In this document: positions 1 through 28,621 of the stretch, piece by piece | Layout: every line of letters starts with the position of its first letter | Numbering within the stretch: position 1 is the stretch's first letter | Source of the DNA: a virus | Lineage: Duplodnaviria; Heunggongvirae; Uroviricota; Caudoviricetes | Reading direction: 5' to 3' (one strand) | IMG/VR virus record: IMGVR_UViG_2939147180_000004 | Length of the DNA: 28,621 bases | Translations under genes and position numbers: made by a program | Notes under the pieces: generated by a model | The model's input: the letters and a program-made list of their open reading frames with translations, nothing else | The model's database searches: none | Told to the model about the DNA's origin: nothing

Positions 1-19
1 CTATTTGATAAATATTAAA

Positions 20-1300
20 TTAATTTTTCATTGCTTCGTTATGGGGCATGGTTGGGGCAAACTCGCTTAACTGTGTATTTAACAAAGCTACCTGTGCATT
101 ATTGTTTTCAGACATCCATTTTCCGTATACCTGAAATACCATTTGCGCATCTGCATGGCCCATCTGGTTTGCTATAAATGCCGGGTTAGCACCAGCTGTC
201 AGCGACCAGCAGGCATAAGTATGTCTCGACTGATATGATTTTCGATGGCGGAGTCCGGCACGTTTTATCGCTGCGTCCCACATCTGCCTTATTGAGTCAA
301 CGGTAAAATGGTCACCATAATTTTTTACTCTCGCTGACACTTCAGGTTGAAAAACAAAGGTGCATTTTTGTTTTTCTGTTCTGCCATACTCTCTGAGGTG
401 AACATCAATGATATGCTCTTTGCTCAGTCTCGTTAATGTCATCTGGCTCCGGAGAGCGTCGATTGCTGGCTTAATAAGATGAATGACCCGATTGGTTCCC
501 GCCTGTGTTTTTGGTACCGTGAAACGGTCTTTTGCTAAATTTCTCCTGATCATCATTGTTCCATTTTTCAGATCTATGTCCTCCCATCCAAGTGCACACA
601 GCTCACCAGGGCGAACGCCAGTATAAACAGAAACACACCATAAATTTTTTGCTTGCTGATTTCTGCACGCATCGATAAGACGGATAAATTCCTCCCGCGA
701 AAGAGGATCCGGAATGGTTCTTGATTCCTTTAATGGCGAGATCCCCTTAAGCGGATTATCTGGCAGGTAACCGTTATCAACACCAAACTGGAACACGGCG
801 TTAAGATTTGTCATGTAATTATTTACAGTTACAGCCGATCGCCCTGGTTGTGTAACAATATAGTTACTTTTGGGGATCTGGTATCCAGTCAGTAGCTCTT
901 TACGAACCTCCAGTAATTTTTCTTTATTAATCGATGAGGCAAGATTTTTTTCACCGATTATGCTCAGGATATTTTTGATGACGGCACGGTATGTGTTGAG
1001 TGATGTTTTGGCGACTTCAGTTTCTTTCAGTGCCAGAAATTTTTCAGCCAGTTCTTTTATGGTTAAATCTTGTCGGGCCTCACCAAATTTTTCCAGATTG
1101 CGTGAGGAGGGAAACTGTTTTGCATAGTCGAAAACACCAGTTTTTATTGCGTAACAAACAGAGGAGCGTAGTTCACCTGCAACGCGCCTGTTTTTTGCTG
1201 TGTCAGGAACCCCCAGATTTTCCCTGACTCTTACGCCTTTATAAACAAACCAGATACGTAATTTCCCTCCATGGTTTTCCACGCCTGTCGGATATTTCAT
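20..1300 (-). CDS. int: Phage integrase, tyrosine recombinase (lambda Int family), about 426 aa
   Basis: ORF 20..1315 minus; C-terminal ...RHRKSYQSRHTYACWSLTAGANP...VYGKW fits the R/H/Y catalytic signature. The second in-frame ATG (1300) has a GAGAGAAG purine-rich stretch upstream; the first (1315) has none. First gene of the leftward operon at the window edge. Confidence 0.9.
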   Translation of the reverse strand: MKYPTGVENHGGKLRIWFVYKGVRVRENLGVPDTAKNRRVAGELRSSVCYAIKTGVFDYAKQFPSSRNLEKFGEARQDLTIKELAEKFLALKETEVAKTSLNTYRAVIKNILSIIGEKNLASSINKEKLLEVRKELLTGYQIPKSNYIVTQPGRSAVTVNNYMTNLNAVFQFGVDNGYLPDNPLKGISPLKESRTIPDPLSREEFIRLIDACRNQQAKNLWCVSVYTGVRPGELCALGWEDIDLKNGTMMIRRNLAKDRFTVPKTQAGTNRVIHLIKPAIDALRSQMTLTRLSKEHIIDVHLREYGRTEKQKCTFVFQPEVSARVKNYGDHFTVDSIRQMWDAAIKRAGLRHRKSYQSRHTYACWSLTAGANPAFIANQMGHADAQMVFQVYGKWMSENNNAQVALLNTQLSEFAPTMPHNEAMKN

Positions 1301-1334
1301 TTCAACTTCTCTCATTAGTTAGTGTGGCTTTTAG

Positions 1335-1586
1335 TCAAGTAAGATGACGTCTTGGTCTCGCTGATGCCTGGCGCTCAATCCAGCGATCAATTTCTTCCAG
1401 GTTGTAAAAGCATGGACTGTTATCCCATGGCATACCGTCATGAGCGACATGCTTATATTCCCTTCCTTCCATAAACGATTTTTCCCGGGCCTTTTTTAAC
1501 GTACCTTTTTTTATTCCTTTCAGCGCAATTAACTGCTCTTCGGATACCCATTTGCCGGGAGAGACAATCATGATTACTTCGCTCAT
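1335..1586 (-). CDS. xis: Excisionase-like small protein (83 aa)
   Basis: Small basic ORF immediately upstream of and co-directional with int, 20-35 bp gap; N-terminus MSEVIMIVSPGKWVSEEQL resembles prophage excisionase-like proteins. Assignment by position and recalled similarity. Confidence 0.6.
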   Translation of the reverse strand: MSEVIMIVSPGKWVSEEQLIALKGIKKGTLKKAREKSFMEGREYKHVAHDGMPWDNSPCFYNLEEIDRWIERQASARPRRHLT

Positions 1587-1658
1587 CGATTTCTTTATCT
1601 CTTACATCAGACGAGCGCCGGTTGCAGAATACCAGTCACAACCGGCGACAGTTGAACA

Positions 1659-4130
1659 TTAAGAATCAGCCTGACTCGGGATCAGTTTTTGCCAGATAAC
1701 TGAAACGTATTTTGCCTGGTAACGGGCGTCATCAAGTGCATTATGGCGCTCACCTTCGAATGGAATAGCCGTTCTGGCATCGAAGTCTATGGCTTTCCCC
1801 AGCTCAACGATTGTGCGTACATCGCGATCGTTGTAGTAACGCCACGGGCAGGGGATCCCCTGCCGTTCGTATGAACGGCGCAAAATCGTGTTGTCGAAGT
1901 TGGCTCCATTTCCCCAAACCTGAACAAAAAATTCACCGGAGTTTTCGTCGATAAATTCCCGCAATTGTAACAGTGCATCATCTAACGGGATTTCATCGGT
2001 CATAATGGCAGATTGCGCTTCGCGTGATTGCTTAAGCCACCATTTAATGGTGTTCCGATCAATGACTCCGCCAGCAGTTTCCAGATCGATAGTCTTACTA
2101 AATTCCGGTCCCATATCTCCGGTTTGCGGATCGAAAAATATTGCACCTATTGAGATGATCGGGGCATCAGGATTTTTTCCCATGGTTTCAAGGTCGATCA
2201 TTAGATGGTCACACGTCCTGCTGGTGGATGTGATTTCGTGATGACCGTTCACCTTAATTGAGTGATCTGCCGTCTCGCCAGTTTCATTATCGCTATTGTG
2301 ATGCTGATTGCCGCCAGTGTTCTCCTTGTGTGGATGTTCAGCGCCTTCCATTTCCTCCGGATCATCTTCCTGAACTTCAACCTGATATTCTTCATCGAAT
2401 GTTTCTTGATATGTTGCGTCGCCCATCACCGCGCCACAATCAGGGCAGTTGCCGCCGCCGGTCTGACCGCAGGCGGTGCAGACTTTTTCCACTTCCTGTT
2501 GCGCCACTGGTTCAGGCTGTTTCGTTTCTGGCTCGTTTTGTAACGCATTTGTGCTGTTTTGTTCCGCTTTTTGGTAGTTCCGTTCCGATTCATGCTGGTT
2601 CTGGTTCACAGAATCGCGGGTCTGGATCCCCTTAACCCATTTCGGATCATTCGGGTCACTAATCCCTTCAACAAATTCACCACGTGATGCAGCAAGCAAC
2701 TTATCGGCGTCAGGCTGGCTGATATTGGCTGCCTGCATAATTTTGTTTACTTCGTCAGCGGTAACTTTTATCGGCTCTGGTTGTTCTGAATCTTCAGCGG
2801 TATCTACATTTTGCGGTAAGCCCGTGTATGTGCCATTTTTTCGGGCAAAATATTCTTCTTTTGTGATTTCAGTGGCGCCAGCAGCCAGTGCCTTATCCAG
2901 ACCAGAAAGTTTGTTTGCGCGACCGTATTTTTCTCCGTCCTTATCTGCGAAGAGGAAATAGAACGGCCCCTCACGCTCTACAGATGGTTCAGCTTCCGGC
3001 GCGGTTTCATTTTTTGGGATATCAGATACCTCAGTTTCCACTGCATCAGTTTGTGTTTCTGATGACTGGAGAACATCAACAGTGCCCAGGTCTGTTTCTT
3101 CATTCTCAAACACGCCCTTTGTCGTCAGGTATTCGCAGATATATTTGTTCAGTGCTATGGGATCTTTGTGAATGTCGATCGGACGCTCACGGACAAGGCC
3201 AAAAATAGTCTGGCGGTCGTAGCGAAGGGCATCAGGCTGTTTGCGCATTGATGCCGAGATACGCTTCCAGTCTTCGCGGTCGTTGTCGATAACTTCTTTT
3301 TTTGCCCAGCGATGGATGCTGCCGTCAATGTTTCCGGCATCCACATCACCAGGCCAGAGAGCGTAGGCCAGTTCGTCATCCAGTGTTTTCCATGTCTGCT
3401 TGTATTCGCGATGAATGGCAGCAATGACCGGGCTGATTTTTCCTGTTGAATTTTCAGTGTACTGTTGATTGGCTCTGGCGCGGGCGAGATCAACAACAGA
3501 CGTGTATTTTCCGGTTTCCTTGCGTTCACCTTCGCGACGTTTTTTCCAGATGCGCATCTCTGCCTGAATTTCGGGCCATTTAGCACCAGGAATACATTTA
3601 TGCTTAACCCACCCAATGGCGTGCAACTTAAGCTCCGGATACATGGCGTTAACTTCTGGCATTTTCATCAACGCTTCAACGATATGTCCGTCGAATGTTG
3701 CCATGTCTTCCTGCAACAATTCCTGTGCGCTAATAACCATATCAACGGTGATGTTTTCACATGTGTCGAACTTAACCATGACAGCGTTCTGTACTTCAGG
3801 GGCCAGCTTGTCAAAAGTGACGTTCATCGGATCGGATTCAGTCTCAACCGGGACAAAAGAAGCAGACTCCTCATCCCAGCGGTTTTCCTGCATATATTCA
3901 GCATCCCATGAATCGAGGGCAGGGCGGGGTATGCCAGGTTTATCCTCGCAGACAATAAATTTATAAGCGCAGTCCTGAGCAGCCGGATAATGTTCCAGGA
4001 ACTGCCAGTGAAATTTTGCTCGAGCACGGCGTTCGTCGCCAGCTTCAATGGCTGTGGCTACAGCCACAGCGCCTTCTTCCCTTGTTGCCAGTTCGTCAGG
4101 AATAGCGGCGCAAATAAAGACTTTACTCAT
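1659..4130 (-). CDS. Phage exonuclease, 823 aa: RecE-like acidic/zinc-ribbon linker with a C-terminal DnaQ-like DEDDh 3'-5' exonuclease domain
   Basis: C-terminal motifs LMIDLETMG (Exo I), VWGNGANFD (Exo II) and HNALDDARY (Exo III, DEDDh). Central segment KLLAASRGEFVEGISDPNDPKWVKG...CTACGQTGGGNCPDCGAV...EDDPEEMEG matches my recollection of the Rac RecE linker. RBS GAGG upstream of the ATG at 4130. Confidence 0.75.
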   Translation of the reverse strand: MSKVFICAAIPDELATREEGAVAVATAIEAGDERRARAKFHWQFLEHYPAAQDCAYKFIVCEDKPGIPRPALDSWDAEYMQENRWDEESASFVPVETESDPMNVTFDKLAPEVQNAVMVKFDTCENITVDMVISAQELLQEDMATFDGHIVEALMKMPEVNAMYPELKLHAIGWVKHKCIPGAKWPEIQAEMRIWKKRREGERKETGKYTSVVDLARARANQQYTENSTGKISPVIAAIHREYKQTWKTLDDELAYALWPGDVDAGNIDGSIHRWAKKEVIDNDREDWKRISASMRKQPDALRYDRQTIFGLVRERPIDIHKDPIALNKYICEYLTTKGVFENEETDLGTVDVLQSSETQTDAVETEVSDIPKNETAPEAEPSVEREGPFYFLFADKDGEKYGRANKLSGLDKALAAGATEITKEEYFARKNGTYTGLPQNVDTAEDSEQPEPIKVTADEVNKIMQAANISQPDADKLLAASRGEFVEGISDPNDPKWVKGIQTRDSVNQNQHESERNYQKAEQNSTNALQNEPETKQPEPVAQQEVEKVCTACGQTGGGNCPDCGAVMGDATYQETFDEEYQVEVQEDDPEEMEGAEHPHKENTGGNQHHNSDNETGETADHSIKVNGHHEITSTSRTCDHLMIDLETMGKNPDAPIISIGAIFFDPQTGDMGPEFSKTIDLETAGGVIDRNTIKWWLKQSREAQSAIMTDEIPLDDALLQLREFIDENSGEFFVQVWGNGANFDNTILRRSYERQGIPCPWRYYNDRDVRTIVELGKAIDFDARTAIPFEGERHNALDDARYQAKYVSVIWQKLIPSQADS

Positions 4131-4223
4131 TTTGTTTTAACCTCATGACAGATTTAAGGATGAACAAATCCCTGCCATTGCTGGCATATAAGAATGAAAC
4201 CGGATATTTATTACGGAACTGTT

Positions 4224-4415
4224 TTAAAGACCTGCCGGGATTTCGATATTATCCTGGTGAATAACTTTATCGACCGGGTAACAGTTACCGGGAATTTTCT
4301 GTTCGGTTGCTGCAGTCATACACTCCTGCATTGTCCTGTGAACACTGACTGCAATATCAACTGGCTCTCCGGAAACAAGAAAAACTGTCAGAACAAGCGC
4401 AAATGCTGAATTCAT
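4224..4415 (-). CDS. Small secreted/membrane protein (63 aa, N-terminal signal-like MNSAFALVLTVFLVSG)
   Basis: Internal ATG of ORF 4224..4469; AAGGA RBS 8 nt upstream; start codon overlaps the stop of the upstream gene in an ATGA arrangement. Confidence 0.45.
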   Translation of the reverse strand: MNSAFALVLTVFLVSGEPVDIAVSVHRTMQECMTAATEQKIPGNCYPVDKVIHQDNIEIPAGL

Positions 4416-4600
4416 TGTGCACATCCTTTTGGCATCAGACGTAAACGAGCCAGCATTGAAACAATGCATATTTTATTTAATAGCTCCCGTTCTTGTTTTC
4501 TCTTGTTAATGGCCTCTTCAGTAAATACAGGGTTACTGATAGTGACACCAATTTCAAAACAACCTTCAGACGTATTAACGTTTGGTAATAACGTTTTCAT
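4412..4600 (-). CDS. Hypothetical small protein (62 aa)
   Basis: Internal ATG of ORF 4412..4705 with GAGGA RBS 7 nt upstream; translationally coupled (ATGA overlap) to the downstream 63-aa gene. Confidence 0.45.
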   Translation of the reverse strand: MKTLLPNVNTSEGCFEIGVTISNPVFTEEAINKRKQERELLNKICIVSMLARLRLMPKGCAQ

Positions 4601-5102
4601 TATCGCGTCCTCAACAATGAATTTTGTGATGCAGTGCCTGGTGCCTCCAGGTGACGTTAACCAGTTAACAATTAACGCCGGATACAGAGAATCCACCCAT
4701 AACACTGTTTTTGGTTTTAACTGTTCCGCGTGCGCTTAGCCGCATTCACCGCATCACAAAATTCACTTTAAAAACGGCGGCAGAGCAGTCACGGAGTAAA
4801 ACTGATACCGCCAAACGTCACCAGAAAATTGATAACAGAGGGCGTTGCAGCGGGGTTGTCACTTAAGCGTATGGTCAACCTGACAACTCGGTGTCCTCAA
4901 CGGGGAAGGAATAACCCCGCCATACTTACCGCCGCGCCATTTCGCGGGTTGCCACAACCGGAAGCGCACGGTCGAATTAAATTTAACGACACCGTACAGT
5001 GAGACGAACTTCGCCGTGCGCTTTCGTGTTGTGTGCCTGCTTTTAACCACGTCAGGCGAGGTGGTATCCTTCTTATTCCGAATAACCAAGAAGGAAATCT
5101 AT

Positions 5103-5303
5103 ATGACTAAAGAAGAATTTGTCTCTTATATTTTTGATAAAACGGTTGAAATGTATGCCGCTACTTACGGGTCCTGTAATCCTCTGAATAAACCAGAGGG
5201 GAAAGATGATTTCGACAAAATTTACCGCTTCTTGGAGGACCGCTATATCAAAAGGTTAGAGGACGCAGGGATCAAATCCCCAGTGAAGTCACCATTGTCC
5301 TGA
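5103..5303 (+). CDS. Hypothetical small protein (66 aa), opposite in orientation to the early-left operon
   Basis: ATG at 5103 preceded by AAGGA 7 nt upstream (internal start of ORF 5016..5303). Charged, non-repetitive sequence MTKEEFVSYIFDKTVEMYAATYG... The 5' leader can pair TCCTTCTT with AAGAAGGA. Confidence 0.4.
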   Translation: MTKEEFVSYIFDKTVEMYAATYGSCNPLNKPEGKDDFDKIYRFLEDRYIKRLEDAGIKSPVKSPLS

Positions 5304-5637
5304 GAACTTGCAGGACGTCATGATCGTAACTTCCATCCAAACCGCGACGGCAAATTGCTTCTCGTATTACCGGAAGCAGTTCGCTGGAAATCTCGGTGCA
5401 TATTTCACCTGCTAATACGCCTGGCTCAAGTGAGAATATTGGTGAACTTACGGTCTTGGTCTCGACAGTTTCAGAGTCAGTGCCAACATTATAAAGCTCA
5501 ACGAAAGCGGTCTTGATTTTCCGGGCCAGATCTTTTGCTGGCTCGCTTGCAATATCTTTCCCGATTTCTCGCAGCACAGAATGCAATGTATGAGCTGCTG
5601 TTTTCTGTACATCAGACGGTAAATCTTTAAATTCCAT
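5272..5637 (-). CDS. Hypothetical protein (121 aa) at the head of the leftward operon
   Basis: ORF 5272..5649 minus; second ATG (5637) has GAGG 6 nt upstream. Its 3' end overlaps the 3' end of the plus-strand 66-aa gene by 32 bp. No HTH or peptidase S24 motifs seen. Confidence 0.45.
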   Translation of the reverse strand: MEFKDLPSDVQKTAAHTLHSVLREIGKDIASEPAKDLARKIKTAFVELYNVGTDSETVETKTVSSPIFSLEPGVLAGEICTEISSELLPVIREAICRRGLDGSYDHDVLQVLRTMVTSLGI

Positions 5638-5849
5638 CGTCAGCCTCATCAGTCAGTGTTTCTGGCTAACCAGCAACGCGCGCCAGATTCGGTTTTAAAC
5701 GTTTTGCTTTTGGTATATGTCATCGCGGTGAACGTACCGTCCTGGTTGGGGAACACGCCACATACAGGAGGCATCTGGCGGCGAGCTTCTGTATGATCCC
5801 AAGGTTTATGACGAATATCGTAAGACGAAGCGGGCGGGGCGGTTGAACA

Positions 5850-6371
5850 ATGAAAATCACTCCTGAACAGGCTCGTGAGGCTCTGGATGCCTGGATATGT
5901 CGACCAGGAATGACACAGGAGCAGGCGACGATATTAATCACTGAAGCATTCTGGGCTTTGAAAGAGCGCCCGAACATCGATGTTCAGCGTGTCACAGATG
6001 AAGGTGGCGCGGTTGATCAGCGAGCGCTTGGCGTTAATCGAGTGAAGATATTCGAACGCTGGAAGGCTATCGACACTAGGGATAAGCGTGAAAAGTTCAC
6101 GGCGCTAGTGCCTGCAATTATGGAGGCTATCCGGATTAATGATTTCAGGTTGTATCGTGAAATTAGTGACGGAAAAAGCATCACGTACATGATCGCCGGG
6201 TTAAACAAAGAATATGGCGATGTGGTGGAGTCCGGACTGCTTTTTGCTGATCCTGCCGTAGTGGATCGTGAAACTGACGAACTTATAGAAAAAGCAATTG
6301 CTTTCAAACTTGCGTATCGACAGCAATACCAACAAAAAGCTGGATGGAATTATGAGCCTTCTTTTTGCTGA
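5850..6371 (+). CDS. Hypothetical protein (173 aa), first gene of the rightward operon (cII position)
   Basis: ORF with ATG at 5850 directly upstream of, and overlapping by 20 nt, the replication initiator gene. No confident family assignment. Confidence 0.5.
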   Translation: MKITPEQAREALDAWICRPGMTQEQATILITEAFWALKERPNIDVQRVTDEGGAVDQRALGVNRVKIFERWKAIDTRDKREKFTALVPAIMEAIRINDFRLYREISDGKSITYMIAGLNKEYGDVVESGLLFADPAVVDRETDELIEKAIAFKLAYRQQYQQKAGWNYEPSFC

Positions 6372-7317
6372 ACGCCCACTGGTTATAAACACACAGCTTG
6401 CGATGAAGATTGGCTTAAATGAAGCCATTGTGTTGCAGCAGTTGCATTACTGGTTGAGAGATACCAATTCCGGCATGGAATGTGATGGTGTTCGCTGGAT
6501 TTACAACACAACGGAACAATGGCTGGAACAGTTCCCATTCTGGTCAGAGTCAACGTTAAAGCGCGCGTTTGCAAGTCTGAAAACGCTGGGGCTTTTGCGT
6601 TGTGAAAAGCTCAATAAATCAAAGCGCGATATGACCAATTTCTACACGATCAACTATGGGAACGAGCTTTTAGATGGTGGCAAATTGAACGAATCCATCG
6701 GTTCAAAATGCGCCGCTCCATCAGGTCAAAATGACACGATGGAAGAGGTCAAAATGAAACGCTCCATTGGTTCAAAACGACCCAATGTCATCGGGTCAAA
6801 ATGGCCTGATGATCTTACAGAGAATACAACAGAGATTACTACAGAGAATAAAAACACTTTTCGTCCGGAAGCTTCGCAACCGGACCCGCAGACCGCTGAA
6901 CAGGATTTTTTAATCCGGAACCCCGACGCGGTTGTGTTTAGTGCGAAAAAACGCCAGTGGGGTAGCAGGGAGGATTTGGCGTGTGCGCAGTGGATTTGGG
7001 GGCGGATCGTGAACCTTTACGAACAGGCTGCCAGCGACGATGGAGAGATCATGCGACCAAAAGAGCCTAACTGGACAGCCTGGGCCAATGACGTGCGCAC
7101 AATGCGGATGCTGGATGGCAGAAGCCACAGACAAATTTGCGAAATGTTTGGTCGGGTACAGCGAGATCCATTCTGGGTAAAAAACATCATGAGCCCGTCA
7201 AAACTCCGCGAAAAATGGGACGAACTGGTCATCCGCTTGGGACGTTCACCTGTACAGCGTTGTGTGAATCATATTTCTGAACCGGATACAGAAATTCCGC
7301 CTGGTTTCAGGGGATAA
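6352..7317 (+). CDS. Phage replication initiator (lambda O-like N-terminal winged-helix domain, DnaT-like C-terminus ...EPDTEIPPGFRG)
   Basis: N-terminus MSLLFAERPLVINTQLAMKIGLNEAIVLQQLHYWL is typical of replisome-organiser N domains; C-terminal PPGFRG tail resembles the primosomal DnaT C-terminus; iterons lie inside the gene. Start at the internal ATG 6352 is preferred over ORF start 6298. Confidence 0.8.
   Translation: MSLLFAERPLVINTQLAMKIGLNEAIVLQQLHYWLRDTNSGMECDGVRWIYNTTEQWLEQFPFWSESTLKRAFASLKTLGLLRCEKLNKSKRDMTNFYTINYGNELLDGGKLNESIGSKCAAPSGQNDTMEEVKMKRSIGSKRPNVIGSKWPDDLTENTTEITTENKNTFRPEASQPDPQTAEQDFLIRNPDAVVFSAKKRQWGSREDLACAQWIWGRIVNLYEQAASDDGEIMRPKEPNWTAWANDVRTMRMLDGRSHRQICEMFGRVQRDPFWVKNIMSPSKLREKWDELVIRLGRSPVQRCVNHISEPDTEIPPGFRG
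6697..6850. repeat. Replication-origin-like iteron array (5 x GGT(T)CAAAA(T/C)G at ~23-25 bp spacing) followed by an A+T-rich 12-bp tandem repeat ACAGAGA(A/T)TA x3
   Basis: Iterons start at 6700, 6724, 6747, 6769 and 6794; ACAGAGAATA / ACAGAGATTA / ACAGAGAATA at 6817, 6829 and 6841. Location inside the initiator gene mirrors lambda ori inside O. Confidence 0.6.
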
Positions 7318-7644
7318 GTGTTGATTTCAGGTCATGAGGTAATTTTAAGGAGGACTTGTGGCAAAAGTTTTTACACAGGAAGAGCGGGAAAAAATTAAAG
7401 AGCAGGTGGTCGAACTTGTGCGCCAGAGCGGTCGCGAGACATTACGACAGTTGGAAGCTAAAACAGGTGCGACAAGATATCTGATGAGCATTCTTGCCAG
7501 AGAGCTGGTTGCCAGTGGTTATGTATACAACTCCGGCTACGGGTTATTCCCGTCTGAACAGGCACGAAAGGACTGGCAAAATGCCCGCAAAAAACTCTCT
7601 AGGGCGAAGGTGAAGAAACCCGCTGTGGTTGATTGGATTTGCCC

Positions 7645-8550
7645 CTATATTTCCAGACATCTGTTATCACTTAACCCATTACAAGCCCGCTGCCGCAGAT
7701 ATTCCCGTGGCGAGCGATAACCCAGCGCACTATGCGGATGCCATTCGTTATAATGCTCGAACGCCTCTGCAAGGTTCTTTGCTGCCGTTAACCCGTCTGG
7801 TTTGGGCATGATACTGATGTAGTCACGCTTTATCGTTTTCACGAAGCTCTCTGCTATTCCGTTACTCTCCGGACTCCGCACCGCCGTGTTCTTCGGTTCA
7901 AGTCCCAACATCCGGGCGAACTGGCGTGTTTCATTAGCCCGGTAGCATGAACCATTATCCGTCAGCCACTCCACTGGAGACGACGGAAGATCGTTGCCGA
8001 AGCGGCGTTCCACCGCTCCCAGCATGACGTCCTGTACTGTTTCACTGTTGAAGCCGCCGGTAGTGACCGCCCAGTGCAGTGCCTCACGATCACAGCAGTC
8101 CAGCGCGAACGTGACACGCAGTCTCTCTCCGTTATCACAGCAGAACTCGAACCCGTCAGAGCACCATCGCTGATTGCTTTCTTTCACGGCCACTCTGCCT
8201 GTATGTGCCCGTTTCGATGGCGGTACAGCAGGTTTTCGCTCAAGCAACAGCGCATTCTGGCGCATGATCCGGTAAACACGTTTGGCATTGATCGCAGGCA
8301 TACCATCAAGTTCTGCCTGTCTGCGAAGCAGCGCCCATACCCGACGATAACCATACGTGGGCAGCTCTCCGATAACATGGTGTATACGGAGAAGCACATC
8401 CGTATCATCAGTGTGACGACTGCGGCGGCCATCCATCCAGTCATCGGTTCGTCTGAGAATGACGTGCAACTGCGCACGCGACACCCGGAGACAACGGCTG
8501 ACTAAGCTTACTCCCCATCCCCGGGCAATAAGGGCGCGTGCGCTATCCAC
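7645..8550 (-). CDS. insD: IS2 transposase OrfB (InsD, 301 aa, DDE integrase-like)
   Basis: ORF 7645..8550 overlapping insC in the -1 frame; recognised as the IS2 InsD sequence. Confidence 0.9.
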
Positions 8551-8873
8551 TTTTTTGCCCGTCCATATTCAACGGCTTCTTTGAGGAGTTCATTTTCCAT
8601 CGTTTTCTTGCCGAGCAGGCGCTGGAGTTCTTTAATCTGCTTCATGGCGGCAGCAAGTTCAGAGGCAGGAACAACCTGTTCTCCGGCGGCGACAGCAGTA
8701 AGACTTCCTTCCTGGTATTGCTTACGCCAGAGAAATAACTGGCTGGCTGCTACACCATGTTGCCGGGCAACGAGGGAGACCGTCATCCCCGGTTCAAAGC
8801 TCTGCTGAACAATTGCGATCTTTTCCTGTGTGGTACGCCGTCTGCGTTTCTCCGGCCCTAAGACATCAATCAT
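8508..8873 (-). CDS. insC: IS2 transposase OrfA (InsC, 121 aa)
   Basis: [40 protein letters not shown]... (HTH); internal ATG of ORF 8508..8918; ends near the A6G slippery site used for the InsCD frameshift. Confidence 0.9.
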
Positions 8874-9273
8874 CTGTTCTCCAATGACTAGTCTAAAAAC
8901 TAGTATTAAGACTATCACTTATTTAAGTGATATTGGTTGTCTGGAGATTCAGGGGGCCAGTCTATTGATCCGGACCTTATCTGGTCACTACCTGATGGAG
9001 AAATACGTCGCTACGACAGTCGTCTAAACATAATCTGTCGCGAGTGCCGGAAGAGCGAAGTTATGCAGCGCATACTGGCATTTTATCAGTGAAATTTTCG
9101 TTATTTATAGACGTAACTAGATTAAAGAGCATTAGTTCAGATGTGAATTGACATTTTCACGGCACAGGATTGAGCTAGCGTGGTTGTCTGCTTTGCGTCA
9201 AAAGCAGATATTACCAGATTTAGACATCTATTCCCGATAGCCCTGCTCTGATGCCACACTCTGTGCTATTTTC

Positions 9274-9735
9274 ATGACCCCAATAAAAATATTTATGACT
9301 ATTGCTGATTTCAAACGGCCTAAATTGGAGCTCCCAAACGGGGCAAACAAACTACTACTGCACTCTTGCTGTGCTCCATGTTCCGGTGAAGTGATGGAGG
9401 CGCTTCAGGCCTCGGGAATCGACTATACCATCTTTTTCTACAACCCGAACATTCATCCTCAGAAAGAGTATTTAATTCGTAAGGATGAGAATATTCGCTT
9501 TGCTGAACAACACGGCGTGCCATTTATTGATGCTGATTACGACACAGACAACTGGTTTGAACGTGCCAAAGGAATGGAATGGGAACCCGAGAGGGGGATC
9601 CGTTGTACCATGTGTTTTGACATGCGTTTTGAGCGGACAGCGCTGTACGCTGCTGAAAATGGTTTCAGTGTGATCAGCAGTTCACTGGGCATTTCACGCT
9701 GGAAAAATATGCAGCAGGTTACCGTCACTGGATAA
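9274..9735 (+). CDS. DUF208 / QueH-like protein (epoxyqueuosine reductase family homologue), 153 aa, possibly shortened at the C-terminus
   Basis: Motif [12 protein letters not shown] plus ...[13 protein letters not shown]... and ...[14 protein letters not shown]... match my recollection of the QueH (DUF208) Cys-rich signature. No good RBS at either candidate start. Confidence 0.55.
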
Positions 9736-9810
9736 TCTCAGTCAGATTGCCTTACTCCGAACGCCCACCGCGTCCGTCCCGTACATTCCAGCAACGCATC
9801 TGGAGGTAAC

Positions 9811-10860
9811 GTGCGGGTATTACTTCAACCTGTTCTGGTACCGGAACTCGGGCTGGTGGTCGTTAAGCCGGGCCGTGAATCCATGCCGGTATTCCACAAT
9901 ACCCGGGTACTGGTGGAGCCGGAACCGAAAAGCATGCGTAATCTGCCGTCCGGGGTCGTTCCTGCCGTTCGCCAGCCGCTGGTGGAAGACAAAACATTGC
10001 TGCCGTTTTTCAGTAACGCACGGGTAATTCGTGCTGCTGGTGGTGCTGGTGCATTGTCTGACTGGCTGTTGCGCCATATTAAATCCTGCCAGTGGCCACA
10101 CGGCGATTATCATCACAGCGAAACCGTTATTCACCGTTATGGTACCGGCGCAATGGTGTTGTGCTGGCACTGCGACAACCAGCTGCGTGACCAGACATCC
10201 GAATCACTCGAGCAACTTGCTCATCAAAACCTGTCAGCATGGATGATTGACGTCATCGGTCACGCAATAAGCGGTACGCAGGAGCGTGAATTATCTCTGG
10301 CTGAATTATCCTGGTGGGCGGTCCGCAATCAGGTGGCGGACGCGCTACCGGAAGTGGTATTACGTCGCTCGCTGGGATTACCAGCGGAAAAAAACTGCTC
10401 GGTGTACCGCGAAAGCGACATCGTACCGGGAGAGCAGACCGCCACCAGCATATTGAAACAGCGCACAAAAAATCTTGCACCGTTGCCTCACGCCCACCAG
10501 CAACAAAACCCATCACAGGAAAAGACGGTGGTAAGCATCACCGTTGATCCAGAGTCTCCGGAATCTTTCATGAAGCTGCCTAAACGTCACCGTTGGGTTA
10601 AGGAGAAATACACACGCTGGGTTAAGACACAGCCGTGTGCTTGCTGCGGTATGCCAGCCGACGATCCGCATCATCTGATTGGTCACGGGCAGGGCGGAAT
10701 GGGAACCAAAGCACATGATCTCTTTGTGTTGCCTTTGTGCAGAAAGCATCACGACGAGTTGCATACGGATACCGTGGCATTTGAAGAGAAGTATGGCTCC
10801 CAACTGGAGCTGATTTTTCGATTTATCGATCGCGCGCTGGCAATTGGTGTGCTGGCCTAA
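9811..10860 (+). CDS. DUF968-family prophage protein (YdfU-like, 349 aa) with C-terminal HNH-like Cys/His motif
   Basis: GTG start at 9811 with GGAGGT RBS 4 nt upstream; C-terminus ...[43 protein letters not shown]. Sits directly upstream of Q, where lambdoid phages carry nin-region genes. Confidence 0.7.
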
Positions 10861-10877
10861 TTTTGTGGAGTAAGTTG

Positions 10878-11255
10878 ATGCGTGATATTCAGATGGTTCT
10901 TGAGCGTTGGGGGGCATGGGCGGCTAATAATCATGAAGATGTGACCTGGTCGTCCATTGCCGCCGGTTTTAAGGGATTAATTCCTTCAAAAGTAAGATCT
11001 CGTCCGCAATGCTGTGACGATGACGCGATGATCATTTGTGAATGTATGGCTCGCCTGAAAAAAAACAACAGCGATTTACATGATTTATTGGTGGACTATT
11101 ATGTCGGCGGCATGACTTTTATGGCGCTTGCACGTAAGCATGGGCGATCTGATTGTTGGGTTGGCAGGATGCTCCAGAAAGCTGAGGGCGTAGTGGAGGG
11201 CATGCTGATGGTGTTGGATCTCCGATTGGAGATGGATGCTGATTGTTCGAAATAA
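10878..11255 (+). CDS. Q: Late-gene antiterminator Q (QuuD/phage-82-type), 125 aa
   Basis: [33 protein letters not shown]...[32 protein letters not shown] matches my recollection of E. coli DLP12 QuuD. ATG 10878 with GGAG RBS 7 nt upstream. Confidence 0.85.
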
Positions 11256-11354
11256 TTAAAGGAAAAGTTGCTGTCTGATTTTCATTAGTCTAACATTTTA
11301 AATGTTGGAATCGCAACGTAGTTATTATCATATAACAGCTTGTTTCCTGATTTA
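11256..11354 (+). promoter_or_regulatory. Probable late promoter (pR'-like) / Q-utilisation region
   Basis: About 100 bp between the Q stop and a strong terminator. Candidate hexamers TTGCTG (11268..11273), 17-bp spacer, TAACAT (11291..11296); an alternative TTGGAA is at 11305. Exact hexamers uncertain. Confidence 0.3.
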
Positions 11355-11383
11355 GCCAGCCTCCCCAAAGGCTGGTTTTTTTC
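11355..11383 (+). terminator. Rho-independent terminator (tR'-like) downstream of Q
   Basis: Stem CCAGCCT / AGGCTGG (11356..11362 and 11369..11375) with CCCCAA loop, followed by T8. Confidence 0.6.
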
Positions 11384-11410
11384 TAATAAGTATCATTTCG
11401 GGTGGGGATT

Positions 11411-11935
11411 TTATTGTTTAACCCATAATAGTTCATTGACATTGAATCCCAACTTTTGAGCGGTACGCACATAGTCTGCTTTTACATTATCTGGAATAGT
11501 TTGGGTCCTTGCCAGAATCCATAGGTATTCTCTGTTCGGACCACTGACAAGAGCATACTTATACTCATCATCCAGTTTGATTACATTATAGCCACCATAG
11601 AAGGGGCCAAAAAACGAAACTTTCAACGCTGCAGTTTTAGTATCTCCAGTAAAGTATGCTTTACCTTCGCTCTCGCTCCATTTGTTTTTCGTTGGATCGT
11701 ATCCACGGTTAAGTACGCGAATCCCTCCGTCGTTCCGTTTTTCATAAGTAGCGCTGACCTGTTCCAGACCACGTTCGAACCAGTTCTCGAGGCGAGCTAT
11801 TTCATACCATTTTCCGAGGTAGCGGTTGGCGTCAAAATTTGTAATCGGCTGCACACCTTTAGGTGGTGTCGGGGCCTTACATGCTATAAGAGTGAAAGAG
11901 AGTGCAATGCCAGTCAACACAGGCCATAACTTCAT
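11411..11935 (-). CDS. Outer-membrane lipocalin lipoprotein (Blc-like), 174 aa
   Basis: Lipoprotein signal with lipobox LIAC; ...FDANRYLGKWYEIARLENWFERGLEQVSATY...KVSFFGPFYGGYNVI...YLWILART... closely parallels E. coli Blc. AGGA RBS 8 nt upstream. Confidence 0.8.
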   Translation of the reverse strand: MKLWPVLTGIALSFTLIACKAPTPPKGVQPITNFDANRYLGKWYEIARLENWFERGLEQVSATYEKRNDGGIRVLNRGYDPTKNKWSESEGKAYFTGDTKTAALKVSFFGPFYGGYNVIKLDDEYKYALVSGPNREYLWILARTQTIPDNVKADYVRTAQKLGFNVNELLWVKQ

Positions 11936-12127
11936 AATAAATCCTGTACTTTTGATAGTTGAGAGTAAGTATGAAAGATAGATGAGTACGACCGATCACT
12001 TAAAGAACTTTCCTACTATATTAGGAATAGTCAATAACAGAAAAATTGTCAGTGATGAAGCCAGAAAGGCAATTTAGTCCGTGCACTACAAAGTTTATGT
12101 GTTAATGAATTAGTCAAGGGGGAGGAA

Positions 12128-13087
12128 ATGATAAAAAAACCTGTGATTGGGATCAGCGGTTGTTTGGGCGGTTCTGCTGTTCGTTTTGATGGTGGTCACA
12201 AAAGAGATGACTTTTTAATGGACAAATTAGTGGAATGGGTAACATTCAGACCAGTATGTCCGGAAATGGCTATAGGGCTGCCAGTTCCGCGTCCTGCTCT
12301 ACGACTTGTGCGCTCGAAGCAAGGAAATATACGGATGTGTTTCAGCCACGACCAGAATGAGGATGTGACAGAGAGAATGACAGAGTTTAGTCGTTCTTAT
12401 ATGGACAAATTAAAGGATGTATCGGGGTTTGTGGTTTGTGCTAAATCTCCCAGCTGTGGCATGGAGCGCGTGCGTGTCTATGATGAAAATGGTAATCGAG
12501 GTCGTAAAGATGGAGTGGGACTATTTACGAGCACTTTGATGGAAAAGTTTTCCTGGCTACCGGTTGAAGAGGATGGGCGATTACATGATCCAGTGCTTCG
12601 TGAGAATTTTATTGAAAGAGTTTTTGCTTTGCATGAGCTCAATCACCTTTACAAGGAGAAATTATCAAGAAGAGAGTTATTAGCTTTTCATAGTCGTTAT
12701 AAGCTTCAGTTGTTGGCGCATAGCCAGGCAGGCTATAAAGATATGGGACCATTTGTGGCTGCAATACACGAGTGGGCGGACCTTGAATCATACTTTGAGG
12801 TGTATCGTGATAATCTGATGGCGATTCTCAGAAAACCAGCATCACGTAAAAATCACACGAATGTGCTGATGCATATACAGGGGTATTTTAGTAATTACTT
12901 AAGTACACGCCAGCGTAAAGAGTTGAGCGAGGTTATACTTAACTATCGCTTTGGCACATTGCCTCTTCTTGCGCCGTTGACTCTGCTGAAGCATTATCTG
13001 GGTGAGTATCCTAATGATTACTTGCTTACACAGAATTACTTCGATCCCTATCCGGAAGAACTGGCTCTAAGACTGATGGTGAATTAA
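12128..13087 (+). CDS. DUF523 (TudS-like Fe-S desulfidase fold) - DUF1722 fusion protein, 319 aa
   Basis: N-terminus VIGISGCLGGSAVRFDGGHKRD...CPEMAIGLPVPRP...KSPSCG fits DUF523; the C-terminal half resembles YbgA-type DUF1722. Strong RBS GGGGGAGG upstream. Confidence 0.65.
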   Translation: MIKKPVIGISGCLGGSAVRFDGGHKRDDFLMDKLVEWVTFRPVCPEMAIGLPVPRPALRLVRSKQGNIRMCFSHDQNEDVTERMTEFSRSYMDKLKDVSGFVVCAKSPSCGMERVRVYDENGNRGRKDGVGLFTSTLMEKFSWLPVEEDGRLHDPVLRENFIERVFALHELNHLYKEKLSRRELLAFHSRYKLQLLAHSQAGYKDMGPFVAAIHEWADLESYFEVYRDNLMAILRKPASRKNHTNVLMHIQGYFSNYLSTRQRKELSEVILNYRFGTLPLLAPLTLLKHYLGEYPNDYLLTQNYFDPYPEELALRLMVN

Positions 13088-13493
13088 CTGTATGCGATAT
13101 CATCTGAAAGTGATGAGTTCCTGTATGCAGGATATTTACAATCGTAAAAACTACGCTATGATGCTCATAGTGTCAGTTTTTATAAAAATCCTGTTCACGC
13201 TAAAGAAAACATTGAGATGCAATTTAATGTTGGTAAACATACCAGCCCCAAAAGATTTTATTCAATCTGTTTTTATATGAAGATATTTCAAGTGAATATA
13301 AAGAGCATATAATATTATTATTGCACGCAGCTATTATAATATAACAGATTAGTTTAATGATTTGTTTTTTGTGAGTTAAACACATGGTTTTATAGTTGTG
13401 ATGCAATGAGATTTTCCTTATTGTTGAACTGGCGAATATTGATTTTCCACCTATACTTACCTGGTGTAACCCCAATGATATCAGGTGGATAAT

Positions 13494-14207
13494 ATGCCAT
13501 ACATATGTTCTATCATTTTGGTGTTGAACTCGTTTGGTGTCCGAATTGGTAAAGAAGATATTTTGTTTAAAAAAGGAAATGCTGTCCTCATTGAATACAA
13601 TTTAAAAGATCTTTTTTCGTCAAATACAGATCATCTAATGATCGTAGATATTGAGGAGAAAACAGTTAATGATTTCTTTAAAAACTACACACTCTCACCT
13701 TTTTCTGTAAGAAGGTTTTATCCGTCATACTTGATAGTAGAATGTGAAGATTTTTCATTGTTAAGGAACTTGGTTGCATGCTTGAATTGTGATAGCAAAA
13801 CCGTGGATGTAGTTAGAAATCAAATATCACTTGCATGTCTTGCTGTCTTATCTTCAGAGAAAATAGTGCAAAGTTTTTTGTTCGGAAGTCTTAATAGCTT
13901 AGGTTGTAAAGTTAAGGCTATTATTCACTCGGATATCTCAGCGTCATGGAGACTTTGTGATATATCTTCAAGATTATATATGAGCGAGAGTTTGTTAAAA
14001 AGAAAATTAAAAGACGAAGGATTATCGTTTAGTAAATTAATTCTTGAAGAACGAATGATGATGGCGCAAAGATTATTGATCTACAGTAACCATACTGTCG
14101 GCAAGGTGGCGGGAATATGCGGGTATGACAATGCATCATATTTTGTAAGTGTTTTTAGAGGATATTTTGGTGTGCCTCCGCACCAATATTTATCAAGATT
14201 TTCTTAG
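13494..14207 (+). CDS. AraC/XylS-family transcriptional regulator (AppY/GadX-like), 237 aa
   Basis: C-terminal AraC-type HTH (...VGKVAGICGYDNASYFVSVFRGYFGVPPHQY); N-terminus resembles AppY; AGGTGG RBS 5 nt upstream of ATG 13494; sits in an A+T-rich segment. Confidence 0.8.
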   Translation: MPYICSIILVLNSFGVRIGKEDILFKKGNAVLIEYNLKDLFSSNTDHLMIVDIEEKTVNDFFKNYTLSPFSVRRFYPSYLIVECEDFSLLRNLVACLNCDSKTVDVVRNQISLACLAVLSSEKIVQSFLFGSLNSLGCKVKAIIHSDISASWRLCDISSRLYMSESLLKRKLKDEGLSFSKLILEERMMMAQRLLIYSNHTVGKVAGICGYDNASYFVSVFRGYFGVPPHQYLSRFS

Positions 14208-14275
14208 AAGATATGATGTGATGGCATTTTATAAAGTTATTTTTTGAAGTGTAAGATTATACGATATTTTTAGCT

Positions 14276-14306
14276 ACGCCAGAATAATTGCTGGCGTTTT
14301 TCTTTT
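14276..14306 (+). terminator. Rho-independent terminator after the AraC-family gene
   Basis: ACGCCAG / CTGGCGT stem (14276..14282 and 14291..14297) followed by TTTTCTTTTT. Confidence 0.55.
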
Positions 14307-14397
14307 TGAATAGATGTTCGGGCCTTACGCTAATGTAACTTCTTTCCTTCTTCGAACCAAACCGTGTACACCATCCGTTATCTGCGGAGGTGAGGCT

Positions 14398-14613
14398 ATG
14401 AAATCCATGGATAAGTTAACAACGGGCATCGCCTACAGCACCTCTGCAGGCAGTGCTGGCTACTGGTTTTTACAGTTGCTCGATAAAGTCACGCCCTCAC
14501 AGTGGGCGGCAATAGGTGTATTGGGTAGTCTGGTATTTGGCATGCTGACGTATCTGACAAACCTTTATTTCAAGATTAAAGAAGACAGGCGTAAGGTTGC
14601 GAGAAGAGAGTAA
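14398..14613 (+). CDS. S: Class II holin, phage 21 S-like pinholin (71 aa) with dual-start MKSM motif
   Basis: [66 protein letters not shown]; GGAGGTGAGG RBS; internal start of ORF 14314..14613. Confidence 0.85.
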
Positions 14614-14617
14614 TCCA

Positions 14618-15169
14618 ATGACTCAAGACTATGAACTGGTTGTGAAAGGAGTTCGCAATTTTGAGAATAAAGTGGCGGTAACTGTAGCCTTACGGGACAA
14701 AAAACACTTTGACGGTGAAATTTTTGACCTGGACATCTCGCTGGACCGTGTTGAAGGTGCCGCGCTGGAGTTTTATGAGGCAGCAGCCAGAAGGAGCATC
14801 AGACAGGTCTTCCTGGATGTTGCTGCCGGGTTATGTGAAGGGGATGAGCAGTCGCCGGAAAAGCGCCCCATAATTTTAGAGGCGCAGAATGTGTGGATAA
14901 CCTACAAAGGAAAGCTACCGGGAAGAATTACTGGTTCTCTGAAGACGCCACCGACGGCATTGCGGTCAGAAAAAGATGATATTGAATCGCCCATTGAAAA
15001 ACTGGAGGGCAGCGTCGCTGATCTGAATAAAAAATTGTCGGTGCTGATTCCTTCTGAAGATGAAAAAAAACGCCGCGATGAGCAGTTTGCGGCGTTTTAC
15101 GATTATTGCATTGAAGTTACTCGCAGGAATTTTGTGAAGATTTTTGAGGAGGGTAAATCTCTTCAGTAA
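14618..15169 (+). CDS. DUF1327-family protein (YdfR-like), 183 aa, inserted between holin and endolysin
   Basis: MTQDYELVVKGVRNFENKVAVTVAL... matches my recollection of the Qin YdfR N-terminus; ATG 14618 just after the holin stop, with purine-rich RBS. Confidence 0.6.
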   Translation: MTQDYELVVKGVRNFENKVAVTVALRDKKHFDGEIFDLDISLDRVEGAALEFYEAAARRSIRQVFLDVAAGLCEGDEQSPEKRPIILEAQNVWITYKGKLPGRITGSLKTPPTALRSEKDDIESPIEKLEGSVADLNKKLSVLIPSEDEKKRRDEQFAAFYDYCIEVTRRNFVKIFEEGKSLQ

Positions 15170-15377
15170 GCTTATTGGCGGACGCTGCAATTAATTCAGG
15201 AAGGTCCGCAAGGTCATCTGTCAGTGGATATGATGAAAAATCGGCGGCAGTTCTGTTAAGAAGCGCTTTAACTAATTCCTTTTCCTTCTCCGGCAACAAG
15301 TTGATTAGAGCTACGACTGCTTGCCTGAGTGCGATTAAATCAGCAAAAGTTTGTTTAGGTAGATTTGTGTAATCCAT
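15117..15377 (-). CDS. Hypothetical protein (86 aa) encoded antisense within the lysis cassette
   Basis: ATG at 15377 (minus) with GAGG RBS 5-6 nt upstream; fills the otherwise empty 320-bp gap between the DUF1327 gene and the endolysin; 3' end overlaps the DUF1327 gene by 53 bp. Confidence 0.45.
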   Translation of the reverse strand: MDYTNLPKQTFADLIALRQAVVALINLLPEKEKELVKALLNRTAADFSSYPLTDDLADLPELIAASANKLTEEIYPPQKSSQNSCE

Positions 15378-15490
15378 AGTCGCCTCTGTGTTTATCAGAT
15401 TGACATCCTCCTCCCGCCAGTGCCCATCACTGGTGAGGTAAGATTTAACATATCCGGGGATTTGAAGCCGATAAATCCTGATAAATATCC

Positions 15491-16518
<1,028 letters not shown>

Positions 16519-16881
16519 ATTAATATTAAATCGGATTATTTTTAGCGCTGAATGTGAAATTTAAATAAAAAGGACTCTTCCATGAGTCAAAATCCTTGAA
16601 ATCTTAAGGGTAAGATAAAAGGTCATTAGACAGAATGACACGTTTTATTAATAAATAAAGCTATTGTTTCATTCGTGTGTTTTTCTTTACAAAAGTAATC
16701 CTTGCTATGGTTGGTTAATCATGCGTTAATGGTGTTCTGGTTTGTTACAAAATTATCTGAAGCAGTCATTGTTATAATTTTATTATTTGTACCTCTTGAG
16801 ATTTCCTTGTTGGTTTTTCTCTCTGATATTTTTTTTCGGACCATTCTGCCCAAGGGCTAACTTCTTCAAAAGGTAATAATG

Positions 16882-17094
16882 ATGTCTAACACAATGACTG
16901 GTTTAGTGAAATGGTTTAACCCTGAAAAAGGTTTTGGTTTCATCACGCCGAAAGATGGTAGCAAAGATGTGTTTGTCCATTTCTCAGCTATTCAGAGCAA
17001 CGATTTCAAAACGTTAACTGAGAATCAGGAAGTCGAATTTGGTATTGAGAACGGACCTAAAGGCCCCGCGGCTGTTCATGTTGTGGCACTTTGA
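16882..17094 (+). CDS. cspI: Cold-shock protein, CspA family (CspI/CspB-like), 70 aa
   Basis: [70 protein letters not shown]; preceded by a long A+T-rich leader typical of cold-shock genes. Confidence 0.85.
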
Positions 17095-17293
17095 GGTAGA
17101 AAATATTACAAACCATATTCACTTTAGATGCCCGTGTTGCCATGGTTCTCAGTATAGAACATCATCTTTTGATGTTTCTGACAGGAATCCTTTCGGGGCA
17201 AAATGTATCTTTTGTAAATCAATGATGATTACATTTGATAATATTTCACAATACTTAAATGTTAGCCGTCTATCGTTAGATTTAAGAAAGTGA
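17078..17293 (+). CDS. Small Cys-rich zinc-ribbon protein (YnfN-like), start uncertain
   Basis: ...[35 protein letters not shown]...; the ORF-track start at 17039 is TTG; the first ATG (17078) overlaps the csp stop by 17 nt and has a weak RBS. Confidence 0.4.
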
Positions 17294-17300
17294 AAATGAA

Positions 17301-17322
17301 GGCTCCTTCGGGAGCTTTTTTG
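17301..17322 (+). terminator. Rho-independent terminator
   Basis: GCTCC / GGAGC stem with TTCG tetraloop followed by T7 (ggctccttcgggagcttttttt). Confidence 0.5.
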
Positions 17323-17767
17323 CTTAGTGTCTAGTCGATGGATACTCACATATTACGGTAACATTATGAAAAAAATAATAGTTTTTTTAACTCTGAACCA
17401 GCAATGGTAGTGCCAGTGATGACCGGAGTTAACACCATCATGCGTGAATATCCAAATGGCGAAACAACACACCTCACTGTAATGGCTGCAGGGTTTCCAT
17501 CTCTGACCGGAGATCATAAAGTCATTTATGTAGCAGCGGATCGACATGTAACTTCAGAAGAAATTCTGGAAGCAGCAATGAGACTCTTGAATTGATTTGA
17601 TTCTAATGCATTGATAATAAATGATAATCATCTTTATCTGTTTGTGTGAAATTTAGACCGTCGTATGTTGATTATTGCGATGTTTCATCTTATCTTTTAT
17701 ACGTTTGCTCCATATAATTGACACTACTGTGTACCAGGAAAGTCATAACAGACTAAAAGAGGAAATG

Positions 17768-17941
17768 ATGAACATTGAAGAGTTAAAAACAAAAACAGAA
17801 GCAGATATTTCTGAATATATAACAAAAAAAATCATTGAGCTTAAGAAAAAGACCGGGAAAGAAGTTACCAGTATCCAGTTTACTGCACGGGAAAAAATGA
17901 CTGGTCTTGAAAGCTATGATATCAAGATTGATTTAATCTAG
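17768..17941 (+). CDS. gnsB: GnsA/GnsB-family small protein (57 aa)
   Basis: MNIEELKTKTEADISEYITKKIIELKKKTGKEVTSIQFTAREKMTGLESYDIKIDLI resembles my recollection of GnsB; GAGG RBS 7 nt upstream of ATG 17768. Confidence 0.7.
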   Translation: MNIEELKTKTEADISEYITKKIIELKKKTGKEVTSIQFTAREKMTGLESYDIKIDLI

Positions 17942-18234
17942 TCTGTTTAGTATTAGCATCAATTTCTCATCAGATGCTATTCAACAATACAAATTACCCA
18001 TAAACCTCGTTTTTACGGGGTTTTGTTATATTTAAACATTACCGAATAGGTATAAATCTCGATTGTCGATGGTATTGGTTGTGTGACAATACCTAGTCTT
18101 TCCGGTATGCCTGAAGAGAATACAAACGACAGATTATGTAAGGGAAACGCGCTGAATCTTTAACTCTTTCATGCTGAGTGATTTGACGTTATATTTTTAG
18201 CCGTAAGTGAAGAGCAAACGCATGGAGCGACAAA

Positions 18235-18441
18235 ATGCATAAAGATCAATACACTGATGCCCCCTCCCAGGAGCAGGTTCGTGTAAAAACTATGCTTAAT
18301 AGCACCATTTCGATGGGTTACCCGGATGTTGTAATTGCATGTATAGAACATCAAGTGTCTCTGGAAGCATTCAGGGCAATTGAGGCCGCGTTAGTAAAGC
18401 ACGATAAGAATACGAAGGATTATTCCCTGGTGGTTGACTGA
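18235..18441 (+). CDS. Hypothetical small protein (68 aa)
   Basis: ATG with GGAG RBS 6 nt upstream; no family assignment. Confidence 0.35.
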
Positions 18442-18804
18442 TCACCATAACTGCTAACCATTCTGACCATTTCACAAGTGACAGAGTCAATATCGTATTC
18501 TGTCACTGTCAGGCTAATACAGCAATGCAATTCAACTACAGCAATGCCTCGTATTTAGGTGAATTTACAATATCGTCCAGTTCGGATGCCGGCTGCATTT
18601 CTGAAGATAAGGCATTTCGGTTCTCGTATTTTCCCCTCATGCTCGTCAGTCCTGCGCGTAGTAAGAAACAGGACACTCACACTAATTTGTGTGGGCATGC
18701 TGTGATGTCCTTCTGAATTATCCCCATGCCATTATGTAAAGCTCTGTTTCAGATGCTCGTCACGGTTGTCAGGCTGTCGGGTCCTCCCAGTGGGGGTCCC
18801 TGCC

Positions 18805-18830
18805 ACGGGGCGGGAGCGTCGCGGAAAAAG
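18805..18830 (+). other. cos-like site (cosN candidate GGGCGGGAGCGT)
   Basis: GGGGCGGGAGCGTCGCGG (18807..18824) resembles the lambda cohesive end GGGCGGCGACCTCGCGG; lies about 190 bp upstream of the terminase small-subunit-like start, the same spacing as cosN to Nu1 in lambda. Confidence 0.35.
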
Positions 18831-19004
18831 GCTAGTTTTTGCATTTCCATGGCGGCGGCAGCATGTTTGGTAATTTATTGATAATTAAAAAGTTATTTCT
18901 CTTTTCAGCTGTACAATATTTTTTTCTCCCTGTCATTAGACTAGTTTGCAATTAATTGAAATATATAAATAAACCTGATTTTCACCTGCCAGATGGAGTT
19001 GCTT

Positions 19005-19549
19005 ATGTCAAATGTGAGCGGGATCGGTGATGCTTATTACTGGAGTGTTTTTAAAATCGCCGAGGCCTTTGGGCTTCACCGGGACACAGTAAAAAAACGG
19101 CTCCTCGCGGCCAACACTCCTGTGGCTGCGACTGTCAGGGGGAACCCCGTTACCGGTTTGTCGCCTTAACCGATTACGACCGTTTTCCGGAGAATATCGA
19201 CAGCGAGGGTGATGGTTTCTCCCAGGCCTCAAAACGTACCACCACATTTATGTCCGCCGGGATGACTCTGGTGGAGAGCTCGCCGGGACGTGACATCTGC
19301 GACAGCAAATGGCGACGTAAGTCGCCTCATGAAGCGCCACCGACGACTGGTATTCTTTCCCTTTACAATCGTGGTGACCGCCGCCGCTGGTACTGGCCAT
19401 GTCCGCACTGCGGTGAATATTTTCAGCCAGCCATGGATGCCATGACCGGCTACCGTAATGAACCGGATCCCTTTAAAGCCAGTGATGCGCTGTATGCCGG
19501 TATGGAACGGGCAGACGCTGACGTTCGTGCAGGACCGACCATCAGATAA
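19005..19549 (+). pseudogene. Terminase gene remnants (small-subunit-like N-terminus, then large-subunit-like fragment in a different frame)
   Basis: ATG 19005 with GGAG RBS gives a 54-codon ORF (MSNVSGIGDAYYWSVFKIAEAFGLHRDTVKKRLL...) ending 19169. An overlapping second frame contains ...RRRWYWPCPHCGEYFQP..., like the lambda gpA segment ...CPHCGEE... Neither is full length. Confidence 0.5.
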
Positions 19550-21929
19550 GGTGTGGACCTATAACCGCAGTAATGTGGTGATGCCGGATGATGGCGCGCC
19601 GTTCCGCTACAGCTTCAGCGCCCTGAAGGACCGCCATAATGCCGTTGAGGTGAACTGGATTGACCCGAACAACGGCTGGGAGACGGCGACAGAGCTTGTT
19701 GAAGATACGCAGGCCATTGCCCGTTACGGTCGTAATGTCACGAAGATGGATGCCTTTGGCTGTACCAGCCGGGGGCAGGCACACCGCGCCGGGCTGTGGC
19801 TGATTAAAACGGAACTGCTGGAGACGCAGACCGTGGATTTCAGCGTGGGTGCTGAAGGGCTTCGCCATGTACCGGGCGATGTCATTGAAATCTGCGATGA
19901 TGACTATGCCGGTATCAGCACCGGCGGGCGCGTGCTGGCGGTAAACAGCCAGACCCGGACGCTGACGCTCGACCGTGAAATCACGCTGCCATCTTCCGGC
20001 ACCACGCTGATAAGCCTGGTTGACGGGCAGGGGAGTCCGGTCAGCGTGGAGGTTCAGTCCGTCACCGACGGCGTGAAGGTAAAAGTGAGCCGTGTTCCTG
20101 ACGGTGTTGCTGAATACAGCGTATGGGGGCTGAAGCTGCCGACGCTGCGCCAGCGACTGTTCCGCTGCGTGAGTATCCGTGAGAACGACGACGGCACGTA
20201 TGCCATCACCGCCGTGCAGCATGTGCCGGAAAAAGAGGCCATCGTGGATAACGGGGCGCACTTTGACGGCGACCAGAGCGGCACGGTGAATGGTGTCACG
20301 CCGCCAGCGGTGCAGCACCTGACTGCCGAAGTCACCGCAGACAGCGGGGAGTATCAGGTACTGGCCCGCTGGGACACGCCGAAGGTGGTGAAGGGGGTGA
20401 GCTTTATGCTTCGCCTGACCGTGGCAGCGGACGACGGCAGTGAGCGGCTGGTCAGCACGGCCCGGACGACAGAAACCACATACCGCTTCACGCAACTGGC
20501 GCTGGGACGGTACACGCTGACAGTCCGGGCGGTAAATGCGTGGGGACAGCAGGGCGATCCGGCGTCGGTATCGTTCCGGATTGCCGCACCGGTAGCACCG
20601 TCGCGGATTGAGCTGACGCCGGGCTATTTTCAGATAACTGCCACGCCGCATCTTGCGGTTTATGATCCGACGGTACAGTTTGAGTTCTGGTTCTCGGAAA
20701 CGCGGATTACCGATATCAGGCAGGTTGAAACCACAGCCCGCTACCTTGGTGCGGGGCTGTACTGGATAGCCGCCAGTATCAATATCAAACCGGGCCATGA
20801 TTATTACTTTTATATCCGCAGTGTGAACACCGTTGGCAAATCGGCATTCGTGGAGGCTGTTGGTCAGCCGAGTGATGACGCATCCGGCTATCTGGATTTT
20901 TTCAAAGGCGAGATAGGGAAAACCCATCTGGCTCAGGAGCTGTGGACGCAGATTGATAACGGTCAGCTTGCGCCTGACCTGGCTGAAATCAGGACGTCCA
21001 TTACGGATGTCAGCAATGAAATCACGCAGACCGTCAATAAGAAACTGGAAGACCAGAGTGCAGCGATCCAGCAGATACAGAAGGTTCAGGTTGATACAAA
21101 TAATAACCTGAACAGCATGTGGGCTGTGAAGCTGCAGCAGATGCAGGACGGACGCCTTTATATCGCGGGTATTGGTGCCGGTATTGAGAACACCCCTGAC
21201 GGCATGCAGAGTCAGGTGCTGCTGGCAGCAGACAGGATTGCGATGATTAATCCTGCGAATGGCAACACAAAGCCGATGTTTGTTGGGCAGGGCGATCAGA
21301 TATTCATGAACGAAGTGTTCCTGAAACGCCTGACGGCTCCCACCATTACCAGCGGCGGTAATCCTCCGGTATTTTCCCTGACACCGGACGGGCGGCTGAC
21401 GGCGAAAAATGCCGATATCAGCGGTAACGTGAATGCGAACTCCGGGACGCTCAACAACGTCACGATTAACGAGAACTGTCGGGTTCTGGGAAAACTGTCC
21501 GCCAACCAGATTGAAGGCGATCTCGTTAAAACAGTGGGCAAAGCTTTCCCCCGGGACTCCCGTGCACCGGAACGGTGGCCATCAGGGACCATCACCGTCA
21601 GGGTTTATGACGATCAGCCGTTTGACCGGCAGATTGTTATTCCGGCGGTGGCATTCAGCGGCGCTAAACATGAGCGGGAGAATAACGATATTTATTCGTC
21701 ATGCCGCCTGATAGTACGGAAAAACGGTGCTGAAATTTATAACCGTACCGCGCTGGATAATACGCTGATTTACAGTGGTGTTATTGATATGCCTGCCGGT
21801 CACGGTCACATGACACTGGAGTTTTCGGTGTCAGCATGGCTGGTAAATAACTGGTATCCCACAGCAAGTATCAGCGATTTGCTGGTTGTGGTGATGAAGA
21901 AAGCCACTGCAGGCATCACGATTAGCTGA
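19458..21929 (+). pseudogene. J: Host-specificity/central tail fibre protein J, 5'-truncated (about the C-terminal 790 codons)
   Basis: Near-colinear with my recollection of lambda gpJ from ...[40 protein letters not shown]... to the C-terminus. The 5' boundary is approximate and abuts the terminase remnants; no upstream tail genes. Confidence 0.85.
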
Positions 21930-21947
21930 ATTTTATAACCCAGATAC

Positions 21948-21973
21948 GGGCGCCAGAAATGGCGCCTTTTTTA
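21948..21973 (+). terminator. Rho-independent terminator after J
   Basis: GGCGCC / GGCGCC stem (21949..21954, 21961..21966), loop AGAAAT, then T6. Confidence 0.6.
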
Positions 21974-21996
21974 TTGCAGAAAAGCGAGAGGTAATT

Positions 21997-22596
21997 ATGC
22001 GTAAAGTTTGTGCAGCCATTTTGTCCGCAGCCATCTGTCTGGCCGTATCCGGTGCGCCTGCATGGGCGTCTGAGCAGCAGGCCACACTGAGCGCAGGGTA
22101 TCTTCATGCCTCGACGAACGTTCCCGGTAGTGATGATCTGAACGGGATTAACGTGAAATACCGTTATGAGTTTACGGACACGCTGGGGCTGATTACGTCA
22201 TTCAGTTATGCCAACGCTGAAGATGAGCAAAAAACGCATTACAGCGATACCCGCTGGCATGAGGATTCCGTGCGTAACCGCTGGTTCAGCGTGATGGCGG
22301 GGCCGTCTGTGCGCGTGAATGAATGGTTCAGCGCGTATGCGATGGCGGGTGTGGCTTACAGCCGTGTGTCGACTTTCTCCGGGGATTATCTCCGCGTAAC
22401 TGACAACAAGGGGAAAACGCACGATGTGCTGACCGGAAGTGATGACGGTCGCCACAGCAACACGTCTCTGGCGTGGGGGGCTGGCGTGCAGTTTAACCCG
22501 ACCGAATCCGTGGCCATTGATATTGCTTATGAAGGTTCCGGCAGTGGTGACTGGCGCACTGACGGTTTCATCGTGGGTGTCGGTTATAAATTCTGA
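21997..22596 (+). CDS. lom: Lom-family outer membrane protein (Ail/Lom/PagC), 199 aa
   Basis: Signal peptide MRKVCAAILSAAICLAVSGAPAWA; C-terminus ...YEGSGSGDWRTDGFIVGVGYKF matches my recollection of lambda Lom; GAGAGG RBS. Confidence 0.85.
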   Translation: MRKVCAAILSAAICLAVSGAPAWASEQQATLSAGYLHASTNVPGSDDLNGINVKYRYEFTDTLGLITSFSYANAEDEQKTHYSDTRWHEDSVRNRWFSVMAGPSVRVNEWFSAYAMAGVAYSRVSTFSGDYLRVTDNKGKTHDVLTGSDDGRHSNTSLAWGAGVQFNPTESVAIDIAYEGSGSGDWRTDGFIVGVGYKF

Positions 22597-22623
22597 TTAG
22601 CCAGGTAACACAGTGTTATGACA

Positions 22624-22650
22624 GCCCGCCGGTTCAGGCGGGTTTTTTTG
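22624..22650 (+). terminator. Rho-independent terminator after lom
   Basis: CCCGCC / GCGGG stem with GGTTCAG loop followed by T7. Confidence 0.6.
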
Positions 22651-22660
22651 TGGGGGGAAT

Positions 22661-25498
22661 ATGGCAGTACGGATTTCAGGTGTACTGAAAGATGGCGCAG
22701 GTAAGCCGATACAAAACTGCACCATTCAGCTAAAGGCCAGGCGCAACAGCACCACGGTGGTGGTGAACACAGTGGCCTCAGAAAACCCGGATGAAGCCGG
22801 GCGTTATAGCATGGACGTTGAGTACGGTCAGTACAGCGTTATTCTGTTGGTGGAAGGCTTCCCGCCATCGCATGCCGGGACCATCACCGTGTATGAAGAC
22901 TCACAACCGGGTACGCTGAATGATTTTCTCGGTGCCATGACGGAGGATGATGTCCGTCCGGAGGCACTGCGCCGCTTTGAACTGATGGTGGAAGAGGTGG
23001 CGCGTAACGCGTCCGCAGTGGCACAGAACACGGCAGCCGCGAAGAAGTCAGCCAGTGATGCCCGCACATCAGCCCGTGAGGCGGCAACCCATGCGACTGA
23101 TGCTGCGGACTCCGCACGCGCAGCCAGCACGTCAGCCGGACAGGCCGCGTCGTCGGCTCAGTCAGCGTCTTCCAGCGCAGGAACGGCATCAACAAAGGCT
23201 ACTGAAGCATCAAAAAGTGCTGCCGCTGCAGAGTCTTCAAAAAGCGCGGCAGCCACCAGTGCCGGTGCAGCGAAAACGTCAGAAACGAATGCCGCAGCAT
23301 CACAAAAATCTGCGGCCACTTCTGCATCCACCGCGACCACGAAAGCGTCAGAAGCTGCCACCTCAGCCCGGGATGCGTCGGCTTCAAAAGTGGCGGCAAA
23401 ATCATCAGAAACGAGCGCAGCCTCGAGCGCCGGCAGTGCAGCTTCCTCGGCAACGGCGGCAGGAAATTCCGCGAAGGCCGCAAAAACGTCTGAGATGAAT
23501 GCGGATAACAGCGCACAGGCGGCAGCAGACTCACAAACTGCATCGGCAAATTCCGCGACAGCAGCCAAAAAATCAGAAACCAACGCGAAAAATAGTGAGT
23601 CAGCAGCAAAGGTCAGCGAAACCAACGCTAAAGCGTCAGAGAACAAGGCGAAAGAATATCTCGACAAGGTCGGGGGACTCGTCAGCCCGATGACGCAATA
23701 CGATTGGCCCGTTGTTACTGGTAATGAGTCTTTTTACATAAAGATCGCGAAACTTTCCGATCCCGGAAGCAACAATTGCCATGTAACGCTAATGGTTACT
23801 AACGGCGGTGACTACGGCTCCCCTTACGGAAACATTGACTTTATCGAGATCTCGGCGCGCGGTCTGCCTTCTTCGCTTACTGCTGATAATGTATCTCGTT
23901 ACCTGAGTATACGCCGTTTAGGGCCAACCGGGCTAATCAATAGCATGCAAATGCGTTACGGCCTGGTTAAAGATGATGGCTTTATTGAGGTTTGGGCCTT
24001 CCAGCGTGCATTTATCAACGGCGCAAAGGTTGCGGTACTGGCGCAGACGGCACGCACGGAATTATACATTCCAGACGGATTTGTTAAGCAAACCGCCGCG
24101 CCTTCTGGATATGTTGAAAGCCCCGTTGTAAGGATTTACGACCAGTTAAACAAGCCGACTAAAGCAGATTTGGGTCTTTCTAATGCTATGCTTACAGGCG
24201 CTTTCGGTCTTGGCGGTAGCGGGATATCAACAAACGGCAAGATGAGCGATGTAGAGATCTTAAAAGCTCTGCGTGACAAAGGTGGTCATTTCTGGCGCGG
24301 TGATAAGCCGACCGGAAGCACGGCGACCATTTATAGCCACGGTTCTGGTATATTCTCGCGGTGCGGCGATACGTGGTCAGCGATCAATATCGACTACTCA
24401 ACCGCGAAGATTAAGATCTATGCCGGCAACGATGCCCGGCTTAACAACGGGACTTTTAGCGTCAATGAGCTATACGGCTCGGCAAACAAGCCGTCGAAAT
24501 CGGATGTTGGACTTGGCAACGTAACGAACGATGCGCAGGTAAAAAAAACCGGCGATACAATGACCTGTGACTTGACAATCAAAAAAGGTACACCGTCAGT
24601 CTTCCTGCGGGCAGACAGTGGAGTCACCGCTTTGCGGTTTTATACTGGCGATAACACAGAGCGCGGCATAATCTATGCTGGTCCTAACACTGATTCGCTT
24701 GGCGAAGTTCGCATCAGGGCAAAGACAGCAGGGGGGACATCAGGAGGGGATCTTGTTGTTCGTCACGACGGGAGGGTTGAAGTCCGTGATCTCACAGTAG
24801 CGTATAAAATTAAAAGCAGAACGATTGAGATTGCAAATACCGACACTGACTCATCGGCAACTACGCTCAGCATCTATGGAGTACAGCACACGCCGTTGGT
24901 TTTAACGCGTTCTGGTTCTTCTGAAAATGTGTCCATTGGGTTTAAGTTAGACAACATGAACCCAAAGTATCTTGGAATTGATACTAATGGGGATCTGGCT
25001 TTTGGTGAGAGTCCTGATCAGAAACAAAACAGCAAATTGATCACGCAAGCGAAACTCGACAAGGGATTAACGATTGGTGGTCAACTGGCTTTCAAAGGTA
25101 CGACAGCGTTTTCAGCCGTTGCTACGTTCAGTGCCGGGATAGCAGGAGCCATCGAGCCGGAAAACATTGACGGCCAGACGGTTAATCTTAACAACCTGAC
25201 CATCATCAAGTCAGATGCCGGGGCAGTTAAATACTATATTTGTCCATCCTCTGCAGGTGGTGCAAATATTACCAATAAGCCTGACGGCATAGCCGGTAAC
25301 TTTTTGCTCCGTGTAGAGTCGACTCGTAAGGTTAGGGATTCAGATTATGCGAACATGCAAACGCTGATTAACAGCGACACAAAACGTATATACGTTCGCT
25401 TTGTTGTTAATGGAAACTGGACAGCGTGGAGTCAGGTTGTTGTTTCCGGATGGAATCAGGATATAACTGTCAGGTCGTTAACTAGACTGGCCCCCTGA
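22661..25498 (+). pseudogene. stf: Side tail fibre protein (lambda Stf-like), N-terminal about 940 codons; reading frame ends inside an IS2 fragment
   Basis: N-terminus MAVRISGVLKDGAGKPIQNCTIQLKARRNSTTVVVNT... and the Ala/Ser/Thr-rich repeat region match my recollection of lambda Stf. The last 5 codons and the stop (25483..25498) are IS2-derived. Confidence 0.85.
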
Positions 25499-25613
25499 AT
25501 CTCCAGACAACCAATATCACTTAAATAAGTGATAGTCTTAATACTAGTTTTTAGACTAGTCATTGGAGAACAGATGATTGATGTCTTAGGGCCGGAGAAA
25601 CGCAGACGGCGTA
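25483..25613 (+). mobile_element. Solo 131-bp fragment of the IS2 left end (IRL through the insC start region)
   Basis: 131 bp identical to positions 1-131 of the full IS2 copy at 25656..25786; the match ends abruptly (GTA|AGTAAGA versus GTA|CCACACA). Confidence 0.85.
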
Positions 25614-25746
25614 AGTAAGATGCTGTCGCTAAAAAATTTCTTTAGCGGAGCTGAGTAGACTGGCCCCCTGAATCTCCAGACAACCAATATCACTTAAATA
25701 AGTGATAGTCTTAATACTAGTTTTTAGACTAGTCATTGGAGAACAG

Positions 25747-26112
25747 ATGATTGATGTCTTAGGGCCGGAGAAACGCAGACGGCGTACCACACAGGAAAAG
25801 ATCGCAATTGTTCAGCAGAGCTTTGAACCGGGGATGACGGTCTCCCTCGTTGCCCGGCAACATGGTGTAGCAGCCAGCCAGTTATTTCTCTGGCGTAAGC
25901 AATACCAGGAAGGAAGTCTTACTGCTGTCGCCGCCGGAGAACAGGTTGTTCCTGCCTCTGAACTTGCTGCCGCCATGAAGCAGATTAAAGAACTCCAGCG
26001 CCTGCTCGGCAAGAAAACGATGGAAAATGAACTCCTCAAAGAAGCCGTTGAATATGGACGGGCAAAAAAGTGGATAGCGCACGCGCCCTTATTGCCCGGG
26101 GATGGGGAGTAA
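25747..26112 (+). CDS. insC: IS2 transposase OrfA (InsC, 121 aa)
   Basis: Identical protein to copy 1; the A6G slippery heptamer AAAAAAG (26064..26070) lies in the insC/insD overlap. Confidence 0.9.
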
Positions 26113-26975
26113 GCTTAGTCAGCCGTTGTCTCCGGGTGTCGCGTGCGCAGTTGCACGTCATTCTCAGACGAACCGATGACTGGATGGATGGCCGCCGCAG
26201 TCGTCACACTGATGATACGGATGTGCTTCTCCGTATACACCATGTTATCGGAGAGCTGCCCACGTATGGTTATCGTCGGGTATGGGCGCTGCTTCGCAGA
26301 CAGGCAGAACTTGATGGTATGCCTGCGATCAATGCCAAACGTGTTTACCGGATCATGCGCCAGAATGCGCTGTTGCTTGAGCGAAAACCTGCTGTACCGC
26401 CATCGAAACGGGCACATACAGGCAGAGTGGCCGTGAAAGAAAGCAATCAGCGATGGTGCTCTGACGGGTTCGAGTTCTGCTGTGATAACGGAGAGAGACT
26501 GCGTGTCACGTTCGCGCTGGACTGCTGTGATCGTGAGGCACTGCACTGGGCGGTCACTACCGGCGGCTTCAACAGTGAAACAGTACAGGACGTCATGCTG
26601 GGAGCGGTGGAACGCCGCTTCGGCAACGATCTTCCGTCGTCTCCAGTGGAGTGGCTGACGGATAATGGTTCATGCTACCGGGCTAATGAAACACGCCAGT
26701 TCGCCCGGATGTTGGGACTTGAACCGAAGAACACGGCGGTGCGGAGTCCGGAGAGTAACGGAATAGCAGAGAGCTTCGTGAAAACGATAAAGCGTGACTA
26801 CATCAGTATCATGCCCAAACCAGACGGGTTAACGGCAGCAAAGAACCTTGCAGAGGCGTTCGAGCATTATAACGAATGGCATCCGCATAGTGCGCTGGGT
26901 TATCGCTCGCCACGGGAATATCTGCGGCAGCGGGCTTGTAATGGGTTAAGTGATAACAGATGTCTGGAAATATAG
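26070..26975 (+). CDS. insD: IS2 transposase OrfB (InsD, 301 aa)
   Basis: Identical protein to copy 1; -1 frame relative to insC. Confidence 0.9.
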
Positions 26976-26986
26976 GGGCAAATCCA

Positions 26987-27759
26987 CTGAGATACTGTTA
27001 AATGGTAATGACGGCACGGTTCAACTCAAAACAGGTGCTGTTAACGGGGCTACAGCGCAGGCGCTCACTATCAACAGGAATGAGGTTAACTCAACTGTTG
27101 ATTTAACCCTTACAAAACAATCAGGGACTGGCAATCGTTTTGTTTTACAGAACTCAGGTAATGCAGAACTACCGTTTTCTGTCAGGGTGTGGGGTTCCAG
27201 TACTCGACAAAACGTTTTTGAGGTTGGCACGTCTGCTGCGTATCTGTTTTATGCGCAAAAAACGTCAGCAGGCCAGTTGTTTGATGTAAATGGCGCTATT
27301 AATTGCACAACGCTGAATCAGTCATCAGACCGCGACCTTAAAGACGATATTCTCGTTATCAGCGACGCGACGAAAGCAATCCGTAAAATGAACGGATACA
27401 CCTACACGCTCAGGGAAAACGGGATGCCTTATGCTGGCGTTATTGCACAGGAAGTAATGGAGGCGATACCAGAAGCTGTGGGATCGTTTACTCATTATGG
27501 TGAAGAGTTGCAAGGTCCGACCGTTGACGGCAACGAGCTACGCGAAGAAACGCGCTATCTTAATGTTGACTACGCCGCCGTGACGGGCTTACTTGTTCAG
27601 TTCGCCCGTGAAACAGATGATCGCGTTACCGCGCTGGAAGAGGAAAACACAACGCTACGTCAAAATCTGGCAACAGCAGACACCCGGATCAGCACTCTGG
27701 AAAATCAGGTAAGCGAACTGGTTGCACTTGTCCGGCAGTTAACAGGAAGCGAACATTGA
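26987..27759 (+). pseudogene. Tail fibre C-terminal fragment with intramolecular-chaperone (peptidase S74-like) domain, separated from its 5' end by IS2
   Basis: With IS2 and one CTGAG copy removed, an ORF starts at ATG 25620 (MLSLKNFFSGAEILLNGNDG...) and continues to 27759. It contains ...SDRDLKDDI... and a C-terminal heptad-like region as in tail-spike chaperone domains. The ORF-track 26950 start lies inside IS2. Confidence 0.6.
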
Positions 27760-27933
27760 TATCCTTCAAGCTCTGAAGGAGGCTGTTCCCGGTACGTTCA
27801 GACTGTTGTTGAGCTGGAAATCGCAACGGAGGAAGAAACCTTGTTGCTGGAAGCCTGGAAAAAGTATCGGGTGTTGCTGAACCGTGTTGATACGTCAACT
27901 GCACAGGATATTGAATGGCCAGCACTGCCGTAG
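27760..27933 (+). pseudogene. Tail fibre assembly gene remnant (tfa C-terminus, no start codon)
   Basis: Frame immediately after, and in frame with, the tail-fibre stop encodes ...[45 protein letters not shown], which resembles the conserved Tfa C-terminal end; no ATG. Confidence 0.5.
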
Positions 27934-28030
27934 GGTAAAACATATAAATTCTATAATTAGATGTATCTTTCCATTTACGGCAAGGAAGGGGGCTTGGAAG
28001 ACGTAAAGCATCTCACACCGAGATTATTTT

Positions 28031-28621
28031 TTATATGTCAGGTGTCTGAAGTTTTGCTTTGGCTCTTAAAATGGTTTGCCGCGAGGTTTTGAATTCCCGG
28101 GCAATGGCACTTATACTTACACCTGACTTAATTCGTTCGAATACCACCTGTTTCTGTTCTTCATTTAACACAGGTGGTCGACCAAAACGTTTCCCTGCGC
28201 CGCGGGCTCTTACTATCCCGGAATGAGTGCGTTCAAGTAAAAGGTCTCGTTCAAATTCAGCGACTGCTGAAATTACGTGCATCATCATTTTTCCTGTTGG
28301 ACTGGTCAGGTCAATGCCCCCCAATGCTAAGCAATGCACTCTGATACCTGTTTCGGTCAGTTGTTCCACTGTTTTCCTGATATCCATTGCATTACAACCA
28401 AGGTGATCCAGTTTTGTCACAATCAATTGATCACCACATTTCAGGCGAGCAAGCAACCGGTTAAAACCAGGACGCTCACTGGTTGCTGCTGAGCCGCTAA
28501 TGTGTTCTTCGATTATTTGCTGAGGTTTGATTTTAAAACCTGCACTTTCGATTTCCCGGCGTTGATTTTCGGTGGTCTGATCCAGCGTTGATATCCGACA
28601 GTAAGCAAAAATTCGAGACAT
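28031..28621 (-). CDS. pin: Serine recombinase / DNA invertase (PinR/PinQ-like), 196 aa
   Basis: [15 protein letters not shown]... with catalytic Ser in the CRIST context and a C-terminal HTH (...[22 protein letters not shown]...); start codon at the window edge. Confidence 0.85.

Follow-up and report, generated by a model that had tools for sequence, protein, structure and literature searches.

The DNA analysed here (the window; 28,621 nucleotides, IMG/VR record IMGVR_UViG_2939147180_000004, with all positions counted over its full length) contains the early region of a lambdoid prophage, as judged from the ORF listing and family scans. On the minus strand, ydfD (4224..4415) encodes the lysis protein YdfD (DUF1482; Pfam PF07358, 91 bits), is annotated as such by PGAP in an identical genome and is the distal gene of the dicBF operon. 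The adjoining dicB (4412..4600, minus strand) encodes a 62-residue cell-division inhibitor (PF05358, 131 bits) that shares 60 of 61 residues (98%) with K-12 DicB. Neither gene had been recognised in the earlier, sequence-only reading of this region. The 53-nt form of the small regulatory RNA DicF is found at 4775..4826 on the same strand, the dicB start being 174 nt downstream of it, and positions 4827..5044 (minus strand) specify the part of the polycistronic dicBF transcript that serves as untranslated DicF precursor. Next come two convergent protein genes: one of 66 aa on the plus strand (5103..5303; WP_000159335, phrog_34441), antisense to the leftward operon and headed by a leader with two conserved hairpins (5046..5095, plus strand), and one of 121 aa on the minus strand (5272..5637; WP_023281935, phrog_33007), at the place of K-12 ydfB/ydfC. 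The co-ordinates originally given for both ORFs, and for the 3′ overlap at 5272..5303, are correct. The next minus-strand gene, ydfA (DUF1391; 5649..5774), is truncated at its 5′ end and matches PF07151 (74.5 bits) over profile positions 12–47 only. With ydfA, dicF, dicB and ydfD on one strand and in an order colinear with K-12 (PF07151, RF00039, PF05358, PF07358), the arrangement is that of a Qin-type dicBF operon. Leftward past ydfD the minus strand continues with an exonuclease gene (823 aa), xis and int. The leftward early operon is the known dicBF operon and runs through ydfA, the 121-aa gene, DicF, dicB, ydfD, the exonuclease gene, xis and int.

On the plus strand, a DicC/Cro-type pseudogene (5762..5866) retains 34 C-terminal codons, whose translation equals residues 42–75 of an intact 75-aa DicC-like protein; PGAP labels it ‘transcriptional regulator, missing N-terminus’ in an identical genome. 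Its end is overlapped by the gene of a 173-aa YdaT/CII-like early regulator (5850..6371; PF06254, 26.1 bits against a cut-off of 21; phrog_163, 2.3e-40), which thus directly follows the Cro-type gene. The phrog_163 family is labelled ‘CII-like transcriptional activator’; a phmmer search of PDB sequences with the 173-aa protein gave no match. An O-like replication initiation gene (6352..7317, plus strand; phrog_391, 1.7e-92) comes next, followed on the plus strand by a DUF977/Ren-like gene that is interrupted by IS2 (7645–8918, minus strand). The rightward operon consists of dicC (cro), ydaT (cII-like), O and the genes beyond. Elsewhere in the window an IS3-family element, a truncated J gene and tail genes, and cargo genes add to the signs of decay.

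The stretch from 4706 to 5100 had been described as about 400 bp of GC-rich non-coding DNA. It indeed holds no convincing ORF. Its rise in GC content is modest (0.50–0.52, versus 0.40–0.44 in the flanks), and the description missed a small RNA gene: the stretch is the DicF gene together with its structured untranslated precursor. DicF scores 72.5 bits with the Rfam model (gathering score 48), covers model positions 1–52 of 52, is essentially identical to K-12 dicF and ends in the terminator hairpin GGCGG...CCGCC followed by UUUUU. Compared with K-12 Qin, window positions 4200–5044 are 96.7% identical over 850 bp, a span that begins 220 bp upstream of dicF and takes in dicF, dicB and ydfD, and the precursor segment corresponds to the unannotated K-12 ydfC–dicF spacer. 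Gene order and orientation are those of the K-12 ydfABC-dicF-dicB-ydfDE and dicA/dicC arrangement; ydfD and ydfA are homologous, and a structured untranslated region lies upstream of dicF in both. The two differ in that the window lacks dicA, dicBp, the operators and most of dicC, has the 121-aa and convergent 66-aa genes instead of ydfB/ydfC, and retains intact exonuclease, xis and int genes, whereas ydfE and intQ are pseudogenes in K-12.

The minus-strand RNA from 4760 to 5050 folds at −102.7 kcal/mol (z = −2.4). This fold and inverted repeats I2 and I5 reveal an extended, imperfect duplex in the DicF precursor, its arms at about 4953–4976 and 5010–5033. Differences from K-12 in the 5′ arm are two C-to-U changes that retain G.U pairs in the minus-strand RNA and one change in a bulge. 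According to Ragunathan et al. (2023; PMC10448788), the 190-nt form of DicF arises through RNase III and the 53-nt form through RNase E. Counting 137 nt upstream from the 5′ end of the 53-nt form leads to position ∼ 4963, the expected 5′ end of the 190-nt species, a point within the 3′ arm of the duplex. Placed by homology and this arithmetic, the duplex is probably the RNase III site. By homology with K-12, RNase III (at the long stem) and RNase E would cut the precursor into the 190-nt and 53-nt forms.

A second feature of the region that calls for explanation is the lack of an immunity repressor. In family scans, the interval from the gene pair to the 173-aa gene yielded neither an intact HTH repressor nor an S24 domain nor a gene of Cro size, in agreement with the original observation that no repressor or Cro is recognisable there; the only other HTH protein in the window is an AraC-type regulator. 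No operator-like site is left anywhere in the window. When positions 4200–6400 were used as a megablast query against 5426 complete Escherichia coli genomes, nine near-identical records (H1–H9) were colinear with the window, whereas relatives at 99.8–99.9% identity (H10–H24 among them) matched in two pieces that span 3041 rather than 2201 bases. The extra DNA of these relatives is annotated with an HTH protein gene and with a regulator of Cro/CI or DicC type. In a base-by-base comparison with one intact relative (L001), colinearity from the left ends at 5765 and colinearity from the right begins at 5763, which defines a 3-bp TAC microhomology at the junction (5763..5765). No repressor or Cro is visible because an 840-bp deletion took them, as is directly evident from this alignment.

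The intact relative has, in the missing 840 bp, ydfA codons 1–9; an intergenic region of 192 bp that bears a TTGACG...TAAATT promoter and repeats resembling operators; a repressor of 135 aa matching NCBIfam NF007257, ‘transcriptional repressor DicA’, at 237 bits (cut-off 101) and 57% identical to K-12 DicA; a 77-bp divergent control region between the repressor and DicC/Cro genes; and the first 41 codons of the 75-aa DicC/Cro protein (NF007282, 165 bits, cut-off 130). Promoter and operator motifs are confined to this segment. The remaining ydfA has 41 codons versus 50 in the intact gene, and its first three to four codons derive from beyond the junction. The lambdoid immunity layout, a divergent HTH repressor and Cro with an operator-bearing spacer, is complete in L001 and in mEp460_ev081 but absent from the window. 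A single illegitimate-recombination deletion at the 3-bp microhomology removed the entire genetic switch: dicA, the dicA–dicC operator/promoter region, dicC codons 1–41, the dicBp/OL-like promoter region and the ydfA start. Conversely, the idea that the 840 bp is an insertion in the relatives, with a target duplication or IS ends, was rejected, as the segment encodes a normal dicA/dicC switch and the window retains truncated halves of two genes. The point where the two operons diverge had been noted as the place where lambdoid phages have cI/cro and their operators, and the ydfA and DicC/Cro remnants at this point were overlooked; it is a deletion scar rather than an operator region. That the immunity module might have been deleted had been offered as one alternative, and this holds: near-identical prophages and mEp460_ev081 contain the extra 840 bp exactly at 5763–5765.

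mEp460_ev081 (LR597641) is a functional temperate lambdoid phage that is 99.5% identical to the window over 4600–5800. It shares the int-xis-exonuclease-ydfD-dicB-dicF-66aa/121aa-ydfA arrangement and the ydaT–O genes, and differs in retaining the 840 bp with the repressor (‘C2’), a Cro-like regulator and the promoters; the window, with its IS insertions and lost structural genes, is a deleted and decayed derivative. mEp460_evo81 carries dicB, dicF and dicAC (Ragunathan et al., 2023; PMC10448788). Taken together, the gene content and the junction mean that the window is very probably a decayed Qin-type lambdoid cryptic prophage of E. coli whose switch was lost by the 840-bp deletion. The same junction occurs in 13 of the 5426 genomes, and four of these 13 are only 98% identical around it; the allele may go back to one old event that was followed by divergence or recombination.

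The deletion bears directly on the expression of dicB and dicF, both of which are toxic when derepressed, derepression leading to filamentation. In K-12 Qin, the sole start found for the dicBF transcript is dicBp, which lies upstream of ydfA and is repressed 22-fold by DicA (Ragunathan et al., 2023; PMC10448788). Since dicBp is the only dicBF promoter and DicA its repressor, the deletion removes the repressor and the promoter that it controls at once. dicBp, its operators and dicA all lie inside the 840 bp missing from the window, which thus does not provide for transcription from dicBp under DicA repression. With DicA, dicBp and a PR-like promoter going together, DicF, DicB and the replication genes would all be left without native promoters, and ydaT would be the first intact gene of the rightward operon, now promoterless. 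A scan for sigma-70 promoters and terminators over 4100–6400 found no more sites than in shuffled sequences; none of these sites lay on the minus strand, the stretch upstream of ydfA included, and none could serve as a promoter for the 66-aa gene. We infer that dicF and dicB are silent after the deletion, and the joint loss of the promoter would explain why loss of the repressor was tolerated. Read-through from minus-strand transcription further upstream, for example from the IS2 element, is possible, as is a cryptic promoter at the junction. If the genes are indeed silent, the host loses prophage immunity without the cost of dicB/dicF derepression. The allele is rare, and its carriers are natural ‘promoterless dicBF’ variants for the study of DicF and DicB.

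The missing switch and the non-coding DNA are thus both accounted for by known biology. The dicF/dicB locus is well known, and the region is a textbook case of cryptic-prophage decay around it. The convergent gene pair stands apart from this decay: it is a separate, uncharacterised cassette of the lambdoid immunity region that has nothing to do with the loss of the switch. The pair module measures 613 bp (5045–5657), stands in place of K-12 ydfB/ydfC and occurs at ≥ 99.5% identity in 391 of the 5426 genomes (∼ 7%), derivatives of E. coli B included. Diversity within E. coli is too low for selection tests (≥ 99.5% identity), and homologues from other genera and metagenomes were used. Homologues of the 66-aa protein from Cedecea, Shigella and metagenomes have 65–66 residues and 54–89% identity, and keep the start, length and stop. 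Across 20 pairwise comparisons dN/dS was 0.08–0.32, with an excess of third-position changes, which marks the 66-aa ORF, on the evidence of its substitution pattern, as a real gene. An exhaustive HMMER profile search found only 13 members of the family among 1.84 billion representative proteins; the three weakest of these matches were dismissed as repetitive. There is also a distant 73-aa relative.

The 66-aa gene converges on and overlaps its partner gene in all seven prophage backgrounds in which it was found. In six of these a repressor gene immediately precedes the partner, and the repressors consist of an HTH only, are of the S24 type or match no family. The Cedecea pair is placed between cro and cII, with an uncalled ORF as partner. 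Conservation of the partner lies in its C-terminal ∼ 45 residues, which always occur alongside the 66-aa gene, while the N-terminal helical hairpin of the 121-aa protein (residues 1–50) is common to other PHROG families. AlphaFold models the 66-aa protein as a two-helix hairpin (pLDDT 81.5), and Foldseek found no PDB match for this model at E < 1. The 121-aa protein is modelled poorly (pLDDT 55.9), with BFVD matches limited to the N-terminal hairpin of uncharacterised phage proteins of ∼ 50 aa. Profile searches of PDB sequences with both proteins returned nothing below E = 0.1. Pfam, NCBIfam and PADLOC scans gave no match for either protein, so that neither matches a known defence-system or toxin–antitoxin profile, and PHROGs assigned both to unannotated families only. 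The original description of the pair as uncharacterised genes therefore still applies.

The sequence-only reading had also proposed that pairing within the leader of the 66-aa gene would occlude its ribosome-binding site. The inverted repeat TCCTTCTT (5067–5074) / AAGAAGGA (5088–5095) is perfect, has a 13-nt spacing and covers the Shine–Dalgarno (SD) sequence; a second conserved leader hairpin, ACCAC/GTGGT, lies at 5046–5065. The folding energy of the former is unremarkable on its own (z = −1.7). In a comparison of 11 distinct leaders, which represent about four independent lineages, 92.9% of cells were paired, versus at most 59.6% when the partner was slid. Two pairs in the same set of leaders were changed on both sides (C-G to U-A and U-A to A-U), a result reached by 13 of 500 shuffles, and each leader variant has its own stem extension. 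This conservation with compensatory changes gives tentative support to the proposal and favours a plus-strand RNA hairpin that would sequester the SD sequence. Action of the hairpin on the minus-strand transcript is less favoured, since five U.G pairs of the stem would be A.C mismatches on that strand. The 5′ arm is overlapped by an invariant extended −10-like motif, TGnTAYCCT (5062–5070). The IS10 transposase gene is subject to fold-back inhibition of translation. In the leader of the 66-aa gene the SD sequence lies in an inverted repeat, with a −10-like motif inside the 5′ arm. On the model of IS10, an internal promoter there would yield translatable transcripts free of the 5′ arm, whereas read-through transcripts would be folded shut.

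Three other interpretations of the region were considered. According to one, the immunity module was not deleted but replaced, and the 121-aa/66-aa pair or the 173-aa protein forms a novel repressor/Cro pair over the divergent operons. The genes do lie near the divergence point without annotated function, and the pair is conserved beside repressor genes in other prophages. However, in near-identical prophages and in mEp460_ev081 the pair adjoins, and so coexists with, intact dicA/dicC, and the truncated halves of dicC and ydfA are still in the window. Neither pair protein has an HTH: the 66-aa protein is a plain two-helix hairpin, the 121-aa protein matches only unannotated PHROGs and no solved structure, and family scans, PDB profile searches and the Foldseek search with the 66-aa model revealed no repressor or Cro fold. 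The 173-aa protein, for its part, is YdaT/CII-like. We regard replacement, which had been raised alongside deletion, as next to impossible. According to another interpretation, 4706–5100 is a decayed protein gene that is intact in relatives. Small ORFs of 51, 57 and 76 aa do occur there, and one of them is called ‘hypothetical protein’ in the mEp460_ev081 record; yet no fetched genome has a PGAP gene call in the stretch, and the 51-aa ORF is antisense to DicF. Relative to the 96.7% identical ydfC-dicF-dicB spacer of K-12, in which dicF is the sole annotation, the nucleotide differences keep the pairing of the fold, and the fold is the stem expected for RNase III processing. That the K-12 spacer is likewise without an annotated protein gene argues that this is no decayed gene but the DicF locus, and renders the interpretation extremely improbable.

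Chance is the third possibility, with the 66-aa ORF a fortuitous antisense reading frame and its leader hairpin a fortuitous inverted repeat. The ORF is short and has no family match beyond phrog_34441, the stability of the hairpin is unexceptional, and the 5′ arm might owe its conservation to the overlapping TGnTAYCCT motif as a promoter −10 rather than to RNA structure. Against this, the start, length and stop are held in homologues down to 54% identity, dN/dS is low throughout with its third-position excess, and the same partner domain recurs in all seven prophage backgrounds. For the hairpin, the drop in pairing on sliding, the two double-sided changes and the variant-specific stem extensions all speak for a conserved RNA structure, and a chance origin of ORF and hairpin appears highly unlikely.

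The spot beside the repressor and antisense to the early operon is the classic place of exclusion or addiction functions that are expressed in the lysogen. We speculate that the pair, in the shape of the 66-aa two-helix protein and the C-terminal domain of the 121-aa protein, forms a two-gene cassette with a narrow distribution among enterobacterial lambdoid phages and in an exclusion or addiction position. In this tentative proposal, which we think somewhat doubtful as a whole, the small gene might be controlled by the SD-sequestering fold-back, with only internal-promoter transcripts translated, and the convergent overlap might tie its expression inversely to leftward (lytic) transcription. 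The overlap recalls phage lambda, in which oop RNA overlaps the 3′ end of cII: the convergent 3′ ends of the 66-aa and 121-aa genes overlap by 32 nt. The likeness is one of arrangement, and the 66-aa transcript differs from oop in being protein-coding and not purely an antisense RNA. The cassette is conserved, unstudied and located at the usual position of exclusion genes, and, as some 7% of the complete E. coli genomes carry it, it would be easily testable.

The same deletion junction as in the window is carried by one of the comparison loci (L005, NZ_AP027520) and by three matches from the E. coli genome search (H36-H38), in surroundings that are only 98% identical to those of the window and with different YdaT and O alleles. 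Because an identical junction lies on this diverged background, the scar is either old or has been relocated by recombination.

The 66-aa gene and its partner gene form a mobile unit. In a Cedecea prophage (L006, 3568-3897, minus strand), the 66-aa gene lies between cro and cII, not after the repressor. It is paired there with an ORF that annotation left uncalled and that corresponds to the 121-aa protein in its C-terminal domain only, so it is the pair that makes up the mobile unit. In another E. coli genome (P0015), an IS2 end interrupts a copy of the 66-aa gene after codon 38, and the fusion tail beyond that codon matches the window ORF 7629-7811. The leader of the 66-aa gene contains an extended -10-like motif, TGnTAYCCT (5062-5070, plus strand), which is invariant across all close homologues of the leader and overlaps the 5' arm of the hairpin predicted to occlude the Shine-Dalgarno sequence. 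This overlap suggests, by analogy, an IS10-style fold-back arrangement.

The window has its own IS2 element (within 7358-9092, minus strand; transposase ORFs 7645-8918), which breaks up a DUF977/Ren-like gene, leaving one piece at 7358-7720 and a remnant close to 8964-9092. Since the element faces the dicBF operon, which is inferred to be promoterless, read-through into that operon could conceivably come from it. Within the operon, the Rfam family STnc100 (RF02076) gave a full-length but sub-threshold match (4568-4777, minus strand; 34.5 bits, E = 3e-5, where the gathering score is 47) that takes in the spacer between dicF and dicB together with the beginning of dicB. The Rfam cspA thermoregulator family matched at 16724-17121 (plus strand) with 109 bits versus a gathering score of 78; the matched stretch corresponds to the 5' UTR and beginning of a cspI-like cold-shock gene of the prophage, as found in Qin.

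A cargo region (9274-14207) separates the replication genes from the lysis genes; it holds a QueH remnant, DUF968, a Q antiterminator (10863-11255), a lipocalin (11411-11935, minus strand), a 2-thiouracil desulfurase/DUF1722 protein (12128-13087) and an AraC-type regulator (13485-14207). Genome NZ_CP147125, identical in other respects, carries an IS1 insertion at 12387, and its identity with the window stops there. The structural genes are mostly gone (19458-26975): the J tail-tip gene is present in N-truncated form (19458-21929), and a tail-fibre gene (22661-25498) is followed by an IS3-family transposase ORF (26070-26975).

Follow-up and report, generated by a model that had tools for sequence, protein, structure and literature searches.

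The closest characterized relatives of the larger of the two genes considered here are the RudS proteins, TudS-DUF1722 fusions that act as tRNA 4-thiouridine (s4U) desulfidases (Jamontas et al., Nucleic Acids Res 2024, PMC11417400). Cluster cysteines in RudS homologs, and residues E51, R60, S111 and S113 in RudS_KT, were mutated in that study and most of the substitutions were inactivating; overexpression of RudS_KT also shortened the growth delay induced by UVA (PMC11417400). One member of the family, RudS_vir (gp66, H3V29_gp66), comes from Escherichia phage 1H12 and reduced the s4U content of tRNA in E. coli (PMC11417400). Its activity on tRNA, set against its protein level, was the weakest in the study, and on free 4-thiouracil it had the shortest lag (PMC11417400), so tRNA may not be its sole substrate. 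E. coli itself was stated to have no RudS or TudS homolog (PMC11417400), which is true for K-12, yet rudS DNA occurs in 1,135 of 5,426 complete E. coli genomes (21%) and is near-full-length in 1,063 of these.

The window, the whole stretch of 28,621 nucleotides analyzed here, is a decayed, cryptic lambdoid prophage of the Qin type in E. coli. It adjoins ynfA/rspAB, has lost its immunity region by deletion, and retains terminase and tail genes in truncated form. Its cargo includes two independent passenger genes from enterobacterial chromosomes, and we have high confidence in the overall reading, in which a Qin-type prophage carries a dead QueH remnant and an intact RudS that are unrelated to each other as passengers. 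The sequence-only reading had described such genes as unusual cargo. On the contrary, among complete E. coli genomes about 18% have QueH and 21% have rudS, and PHROGs contains a family for each gene, in both cases listed as 'unknown function'. The finding is correct but ordinary, since both genes are common, already annotated and unlinked. Both are already named in RefSeq, and for the window itself the significance is small, as one of the genes no longer works and the other encodes almost the same protein as one characterized in 2024. The wider picture is modestly useful: it provides the frequency of rudS in E. coli, documents QueH in phages, bears on the PHROG entries of unknown function, and turns the part of RudS in UV-triggered induction into a testable question.

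The intact gene (12128..13087, plus strand) encodes a protein of 319 residues that is preceded by a strong ribosome-binding site, AAGGGGGAGGAA. The amino-terminal part is a TudS [4Fe-4S] desulfidase domain (residues 7-149; 2-thiour_desulf, TudS/DUF523, PF04463, E 5.8e-40, profile positions 1-141 of 141), and the carboxy-terminal part is a DUF1722 tRNA-binding domain (residues 192-309; PF08349, E 9.4e-40, positions 1-117 of 117). The call of a TudS-like DUF523-DUF1722 fusion had been made earlier from the motifs GISGCLGG, VRFDGG, CPE..GLP and KSPSCG, all of which are found in the 319-residue frame, and both full-length profile matches bear it out. The fusion is that of the RudS family as published in 2024, where a 92%-identical phage copy was assayed. 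Judged by its sequence, then, 12128..13087 is a member of the RudS family of tRNA 4-thiouridine desulfidases.

The window protein has the same length as RudS_vir and is identical to it at 293 of 319 positions (92%) without gaps, the remaining 26 being substitutions. The cluster cysteines Cys12, Cys44 and Cys110 (numbered as in Table 1 of PMC11417400) are all there, as are the catalytic residues E46, R55, S107 and S109, whose equivalence to E51, R60, S111 and S113 of RudS_KT follows from a constant offset to the cluster cysteines. RudS_vir has the same cysteines and the same catalytic Glu, Arg and two Ser. Over the whole gene, dN/dS relative to the 1H12 copy is 0.14. From the identity to RudS_vir, the catalytic residues and the dN/dS ratio, we infer that the window copy is probably active. 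Its TudS domain would hold a [4Fe-4S] cluster on Cys12, Cys44 and Cys110 and, together with Glu46, Arg55, Ser107 and Ser109, would swap the sulfur of s4U8 in tRNA for oxygen by hydrolysis, while the DUF1722 domain would hold the tRNA during desulfidation.

The surroundings of rudS are those of a lambdoid late region. Upstream lie a ydfU-type DUF968 protein, an HNH-like component of the nin-region backbone located between QueH and rudS (9811..10860, plus strand; DUF968 E 6.8e-77; phrog_96, HNH endonuclease), and the late-gene antiterminator Q (10863..11255, plus strand; Phage_antitermQ E 8e-51). Downstream of Q, a pattern scan detects an intrinsic terminator (11354..11385, plus strand) composed of GCCAGCC, a loop, GGCUGG and a U run, and the RNA of 11262-11395 folds at -34.2 kcal/mol (z -4.2). 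By its position, this terminator is a candidate for tR', which Q-modified polymerase would read through to rudS and the lysis genes. There follow, on the minus strand, a Blc-like outer-membrane lipocalin lipoprotein (11411..11935; Lipocalin_2 E 7.5e-43; NCBIfam Blc subfamily, 312.6 bits against a cut-off of 267), which is the divergent partner of rudS across a spacer of 192 bp, and, after rudS, an AraC-family regulator that is the third member of the cargo block between Q and holin (13485..14207, plus strand; HTH_18 E 3.1e-16; 33% GC). The regulator is YdeO-like, although its score against the NCBIfam YdeO model (112 bits) lies under the cut-off of 348. The gene order is thus Q, terminator, blc, rudS, AraC-family gene and holin, and rudS would be transcribed with the late operon, from pR', after antitermination by Q.

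The functional phage 1H12 has the same late-region order, with Q, a minus-strand lipocalin, rudS, a further gene and holin. Unlike the viable 1H12, however, the window copy sits in a defective Qin-type prophage. The position between Q/pR'-tR' and the lysis genes, and the Q-antitermination logic expected from it, are also those of the Stx-type moron slot of lambdoid phages, but the window cargo contains no toxin and consists instead of an eraser of a tRNA modification, accompanied by a lipocalin and a regulator. On the chromosomes of other Enterobacteriaceae, the same divergent pairing of lipocalin and rudS is found in clusters of the order lipocalin, MlrA-like MerR regulator and rudS, with protein identities of up to 74%; these include STM1389 of Salmonella LT2 (ORF319, RudS_ST). 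The occurrence of this order in sister genera, with the same lipocalin upstream of rudS, points to a chromosomal origin of the phage cassette. The cassette differs from the chromosomal clusters in having lost the MerR-type regulator between lipocalin and rudS, in being placed behind Q/tR', and in being followed by the AraC-family gene.

The late-operon position suggests that RudS blunts the growth arrest that results from near-UV crosslinking of tRNA. Sunlight or UV, acting through the SOS response, is the typical trigger of prophage induction, and placement of rudS behind Q/tR' implies that the enzyme would be made exactly upon induction. RudS would then strip s4U8 from host tRNA, so that the near-UV s4U8-C13 crosslink and the ensuing stringent-type arrest could not throttle late protein synthesis; the presumed benefit would lie in the removal of a near-UV photosensor, which would leave translation running. 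That RudS is in this way a true phage function made at induction, rather than a passive passenger, and that prophages render the tRNA epitranscriptome of E. coli strain-variable, is a tentative proposal that we think rather unlikely to hold in full. If it is true, about a fifth of E. coli strains gain an s4U eraser, and about a fifth gain a cobalamin (B12)-independent completion of queuosine. The prophage in the window is defective, so late-operon expression may never happen in its host strain.

A different role would be the salvage or detoxification of free thiolated pyrimidines, such as 4-thiouracil and the s4UMP that arises from tRNA turnover, as carried out by stand-alone TudS. Such a role agrees with the behavior of RudS_vir, which gave the shortest 4-thiouracil lag in a uracil auxotroph and desulfidated tRNA less than expected from its protein level (PMC11417400), and TudS enzymes recycle s4UMP (PMC10611767). 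RudS_vir nonetheless reduced tRNA s4U in vivo, and TudS supported growth of the auxotroph to a degree that no RudS reached (PMC11417400). In addition, the DUF1722 domain of the window protein is complete and conserved, as seen in its full-length profile match (1-117/117) and the whole-gene dN/dS of 0.14. We therefore consider it improbable that salvage is the main function of the phage enzyme. Action on s4U of tRNA is the preferred reading of RudS, and it is the surviving part of an earlier idea that the two genes manipulate tRNA or DNA modification or serve counter-defense: RudS does belong to a family that acts on a modified tRNA base, whereas DNA modification and counter-defense find no support, there being no PADLOC matches.

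The second gene belongs to the QueH family. QueH is an Fe-S epoxyqueuosine reductase that completes queuosine in tRNA. It is a cobamide-independent alternative to QueG (PMC6461909), and all 22 genomes checked had QueG, with or without QueH; for the host genes queG, thiI and ybgA, a near E. coli genome and its relatives served as stand-ins for the window's own assembly. Chromosomal members of the QueH family, at 74-87% identity, occur in 47 of 151 Enterobacteriaceae genera, and QueH DNA occurs in 994 of the 5,426 complete E. coli genomes (about 18%). Intact alleles, 221 residues long, occur in HannyBb, a viable phage, as well as in further E. coli prophages. With dN/dS values of 0.05-0.09, the intact prophage alleles are under strong purifying selection, and lysogens carrying them could presumably convert epoxyqueuosine to queuosine without B12, beside the host QueG. 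This occurrence of intact QueH, both in HannyBb and in roughly 18% of E. coli genomes, contrasts with a 2019 survey in which QueA, QueG and QueH were absent from the viruses analyzed there. The HannyBb sequence also contains many ORFs of about 100 bp labeled 'hypothetical', which are not tRNAs.

The two enzymes had been singled out as nucleobase-processing homologs carried by one prophage, and their distribution speaks against a system. QueH occupies the nin region and rudS the interval between Q/tR' and holin, two different mosaic slots that are 2.4-3.9 kb apart with backbone genes between them. The intact QueH-to-RudS arrangement is found in fewer than about 94 of the 5,426 genomes, as bracketed from a spread listing at an 80% coverage threshold and three sampled contexts, compared with 994 carriers of QueH and 1,135 of RudS. 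When three QueH prophages belonging to other allele classes were sampled, rudS was missing from each of them. Phage 1H12 carries rudS but no QueH within the region that was examined; HannyBb carries QueH but no rudS. The small number of shared prophages argues against a functional pair, and the different slots and seldom joint travel make their meeting in one prophage a coincidence.

A coordinated module for host tRNA modification (queuosine and s4U), DNA modification or counter-defense is accordingly largely refuted by the distribution, and we regard it as very unlikely. It could draw on the action of both enzymes on modified bases, on their sharing a prophage here and in PSS-11-type relatives, and on the defense cargo (an R-M system and a KwaB-like protein) that fills the slot beside QueH in other prophages. 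Set against these are the distribution above, the dead QueH copy of the window, and the PADLOC defense families, which gave no match for QueH or RudS, nor for the lipocalin, the AraC-family protein or DUF968. The defense reading was dropped on the PADLOC result. Phage tRNA genes near QueH, a possible reason for tRNA-modifying cargo, were sought and none were found in the window and three further sequences examined.

The independent-passenger reading includes the death of the window's own QueH copy (9295..9735, plus strand). The open frame runs from an upstream ATG at 9274 (9274..9735; 153 residues, with the motif RCTMC), exactly where the sequence-only reading had placed it, but the conserved start is probably the ATG at 9295, given how RefSeq annotates the identical locus and how the homologs align. 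The earlier assignment to QueH/DUF208 is confirmed by PF02677 (E 3.1e-46, 158 bits against a cut-off of 23.5), and so is the suspected truncation: the match covers profile positions 1-126 of 175 only, with the last 49 positions absent, and RefSeq labels the identical locus a pseudogene, 'incomplete; missing C-terminus'. Codons 1-142 are authentic and are followed by four out-of-frame codons and TAA. Comparison with intact loci locates the cause at 9720/9721, a junction formed by deletion or illegitimate recombination with a 2-bp microhomology at the join. Sequence to its left is 98% like the prophage of strain 50EVA, and sequence to its right is 99.6% like that of strain PSS-11. Relative to PSS-11, 1,730 bp are missing (the 3' end of QueH, hokD, rem and the 5' part of a small ORF), and relative to 50EVA about 3.4 kb.

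About 72 carboxy-terminal codons of QueH were lost at this junction. Among 32 residues invariant in 22 full-length homologs, the remnant lacks seven (K165, Y182, Q184, Y186, C187, G188 and C189). Six invariant cysteines (CC, CxxC and CGC) are, by their invariance, candidate metal ligands; four are kept, and C187 and C189 are gone, a loss of putative cluster residues of the kind that had been named beforehand as counting against this gene. In the solved structure of Thermotoga maritima QueH (PDB 7LC5), the amino-terminal two thirds align with the window copy, including the invariant His-x-Cys-Cys-Ala-Pro and Arg-Cys-x-x-Cys, whereas the carboxy-terminal residues, about 72 in number, with the invariant Cys-Gly-Cys to which the lost C187-G-C189 corresponds, have no counterpart. 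Since the junction took away the carboxy-terminal third, the copy is, on sequence grounds, a non-functional remnant, a pseudogene. That the 153-residue frame is instead a naturally short, functional variant is scarcely credible: it is open, retains four invariant cysteines and has no extra decay, but its ending consists of codons made by the junction itself, the last 49 profile positions and the seven invariant residues are missing, and partial QueH loci are rare in E. coli (about 9 of 994). The QueH fragment differs from the 50EVA allele by one synonymous change over 423 nt, and this absence of further decay is consistent with a recent deletion.

The window, a cryptic lambdoid prophage of the Qin type from E. 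coli, is 99.98% identical across 25.3 kb to the locus beside ynfA/rspAB in strain w264. That locus contains, in order, integrase, exonuclease, dicB, a deleted immunity region, an O-like gene, a DUF977 gene, the stretch considered here, a lysis cassette of the phage-21 type, and terminase and tail genes that are truncated; these truncations and the lost immunity region indicate that the prophage is defective. The two open reading frames singled out by the sequence-only reading were found in the window with every motif quoted for them: the ORF at 9274..9735 belongs to the QueH family (Pfam PF02677, E 3.1e-46), and the ORF at 12128..13087 combines a 2-thiouracil desulfurase/TudS domain (PF04463, E 5.8e-40) with DUF1722 (PF08349, E 9.4e-40). 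The genes between them are a ydfU gene (DUF968/HNH-like), antiterminator Q and, on the minus strand, a lipocalin resembling Blc. The observation is thus confirmed, and its interpretation holds in part. The locus, ordinary and previously annotated, contains one dead gene and a close allele of a published enzyme. Both proteins have PHROG families (3217 for QueH, 3275 for RudS), still labelled 'unknown function'.

On sequence grounds, the 319-aa protein encoded at 12128..13087 is RudS. In an ungapped alignment it shares 293 of 319 residues with gp66 of Escherichia phage 1H12, which is the RudS_vir of Jamontas et al. 2024 (PMC11417400). TudS-DUF1722 fusions strip 4-thiouridine (s4U) from tRNA in vivo and in vitro; RudS_vir expressed in E. 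coli reduces tRNA s4U, and overexpression of RudS_KT reduces UVA-induced growth delay (PMC11417400). Most variants substituted at the cluster cysteines of RudS homologues, or at E51, R60, S111 and S113 of RudS_KT, are inactive (PMC11417400). The window protein has C12, C44, C110, E46, R55, S107 and S109, and its gene has a strong ribosome-binding site and a dN/dS of 0.14 relative to 1H12. The direct PDB match to TudS 6Z92 is weak (E 8e-4), and the same cysteines align. E. coli has been described as lacking TudS/RudS homologues (Jamontas et al. 2024, PMC11417400); this is true for K-12, yet rudS DNA occurs in 1135 of 5426 complete E. coli genomes, and a BL21(DE3) derivative carries a 147-bp remnant.

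A site resembling a promoter and a clear-cut intrinsic terminator (11354-11385) lie downstream of Q; next come the minus-strand lipocalin, rudS, an AraC-family gene and, last, the holin. Phage 1H12, which is viable, shares this gene order, so that, judging by position, its late transcript must cross rudS before reaching the lysis genes. Sister genera carry rudS on the chromosome, behind a gene for an MlrA-like MerR regulator; the same lipocalin lies still further upstream, on the opposite strand. The phage cassette contains the same genes but lacks the MerR-type regulator. Mechanistically, our best guess is that RudS, made in a Q-dependent manner, would erase s4U at tRNA position 8, a near-UV photosensor, and that translation would consequently go on during UV-triggered induction. 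A salvage role for phage RudS stays alive as a minor rival, since RudS_vir shows relatively low activity on tRNA and does relatively well with free 4-thiouracil (PMC11417400). The AraC-family gene (13485-14207), which accompanies the lipocalin-rudS pair in the Q-to-holin slot, has a GC content of 33%, much lower than that of the DNA around it; among NCBIfam models YdeO fits it best, with a score far short of the cut-off.

The QueH ORF of the window, in turn, is a pseudogene. Its suspected truncation is borne out by a Pfam alignment that ends at profile position 126 of 175, by a junction at 9720/9721 in comparison with intact loci, and by the RefSeq label of the identical locus ('epoxyqueuosine reductase QueH, incomplete, missing C-terminus'). 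Left of the junction the sequence is 98% like the 50EVA prophage and 94% like that of PSS-11; to the right it is 99.6% like PSS-11. Relative to PSS-11, 1730 bp are gone (the 3' part of QueH, hokD, rem and the beginning of a small ORF), and relative to 50EVA about 3.4 kb. The join has only 2 bp of microhomology, and past it the QueH frame reads four foreign codons, then TAA. We aligned 22 full-length QueH proteins, among them the T. maritima enzyme of solved structure; they are 33-99% identical to the 221-aa form found in prophages and have 32 invariant positions in common, six of them cysteines (C25, C26, C104, C107, C187 and C189). The fragment retains four of the six; K165, Y182, Q184, Y186, C187, G188 and C189 are absent, a loss that, by the standard set in the sequence-only reading itself, refutes the Fe-S enzyme reading for this gene. 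A single synonymous change in 423 nt from the 50EVA allele indicates that the deletion is recent, and partial copies occur in only about 9 of the 994 E. coli genomes with QueH.

Those 994 are among 5426 complete genomes, and QueH is nearly always a 221-aa gene immediately after the DUF977 gene. Allele pairs have a dN/dS of 0.05-0.09, so intact prophage QueH is maintained. Its protein is 74-87% identical to QueH of 47 of 151 Enterobacteriaceae genera, tiny endosymbiont genomes included, and by this resemblance its gene looks to be a housekeeping gene that was captured. QueG is present in all 22 genomes checked, QueH carriers or not, so carrying both reductases is common in Enterobacteriaceae; in one QueH-bearing genome the queG match is interrupted by stop codons. 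As QueH has been described as the cobamide-independent alternative to QueG (PMC6461909), the benefit to a lysogen is likely B12-independent completion of queuosine. Of the genomes compared, the one nearest to the window has two copies of intact prophage QueH at separate chromosomal sites (C1:823753-824415 and C1:2718415-2719077), both 100% identical to the query protein. Among 50,697 phage records, HannyBb (PP925841), a viable phage, is the only genuine lambdoid phage with prophage-type QueH, which is intact (3380-4066), 99.5% identical and annotated 'hypothetical protein'; Hutinet et al., in their 2019 survey, reported neither QueA nor QueG nor QueH for the viruses analysed (PMC6884629).

QueH and RudS are not a functional pair: carriers number 994 and 1135, respectively; when the ranking for the full QueH-to-rudS span is sampled along its length, QueH is already missing from the record at about rank 94; in three QueH prophages sampled from other allele classes, the Q-to-holin slot is filled differently (a DNA methyltransferase, cspF/cspB, tRNA genes); and, in the regions examined, 1H12 has rudS without QueH and HannyBb QueH without rudS. 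PADLOC defence families gave no match for QueH, RudS or any neighbour tested.

Elsewhere among E. coli prophages, defence-type cargo occupies the slot right behind QueH: an NgoMIV-type restriction enzyme and C5 methyltransferase in O157:H7 strain Z563 (7851-9861 of its prophage locus) and a KwaB-like protein in 50EVA (7875-9514 of the 50EVA locus). QueH adjoins a cargo-swap hotspot, which may account for the deletion in the window. Just upstream of QueH in the window, an IS2 copy (7634-8964) interrupts the DUF977 ('ren-like') gene, whose halves RefSeq annotates separately in the identical locus. A 131-bp piece identical to one IS2 end (25483-25613) adjoins the 3' end of a 945-aa tail-fibre ORF (22661..25498), 42 bp upstream of a second full IS2 (25656-26986) in the same orientation.

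Follow-up and report, generated by a model that had tools for sequence, protein, structure and literature searches.

A probable two-module moron cluster with a Blc-type lipocalin, a RudS-family protein and a PatE/PsrA-like regulator in the Q-to-holin slot of an Escherichia coli prophage

The stx genes of Stx phages occupy the position between Q, pR' and tR' on one side and the holin gene on the other. The same place holds the porin gene nmpC in DLP12 and the cspF/cspB genes in the Qin prophage of E. coli K-12, its contents varying from one element to the next, and psrA and patE-like genes, which encode AraC-family regulators, also lie downstream of Q. PatE, PsrB and AppY are known to activate AR2 genes (PMC10877973, PMC10057817). 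A second described relative of the cargo discussed here is RudS_vir, the gp66 protein of phage 1H12, whose overexpression lowered the 4-thiouridine (s4U) content of E. coli tRNA (Jamontas et al. 2024, PMC11417400); as judged by the overexpression assay only, it was the least active on tRNA among the RudS proteins (PMC11417400). The same study found that RudS eases UVA-induced growth arrest, described E. coli as lacking RudS, and did not discuss the island context of RudS_vir (PMC11417400).

In this study, we analysed a stretch of 28,621 nucleotides (the window) that is 100% identical to an annotated genome in RefSeq and belongs to a defective Qin-site prophage of E. coli. A first-pass annotation had placed a terminator, a lipocalin gene, a fusion gene, an AraC-family gene and a second terminator between Q and the holin gene, and all of these features were found (Table 1); its lipocalin, DUF523-DUF1722 and AraC assignments are correct according to Pfam and NCBIfam profile searches. 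We interpret the block, with a probability of about 0.72, as a composite moron cluster of two modules with different histories, situated in the Q/terminator-to-holin slot of QuuD/Q21-type lambdoid E. coli phages. The first module would be a back-to-back pair of genes for a Blc-type lipocalin and for RudS, an iron-sulfur enzyme expected to turn tRNA 4-thiouridine to uridine, and would have come as a single segment from the chromosome of an enterobacterium in which the two genes are neighbours. The second would be a classical promoter-gene-terminator moron encoding a PatE/PsrA-like AraC regulator. Most parts of this block are already represented in the literature, and the fusion gene is no longer unknown. 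In contrast to the other cargo of the slot, the block is composite, with two modules and three genes. It contains no toxin.

Table 1. Features of the Q-to-holin interval and its borders (positions are those of the window)
Feature	Position	Strand	Basis or remark
Q, late antiterminator, QuuD/Q21 family	10878..11255	+	Pfam Phage_antitermQ PF06530, 8e-51; same CDS in RefSeq; left border of slot
Candidate late promoter pR', TTGCTG-17-nt spacer-TAACAT	11268..11296	+	direct reading of the sequence
tR'-type intrinsic terminator	11354..11383	+	G+C-rich stem 9 bp, loop 6 nt (hairpin 11354..11377), U7 tract
Blc-type outer-membrane lipocalin lipoprotein (predicted)	11411..11935	-	Lipocalin_2 PF08212, 7.5e-43
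Divergent blc-rudS intergenic region, 192 bp, putative promoters of both genes	11936..12127		34.4% G+C
rudS, TudS(DUF523)-DUF1722 fusion, predicted tRNA 4-thiouridine desulfidase ('eraser')	12128..13087	+	both Pfam domains
A+T-rich spacer, 406 bp	13088..13493	+	31% G+C; promoter-like site and putative recombination joint
Promoter-like site TTTACA-16-TATGAT in spacer	13135..13162	+	invariant in three diverged variants; consensus-level
AraC/XylS-family regulator, prophage PatE/PsrA/AppY clade	13494 (RefSeq start)..14207	+	HTH_18 3.1e-16, HTH_AraC 6.1e-11
Intrinsic terminator closing AraC cassette	14276..14302	+	hairpin 14276..14297 and T-rich tail
Right junction	14367..14378		homology to porin-type and AraC-only phages restarts here
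S21-type pinholin gene (RefSeq essQ)	14398..14613	+	Phage_holin_2_1, 8.9e-34

The fusion gene had been described as a homologue of thio-nucleobase enzymes. Its DUF523-DUF1722 architecture stands, but the functional label is amended to RudS tRNA 4-thiouridine desulfidase, as the protein is 91.8% identical to RudS_vir. The 2-thiour_desulf/DUF523 domain (PF04463) covers residues 7-149 (5.8e-40) and the C-terminal DUF1722 domain (PF08349) residues 192-309 (9.4e-40). The cysteine ligands of the [4Fe-4S] cluster, C12, C44 and C110, align with C10, C43 and C104 of TudS and are the positions listed for RudS_vir and RudS_ST (PMC11417400), and the motifs CPEM, PVPRP and KSPSCG contain the catalytic residues E46, R55, S107 and S109; the catalytic residues of RudS_KT are E51, R60, S111 and S113 (PMC11417400). 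Window RudS and RudS_vir thus have in common the 319-aa TudS-DUF1722 architecture, the three cysteines, the Glu/Arg/Ser/Ser set and the genomic layout, the gene order in 1H12 being Q-Blc-RudS-AraC-like gene-holin as in the window. They differ by 8% in sequence, the window protein being an allelic variant, and in their carriers, a defective Qin-site prophage for the window protein and a viable phage for RudS_vir. Given this active orthologue, the window enzyme would be expected to remove s4U from tRNA.

The neighbouring lipocalin scores above the NCBIfam Blc cut-off (NF007786; 312.6 bits vs 267) and matches solved Blc structures with an E value of 8e-67, including 62.6% identity to E. coli Blc (3MBT) over 155 residues. 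Its lipoprotein signal, MKLWPVLTGIALSFTLIAC followed by K, has the lipobox L-I-A-C at residues 16-19, as read from the translation without a dedicated predictor. The protein shares the Lipocalin_2 fold family and the lipoprotein signal with the chromosomal Blc of E. coli (PDB 3MBT, 1QWD, 2ACO), but the blc homologues that neighbour rudS in Enterobacter, Leclercia and Citrobacter are closer to it (mostly 75-80% identical); across enterobacteria other than E. coli, the homologues upstream of rudS are 68-80% identical. As a Blc-type protein it may bind lysophospholipids or fatty acids.

The association of these two genes is not peculiar to phages. In 42 of the 62 enterobacterial loci outside E. 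coli, rudS is preceded by a blc homologue in the opposite orientation, either adjacent as in the window or separated from it by one or two genes. In most genera the intervening genes are an MlrA-like MerR regulator gene and a transthyretin-like gene, whereas in two Citrobacter genomes blc and rudS are immediate neighbours, 188 and 229 bp apart, in a non-phage context; the back-to-back layout and spacing of the prophage pair match those of Citrobacter sedlakii (188 bp). Elsewhere rudS keeps other company. In Pectobacterium it ends an SDR / amine-oxidase / DUF1365 / CFA-synthase / DUF2878 / DUF3833 cluster, and in Citrobacter murliniae it sits at a different position of another prophage and represents an independent capture. 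The chromosomal neighbourhoods (Citrobacter sedlakii, Enterobacter, Leclercia and others) are divergent like the prophage pair, but often have two genes in between, and their Blc and RudS proteins are 66-80% identical to those of the prophage. No DNA homology was found between the blc-rudS intergenic region and the chromosomal loci, and no close donor emerged. Because this intergenic DNA cannot be aligned with the chromosomal versions, co-capture is argued from synteny and protein similarity: as blc and rudS are neighbours in so many other enterobacterial loci, they were probably captured together from an enterobacterial chromosome. The earlier statement that no known module explains why the cargo genes travel together is therefore largely resolved, with blc and rudS being chromosomal neighbours in other Enterobacteriaceae and the AraC gene an independent moron.

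The AraC gene of the second module follows the A+T-rich spacer. That the 13.1-14.3 kb part is A+T-rich had been seen at first reading and is borne out by the G+C contents of the spacer (31.0%) and the AraC gene (33.5%), compared with 47.4% for the whole window. The base composition of the cargo departs from that of the flanking phage genes, the AraC gene most strongly and blc (43.8%) and rudS (43.2%) to a lesser degree, against 47.4% for Q and 46.3% for the holin gene. Synonymous divergence likewise separates Q, blc and rudS (dS 0.04-0.29) from the AraC and holin genes (0.33-0.69). Indels distinguish the variants in the middle of the spacer, and the alignment to 1H12 is interrupted at 13318..13399, which places a putative recombination joint at about 13250..13400. 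A remnant pR'/tR' within the spacer was considered and rejected, since homology with AraC-only phages does not extend further than 16-19 nt upstream of the araC start codon. The AraC cassette has a clear terminator at 14276, as had been proposed, and in the AraC-only phage L071 a similar hairpin (GCCAGCATTATTGCTGG and a T run) stands behind the PatE-like gene; the promoter of the cassette is consensus-level only, though the TTTACA-16-TATGAT site is invariant across three variants.

The AraC protein has been annotated only as a 'hypothetical' or 'helix-turn-helix domain-containing' protein. Its C-terminal double helix-turn-helix (HTH_18) spans residues 161-237. The first-pass label of an AppY-like regulator holds as to family, but the protein is only 30% identical to AppY over the full length, compared with 47% over 237 aa, gapless, to ECs_0287 of strain Sakai and 47% over 160 aa to PsrA (ECs_1087). 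We infer that ECs_0287 (Z0321) is PatE from the OI-8 assignment in a review and from its being the Sp1 gene that matches the AraC protein. Orthology to YdeO was rejected, as the protein reached only 112.3 bits with the NCBIfam equivalog NF007407, whose cut-off is 348. Size, two-part architecture, prophage location and A+T richness are common to the AraC protein and PatE, PsrA, PsrB and AppY. Given the lower G+C content, the deeper divergence and the occurrence of relatives alone in the slot, the AraC gene is a moron acquired separately from blc-rudS. By analogy with PatE, PsrB and AppY, its product would most likely activate the host acid-resistance genes gadE and hdeA, although the targets may differ because the identity to PatE/PsrA is only 47%.

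The interval itself is a variable moron site, as sister phages have a porin gene, a methyltransferase gene, cspF/cspB or a lone AraC gene there. Phages that share the Q and holin types of the window hold an OmpC/NmpC-like porin gene or a DNA methyltransferase gene; next to different Q families are found the AraC gene alone, cspF/cspB in K-12 Qin and psrA, downstream of Q, in Sakai Sp4. In L071 an AraC homologue stands alone between Q and the holin gene, and L070 has one immediately behind Q. These comparisons agree with the earlier view of the block as a variable insert rather than a conserved core module. Among 5,426 complete E. coli genomes, at least 80% of the Q-to-holin stretch was detected in 979, rudS in 1,063 and the AraC gene in 995, so that about 18-20% of the genomes carry the block. 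Every E. coli copy of rudS that was examined lies in the cargo slot of a lambdoid prophage. Twelve sequenced lambdoid phages have the block, the same 12 records containing all three genes, and these include viable, plaque-forming phages.

Such near-complete linkage, with 979 to 1,063 genomes per part and the same 12 phages holding all three genes, could be taken to mean that the trio is one co-adapted module in which the AraC protein acts as a local regulator of blc and rudS, e.g., in a programme that protects the envelope and tRNA during a particular stress. Within E. coli the trio is nearly never split other than by IS1 deletions: matches with 60% and 81% coverage, considered as natural sub-modules, turned out to be IS1-mediated deletions and not ancestral one- or two-gene forms. 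Such a pattern would also be expected if the three genes were selected together. The MlrA-like MerR gene inside the blc-rudS neighbourhood of Enterobacter is also a precedent for a regulator at this place. However, neither blc nor rudS accompanies the close relatives of the AraC regulator that stand by themselves in the slot or lie at the ends of prophages, and the chromosomal blc-rudS pairs lack an AraC gene of this type. G+C content and synonymous divergence change across the spacer joint, and the characterised members of the clade target host AR2 genes. We regard a single module as unlikely and retain the two-module cluster.

It is very improbable that the block is inert, hitch-hiking DNA without current function, even though its host prophage is decaying. 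According to the RefSeq annotation, the prophage has an IS2 insertion and pseudogenised early and structural genes, terminase and tail genes among them, and it lacks an annotated repressor; the island has been struck by IS1 and IS3 insertions and deletions in several genomes. Yet the three cargo ORFs of the window copy are all intact, and the cargo genes are under purifying selection, with dN/dS values of 0.07-0.23 for the lipocalin gene, 0.11-0.24 for rudS and about 0.2 for the AraC gene (0.07-0.24 over all three, in variants with dS up to 0.59). Two further points speak against inert DNA: viable phages and roughly one in five of the genomes have the block, and the RudS orthologue is enzymatically active.

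How the block would be expressed depends on its left border. Q has a weak but significant match to the Q21 structures 6P18/6JNX (E 5e-9), and homology to the porin-carrying phage 4A7 stops at 11237, inside Q. The late-promoter-like region noted earlier is retained as a candidate pR': the consensus promoter scan did not report it, its weak -35 (TTGCTG) failing the -35 criterion of the scan. Across four island variants the -35 is kept, whereas the -10 reads TAACAT in one half of them and TAATGT in the other. The candidate would yield a transcript of ~80 nt that ends at the terminator. A palindrome over its -10, AACATTT-T-AAATGTT (11292..11306), was dropped as a possible Q-binding site because it is not conserved in 1H12-type variants. 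The strong terminator after Q was confirmed as the top terminator-like site of the scan (fold z-score -4.5; none of 200 shuffles folded as stably) and is invariant in four diverged island variants; altogether, eight terminator-like sites were observed, compared with 3.6 +/- 1.8 from shuffles. Lacking a U tract on the minus strand, this hairpin would be a poor terminator for blc. An Rfam scan of 10800..14700 gave only a sub-threshold match on the terminator hairpin (28.6 bits vs 50), and no known sRNA or riboswitch was found there. Of the Q21/QuuD late-operon pattern, the Q family and the downstream terminator are present and, the candidate pR' apart, no promoter, Q-binding element or pause site is identifiable from sequence.

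The composite cluster may be expressed in two ways. In the lysogen, the three genes would be driven by their own promoters, and tR' and the 14276 terminator would keep their transcription apart from that of the lysis genes. When the phage is intact, polymerase modified by Q at pR' would have to cross the whole 3.1-kb block before reaching the lysis genes; such read-through would boost rudS and the AraC gene, which are in the sense orientation, and would cross blc, which is antisense to the late operon like the porin gene of other lambdoid phages. Q-driven expression is thus expected in intact phages but doubtful in the window copy, where it may never occur because the prophage has decayed.

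The sense orientation of rudS directly downstream of pR'/tR' raises the question of whether it is mainly a lytic-cycle auxiliary gene on the Q-dependent late transcript rather than a fitness factor of the lysogen, stripping s4U to keep translation going after prophage-inducing UV or to blunt a tRNA-directed host response. The lessening of UVA-induced growth arrest by RudS (PMC11417400), the independent capture by the Citrobacter murliniae prophage at a different position and the retention of the gene in plaque-forming phages are consistent with such a role. On the other hand, the divergent upstream intergenic region, which resembles the chromosomal counterparts, suggests autonomous expression, and purifying selection extends to many defective prophages, including the window copy; we find a mainly lytic role improbable. 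A rather unlikely proposal is that rudS is a true phage auxiliary gene whose Q-driven expression erases the near-UV sensor s4U8 late in infection, sparing the cell tRNA cross-linking and stringent arrest at UV-triggered induction and protecting phage yield, with the lipocalin and the acid-stress regulator co-selected as a stress package. If this were true, lambdoid phages would be the only route by which about a fifth of E. coli genomes acquired the stress package.

Under the preferred reading of a composite cluster, the host may gain an s4U eraser that is absent from laboratory E. coli and would lessen the growth delay caused by near-UV light, together with a further lipocalin of the envelope and a change in how acid stress is regulated. 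Our understanding of such sites is unchanged, and the value of the analysis lies in annotation and in pointers to cheap experiments. The block is an example of island formation, in which a chromosomal gene pair and an independent regulator moron appear to have been joined at an A+T-rich recombination joint. It also holds a very common, uncharacterised member of the PatE/Psr/AppY family, whose relatives rewire acid resistance and virulence regulation. Finally, it points to a tRNA eraser that reaches E. coli by phage, as rudS is present in about 20% of the complete genomes of a species described as lacking it.

The gene, domain and terminator layout first proposed for the Q-to-holin interval was reproduced by an ORF map, domain scans and a terminator scan of the window, which form the basis of the feature list below. 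Both the original observation and its interpretation are sound. The sole soft element of the map is the candidate late promoter pR'. Its -35 is conserved among the diverged variants of the island (e.g., that of phage 1H12), yet it fails the -35 criterion of the promoter scan, and the late-promoter-like region of the first-pass annotation is upheld to that extent only. The A+T-rich region upstream of the AraC gene is borne out by the measured composition of the spacer. The holin opens with the S21 pinholin's dual-start motif, MKSM. Between it and the lysozyme gene (15491..16024) lie a YdfR/DUF1327 fragment and an antisense ORF (15117..15377) that gave no match in a Pfam search.

Features of the Q-to-holin interval in window coordinates
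Feature	Position	Strand	Remark
Q	10878..11255	+	Pfam Phage_antitermQ, 8e-51
Candidate pR', TTGCTG-17-TAACAT	11268..11296	+	plausible by sequence
First terminator (tR'), 9-bp hairpin and U7 tract	11354..11383	+	
Blc-type lipocalin lipoprotein, 174 aa	11411..11935	-	NCBIfam Blc, 312.6 bits (cut-off 267)
DUF523+DUF1722 fusion (rudS), 319 aa	12128..13087	+	domain scans
Spacer, 406 bp	between rudS and AraC gene		31% G+C
AraC-family gene, 237 aa	13494..14207	+	33.5% G+C
Second hairpin terminator	14276..14302	+	
S21-type pinholin gene	starts 14398	+	

Several complete E. coli chromosomes match the Q-to-holin stretch at 100% identity. The window corresponds to one whole prophage of strain w264, flanked by rspB and ydfJ, i.e., at the Qin site, with the integrase at its left end (window about 20..28621 corresponds to 4139..32759 of the chromosome stretch L001). 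This copy is defective, as an IS2 is inserted in its DUF977 gene (about 7645..8873) and its QueH, terminase, tail and early regulator genes survive only as pseudogenes or fragments; its annotation shows no intact repressor. The truncated epoxyqueuosine reductase (QueH) gene, located at 9274..9735 in the nin region directly upstream of the DUF968/YdfU gene, matches Pfam QueH (3.1e-46) over profile positions 1-126 of 175 and is a pseudogene in RefSeq. Another moron region is probable at 16500..16950, where a second strongly A+T-rich stretch (28-33% G+C) lies downstream of the lysis cassette and immediately ahead of the cspI/ynfQ cold-shock genes.

Other phages and prophages with the same types of Q and holin hold different cargo in this slot, e.g., an antisense OmpC/NmpC-like porin in 4A7, DLP12 and many genomes, or a DNA methyltransferase and two small ORFs in one genome. 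Therefore, the island is a variable insert rather than a core module, as had been proposed. Alignment to the porin type stops at 11237 and restarts at 14378. Slots with Q of another type differ as well: K-12 Qin, which shares the chromosomal site of the window prophage, carries cspF/cspB behind a lambda-type Q, and in Sakai prophage Sp4 the Q gene is followed by a CAAX protease, psrA and tRNA genes.

The fusion protein aligns with the TudS structure 6Z92 and keeps the three cysteines of the cluster as well as the catalytic Glu, Arg and both Ser residues. In a 2024 study, TudS-DUF1722 fusions were named RudS and found to remove 4-thiouridine from tRNA, and the enzymes assayed included RudS_vir, gp66 of phage 1H12 (Cys12/44/110) (PMC11417400). 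Identity between the window protein and RudS_vir is 91.8%, and 1H12 has the same layout as the window from gp64 (Q) through gp68 (holin). Judged by its sequence, the middle gene of the island is RudS, a more exact assignment than the earlier thio-nucleobase-enzyme homologue. RudS has been reported to lessen growth arrest after UVA (PMC11417400). A 72% identical homologue occupies another prophage position on the Citrobacter murliniae chromosome (L022, 6001..9348), after DnaC-like and PerC-like genes and ahead of a DUF968 gene, which suggests independent capture by another phage.

Why these genes travel together had been considered unexplained, but the existing literature and the synteny of blc and rudS mostly answer this question. 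The former gene was previously listed as a frequent lambda moron (PMC6969025). A scan with one genome per species gave 62 loci outside E. coli whose RudS proteins are 66-76% identical to that of the window, and 42 of these have a Blc homologue (68-80% identical) upstream of rudS in opposite orientation. In two Citrobacter genomes no gene separates the divergent pair, the gaps being 188 and 229 bp (192 bp in the window), and the C. sedlakii pair is flanked by transporter genes and rluF/lysC-type genes, a non-phage context. Enterobacter, Leclercia and their relatives have two intervening genes, one for an MlrA-like MerR regulator and one transthyretin-like. E. coli's own Blc is 62.6% identical to the phage Blc, whereas the homologues that neighbor rudS are closer. 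Because of this proximity and of the adjacency elsewhere, the simplest account is that blc and rudS were co-captured as a neighboring pair, although we can only infer this, as the blc-rudS intergenic DNA no longer aligns with the chromosomal loci. In Pectobacterium, a conserved gene cluster ends with rudS (in P. colocasium, L013, 391..6960, the genes before it are SDR, amine oxidase, DUF1365, CFA-synthase-like, DUF2878, an unassigned 196-aa ORF and DUF3833), which may be the native physiological setting of RudS.

The AraC gene is a moron separate from blc-rudS. In one phage, an 84%-PatE-like gene stands alone in the slot, which is bounded by a Q of the PF06323 type and an S21-type holin, with a strong terminator after Q and, after the PatE-like gene, a terminator resembling that at window position 14276; in another, a 57-60% relative, likewise on its own, directly follows a lambda-type Q. 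Between island variants, Q, blc and rudS have dS values of 0.04-0.29, the AraC gene of 0.33-0.59 and the holin of 0.55-0.69, and the alignment breaks within the A+T-rich spacer. Thus, the block is a mosaic of two halves, left and right. Purifying selection acts on each of the three cargo genes (dN/dS 0.07-0.24). The regulator aligns without gaps to ECs_0287 of Sakai prophage Sp1 at 47% identity. We presume this prophage to be O-island 8. As a review assigns PatE to O-island 8, we take ECs_0287 to be PatE. Identity is also 47% to PsrA (ecs1087; PMC13502914) but only 30% to AppY, and the score is well under the YdeO equivalog cut-off; the AraC family assignment stands, while the description as AppY-like is less apt. 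The psrA gene annotated in Sp4 (L077, 17239..19669; 195 aa) appears N-terminally short; starting in frame further upstream yields MVVVCSVIMV..., in agreement with the conserved N-terminus of the regulator family.

Since Q-modified polymerase from pR' must cross the slot to reach the lysis genes of lambdoid phages, rudS and the regulator would be part of the late transcript in intact phages, and blc would be crossed in antisense. Such Q-driven expression is doubtful for the window copy, a decayed prophage. In the lysogenic state, the cargo genes would lie between tR' and the 14276 terminator and rely on their own promoters. A candidate promoter (TTTACA-16-TATGAT, 13135..13162) is invariant among three diverged variants. 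This promoter-like site overlaps a weak hairpin and T run (13153..13173) shortly 3' of the rudS stop, and 13135..13173 may serve at once as terminator of rudS and promoter of araC. PatE, PsrB and AppY activate gadE/hdeA-type acid-resistance genes (PMC10877973, PMC10057817); by analogy, our best guess is that the window regulator does the same.

The block is very common among E. coli. Of the 5,426 complete genomes, 979 hold 80% or more of the Q-to-holin stretch; counted singly, rudS is in 1,063 and the AraC gene in 995. Further copies lie in prophages beside ybhC, at the attachment site of lambda, and 12 records of sequenced lambdoid phages (IdasGreatGrand plus 11 of the infant-gut collection, 1H12 among them) carry the island with all three cargo genes. 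The E. coli phage island also turns up, with 84-98% identical proteins, on two short contigs (L056 and L061) of a Saccharibacteria bin ('Candidatus Nanosynbacter'), almost certainly through binning contamination. Every E. coli rudS copy examined lies within a prophage. Against the published statement that E. coli is without RudS (PMC11417400), about a fifth of complete E. coli genomes bear rudS.

What the first reader, a model, noticed from the sequence alone, without database searches (positions are those of the whole stretch)
14618..15377. Convergent antisense 86-aa gene inside the lysis cassette, overlapping a DUF1327 gene
Canonical pinholin/SAR-endolysin cassettes are contiguous S-R-Rz. 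Here the holin is followed by a 183-aa DUF1327 gene and then a 320-bp stretch with no plus-strand ORF. That stretch is filled by a minus-strand 86-aa ORF (15117..15377) with its own GAGG RBS, whose 3' end overlaps the DUF1327 3' end by 53 bp. An oppositely transcribed gene embedded in a late lysis operon implies transcriptional interference or antisense control of lysis timing, or a lysogen-expressed moron.
Basis: partly seen in the sequence, partly recalled or inferred. Interest (0 to 1): 0.5.

Follow-up and report, generated by a model that had tools for sequence, protein, structure and literature searches.

The report
Small accessory gene inside prophage lysis cassette
The backwards-facing 86-codon gene between the holin and endolysin genes of this E. 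coli Qin-type prophage is real, but it is a self-contained accessory gene (a "moron") sitting in a swap-prone slot, not evidently a lysis-timing device.

Summary
The minus-strand ORF at 15117..15377 has an AGAGG ribosome-binding site 5 nt before its ATG. It overlaps the 183-aa DUF1327 ORF by 53 bp.

- **Source:** the window is an E. coli Qin-type prophage, 100% identical to E. coli HS.
- **Real gene:** NCBI already annotates ORF86 as a hypothetical protein (phrog_2572). Homologues with 41-49% identity occur in Salmonella prophages and metagenomes, with dN/dS of 0.1-0.4 and no stops. The predicted fold is an acidic three-helix protein with no known relative.
- **Own transcription unit:** it has a conserved upstream block (TTTATC-N17-TATGTT) and a hairpin plus U8 terminator 18 nt after its stop. 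That hairpin lies inside the opposite-strand codons KKRRDEQFAAFY.
- **Dispensable and mobile:** K-12 Qin and many phages join ydfR directly to the endolysin gene. In Salmonella the module sits after Rz.
- **Swap slot:** in E. coli phages the same upstream block precedes at least seven unrelated small ORFs, all divergent from the endolysin gene.

The moron reading is therefore supported. Antisense control of lysis timing is not supported. Expression and function remain untested. I rate it a new member of a known kind, of modest interest.

The parts
14398..14613 (+). Class II (phage 21 S-type) holin, essQ allele. Context gene.
   Evidence: PF04971, E 3.8e-34. RefSeq essQ in E. coli HS at the same place.
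14618..14953 (+). YdfR/DUF1327 part of the 183-aa ORF (codons 1-112).
   Evidence: PF07041 on residues 1-112, E 2.6e-42. 90% DNA identity to the short S-YdfR-R phage 689R5 up to 14953. K-12 YdfR binds the RNase E N-terminal domain, and RNA co-purified with it (PMC13232886).
14954..15463 (.). The 510-bp inserted or replaced module. It holds the C-terminal extension of the 183-aa ORF, the terminator, ORF86, its leader and most of the promoter-like block.
   Evidence: Homology to short YdfR-R phages breaks at 14953 and resumes at 15464. K-12 Qin has ydfR overlapping rrrQ with nothing between them.
14954..15169 (+). C-terminal extension of the late-strand ORF (codons 113-183, motif KKRRDEQFAAFYDYC..RRNF). 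Probably a real small helical domain fused to YdfR, but only weakly constrained.
   Evidence: Homologous to a stand-alone 73-aa ORF that follows Rz in Salmonella prophages (E 3e-5; hhalign E 4e-5). pN/pS is about 0.4-0.5 in Salmonella and about 0.4-1 among E. coli variants. Matches phrog_2091, phrog_1085 and phrog_36381.
15063..15098 (-). Intrinsic terminator of ORF86. On the minus strand it reads AAAA-CGCCGC (15098..15089), a 12-nt loop, GCGGCG (15076..15071), then U8 (15070..15063). It starts 18 nt after the stop codon and is embedded in the plus-strand codons KKRRDEQFAAFY.
   Evidence: Seen in the sequence and folded. Present after the stop in E. coli, Salmonella and metagenome homologues. 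L256 has a G-C to A-U compensatory change while the opposite-strand peptide changes. Intact in 30 of 33 distinct ORF86 units. The tool scan missed it because its loop limit is 8 nt.
15117..15377 (-). ORF86: an 86-aa acidic (pI 4.6) cytoplasmic protein, predicted three-helix bundle. It is the cargo gene.
   Evidence: phrog_2572, positions 1-86 of 86, E 4.4e-53. RefSeq WP_001557934.1. Distant homologues P0019, P0020, P0026 and P0027. dN/dS 0.12-0.37, and the sense frame is the only frame without stops. In-frame indels. AlphaFold2 pLDDT 74 and 72, helices 8-26, 30-48 and 56-74. GC1/2/3 = 0.53/0.36/0.36.
15383..15387 (-). Shine-Dalgarno AGAGG, 5 nt before the ATG.
   Evidence: Seen in the sequence. 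GAGG is kept in 32 of 33 distinct units.
15417..15433 (.). Hairpin CCAGTG-N5-CACTGG in the predicted 5' leader. It marks the right-hand junction shared by all alternative minus-strand cargos.
   Evidence: There is no covariation, and the pairing is not kept in Salmonella, so its role is unknown.
15447..15488 (-). Conserved promoter-like block. It holds a direct repeat ATTTATC x2 (15486..15470), a -35-like TTTATC (15475..15470), a 17-nt spacer and a -10-like TATGTT (15452..15447). It overlaps the untranslated region just upstream of the endolysin ATG.
   Evidence: The block is invariant across E. coli, Salmonella and metagenome modules while the spacer varies. 32 of 33 ORF86 units carry it. 84 of 111 IMG/VR loci with the block have TATGTT or TATTGT at N17. 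It occurs once in the window, against 0.01 expected. It matches only 7 of 12 consensus positions, so it falls below the scan threshold. Function is inferred.
15491..16024 (+). SAR-type endolysin rrrQ. Context gene, divergent from ORF86.
   Evidence: PF00959. RefSeq rrrQ.

Best explanation
ORF86 is the cargo of a compact, self-contained accessory transcription unit (a moron) set backwards in the late operon of a Qin-type lambdoid prophage.

**Shown.**
- It is a real protein-coding gene under purifying selection. It encodes an 86-aa acidic helical protein with no signal peptide or membrane segment.
- It has its own RBS and its own hairpin plus U8 terminator.
- It is preceded by a sequence block conserved between E. 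coli and Salmonella.
- The whole 510-bp module is absent from closely related cassettes. In Salmonella it sits at a different late-operon position, after Rz.
- In E. coli phages the same upstream block, always divergent from the endolysin gene, is followed by at least seven unrelated small ORFs, each with its own terminator-like hairpin.
- The 53-bp 3' overlap exists because the late-strand ORF reads through the terminator and into the tail of ORF86.

**Inferred.**
- The conserved TTTATC-N17-TATGTT block is a weak or activator-dependent promoter. It would start a transcript of about 380 nt near 15440 that ends at 15063-15070.
- This transcript is made independently of late transcription, most likely in the lysogen.
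- During lytic growth, Q-modified polymerase reads through the hairpin, so S, R and Rz expression is essentially unaffected.
- The protein acts in the cytoplasm by binding another protein. The cargo turnover at this slot suggests a role in phage-phage or phage-host conflict, such as exclusion or counter-defence, rather than in lysis itself.
For: **Coding.**
- phrog_2572 full-length match.
- Homologues at 41-49% identity with dN/dS 0.12-0.37. The sense frame is the best of six and has no stops.
- In-frame indels.
- GC1>GC2 codon pattern.
- Consistent three-helix models.

**Unit anatomy.**
- RBS, seen in the sequence and conserved.
- Terminator with U8, conserved in all lineages with one compensatory pair.
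- Upstream block conserved across genera with a variable spacer.

**Modularity.**
- Homology breakpoints at 14953 and 15464.
- K-12 Qin has ydfR and rrrQ overlapping.
- In Salmonella the module lies between Rz and the terminase small subunit.
- Several classes of the interval before R, with different minus-strand cargos abutting the same flank.
- At least seven cargo families after the same block, each with its own hairpin plus T-run.

**Compatibility with lytic growth.** Four kinds of plaque-forming phage carry it: PhiR63_1, 2H10, the PhiR12 series and PhiR5_1.

**Precedents.**
- Lambda bor is on the opposite strand next to Rz.
- Genes antisense to prophage lytic genes are described as characteristic accessory loci transcribed from their own promoters (PMC7067206).
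Against: - No transcript, transcription start or protein evidence is available.
- The proposed promoter matches only 7 of 12 consensus positions and was not found by the scan. It also overlaps the region just upstream of the endolysin start, so part of its conservation in E. coli could serve R.
- Within E. coli the ORF is too uniform for a selection test: 14-17 differences, pN/pS 0.33-0.54, indistinguishable from the antisense frame.
- ORF86 relatives are always paired with the KRRDE-type late-strand ORF, in three lineages. This could mean a two-gene functional unit rather than a simple one-gene moron.
- The function is a guess. There are no hits in Pfam, NCBIfam, PADLOC, PDB or BFVD.
Confidence: 0.7

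Rival explanations
1. Two-gene convergent module. ORF86 and the KRRDE-type late-strand protein work as a pair. The late-strand partner is the 73-aa ORF in Salmonella and is fused to YdfR here. One partner is made in the lysogen and the other from the late operon. They are coupled by protein-protein binding, or by their complementary 3' ends and shared terminator. An example would be an inhibitor and target pair, or an exclusion or abortive-infection pair.
For: - In every lineage with an ORF86 relative, the convergent partner and a 53-59-bp 3' overlap are present: E. coli, L256, and Salmonella L253 and L257-L262.
- The partner is homologous outside the overlap.
- The mobile unit's ends coincide with the two genes plus the upstream block.
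- The late-strand frame stays open for about 70 codons in several independent lineages.
Against: - The extension domain occurs without ORF86: 41 loci have no minus-strand gene and others have different cargos.
- Other cargos pair with unrelated tails or with plain YdfR.
- The most conserved part of the partner, KRRDE..AA, is exactly the terminator hairpin. It changes at the peptide level while the pairing is kept.
- The partner is weakly constrained, with pN/pS up to about 1.
- Simple linkage explains the co-occurrence.
Confidence: 0.15
2. Antisense or transcriptional-interference control of lysis. The minus-strand transcript or its promoter modulates late mRNA between S and R. It could do so by polymerase collision, by occlusion of the R translation start region, or by duplex formation followed by RNase III cleavage. 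The result would tune the holin-to-endolysin ratio or lysis timing. The RNA could also exclude superinfecting relatives, as BTP1 STnc6030 does.
For: - The predicted transcript is fully complementary to about 380 nt of the late mRNA between ydfR and R.
- The promoter-like block overlaps the 20 nt upstream of the R start codon.
- A prophage antisense RNA inside late genes is known to act as an exclusion factor (PMC7067206).
Against: - The terminator confines the transcript to the module. It does not reach S or the R coding region.
- Phages with near-identical S and R lack the module.
- In Salmonella the module lies after Rz.
- The slot accepts unrelated cargos.
- The ORF is under protein-level constraint, which a pure RNA function would not require.
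Confidence: 0.1
3. ORF86 is not a gene. It is a chance or shadow ORF in spacer DNA that gene callers propagate.
For: - It is small.
- Within-E. coli comparisons cannot separate it from the antisense frame.
- A few copies have an ACG start or a nonsense codon.
- It has no known domain.
Against: - Homologues at 41-49% identity keep the frame open, with the lowest pN and highest pS of all six frames.
- The RBS and terminator are conserved.
- In-frame indels.
- Coding-like GC pattern.
- Reproducible helical model.
Confidence: 0.04

Closest known systems
Lambda bor, a lysogen-expressed moron next to the lysis genes
   Same: A small accessory gene on the strand opposite the late operon, convergent with S-R-Rz. 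It is dispensable for lytic growth. Its expression in lysogens from its own promoter is from my own knowledge (Barondess and Beckwith). The Salmonella ORF86 homologue occupies the same position, after Rz and before the packaging genes.
   Different: Bor is an outer-membrane lipoprotein with a signal peptide. ORF86 is a cytoplasmic acidic helical protein with no sequence or fold relative. In this window the gene is inside the cassette, between S/ydfR and R, and it overlaps a late-strand ORF.
Morons in the sense of Juhala, Hendrix and colleagues (HK97/HK022): promoter, gene and terminator inserted between neighbouring phage genes
   Same: Presence or absence between genes that are adjacent in relatives, its own terminator, a putative own promoter and a lower G+C content.
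   Different: The promoter is only inferred. One promoter-like block serves many alternative cargos at a fixed site. The terminator lies inside an opposite-strand coding sequence.
Accessory loci antisense to prophage lytic genes in Salmonella: ST64B STMMW_20121 and the BTP1 STnc6030 antisense RNA (PMC7067206)
   Same: The transcription unit is antisense to late genes. These units are expressed from their own promoters during lysogeny, and STnc6030 gives superinfection exclusion.
   Different: There is no sequence relationship. STnc6030 is non-coding, whereas ORF86 shows protein-level constraint. Expression of ORF86 is untested.
[quoted passage not shown]
   Same: A fixed locus with conserved flanks and rapidly exchanged cargo in temperate E. 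coli phages.
   Different: Those hotspots carry recognisable multi-gene defence systems. Here the cargos are single orphan proteins of 86-233 aa with no PADLOC or Pfam match. A defence role is speculation.

Membership tests
Moron (independent accessory transcription unit in a phage operon) | Present or absent between genes that are adjacent in related phages | tested here: met
   K-12 Qin has ydfR overlapping rrrQ. Phage 689R5 is S-YdfR-R. Homology breaks at 14953 and 15464.
Moron (independent accessory transcription unit in a phage operon) | Own factor-independent terminator downstream of the gene | tested here: met
   A hairpin with six G-C pairs plus U8, 18 nt after the stop. Kept in 30 of 33 units. 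Kept in Salmonella and metagenome homologues, with a compensatory change in L256. Termination itself has not been measured.
Moron (independent accessory transcription unit in a phage operon) | Own promoter upstream of the gene | tested here: inconclusive
   A conserved TTTATC-N17-TATGTT/TATTGT block is present. It matches only 7 of 12 consensus positions and the consensus scan found nothing. There are no transcription start data.
Moron (independent accessory transcription unit in a phage operon) | Base composition differs from the surrounding phage genes | tested here: met
   ORF86 is 42% G+C, with GC3 of 0.36. GC3 is 0.53 for R and 0.55 for S.
Moron (independent accessory transcription unit in a phage operon) | Expressed in the lysogen and not needed for lytic growth | not testable with these tools
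   Only indirect evidence: viable phages exist with the module and without it.
PHROG 2572 (phage protein family of unknown function) | Full-length match to the family profile | tested here: met
   Residues 1-86 match profile positions 1-86 of 86, E 4.4e-53.
Pfam DUF1823 (PF08853), the label used in GenBank records of the PhiR12 and PhiR5 phages | Score at or above the Pfam gathering threshold of 25 bits | tested here: not met
   12.9 and 15.3 bits over about 30-39 residues. The Salmonella homologue has no match.
Cis-antisense regulator of lysis genes | The antisense transcript overlaps the holin or endolysin coding region or start region, and the arrangement is conserved relative to those genes | tested here: not met
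   The terminator ends the unit inside the DUF1327 extension. The module is absent from most relatives. In Salmonella it is relocated after Rz. Effects at the RNA level were not measured.
Phage 21-type pinholin and SAR-endolysin cassette (the context) | S21-family holin, a lysozyme with an N-terminal hydrophobic SAR segment, and Rz with embedded Rz1 | tested here: met
   PF04971, PF00959 and PF10721. The endolysin N-terminus is [24 protein letters not shown]. A lipobox ORF is embedded in Rz. SAR behaviour is inferred from sequence only.
Known anti-phage defence systems (PADLOC-DB) | Match to any defence-system protein model | tested here: not met
   No hits for ORF86, the 183-aa protein or three alternative cargos.

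The most novel reading that the evidence does not exclude
The 75 bp upstream of the SAR-endolysin gene in phage 21-type lysis cassettes is a dedicated cargo-swapping slot. One conserved promoter and leader block drives at least seven unrelated, orphan, mostly acidic proteins of about 90 aa, of which ORF86 is one. These would form an unrecognised reservoir of lysogen-expressed phage-conflict effectors (exclusion or counter-defence). ORF86 and its convergent KRRDE partner, which share a terminator embedded in coding sequence, would form a functional two-gene pair.
Probability: 0.2. Interest if true: 0.6.

Novelty: new member of a known kind. Interest (0 to 1): 0.33.

Why it matters
If the inference holds, about 5% of complete E. 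coli genomes carry ORF86. About 22% carry some version of the flank just upstream of the endolysin gene that includes this block. Together they would express a set of uncharacterised small proteins from inside a prophage lysis cassette.

This would add a well-defined, easily testable cargo slot to the list of lambdoid moron sites. It would also give candidate exclusion or counter-defence proteins.

It is also a clear example of a terminator hairpin that masquerades as a conserved peptide motif (KRRDE..AA) in the opposite-strand ORF. That is a caution for domain annotation.

It does not change the understanding of lysis control.

Tried and rejected
2. **Selection test within E. coli.** There are too few differences, and the antisense frame shares third positions with ORF86. 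Distant homologues solved this.
3. **Consensus promoter and terminator scan.** It found neither element of the unit. The terminator has a 12-nt loop and the promoter scores 7 of 12.
4. **Leader hairpin 15417..15433 as a terminator or conserved RNA structure.** There is no T-run and no covariation, the pairing is not kept in Salmonella, and the fold z-score is about -1.
5. **Are the alternative cargos diverged relatives of ORF86?** hhalign probabilities were at most 3%. BLASTP found nothing.
6. **Two long repeat proteins in the exhaustive search (P0021, P0024).** I judged these compositional or repeat artefacts.
7. **Literature.** Searches for DUF1327, ydfR, protein accessions and lysis-cassette morons found nothing on ORF86. 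The one useful result was the YdfR-RNase E interaction.
8. **The 'DUF1823' label in GenBank.** It is sub-threshold.

Full report
**Observation.**
The window is an E. coli Qin-type cryptic prophage. Region 14300-16100 is 100% identical to E. coli HS and many other strains.
- S21-type holin at 14398..14613.
- A 183-aa ORF at 14618..15169, whose first 112 residues are DUF1327/YdfR.
- A minus-strand 86-aa ORF at 15117..15377, with AGAGG 5 nt before its ATG.
- A 53-bp 3' overlap between the two ORFs.
- A SAR-type endolysin at 15491..16024, followed by Rz with embedded Rz1.

The 'empty' plus strand does hold a mechanical 65-aa TTG ORF (15175..15372). It has no RBS, a predicted pI of 10.2 and an atypical GC-by-position profile. 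It lies in the antisense frame whose third positions coincide with those of ORF86.

RefSeq already calls ORF86 a hypothetical protein. It treats the 183-aa ORF as a YdfR pseudogene lacking its C-terminus. A DUF1327 gene between S and R is normal for this lineage: K-12 Qin is essQ-ydfR-rrrQ, with ydfR overlapping rrrQ.

**Is ORF86 a gene?**
It matches phrog_2572 end to end (E 4e-53), but no Pfam, NCBIfam or PADLOC model. The 'DUF1823' label in some GenBank phage records rests on 13-15 bits against a 25-bit cutoff.

Distribution:
- The full module is in 293 of 5426 complete E. coli genomes.
- It is in 8 of 50,697 phage records, all plaque-forming E. coli phages.
- It is in 98 IMG/VR stretches.
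- Among GTDB species representatives it occurs only in E. coli.

Within E. coli there are two types, about 99% and about 88-90% identical. That is too close for a selection test: 14-17 differences, pN/pS 0.33-0.54, and no separation from the antisense frame. In-frame indels do occur.

An exhaustive HMMER search found relatives of 89-93 aa at 41-49% identity. Against these, the ORF86 frame has the highest pS and lowest pN of all six frames. dN/dS is 0.28-0.37, and 0.12 between two distant homologues over the non-overlapping 55 codons. It is also the only frame without stops.

AlphaFold2 gives a reproducible three-helix protein with pLDDT of 74 and 72. The protein is acidic (pI 4.6) and has no signal peptide or membrane segment. 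Fold searches gave only generic helical matches. I conclude it is a real orphan protein gene.

**Anatomy of the unit.**
Compared with short S-YdfR-R phages, the window carries a 510-bp replacement at 14954..15463.

*Terminator.* Eighteen nucleotides after the ORF86 stop, the minus strand reads AAAACGCCGC, a 12-nt loop, GCGGCG, then U8 (15098..15063). This is a classical intrinsic terminator. The scan missed it because of its loop limit. The same DNA encodes KKRRDEQFAAFY in the plus-strand ORF.

The hairpin follows the stop codon in every homologue. In L256 a G-C pair has become A-U, while the opposite-strand peptide changes from KRRDE..AA to RHHE..VA. So the conserved 'motif' is at least partly an RNA or DNA structure.

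*Upstream block.* The minus strand carries an invariant block, ATG(G/T)ATATTTATCAGG(A/C)TTTATC, then a variable 17-nt spacer, then TATGTT or TATTGT. The block is shared by the E. coli, Salmonella and metagenome modules. It is present in 32 of 33 distinct ORF86 units and is unique in the window.

It is promoter-like (-35 TTTATC, -10 TATGTT) but matches only 7 of 12 consensus positions. It includes a tandem ATTTATC repeat with 10-bp periodicity, which hints at an activator site. This step is inference.

**Context elsewhere.**
In Salmonella enterica prophages and related metagenome contigs the homologue lies after Rz and before the terminase small subunit, again opposite to the late genes. There it is convergent with a 73-aa late-strand ORF, with a 59-bp overlap. 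That ORF is homologous to residues 149-183 of the window's 183-aa protein.

So the 183-aa protein is YdfR fused to a small KRRDE-type protein. The unit that moves is [KRRDE ORF, then ORF86 facing it, then the upstream block]. The late-strand partner is only weakly constrained, with pN/pS of 0.4 to about 1.

**A cargo slot.**
I collected 247 loci that carry the extension domain (including repeat fetches of the same contigs). The interval before R falls into these classes:

| Interval before R | Loci |
|---|---|
| ORF86 | 175 |
| Full 296-aa plus-strand protein, no minus-strand gene | 41 |
| Minus-strand 104-122-aa ORF (phrog_1853) | 20 |
| Minus-strand 233-aa ORF | 5 |
| Minus-strand 116-aa ORF | 3 |
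| IS insertion | 2 |

All minus-strand cargos abut the same flank of about 75 bp, which begins at the hairpin CCAGTG-N5-CACTGG.

I then scanned IMG/VR for the upstream block itself and analysed 111 loci. Of these, 84 have TATGTT or TATTGT at the right spacing. They are followed by at least seven unrelated small ORFs:
- a 90-aa family, the most common in that sample (34 loci);
- ORF86 (21 loci);
- families of 104, 91, 233, 98 and 116 aa.

Each of the seven representative loci examined has its own terminator-like hairpin and is divergent from the endolysin gene. None has a Pfam match. hhalign finds no significant relationship among them.

**Interpretation.**
The anatomy and distribution fit a moron. 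Lambda bor is opposite-strand and next to Rz. Salmonella accessory loci antisense to lytic genes are also known (PMC7067206). These are the closest precedents.

Antisense control of lysis timing is not supported:
- The terminator confines the transcript to the module.
- The module is missing from most cassettes with near-identical S and R.
- Its position relative to S, R and Rz is not conserved.
- The slot takes unrelated cargos.

A residual possibility remains. The predicted transcript is complementary to the ydfR-R intercistronic part of the late mRNA, and the block overlaps the region just upstream of the R start. A two-gene functional pair is also possible.

Expression, timing and protein function are untested. 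The suggestion of a conflict-related binding protein is inference from the cargo turnover.

**Verdict.**
The moron reading is supported and the lysis-timing reading is not. This is a new member of a known kind, already annotated as hypothetical, set in a previously undescribed but conceptually ordinary cargo slot. Interest is modest.

Noticed in passing
window 15063-15098 (plus-strand codons KKRRDEQFAAFY): The most conserved 'peptide motif' of the DUF1327 extension and of the Salmonella 73-aa ORF is encoded by the ORF86 terminator hairpin. In L256 the pairing is kept by a compensatory change while the peptide changes. An RNA element is mimicking a protein motif.
   Followed up: yes
window 15470-15486, minus strand: A tandem direct repeat ATTTATC x2 with 10-bp periodicity overlaps the -35-like hexamer. 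It is invariant from E. coli to Salmonella. It could be a binding site for a response-regulator-type activator. No factor was identified.
   Followed up: partly
window 7634-8964 and 25656-26986; also 25483-25613: Two 1331-bp IS2-type copies, 100% identical and in inverted orientation, bracket 16.7 kb that includes the whole Q-to-lysis-to-tail-fibre region. An extra 131-bp IS end fragment is duplicated at 25483-25613. This could act as a composite transposon or an inversion substrate.
   Followed up: no
window 11411-14297: The Q-to-S interval, where stx sits in Stx phages, carries a lipocalin gene (minus strand), a YbgA-family gene and an AraC-type regulator. A terminator-like hairpin lies at 14276-14297. 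K-12 Qin has cspB and cspF in this position instead.
   Followed up: partly
window 4775-4826 (minus strand) and 16724-17121 (plus strand): Rfam finds DicF sRNA and a cspA-type thermoregulator leader in front of the cspI allele (16879..17094).
   Followed up: no
L085 (Stx1a phage Stx1_499, LC567825.1) 2541-3242 minus versus 2001-2792 plus: An unannotated 233-aa minus-strand ORF (about 210 aa from its first ATG) overlaps the last 250 nt or so of the annotated 263-aa plus-strand protein. One of the two annotations is probably wrong. The minus-strand ORF sits in the same cargo slot as ORF86.
   Followed up: partly
IMG/VR loci L263 and others (90-aa cargo MDNNTISLQELLDS...): This is the commonest cargo behind the shared upstream block in the pattern scan. 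It aligns end to end with the ORF86 family in hhalign, but not significantly (E 0.014, probability 3%). It is either a very diverged relative or a coincidence.
   Followed up: partly
L257-L260 (Salmonella enterica) 6224-6445, minus strand: The 73-aa KRRDE-type ORF after Rz is intact in all of these assemblies. It was called in only some of them, so it is an under-annotated small gene.
   Followed up: partly
IMG/VR loci L066-L072 and L078: Seven ORF86 copies have ACG in place of the ATG start, and one has a nonsense codon at Q19. This is occasional decay, as expected for a dispensable prophage gene.
   Followed up: no
window 14618-14953 (YdfR domain): K-12 YdfR was recently reported to bind the catalytic N-terminal half of RNase E, and RNA co-purified with it (PMC13232886). 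The role of a DUF1327 protein inside lysis cassettes is still unknown.
   Followed up: no
window 15510-15525, minus strand: A terminator-like hairpin plus T-run lies inside the first codons of the endolysin gene, upstream of the promoter-like block. It could insulate the moron from antisense read-through. This is a consensus match only.
   Followed up: no

Follow-up and report, generated by a model that had tools for sequence, protein, structure and literature searches.

IS2, a member of the IS3 family, is 1331 bp long, displays imperfect terminal repeats and carries two reading frames, orfA and orfB, that contain HTH_Tnp_1 and rve domains and are connected through a −1 frameshift at an A6G site. 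IS2 mini-insertions at gal, described in the 1970s, are IS remnants made by illegitimate recombination, and classical IS-adjacent deletions start exactly at the end of the element. The two terminal repeats of IS2 measure 42 bp (IRL) and 41 bp (IRR), and the element is cleaved only at the right, donor end, with the left end as the recipient (PMC3299598). IS3-family elements accompanied by IEE undergo transposase-dependent IS-adjacent deletions that are joined at microhomologies (PMC9943667). Breakage of cryptic prophage genes by IS elements and the formation of IS remnants through small deletions are already known and belong to the textbook. A literature search for this particular locus or event found nothing relevant, returning only general papers on the mechanisms of IS2 and IEE.

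The stretch of DNA analysed here (the window, 28,621 nucleotides) is the right half of the defective Qin prophage of E. coli, inserted in ydfJ. The locus is identified as Qin by the genes that lie downstream in relatives, pinQ, ydfK, ynfT and ydfJ. It occupies the same chromosomal site as Qin of K-12 (stfQ, tfaQ and pinQ in ydfJ), and shares the right-end genes pinQ, ydfK and ynfT with it; the two are alike in being defective lambdoid prophages with a decaying tail fibre region. In contrast to what we take to be the arrangement of K-12 Qin, the window variant has retained Lom, J in its 3′ part and a long Stf whose C-terminus is an S74 chaperone. Its closest counterpart is the Stf of E. coli HS, an orthologue at the same locus, from which the window differs through the loss of 145 bp and the presence of two pieces of IS2-derived DNA, of 131 bp and 1336 bp. 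The smaller of these IS2 pieces resembles the mini-insertions at gal and the microhomology-joined deletions next to IS629 with IEE (PMC9943667), as it is a truncated IS that has kept one terminal repeat and ends at a short-repeat joint, of 7 bp here. The features of the window are the following.

7634..8964, (−) strand: further complete IS2 in the same prophage, inverted, 100% identical, target duplication TTGAT
22661..25482, (+) strand: stf 5′ part, codons 1–940 + 2 nt, collinear with HS stf to position 5250 of locus L004
25478..25482, (+) strand: TTAAC, surviving left target duplication of the first IS2 (in H2 and EC190486, TTAAC lies on both sides of a full IS2)
25483..25613, (+) strand: solo IS2 left end (stump), IS2 bases 1–131, with IRL, orfA leader and first 13 orfA codons
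25607..25613, (+) strand: CGGCGTA, 7-bp microhomology at the deletion joint, present as IS2 bases 125–131 and, in intact stf, immediately ahead of codon 990
25614..25655, (+) strand: stf 42 bp, codons 990–1003 (SKMLSLKNFFSGAE), in-frame match to HS at L004 5396–5437
25651..25655, (+) strand: CTGAG, left target duplication of the second IS2, read in sequence
25656..26986, (+) strand: complete IS2 (the second IS2 of stf), 1331 bp, orfA 25747–26112, A6G frameshift site 26064–26070, orfB 26070–26975
26987..26991, (+) strand: CTGAG, right target duplication of the second IS2, read in sequence
26992..27759, (+) strand: stf 3′ part, codons 1004–1258 + stop, 99.9% identical to HS
27760..27935, (+) strand: start-less tfa remnant, Pfam PF02413, profile positions 86–130 of 131
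28031..28621, (−) strand: pinQ serine invertase, Pfam Resolvase + HTH_7, annotated pinQ in relatives, marking the right part of Qin

The stf gene and its surviving pieces

The intact stf of E. coli HS comprises 3777 nt and 1258 codons (WP_000290867.1, 1258 aa). Alignment to this gene, a check that the first-pass annotation had proposed, reveals that the window is collinear with HS stf apart from the 145 bp that it lacks and the IS2 material that it has gained, with the surviving pieces matching HS codons 1–940, 990–1003 and 1004–1258. The missing segment starts at the third base of codon 941 and ends with codon 989. The HS frame is continuous, which disposes of the possibility, raised in the same annotation, that stf is naturally discontinuous at this position. 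The 5′ part of the gene encodes the N-terminal phage_tail_N domain (Pfam PF08400, E=1.4e-72), while the 3′ part encodes the Peptidase_S74 intramolecular chaperone domain (Pfam PF13884, E=1.2e-12) and a C-terminal coiled coil. In the window these two domains lie in separate fragments and only in HS do they share a single 1258-codon frame. The window stf is a pseudogene.

The reading frames around the stump behave as the first-pass annotation had described. The stf frame (22661–25498) stops inside the solo IS2 copy, at a TGA 16 bp into the fragment. Excision of the 131 bp by itself leaves the frame broken, with position 25482 falling on a second codon base and position 25614 on a first one; removal of the stump cannot restore the frame, as the lost 145 bp are not divisible by 3. 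The ORF that starts at ATG 25620 once the full IS2 and one CTGAG are taken out exists naturally, as a 267-codon ORF, in relatives without the second IS2. This ATG corresponds to the internal Met-992 of intact Stf, which rules out an independent gene made of the 42 bp and the downstream sequence. The stump itself now reads as a 14-codon ORF (25574–25618) that ends 1 nt before ATG 25620.

The complete IS2, the solo left end and its joint

The complete IS2 at 25656–26986 and its perfect CTGAG flanks hold base for base as first annotated, and the 131-bp solo left end reported at 25483–25613 is a 100% identical direct repeat of 25656–25786; an exact repeat of 131 nt together with an exact IS2 of 1331 bp cannot be due to chance. 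The complete element has the length (~1331 bp) and the ends of IS2, starting with 5′-TAGACTGG and finishing with CAAATCCA-3′, and its imperfect terminal repeats read TAGACTGGCCCCC... and ...GGGGCAAATCCA. The two frames encode HTH_Tnp_1 (orfA) and rve and rve_3 (orfB) domains, with AAAAAAG at 26064–26070 as the slippery site. The element is letter-identical to RefSeq copies annotated as 'IS3-like element IS2 family transposase, programmed frameshift' (e.g. L003, L006) and displays no differences from known IS2, the insertion site alone being particular to this strain. It appears intact, and this sequence, together with polymorphic insertions among near-identical strains, suggests that IS2 may be active in transposition. 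The second IS2 lies after stf codon 1003, 42 bp beyond the stump and in the stump's orientation. CTGAG is single-copy in all relatives checked (7/7), each of them without IS2 at this site, and is identified as the 5-bp target duplication. Three simple IS2 insertions have flanking repeats of this length, two in the window (CTGAG and TTGAT) and one in H2 and EC190486 (TTAAC).

The stump is the remnant of a full-length IS2 that occupied this position, as H2 and EC190486 share its left junction and display the TTAAC duplication. The parents of the joint at CGGCGTA are IS2 (...GACGGCGTA|CCACAC) and the stf of H2 (...GCCGGCGTA|AGTAAG). The deletion measures 1351 bp relative to H2, where IS2 is 1332 bp long, or 1350 bp relative to a standard 1331-bp IS2, and it removed IS2 bases 132–1331 (~1200 bp), one TTAAC and 145 bp of stf. 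It runs from IS2 base 131/132 to a stf position 150 bp beyond IRR. In contrast, classical adjacent deletions made by transposase have an endpoint exactly at the IS terminus and keep the IS whole. The present deletion is not of this type because neither endpoint is at an IS2 terminus, and the IS itself is truncated. Homologous recombination between two IS2 copies is ruled out by the right side of the joint, which is stf and not IS2. The two left ends in tandem are similarly not a transposition intermediate or a tandem dimer, since the intervening 42 bp read in frame as stf codons 990–1003, and each parental state is found in other genomes.

Earlier states in other genomes and the probable order of events

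The first-pass annotation had called for at least two events, a rearrangement or deletion that left the solo end and a later simple insertion of IS2. Both of these are supported by genomes in intermediate states, while the number rises to three, the first event being an IS2 insertion with duplication of TTAAC. Thus, stf was very probably destroyed by three successive unrelated events: an IS2 insertion, a deletion and a second IS2 insertion. In the first step IS2 would have entered stf after base 2822 and duplicated TTAAC, a state kept in strains. A 1351-bp deletion joined at CGGCGTA would then have left the 131-bp stump out of frame on stf codon 990; judging from the joint itself, this step probably proceeded by illegitimate, microhomology-mediated recombination, through either replication slippage or end joining. 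Insertion of the second IS2 after codon 1003, in the orientation of the stump and with CTGAG duplicated, would have produced the window state.

The state without IS2 in stf is displayed by HS, CH4784 and about 160 genomes, counted as those with an empty TTAAC site at a coverage of at least 80%, and IS-free genomes carry a single TTAAC at the insertion site. The full-IS2 state is kept in H2 and EC190486, in which IS2 begins at exactly 25483 and is bordered on both sides by TTAAC, followed by the 145 bp of stf and then by the 42 bp. Five isolates (w264, KFu024, KMi012, STS73-1-E and OZ501612), from China, Japan, imported salad and a human sample, carry the stump and the 42 bp and are devoid of the second IS2; w264 and KFu024 were read letter by letter across the joint and the empty CTGAG site, and the state of the other three was deduced from the match pattern. 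A table of junction motifs covering eight loci places every junction only in the genomes predicted to have it, and the joint motif is confined to the window and the stump-only genomes. The final state of the window, stump plus second IS2, was seen in no other genome of the collection searched, from which records of the window's own genome or of close kin may be missing. SNPs 24461 and 28404 are common only to the window and the stump-only genomes, which supports the order of events. Similarly, the upstream 25 kb have 100.0% identity to the stump-only genomes and 99.7–99.8% to the full-IS2 genomes. The sampled stump-only genomes are sisters of the window and not its ancestors, because they carry a derived SNP at 27660 that is absent from the window.

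The tandem left ends would be misleading if they were an artefact of assembly and the strain really contained only the stump or only one IS2. Junctions 25655/25656 and 26986/26987 are unique to the window and known from its assembly alone, and IS elements are classic sites of misassembly, with three identical IS2 left ends present within the window. However, the stump and its joint occur in five complete genomes that come, by their source descriptions, from at least four separate projects, and the second IS2 lies between perfect 5-bp copies of a sequence that the relatives all have only once, a mark of true transposition that assemblers do not create. Both junctions are further anchored by the 42 unique bp between the left ends, and an artefact is very improbable. 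The placing of the stump-only state before the state with stump and IS2 follows parsimony, as precise excision gives an identical stump-only sequence. A window-like ancestor from which the stump-only genomes arose by precise loss of the second IS2, reversing the last step, would restore a single CTGAG indistinguishable at the site, and the derived SNP at 27660 speaks for it. Precise excision is, however, much rarer than insertion, and the stump-only state is found in five isolates against a single occurrence of the window's state, so that this reversal is barely credible.

The deletion could also have been started by the IS2 transposase, a failed figure-of-eight or minicircle giving a break at IRR that was resected and closed at the microhomology, possibly by an end-joining polymerase of the IEE type. 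This is consistent with the asymmetry of IS2, as the donor end IRR is lost and the recipient end IRL is kept (PMC3299598), and with the IEE deletions described for IS3-family elements (PMC9943667). In E. coli genomes the left end of IS2 is found at 21,760 places and the right end at 18,786, raw counts that include shared ancestry and related IS elements and are taken as a lead only. Against such a start, neither endpoint is at an IS2 terminus, one event cannot show a bias, and plain replication slippage between the 7-bp repeats accounts for the joint equally well. We consider a transposase-started deletion possible, if rather unlikely, and judge in the same way the resection it would entail, of ~1200 bp within the IS and 150 bp outside it. 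That the stump is a footprint of one-sided IS2 chemistry, in which a break left at IRR by failed transposition is sealed by microhomology end joining, with loss of the right part of the element and some of the flanking DNA, and solo left ends remain, is unlikely; if this were true and general, the donor end would be the preferred side of erosion in IS2 and comparable copy-out elements, and the excess of left ends in E. coli genomes would be a population-level trace of this erosion. For the last of the three events, it is decidedly improbable that the solo left end close by attracted the second IS2, through end-targeted insertion as reported for other circle-forming IS families, or that this copy arrived by local hopping from the same prophage. 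The new copy lies 42 bp from the stump in matching orientation, an identical IS2 is found 16.7 kb away in the same prophage, and a paralogous stf in another prophage (L003) carries the same IS2 ~185 bp further 3′ in the same orientation. However, this is a single case, and end-targeted insertion puts the new copy against the resident end, whereas here the two are 42 bp apart. No stump lies near the L003 insertion, which points to regional preference or chance, and the L003 case was found by a query holding both stf and IS2, which is biased toward such cases.

The decaying Qin prophage

The head and tail genes of this prophage had already been lost and J is truncated even in strain HS, so the IS2 events in stf are most likely selectively neutral decay. 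The locus is a well-documented case of the ordinary decay of a prophage that was non-functional beforehand. It offers a clean worked example in which sequenced strains still display all four states (intact, IS2 inserted, truncated and re-inserted) and the joint can be placed on a 7-bp repeat. It also supplies markers for typing strains of this E. coli lineage and one data point on whether IS2 decays preferentially from the donor (right) end. The IS2 at 7634..8964, which is common to full-IS2 and stump-only relatives, is a possible source copy. The tfa remnant that follows stf is annotated as a pseudogene in all relatives, HS included, and belongs to the context of the locus, outside the IS2 events.

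IS2 ends and the remaining parts of stf

The 131-nt segment at 25483-25613 is repeated directly and with 100% identity at 25656-25786 (direct reading and repeat search), where it opens a complete IS2 of 1331 bp (25656-26986) bounded by imperfect terminal inverted repeats, as found by repeat search. This complete element contains two overlapping ORFs of 121 and 301 codons, with Pfam matches to HTH_Tnp_1 and rve/rve_3, displays a slippery site AAAAAAG at 26064-26070 and is letter-identical to RefSeq copies labelled 'IS3-like element IS2 family transposase, programmed frameshift'. All the coordinates of the first-pass annotation were correct. The long ORF 22661-25498 carries the Prophage tail fibre N-terminal domain (Pfam, E=1.4e-72) and ends at a TGA located 16 bp into the solo left end (the stump). 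The frame 3' of the complete element, the second IS2 of this gene, extends from 26992 to 27759 and includes the Peptidase_S74 chaperone domain (Pfam).

At its Qin locus, E. coli HS has an uninterrupted side tail fibre gene, stf, which is 1258 codons long (3777 nt; WP_000290867.1), and the frame is thus not naturally discontinuous. Alignment of the two sequences revealed that HS stf is collinear with the window in three pieces and that 145 bp are absent from the latter.

Segments of stf and target duplication of the second IS2 in the window
22661-25482: stf codons 1-940 plus two bases (alignment to HS stf)
25614-25655: stf codons 990-1003, SKMLSLKNFFSGAE (alignment to HS stf)
25651-25655: CTGAG, left copy (direct reading)
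26987-26991: CTGAG, right copy (direct reading)
26992-27759: stf codons 1004-1258 plus stop (alignment to HS stf)

Since the missing 145 bp are not a multiple of three, excising the 131-bp fragment cannot restore the stf frame, in agreement with what had been proposed. An ORF starting at ATG 25620 had also been described as reconstituted by removal of the second IS2 and one CTGAG. This frame is real and occurs naturally, with 267 codons, in strains lacking that element, but it is simply the stf frame, as the alignment of 25614-25655 with HS codons 990-1003 identifies the ATG as the internal Met-992 of Stf. The orfA start within the stump opens a 14-codon ORF (25574-25618; 13 codons of orfA, AAG and the stop TAA) that terminates one base ahead of this ATG (region 25574-25622). 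In stump-only strains an IS2 leader is therefore placed directly ahead of the predicted 267-codon C-terminal fragment of Stf.

Preserved states and the order of events

Genomes were classified through a search with 25250-25900, alignments and a junction-motif table covering eight loci. An empty-site probe, made by joining the two IS2 flanks of strain H2, matched 160 genomes at ≥80% coverage, many at 100% identity. The intact class (HS, CH4784 and others) displays a single TTAAC, a single CTGAG and no IS2. Strains H2 and EC190486 hold a complete IS2 exactly at the left junction of the stump, with TTAAC on both sides, followed by the 145 bp of stf, the 42 bp and an empty CTGAG site. The H2 copy (5234-6565 of the H2 locus, L001) is 1332 bp long: it has gained a base near IS2 position 1226, and its orfB is annotated as shortened. 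This extra base is a true frameshift or else an error of the assembly; in EC190486 the element at this site has the usual length of 1331 bp. Five genomes are stump-only, with the 131-bp stump, the same joint, the 42 bp and an empty CTGAG; for w264 and KFu024 the joint and the empty site were checked base by base in the sequence, and the state of KMi012, STS73-1-E and OZ501612 was deduced from the match pattern of the 25250-25900 search. The window corresponds to the stump-only state plus the second IS2, and its two unique junctions occur in no other genome listed by that search or by the eight-locus motif table.

Over the 25 kb upstream, the window shows 100.0% identity to the stump-only genomes, against 99.7-99.8% for the two full-IS2 genomes. 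In the 5 kb surrounding stf, the derived bases at 24461 and 28404 occur only in the window and in stump-only genomes; a further derived base, at 27660, is peculiar to the sampled stump-only genomes, and another, at 22807, to the window. Identity and derived-base pattern thus indicate that the common ancestor of the window and the stump-only strains already had the deletion; the second IS2 came later and is private to the lineage of the window. The opposite sequence of events, in which stump-only genomes arose by precise excision of the second IS2, is unparsimonious. In the preferred order, IS2 inserted into stf, duplicating TTAAC; a 1351-bp deletion then left the 131-bp stump joined to stf at CGGCGTA; finally, the second IS2 entered the CTGAG site 42 bp past the stump. 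The proposal of at least two events, an IS2-associated rearrangement or deletion followed by an IS2 insertion, is supported by the preserved states and is here sharpened to three, the deletion now being located with single-base precision. The CTGAG site has one copy in every relative and is perfectly duplicated here; this, together with the 42 unique bases separating the two left ends, argues strongly that the window-specific junctions are real as assembled. The loss of stf is an ordinary case of a cryptic prophage gene decaying through IS activity, a phenomenon already known.

The deletion joint and the IS2 ends

The lost segment comprises 1351 bp (L001 5365-6715, strain H2 coordinates), namely 1201 bp of H2's 1332-bp IS2, the right TTAAC and the 145 bp of stf. 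At the joint the parental IS2 reads ...GACGGCGTA|CCACAC, the parental stf ...GCCGGCGTA|AGTAAG and the product ...GACGGCGTA|AGTAAG, which places the joint inside the 7-bp identity CGGCGTA (8/9 bases match). By our own estimate, ~3 in 10,000 random joints would match this well. As both endpoints lie away from the IS2 termini, this is not a classical transposase-made adjacent deletion; the joint suggests microhomology-mediated illegitimate recombination, by slippage or end joining. For IS3-family elements, deletions next to the IS with microhomology joints have been described where IEE is present (PMC9943667).

In IS2 only the right end, IRR, is cleaved as donor, and the left end, IRL, is exclusively a recipient (PMC3299598). 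The stump deletion removed the donor end and retained IRL. In a set of 5,426 E. coli genomes, IS2 bases 1-131 occur at 21,760 places in 4,756 genomes and bases 1201-1331, the last 131 bp, at 18,786 places in 4,325 genomes, both counts being uncorrected for shared ancestry and related IS elements. These counts give a net excess of left-end-only remnants. Erosion of IS2 from the donor end is compatible with the deletion and the end counts, and is kept as a low-probability side hypothesis because the counts carry these uncorrected contributions.

Further IS2 copies and the Qin locus

A third IS2 sequence, complete and 100% identical to 25656-26986, lies inverted relative to it on the minus strand (7634-8964), with a TTGAT duplication. 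It is shared by full-IS2 and stump-only genomes, and is thus as old as the stf events or older; it is apparently absent from CH4784 (95% coverage). This copy is a candidate donor. In another prophage, adjoining ompW/yciE in strain 2017-03-3CC (locus L003), a paralogous stf with 76-82% identity around the site is interrupted by a 100% identical IS2 (L003 5603-6933), which has a CTACC duplication, lies ~185 bp further 3' than the CTGAG site and has the orientation of the second IS2. Three independent IS2 hits within ~375 bp of the stf family hint at a regional preference; an IS2-prone region is not claimed, as the search was biased towards such cases.

In near-identical stretches of complete E. 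coli genomes, pinQ, ydfK, ynfT and the 3' part of ydfJ lie immediately downstream, identifying the window as the right part of a Qin prophage. This prophage is defective. The J gene is annotated without its N-terminus in all relatives, E. coli HS included, and stf is followed in all of them, again including HS, by only a start-less fragment of the tail fibre assembly gene, tfa (annotation; Pfam in the window). In 27760-28621 the tfa remnant (profile positions 86-130/131) abuts the stf stop and adjoins an apparently intact pinQ invertase. Its presence in HS makes this arrangement older than the IS2 events, and it resembles a tail-fibre inversion switch that has decayed.
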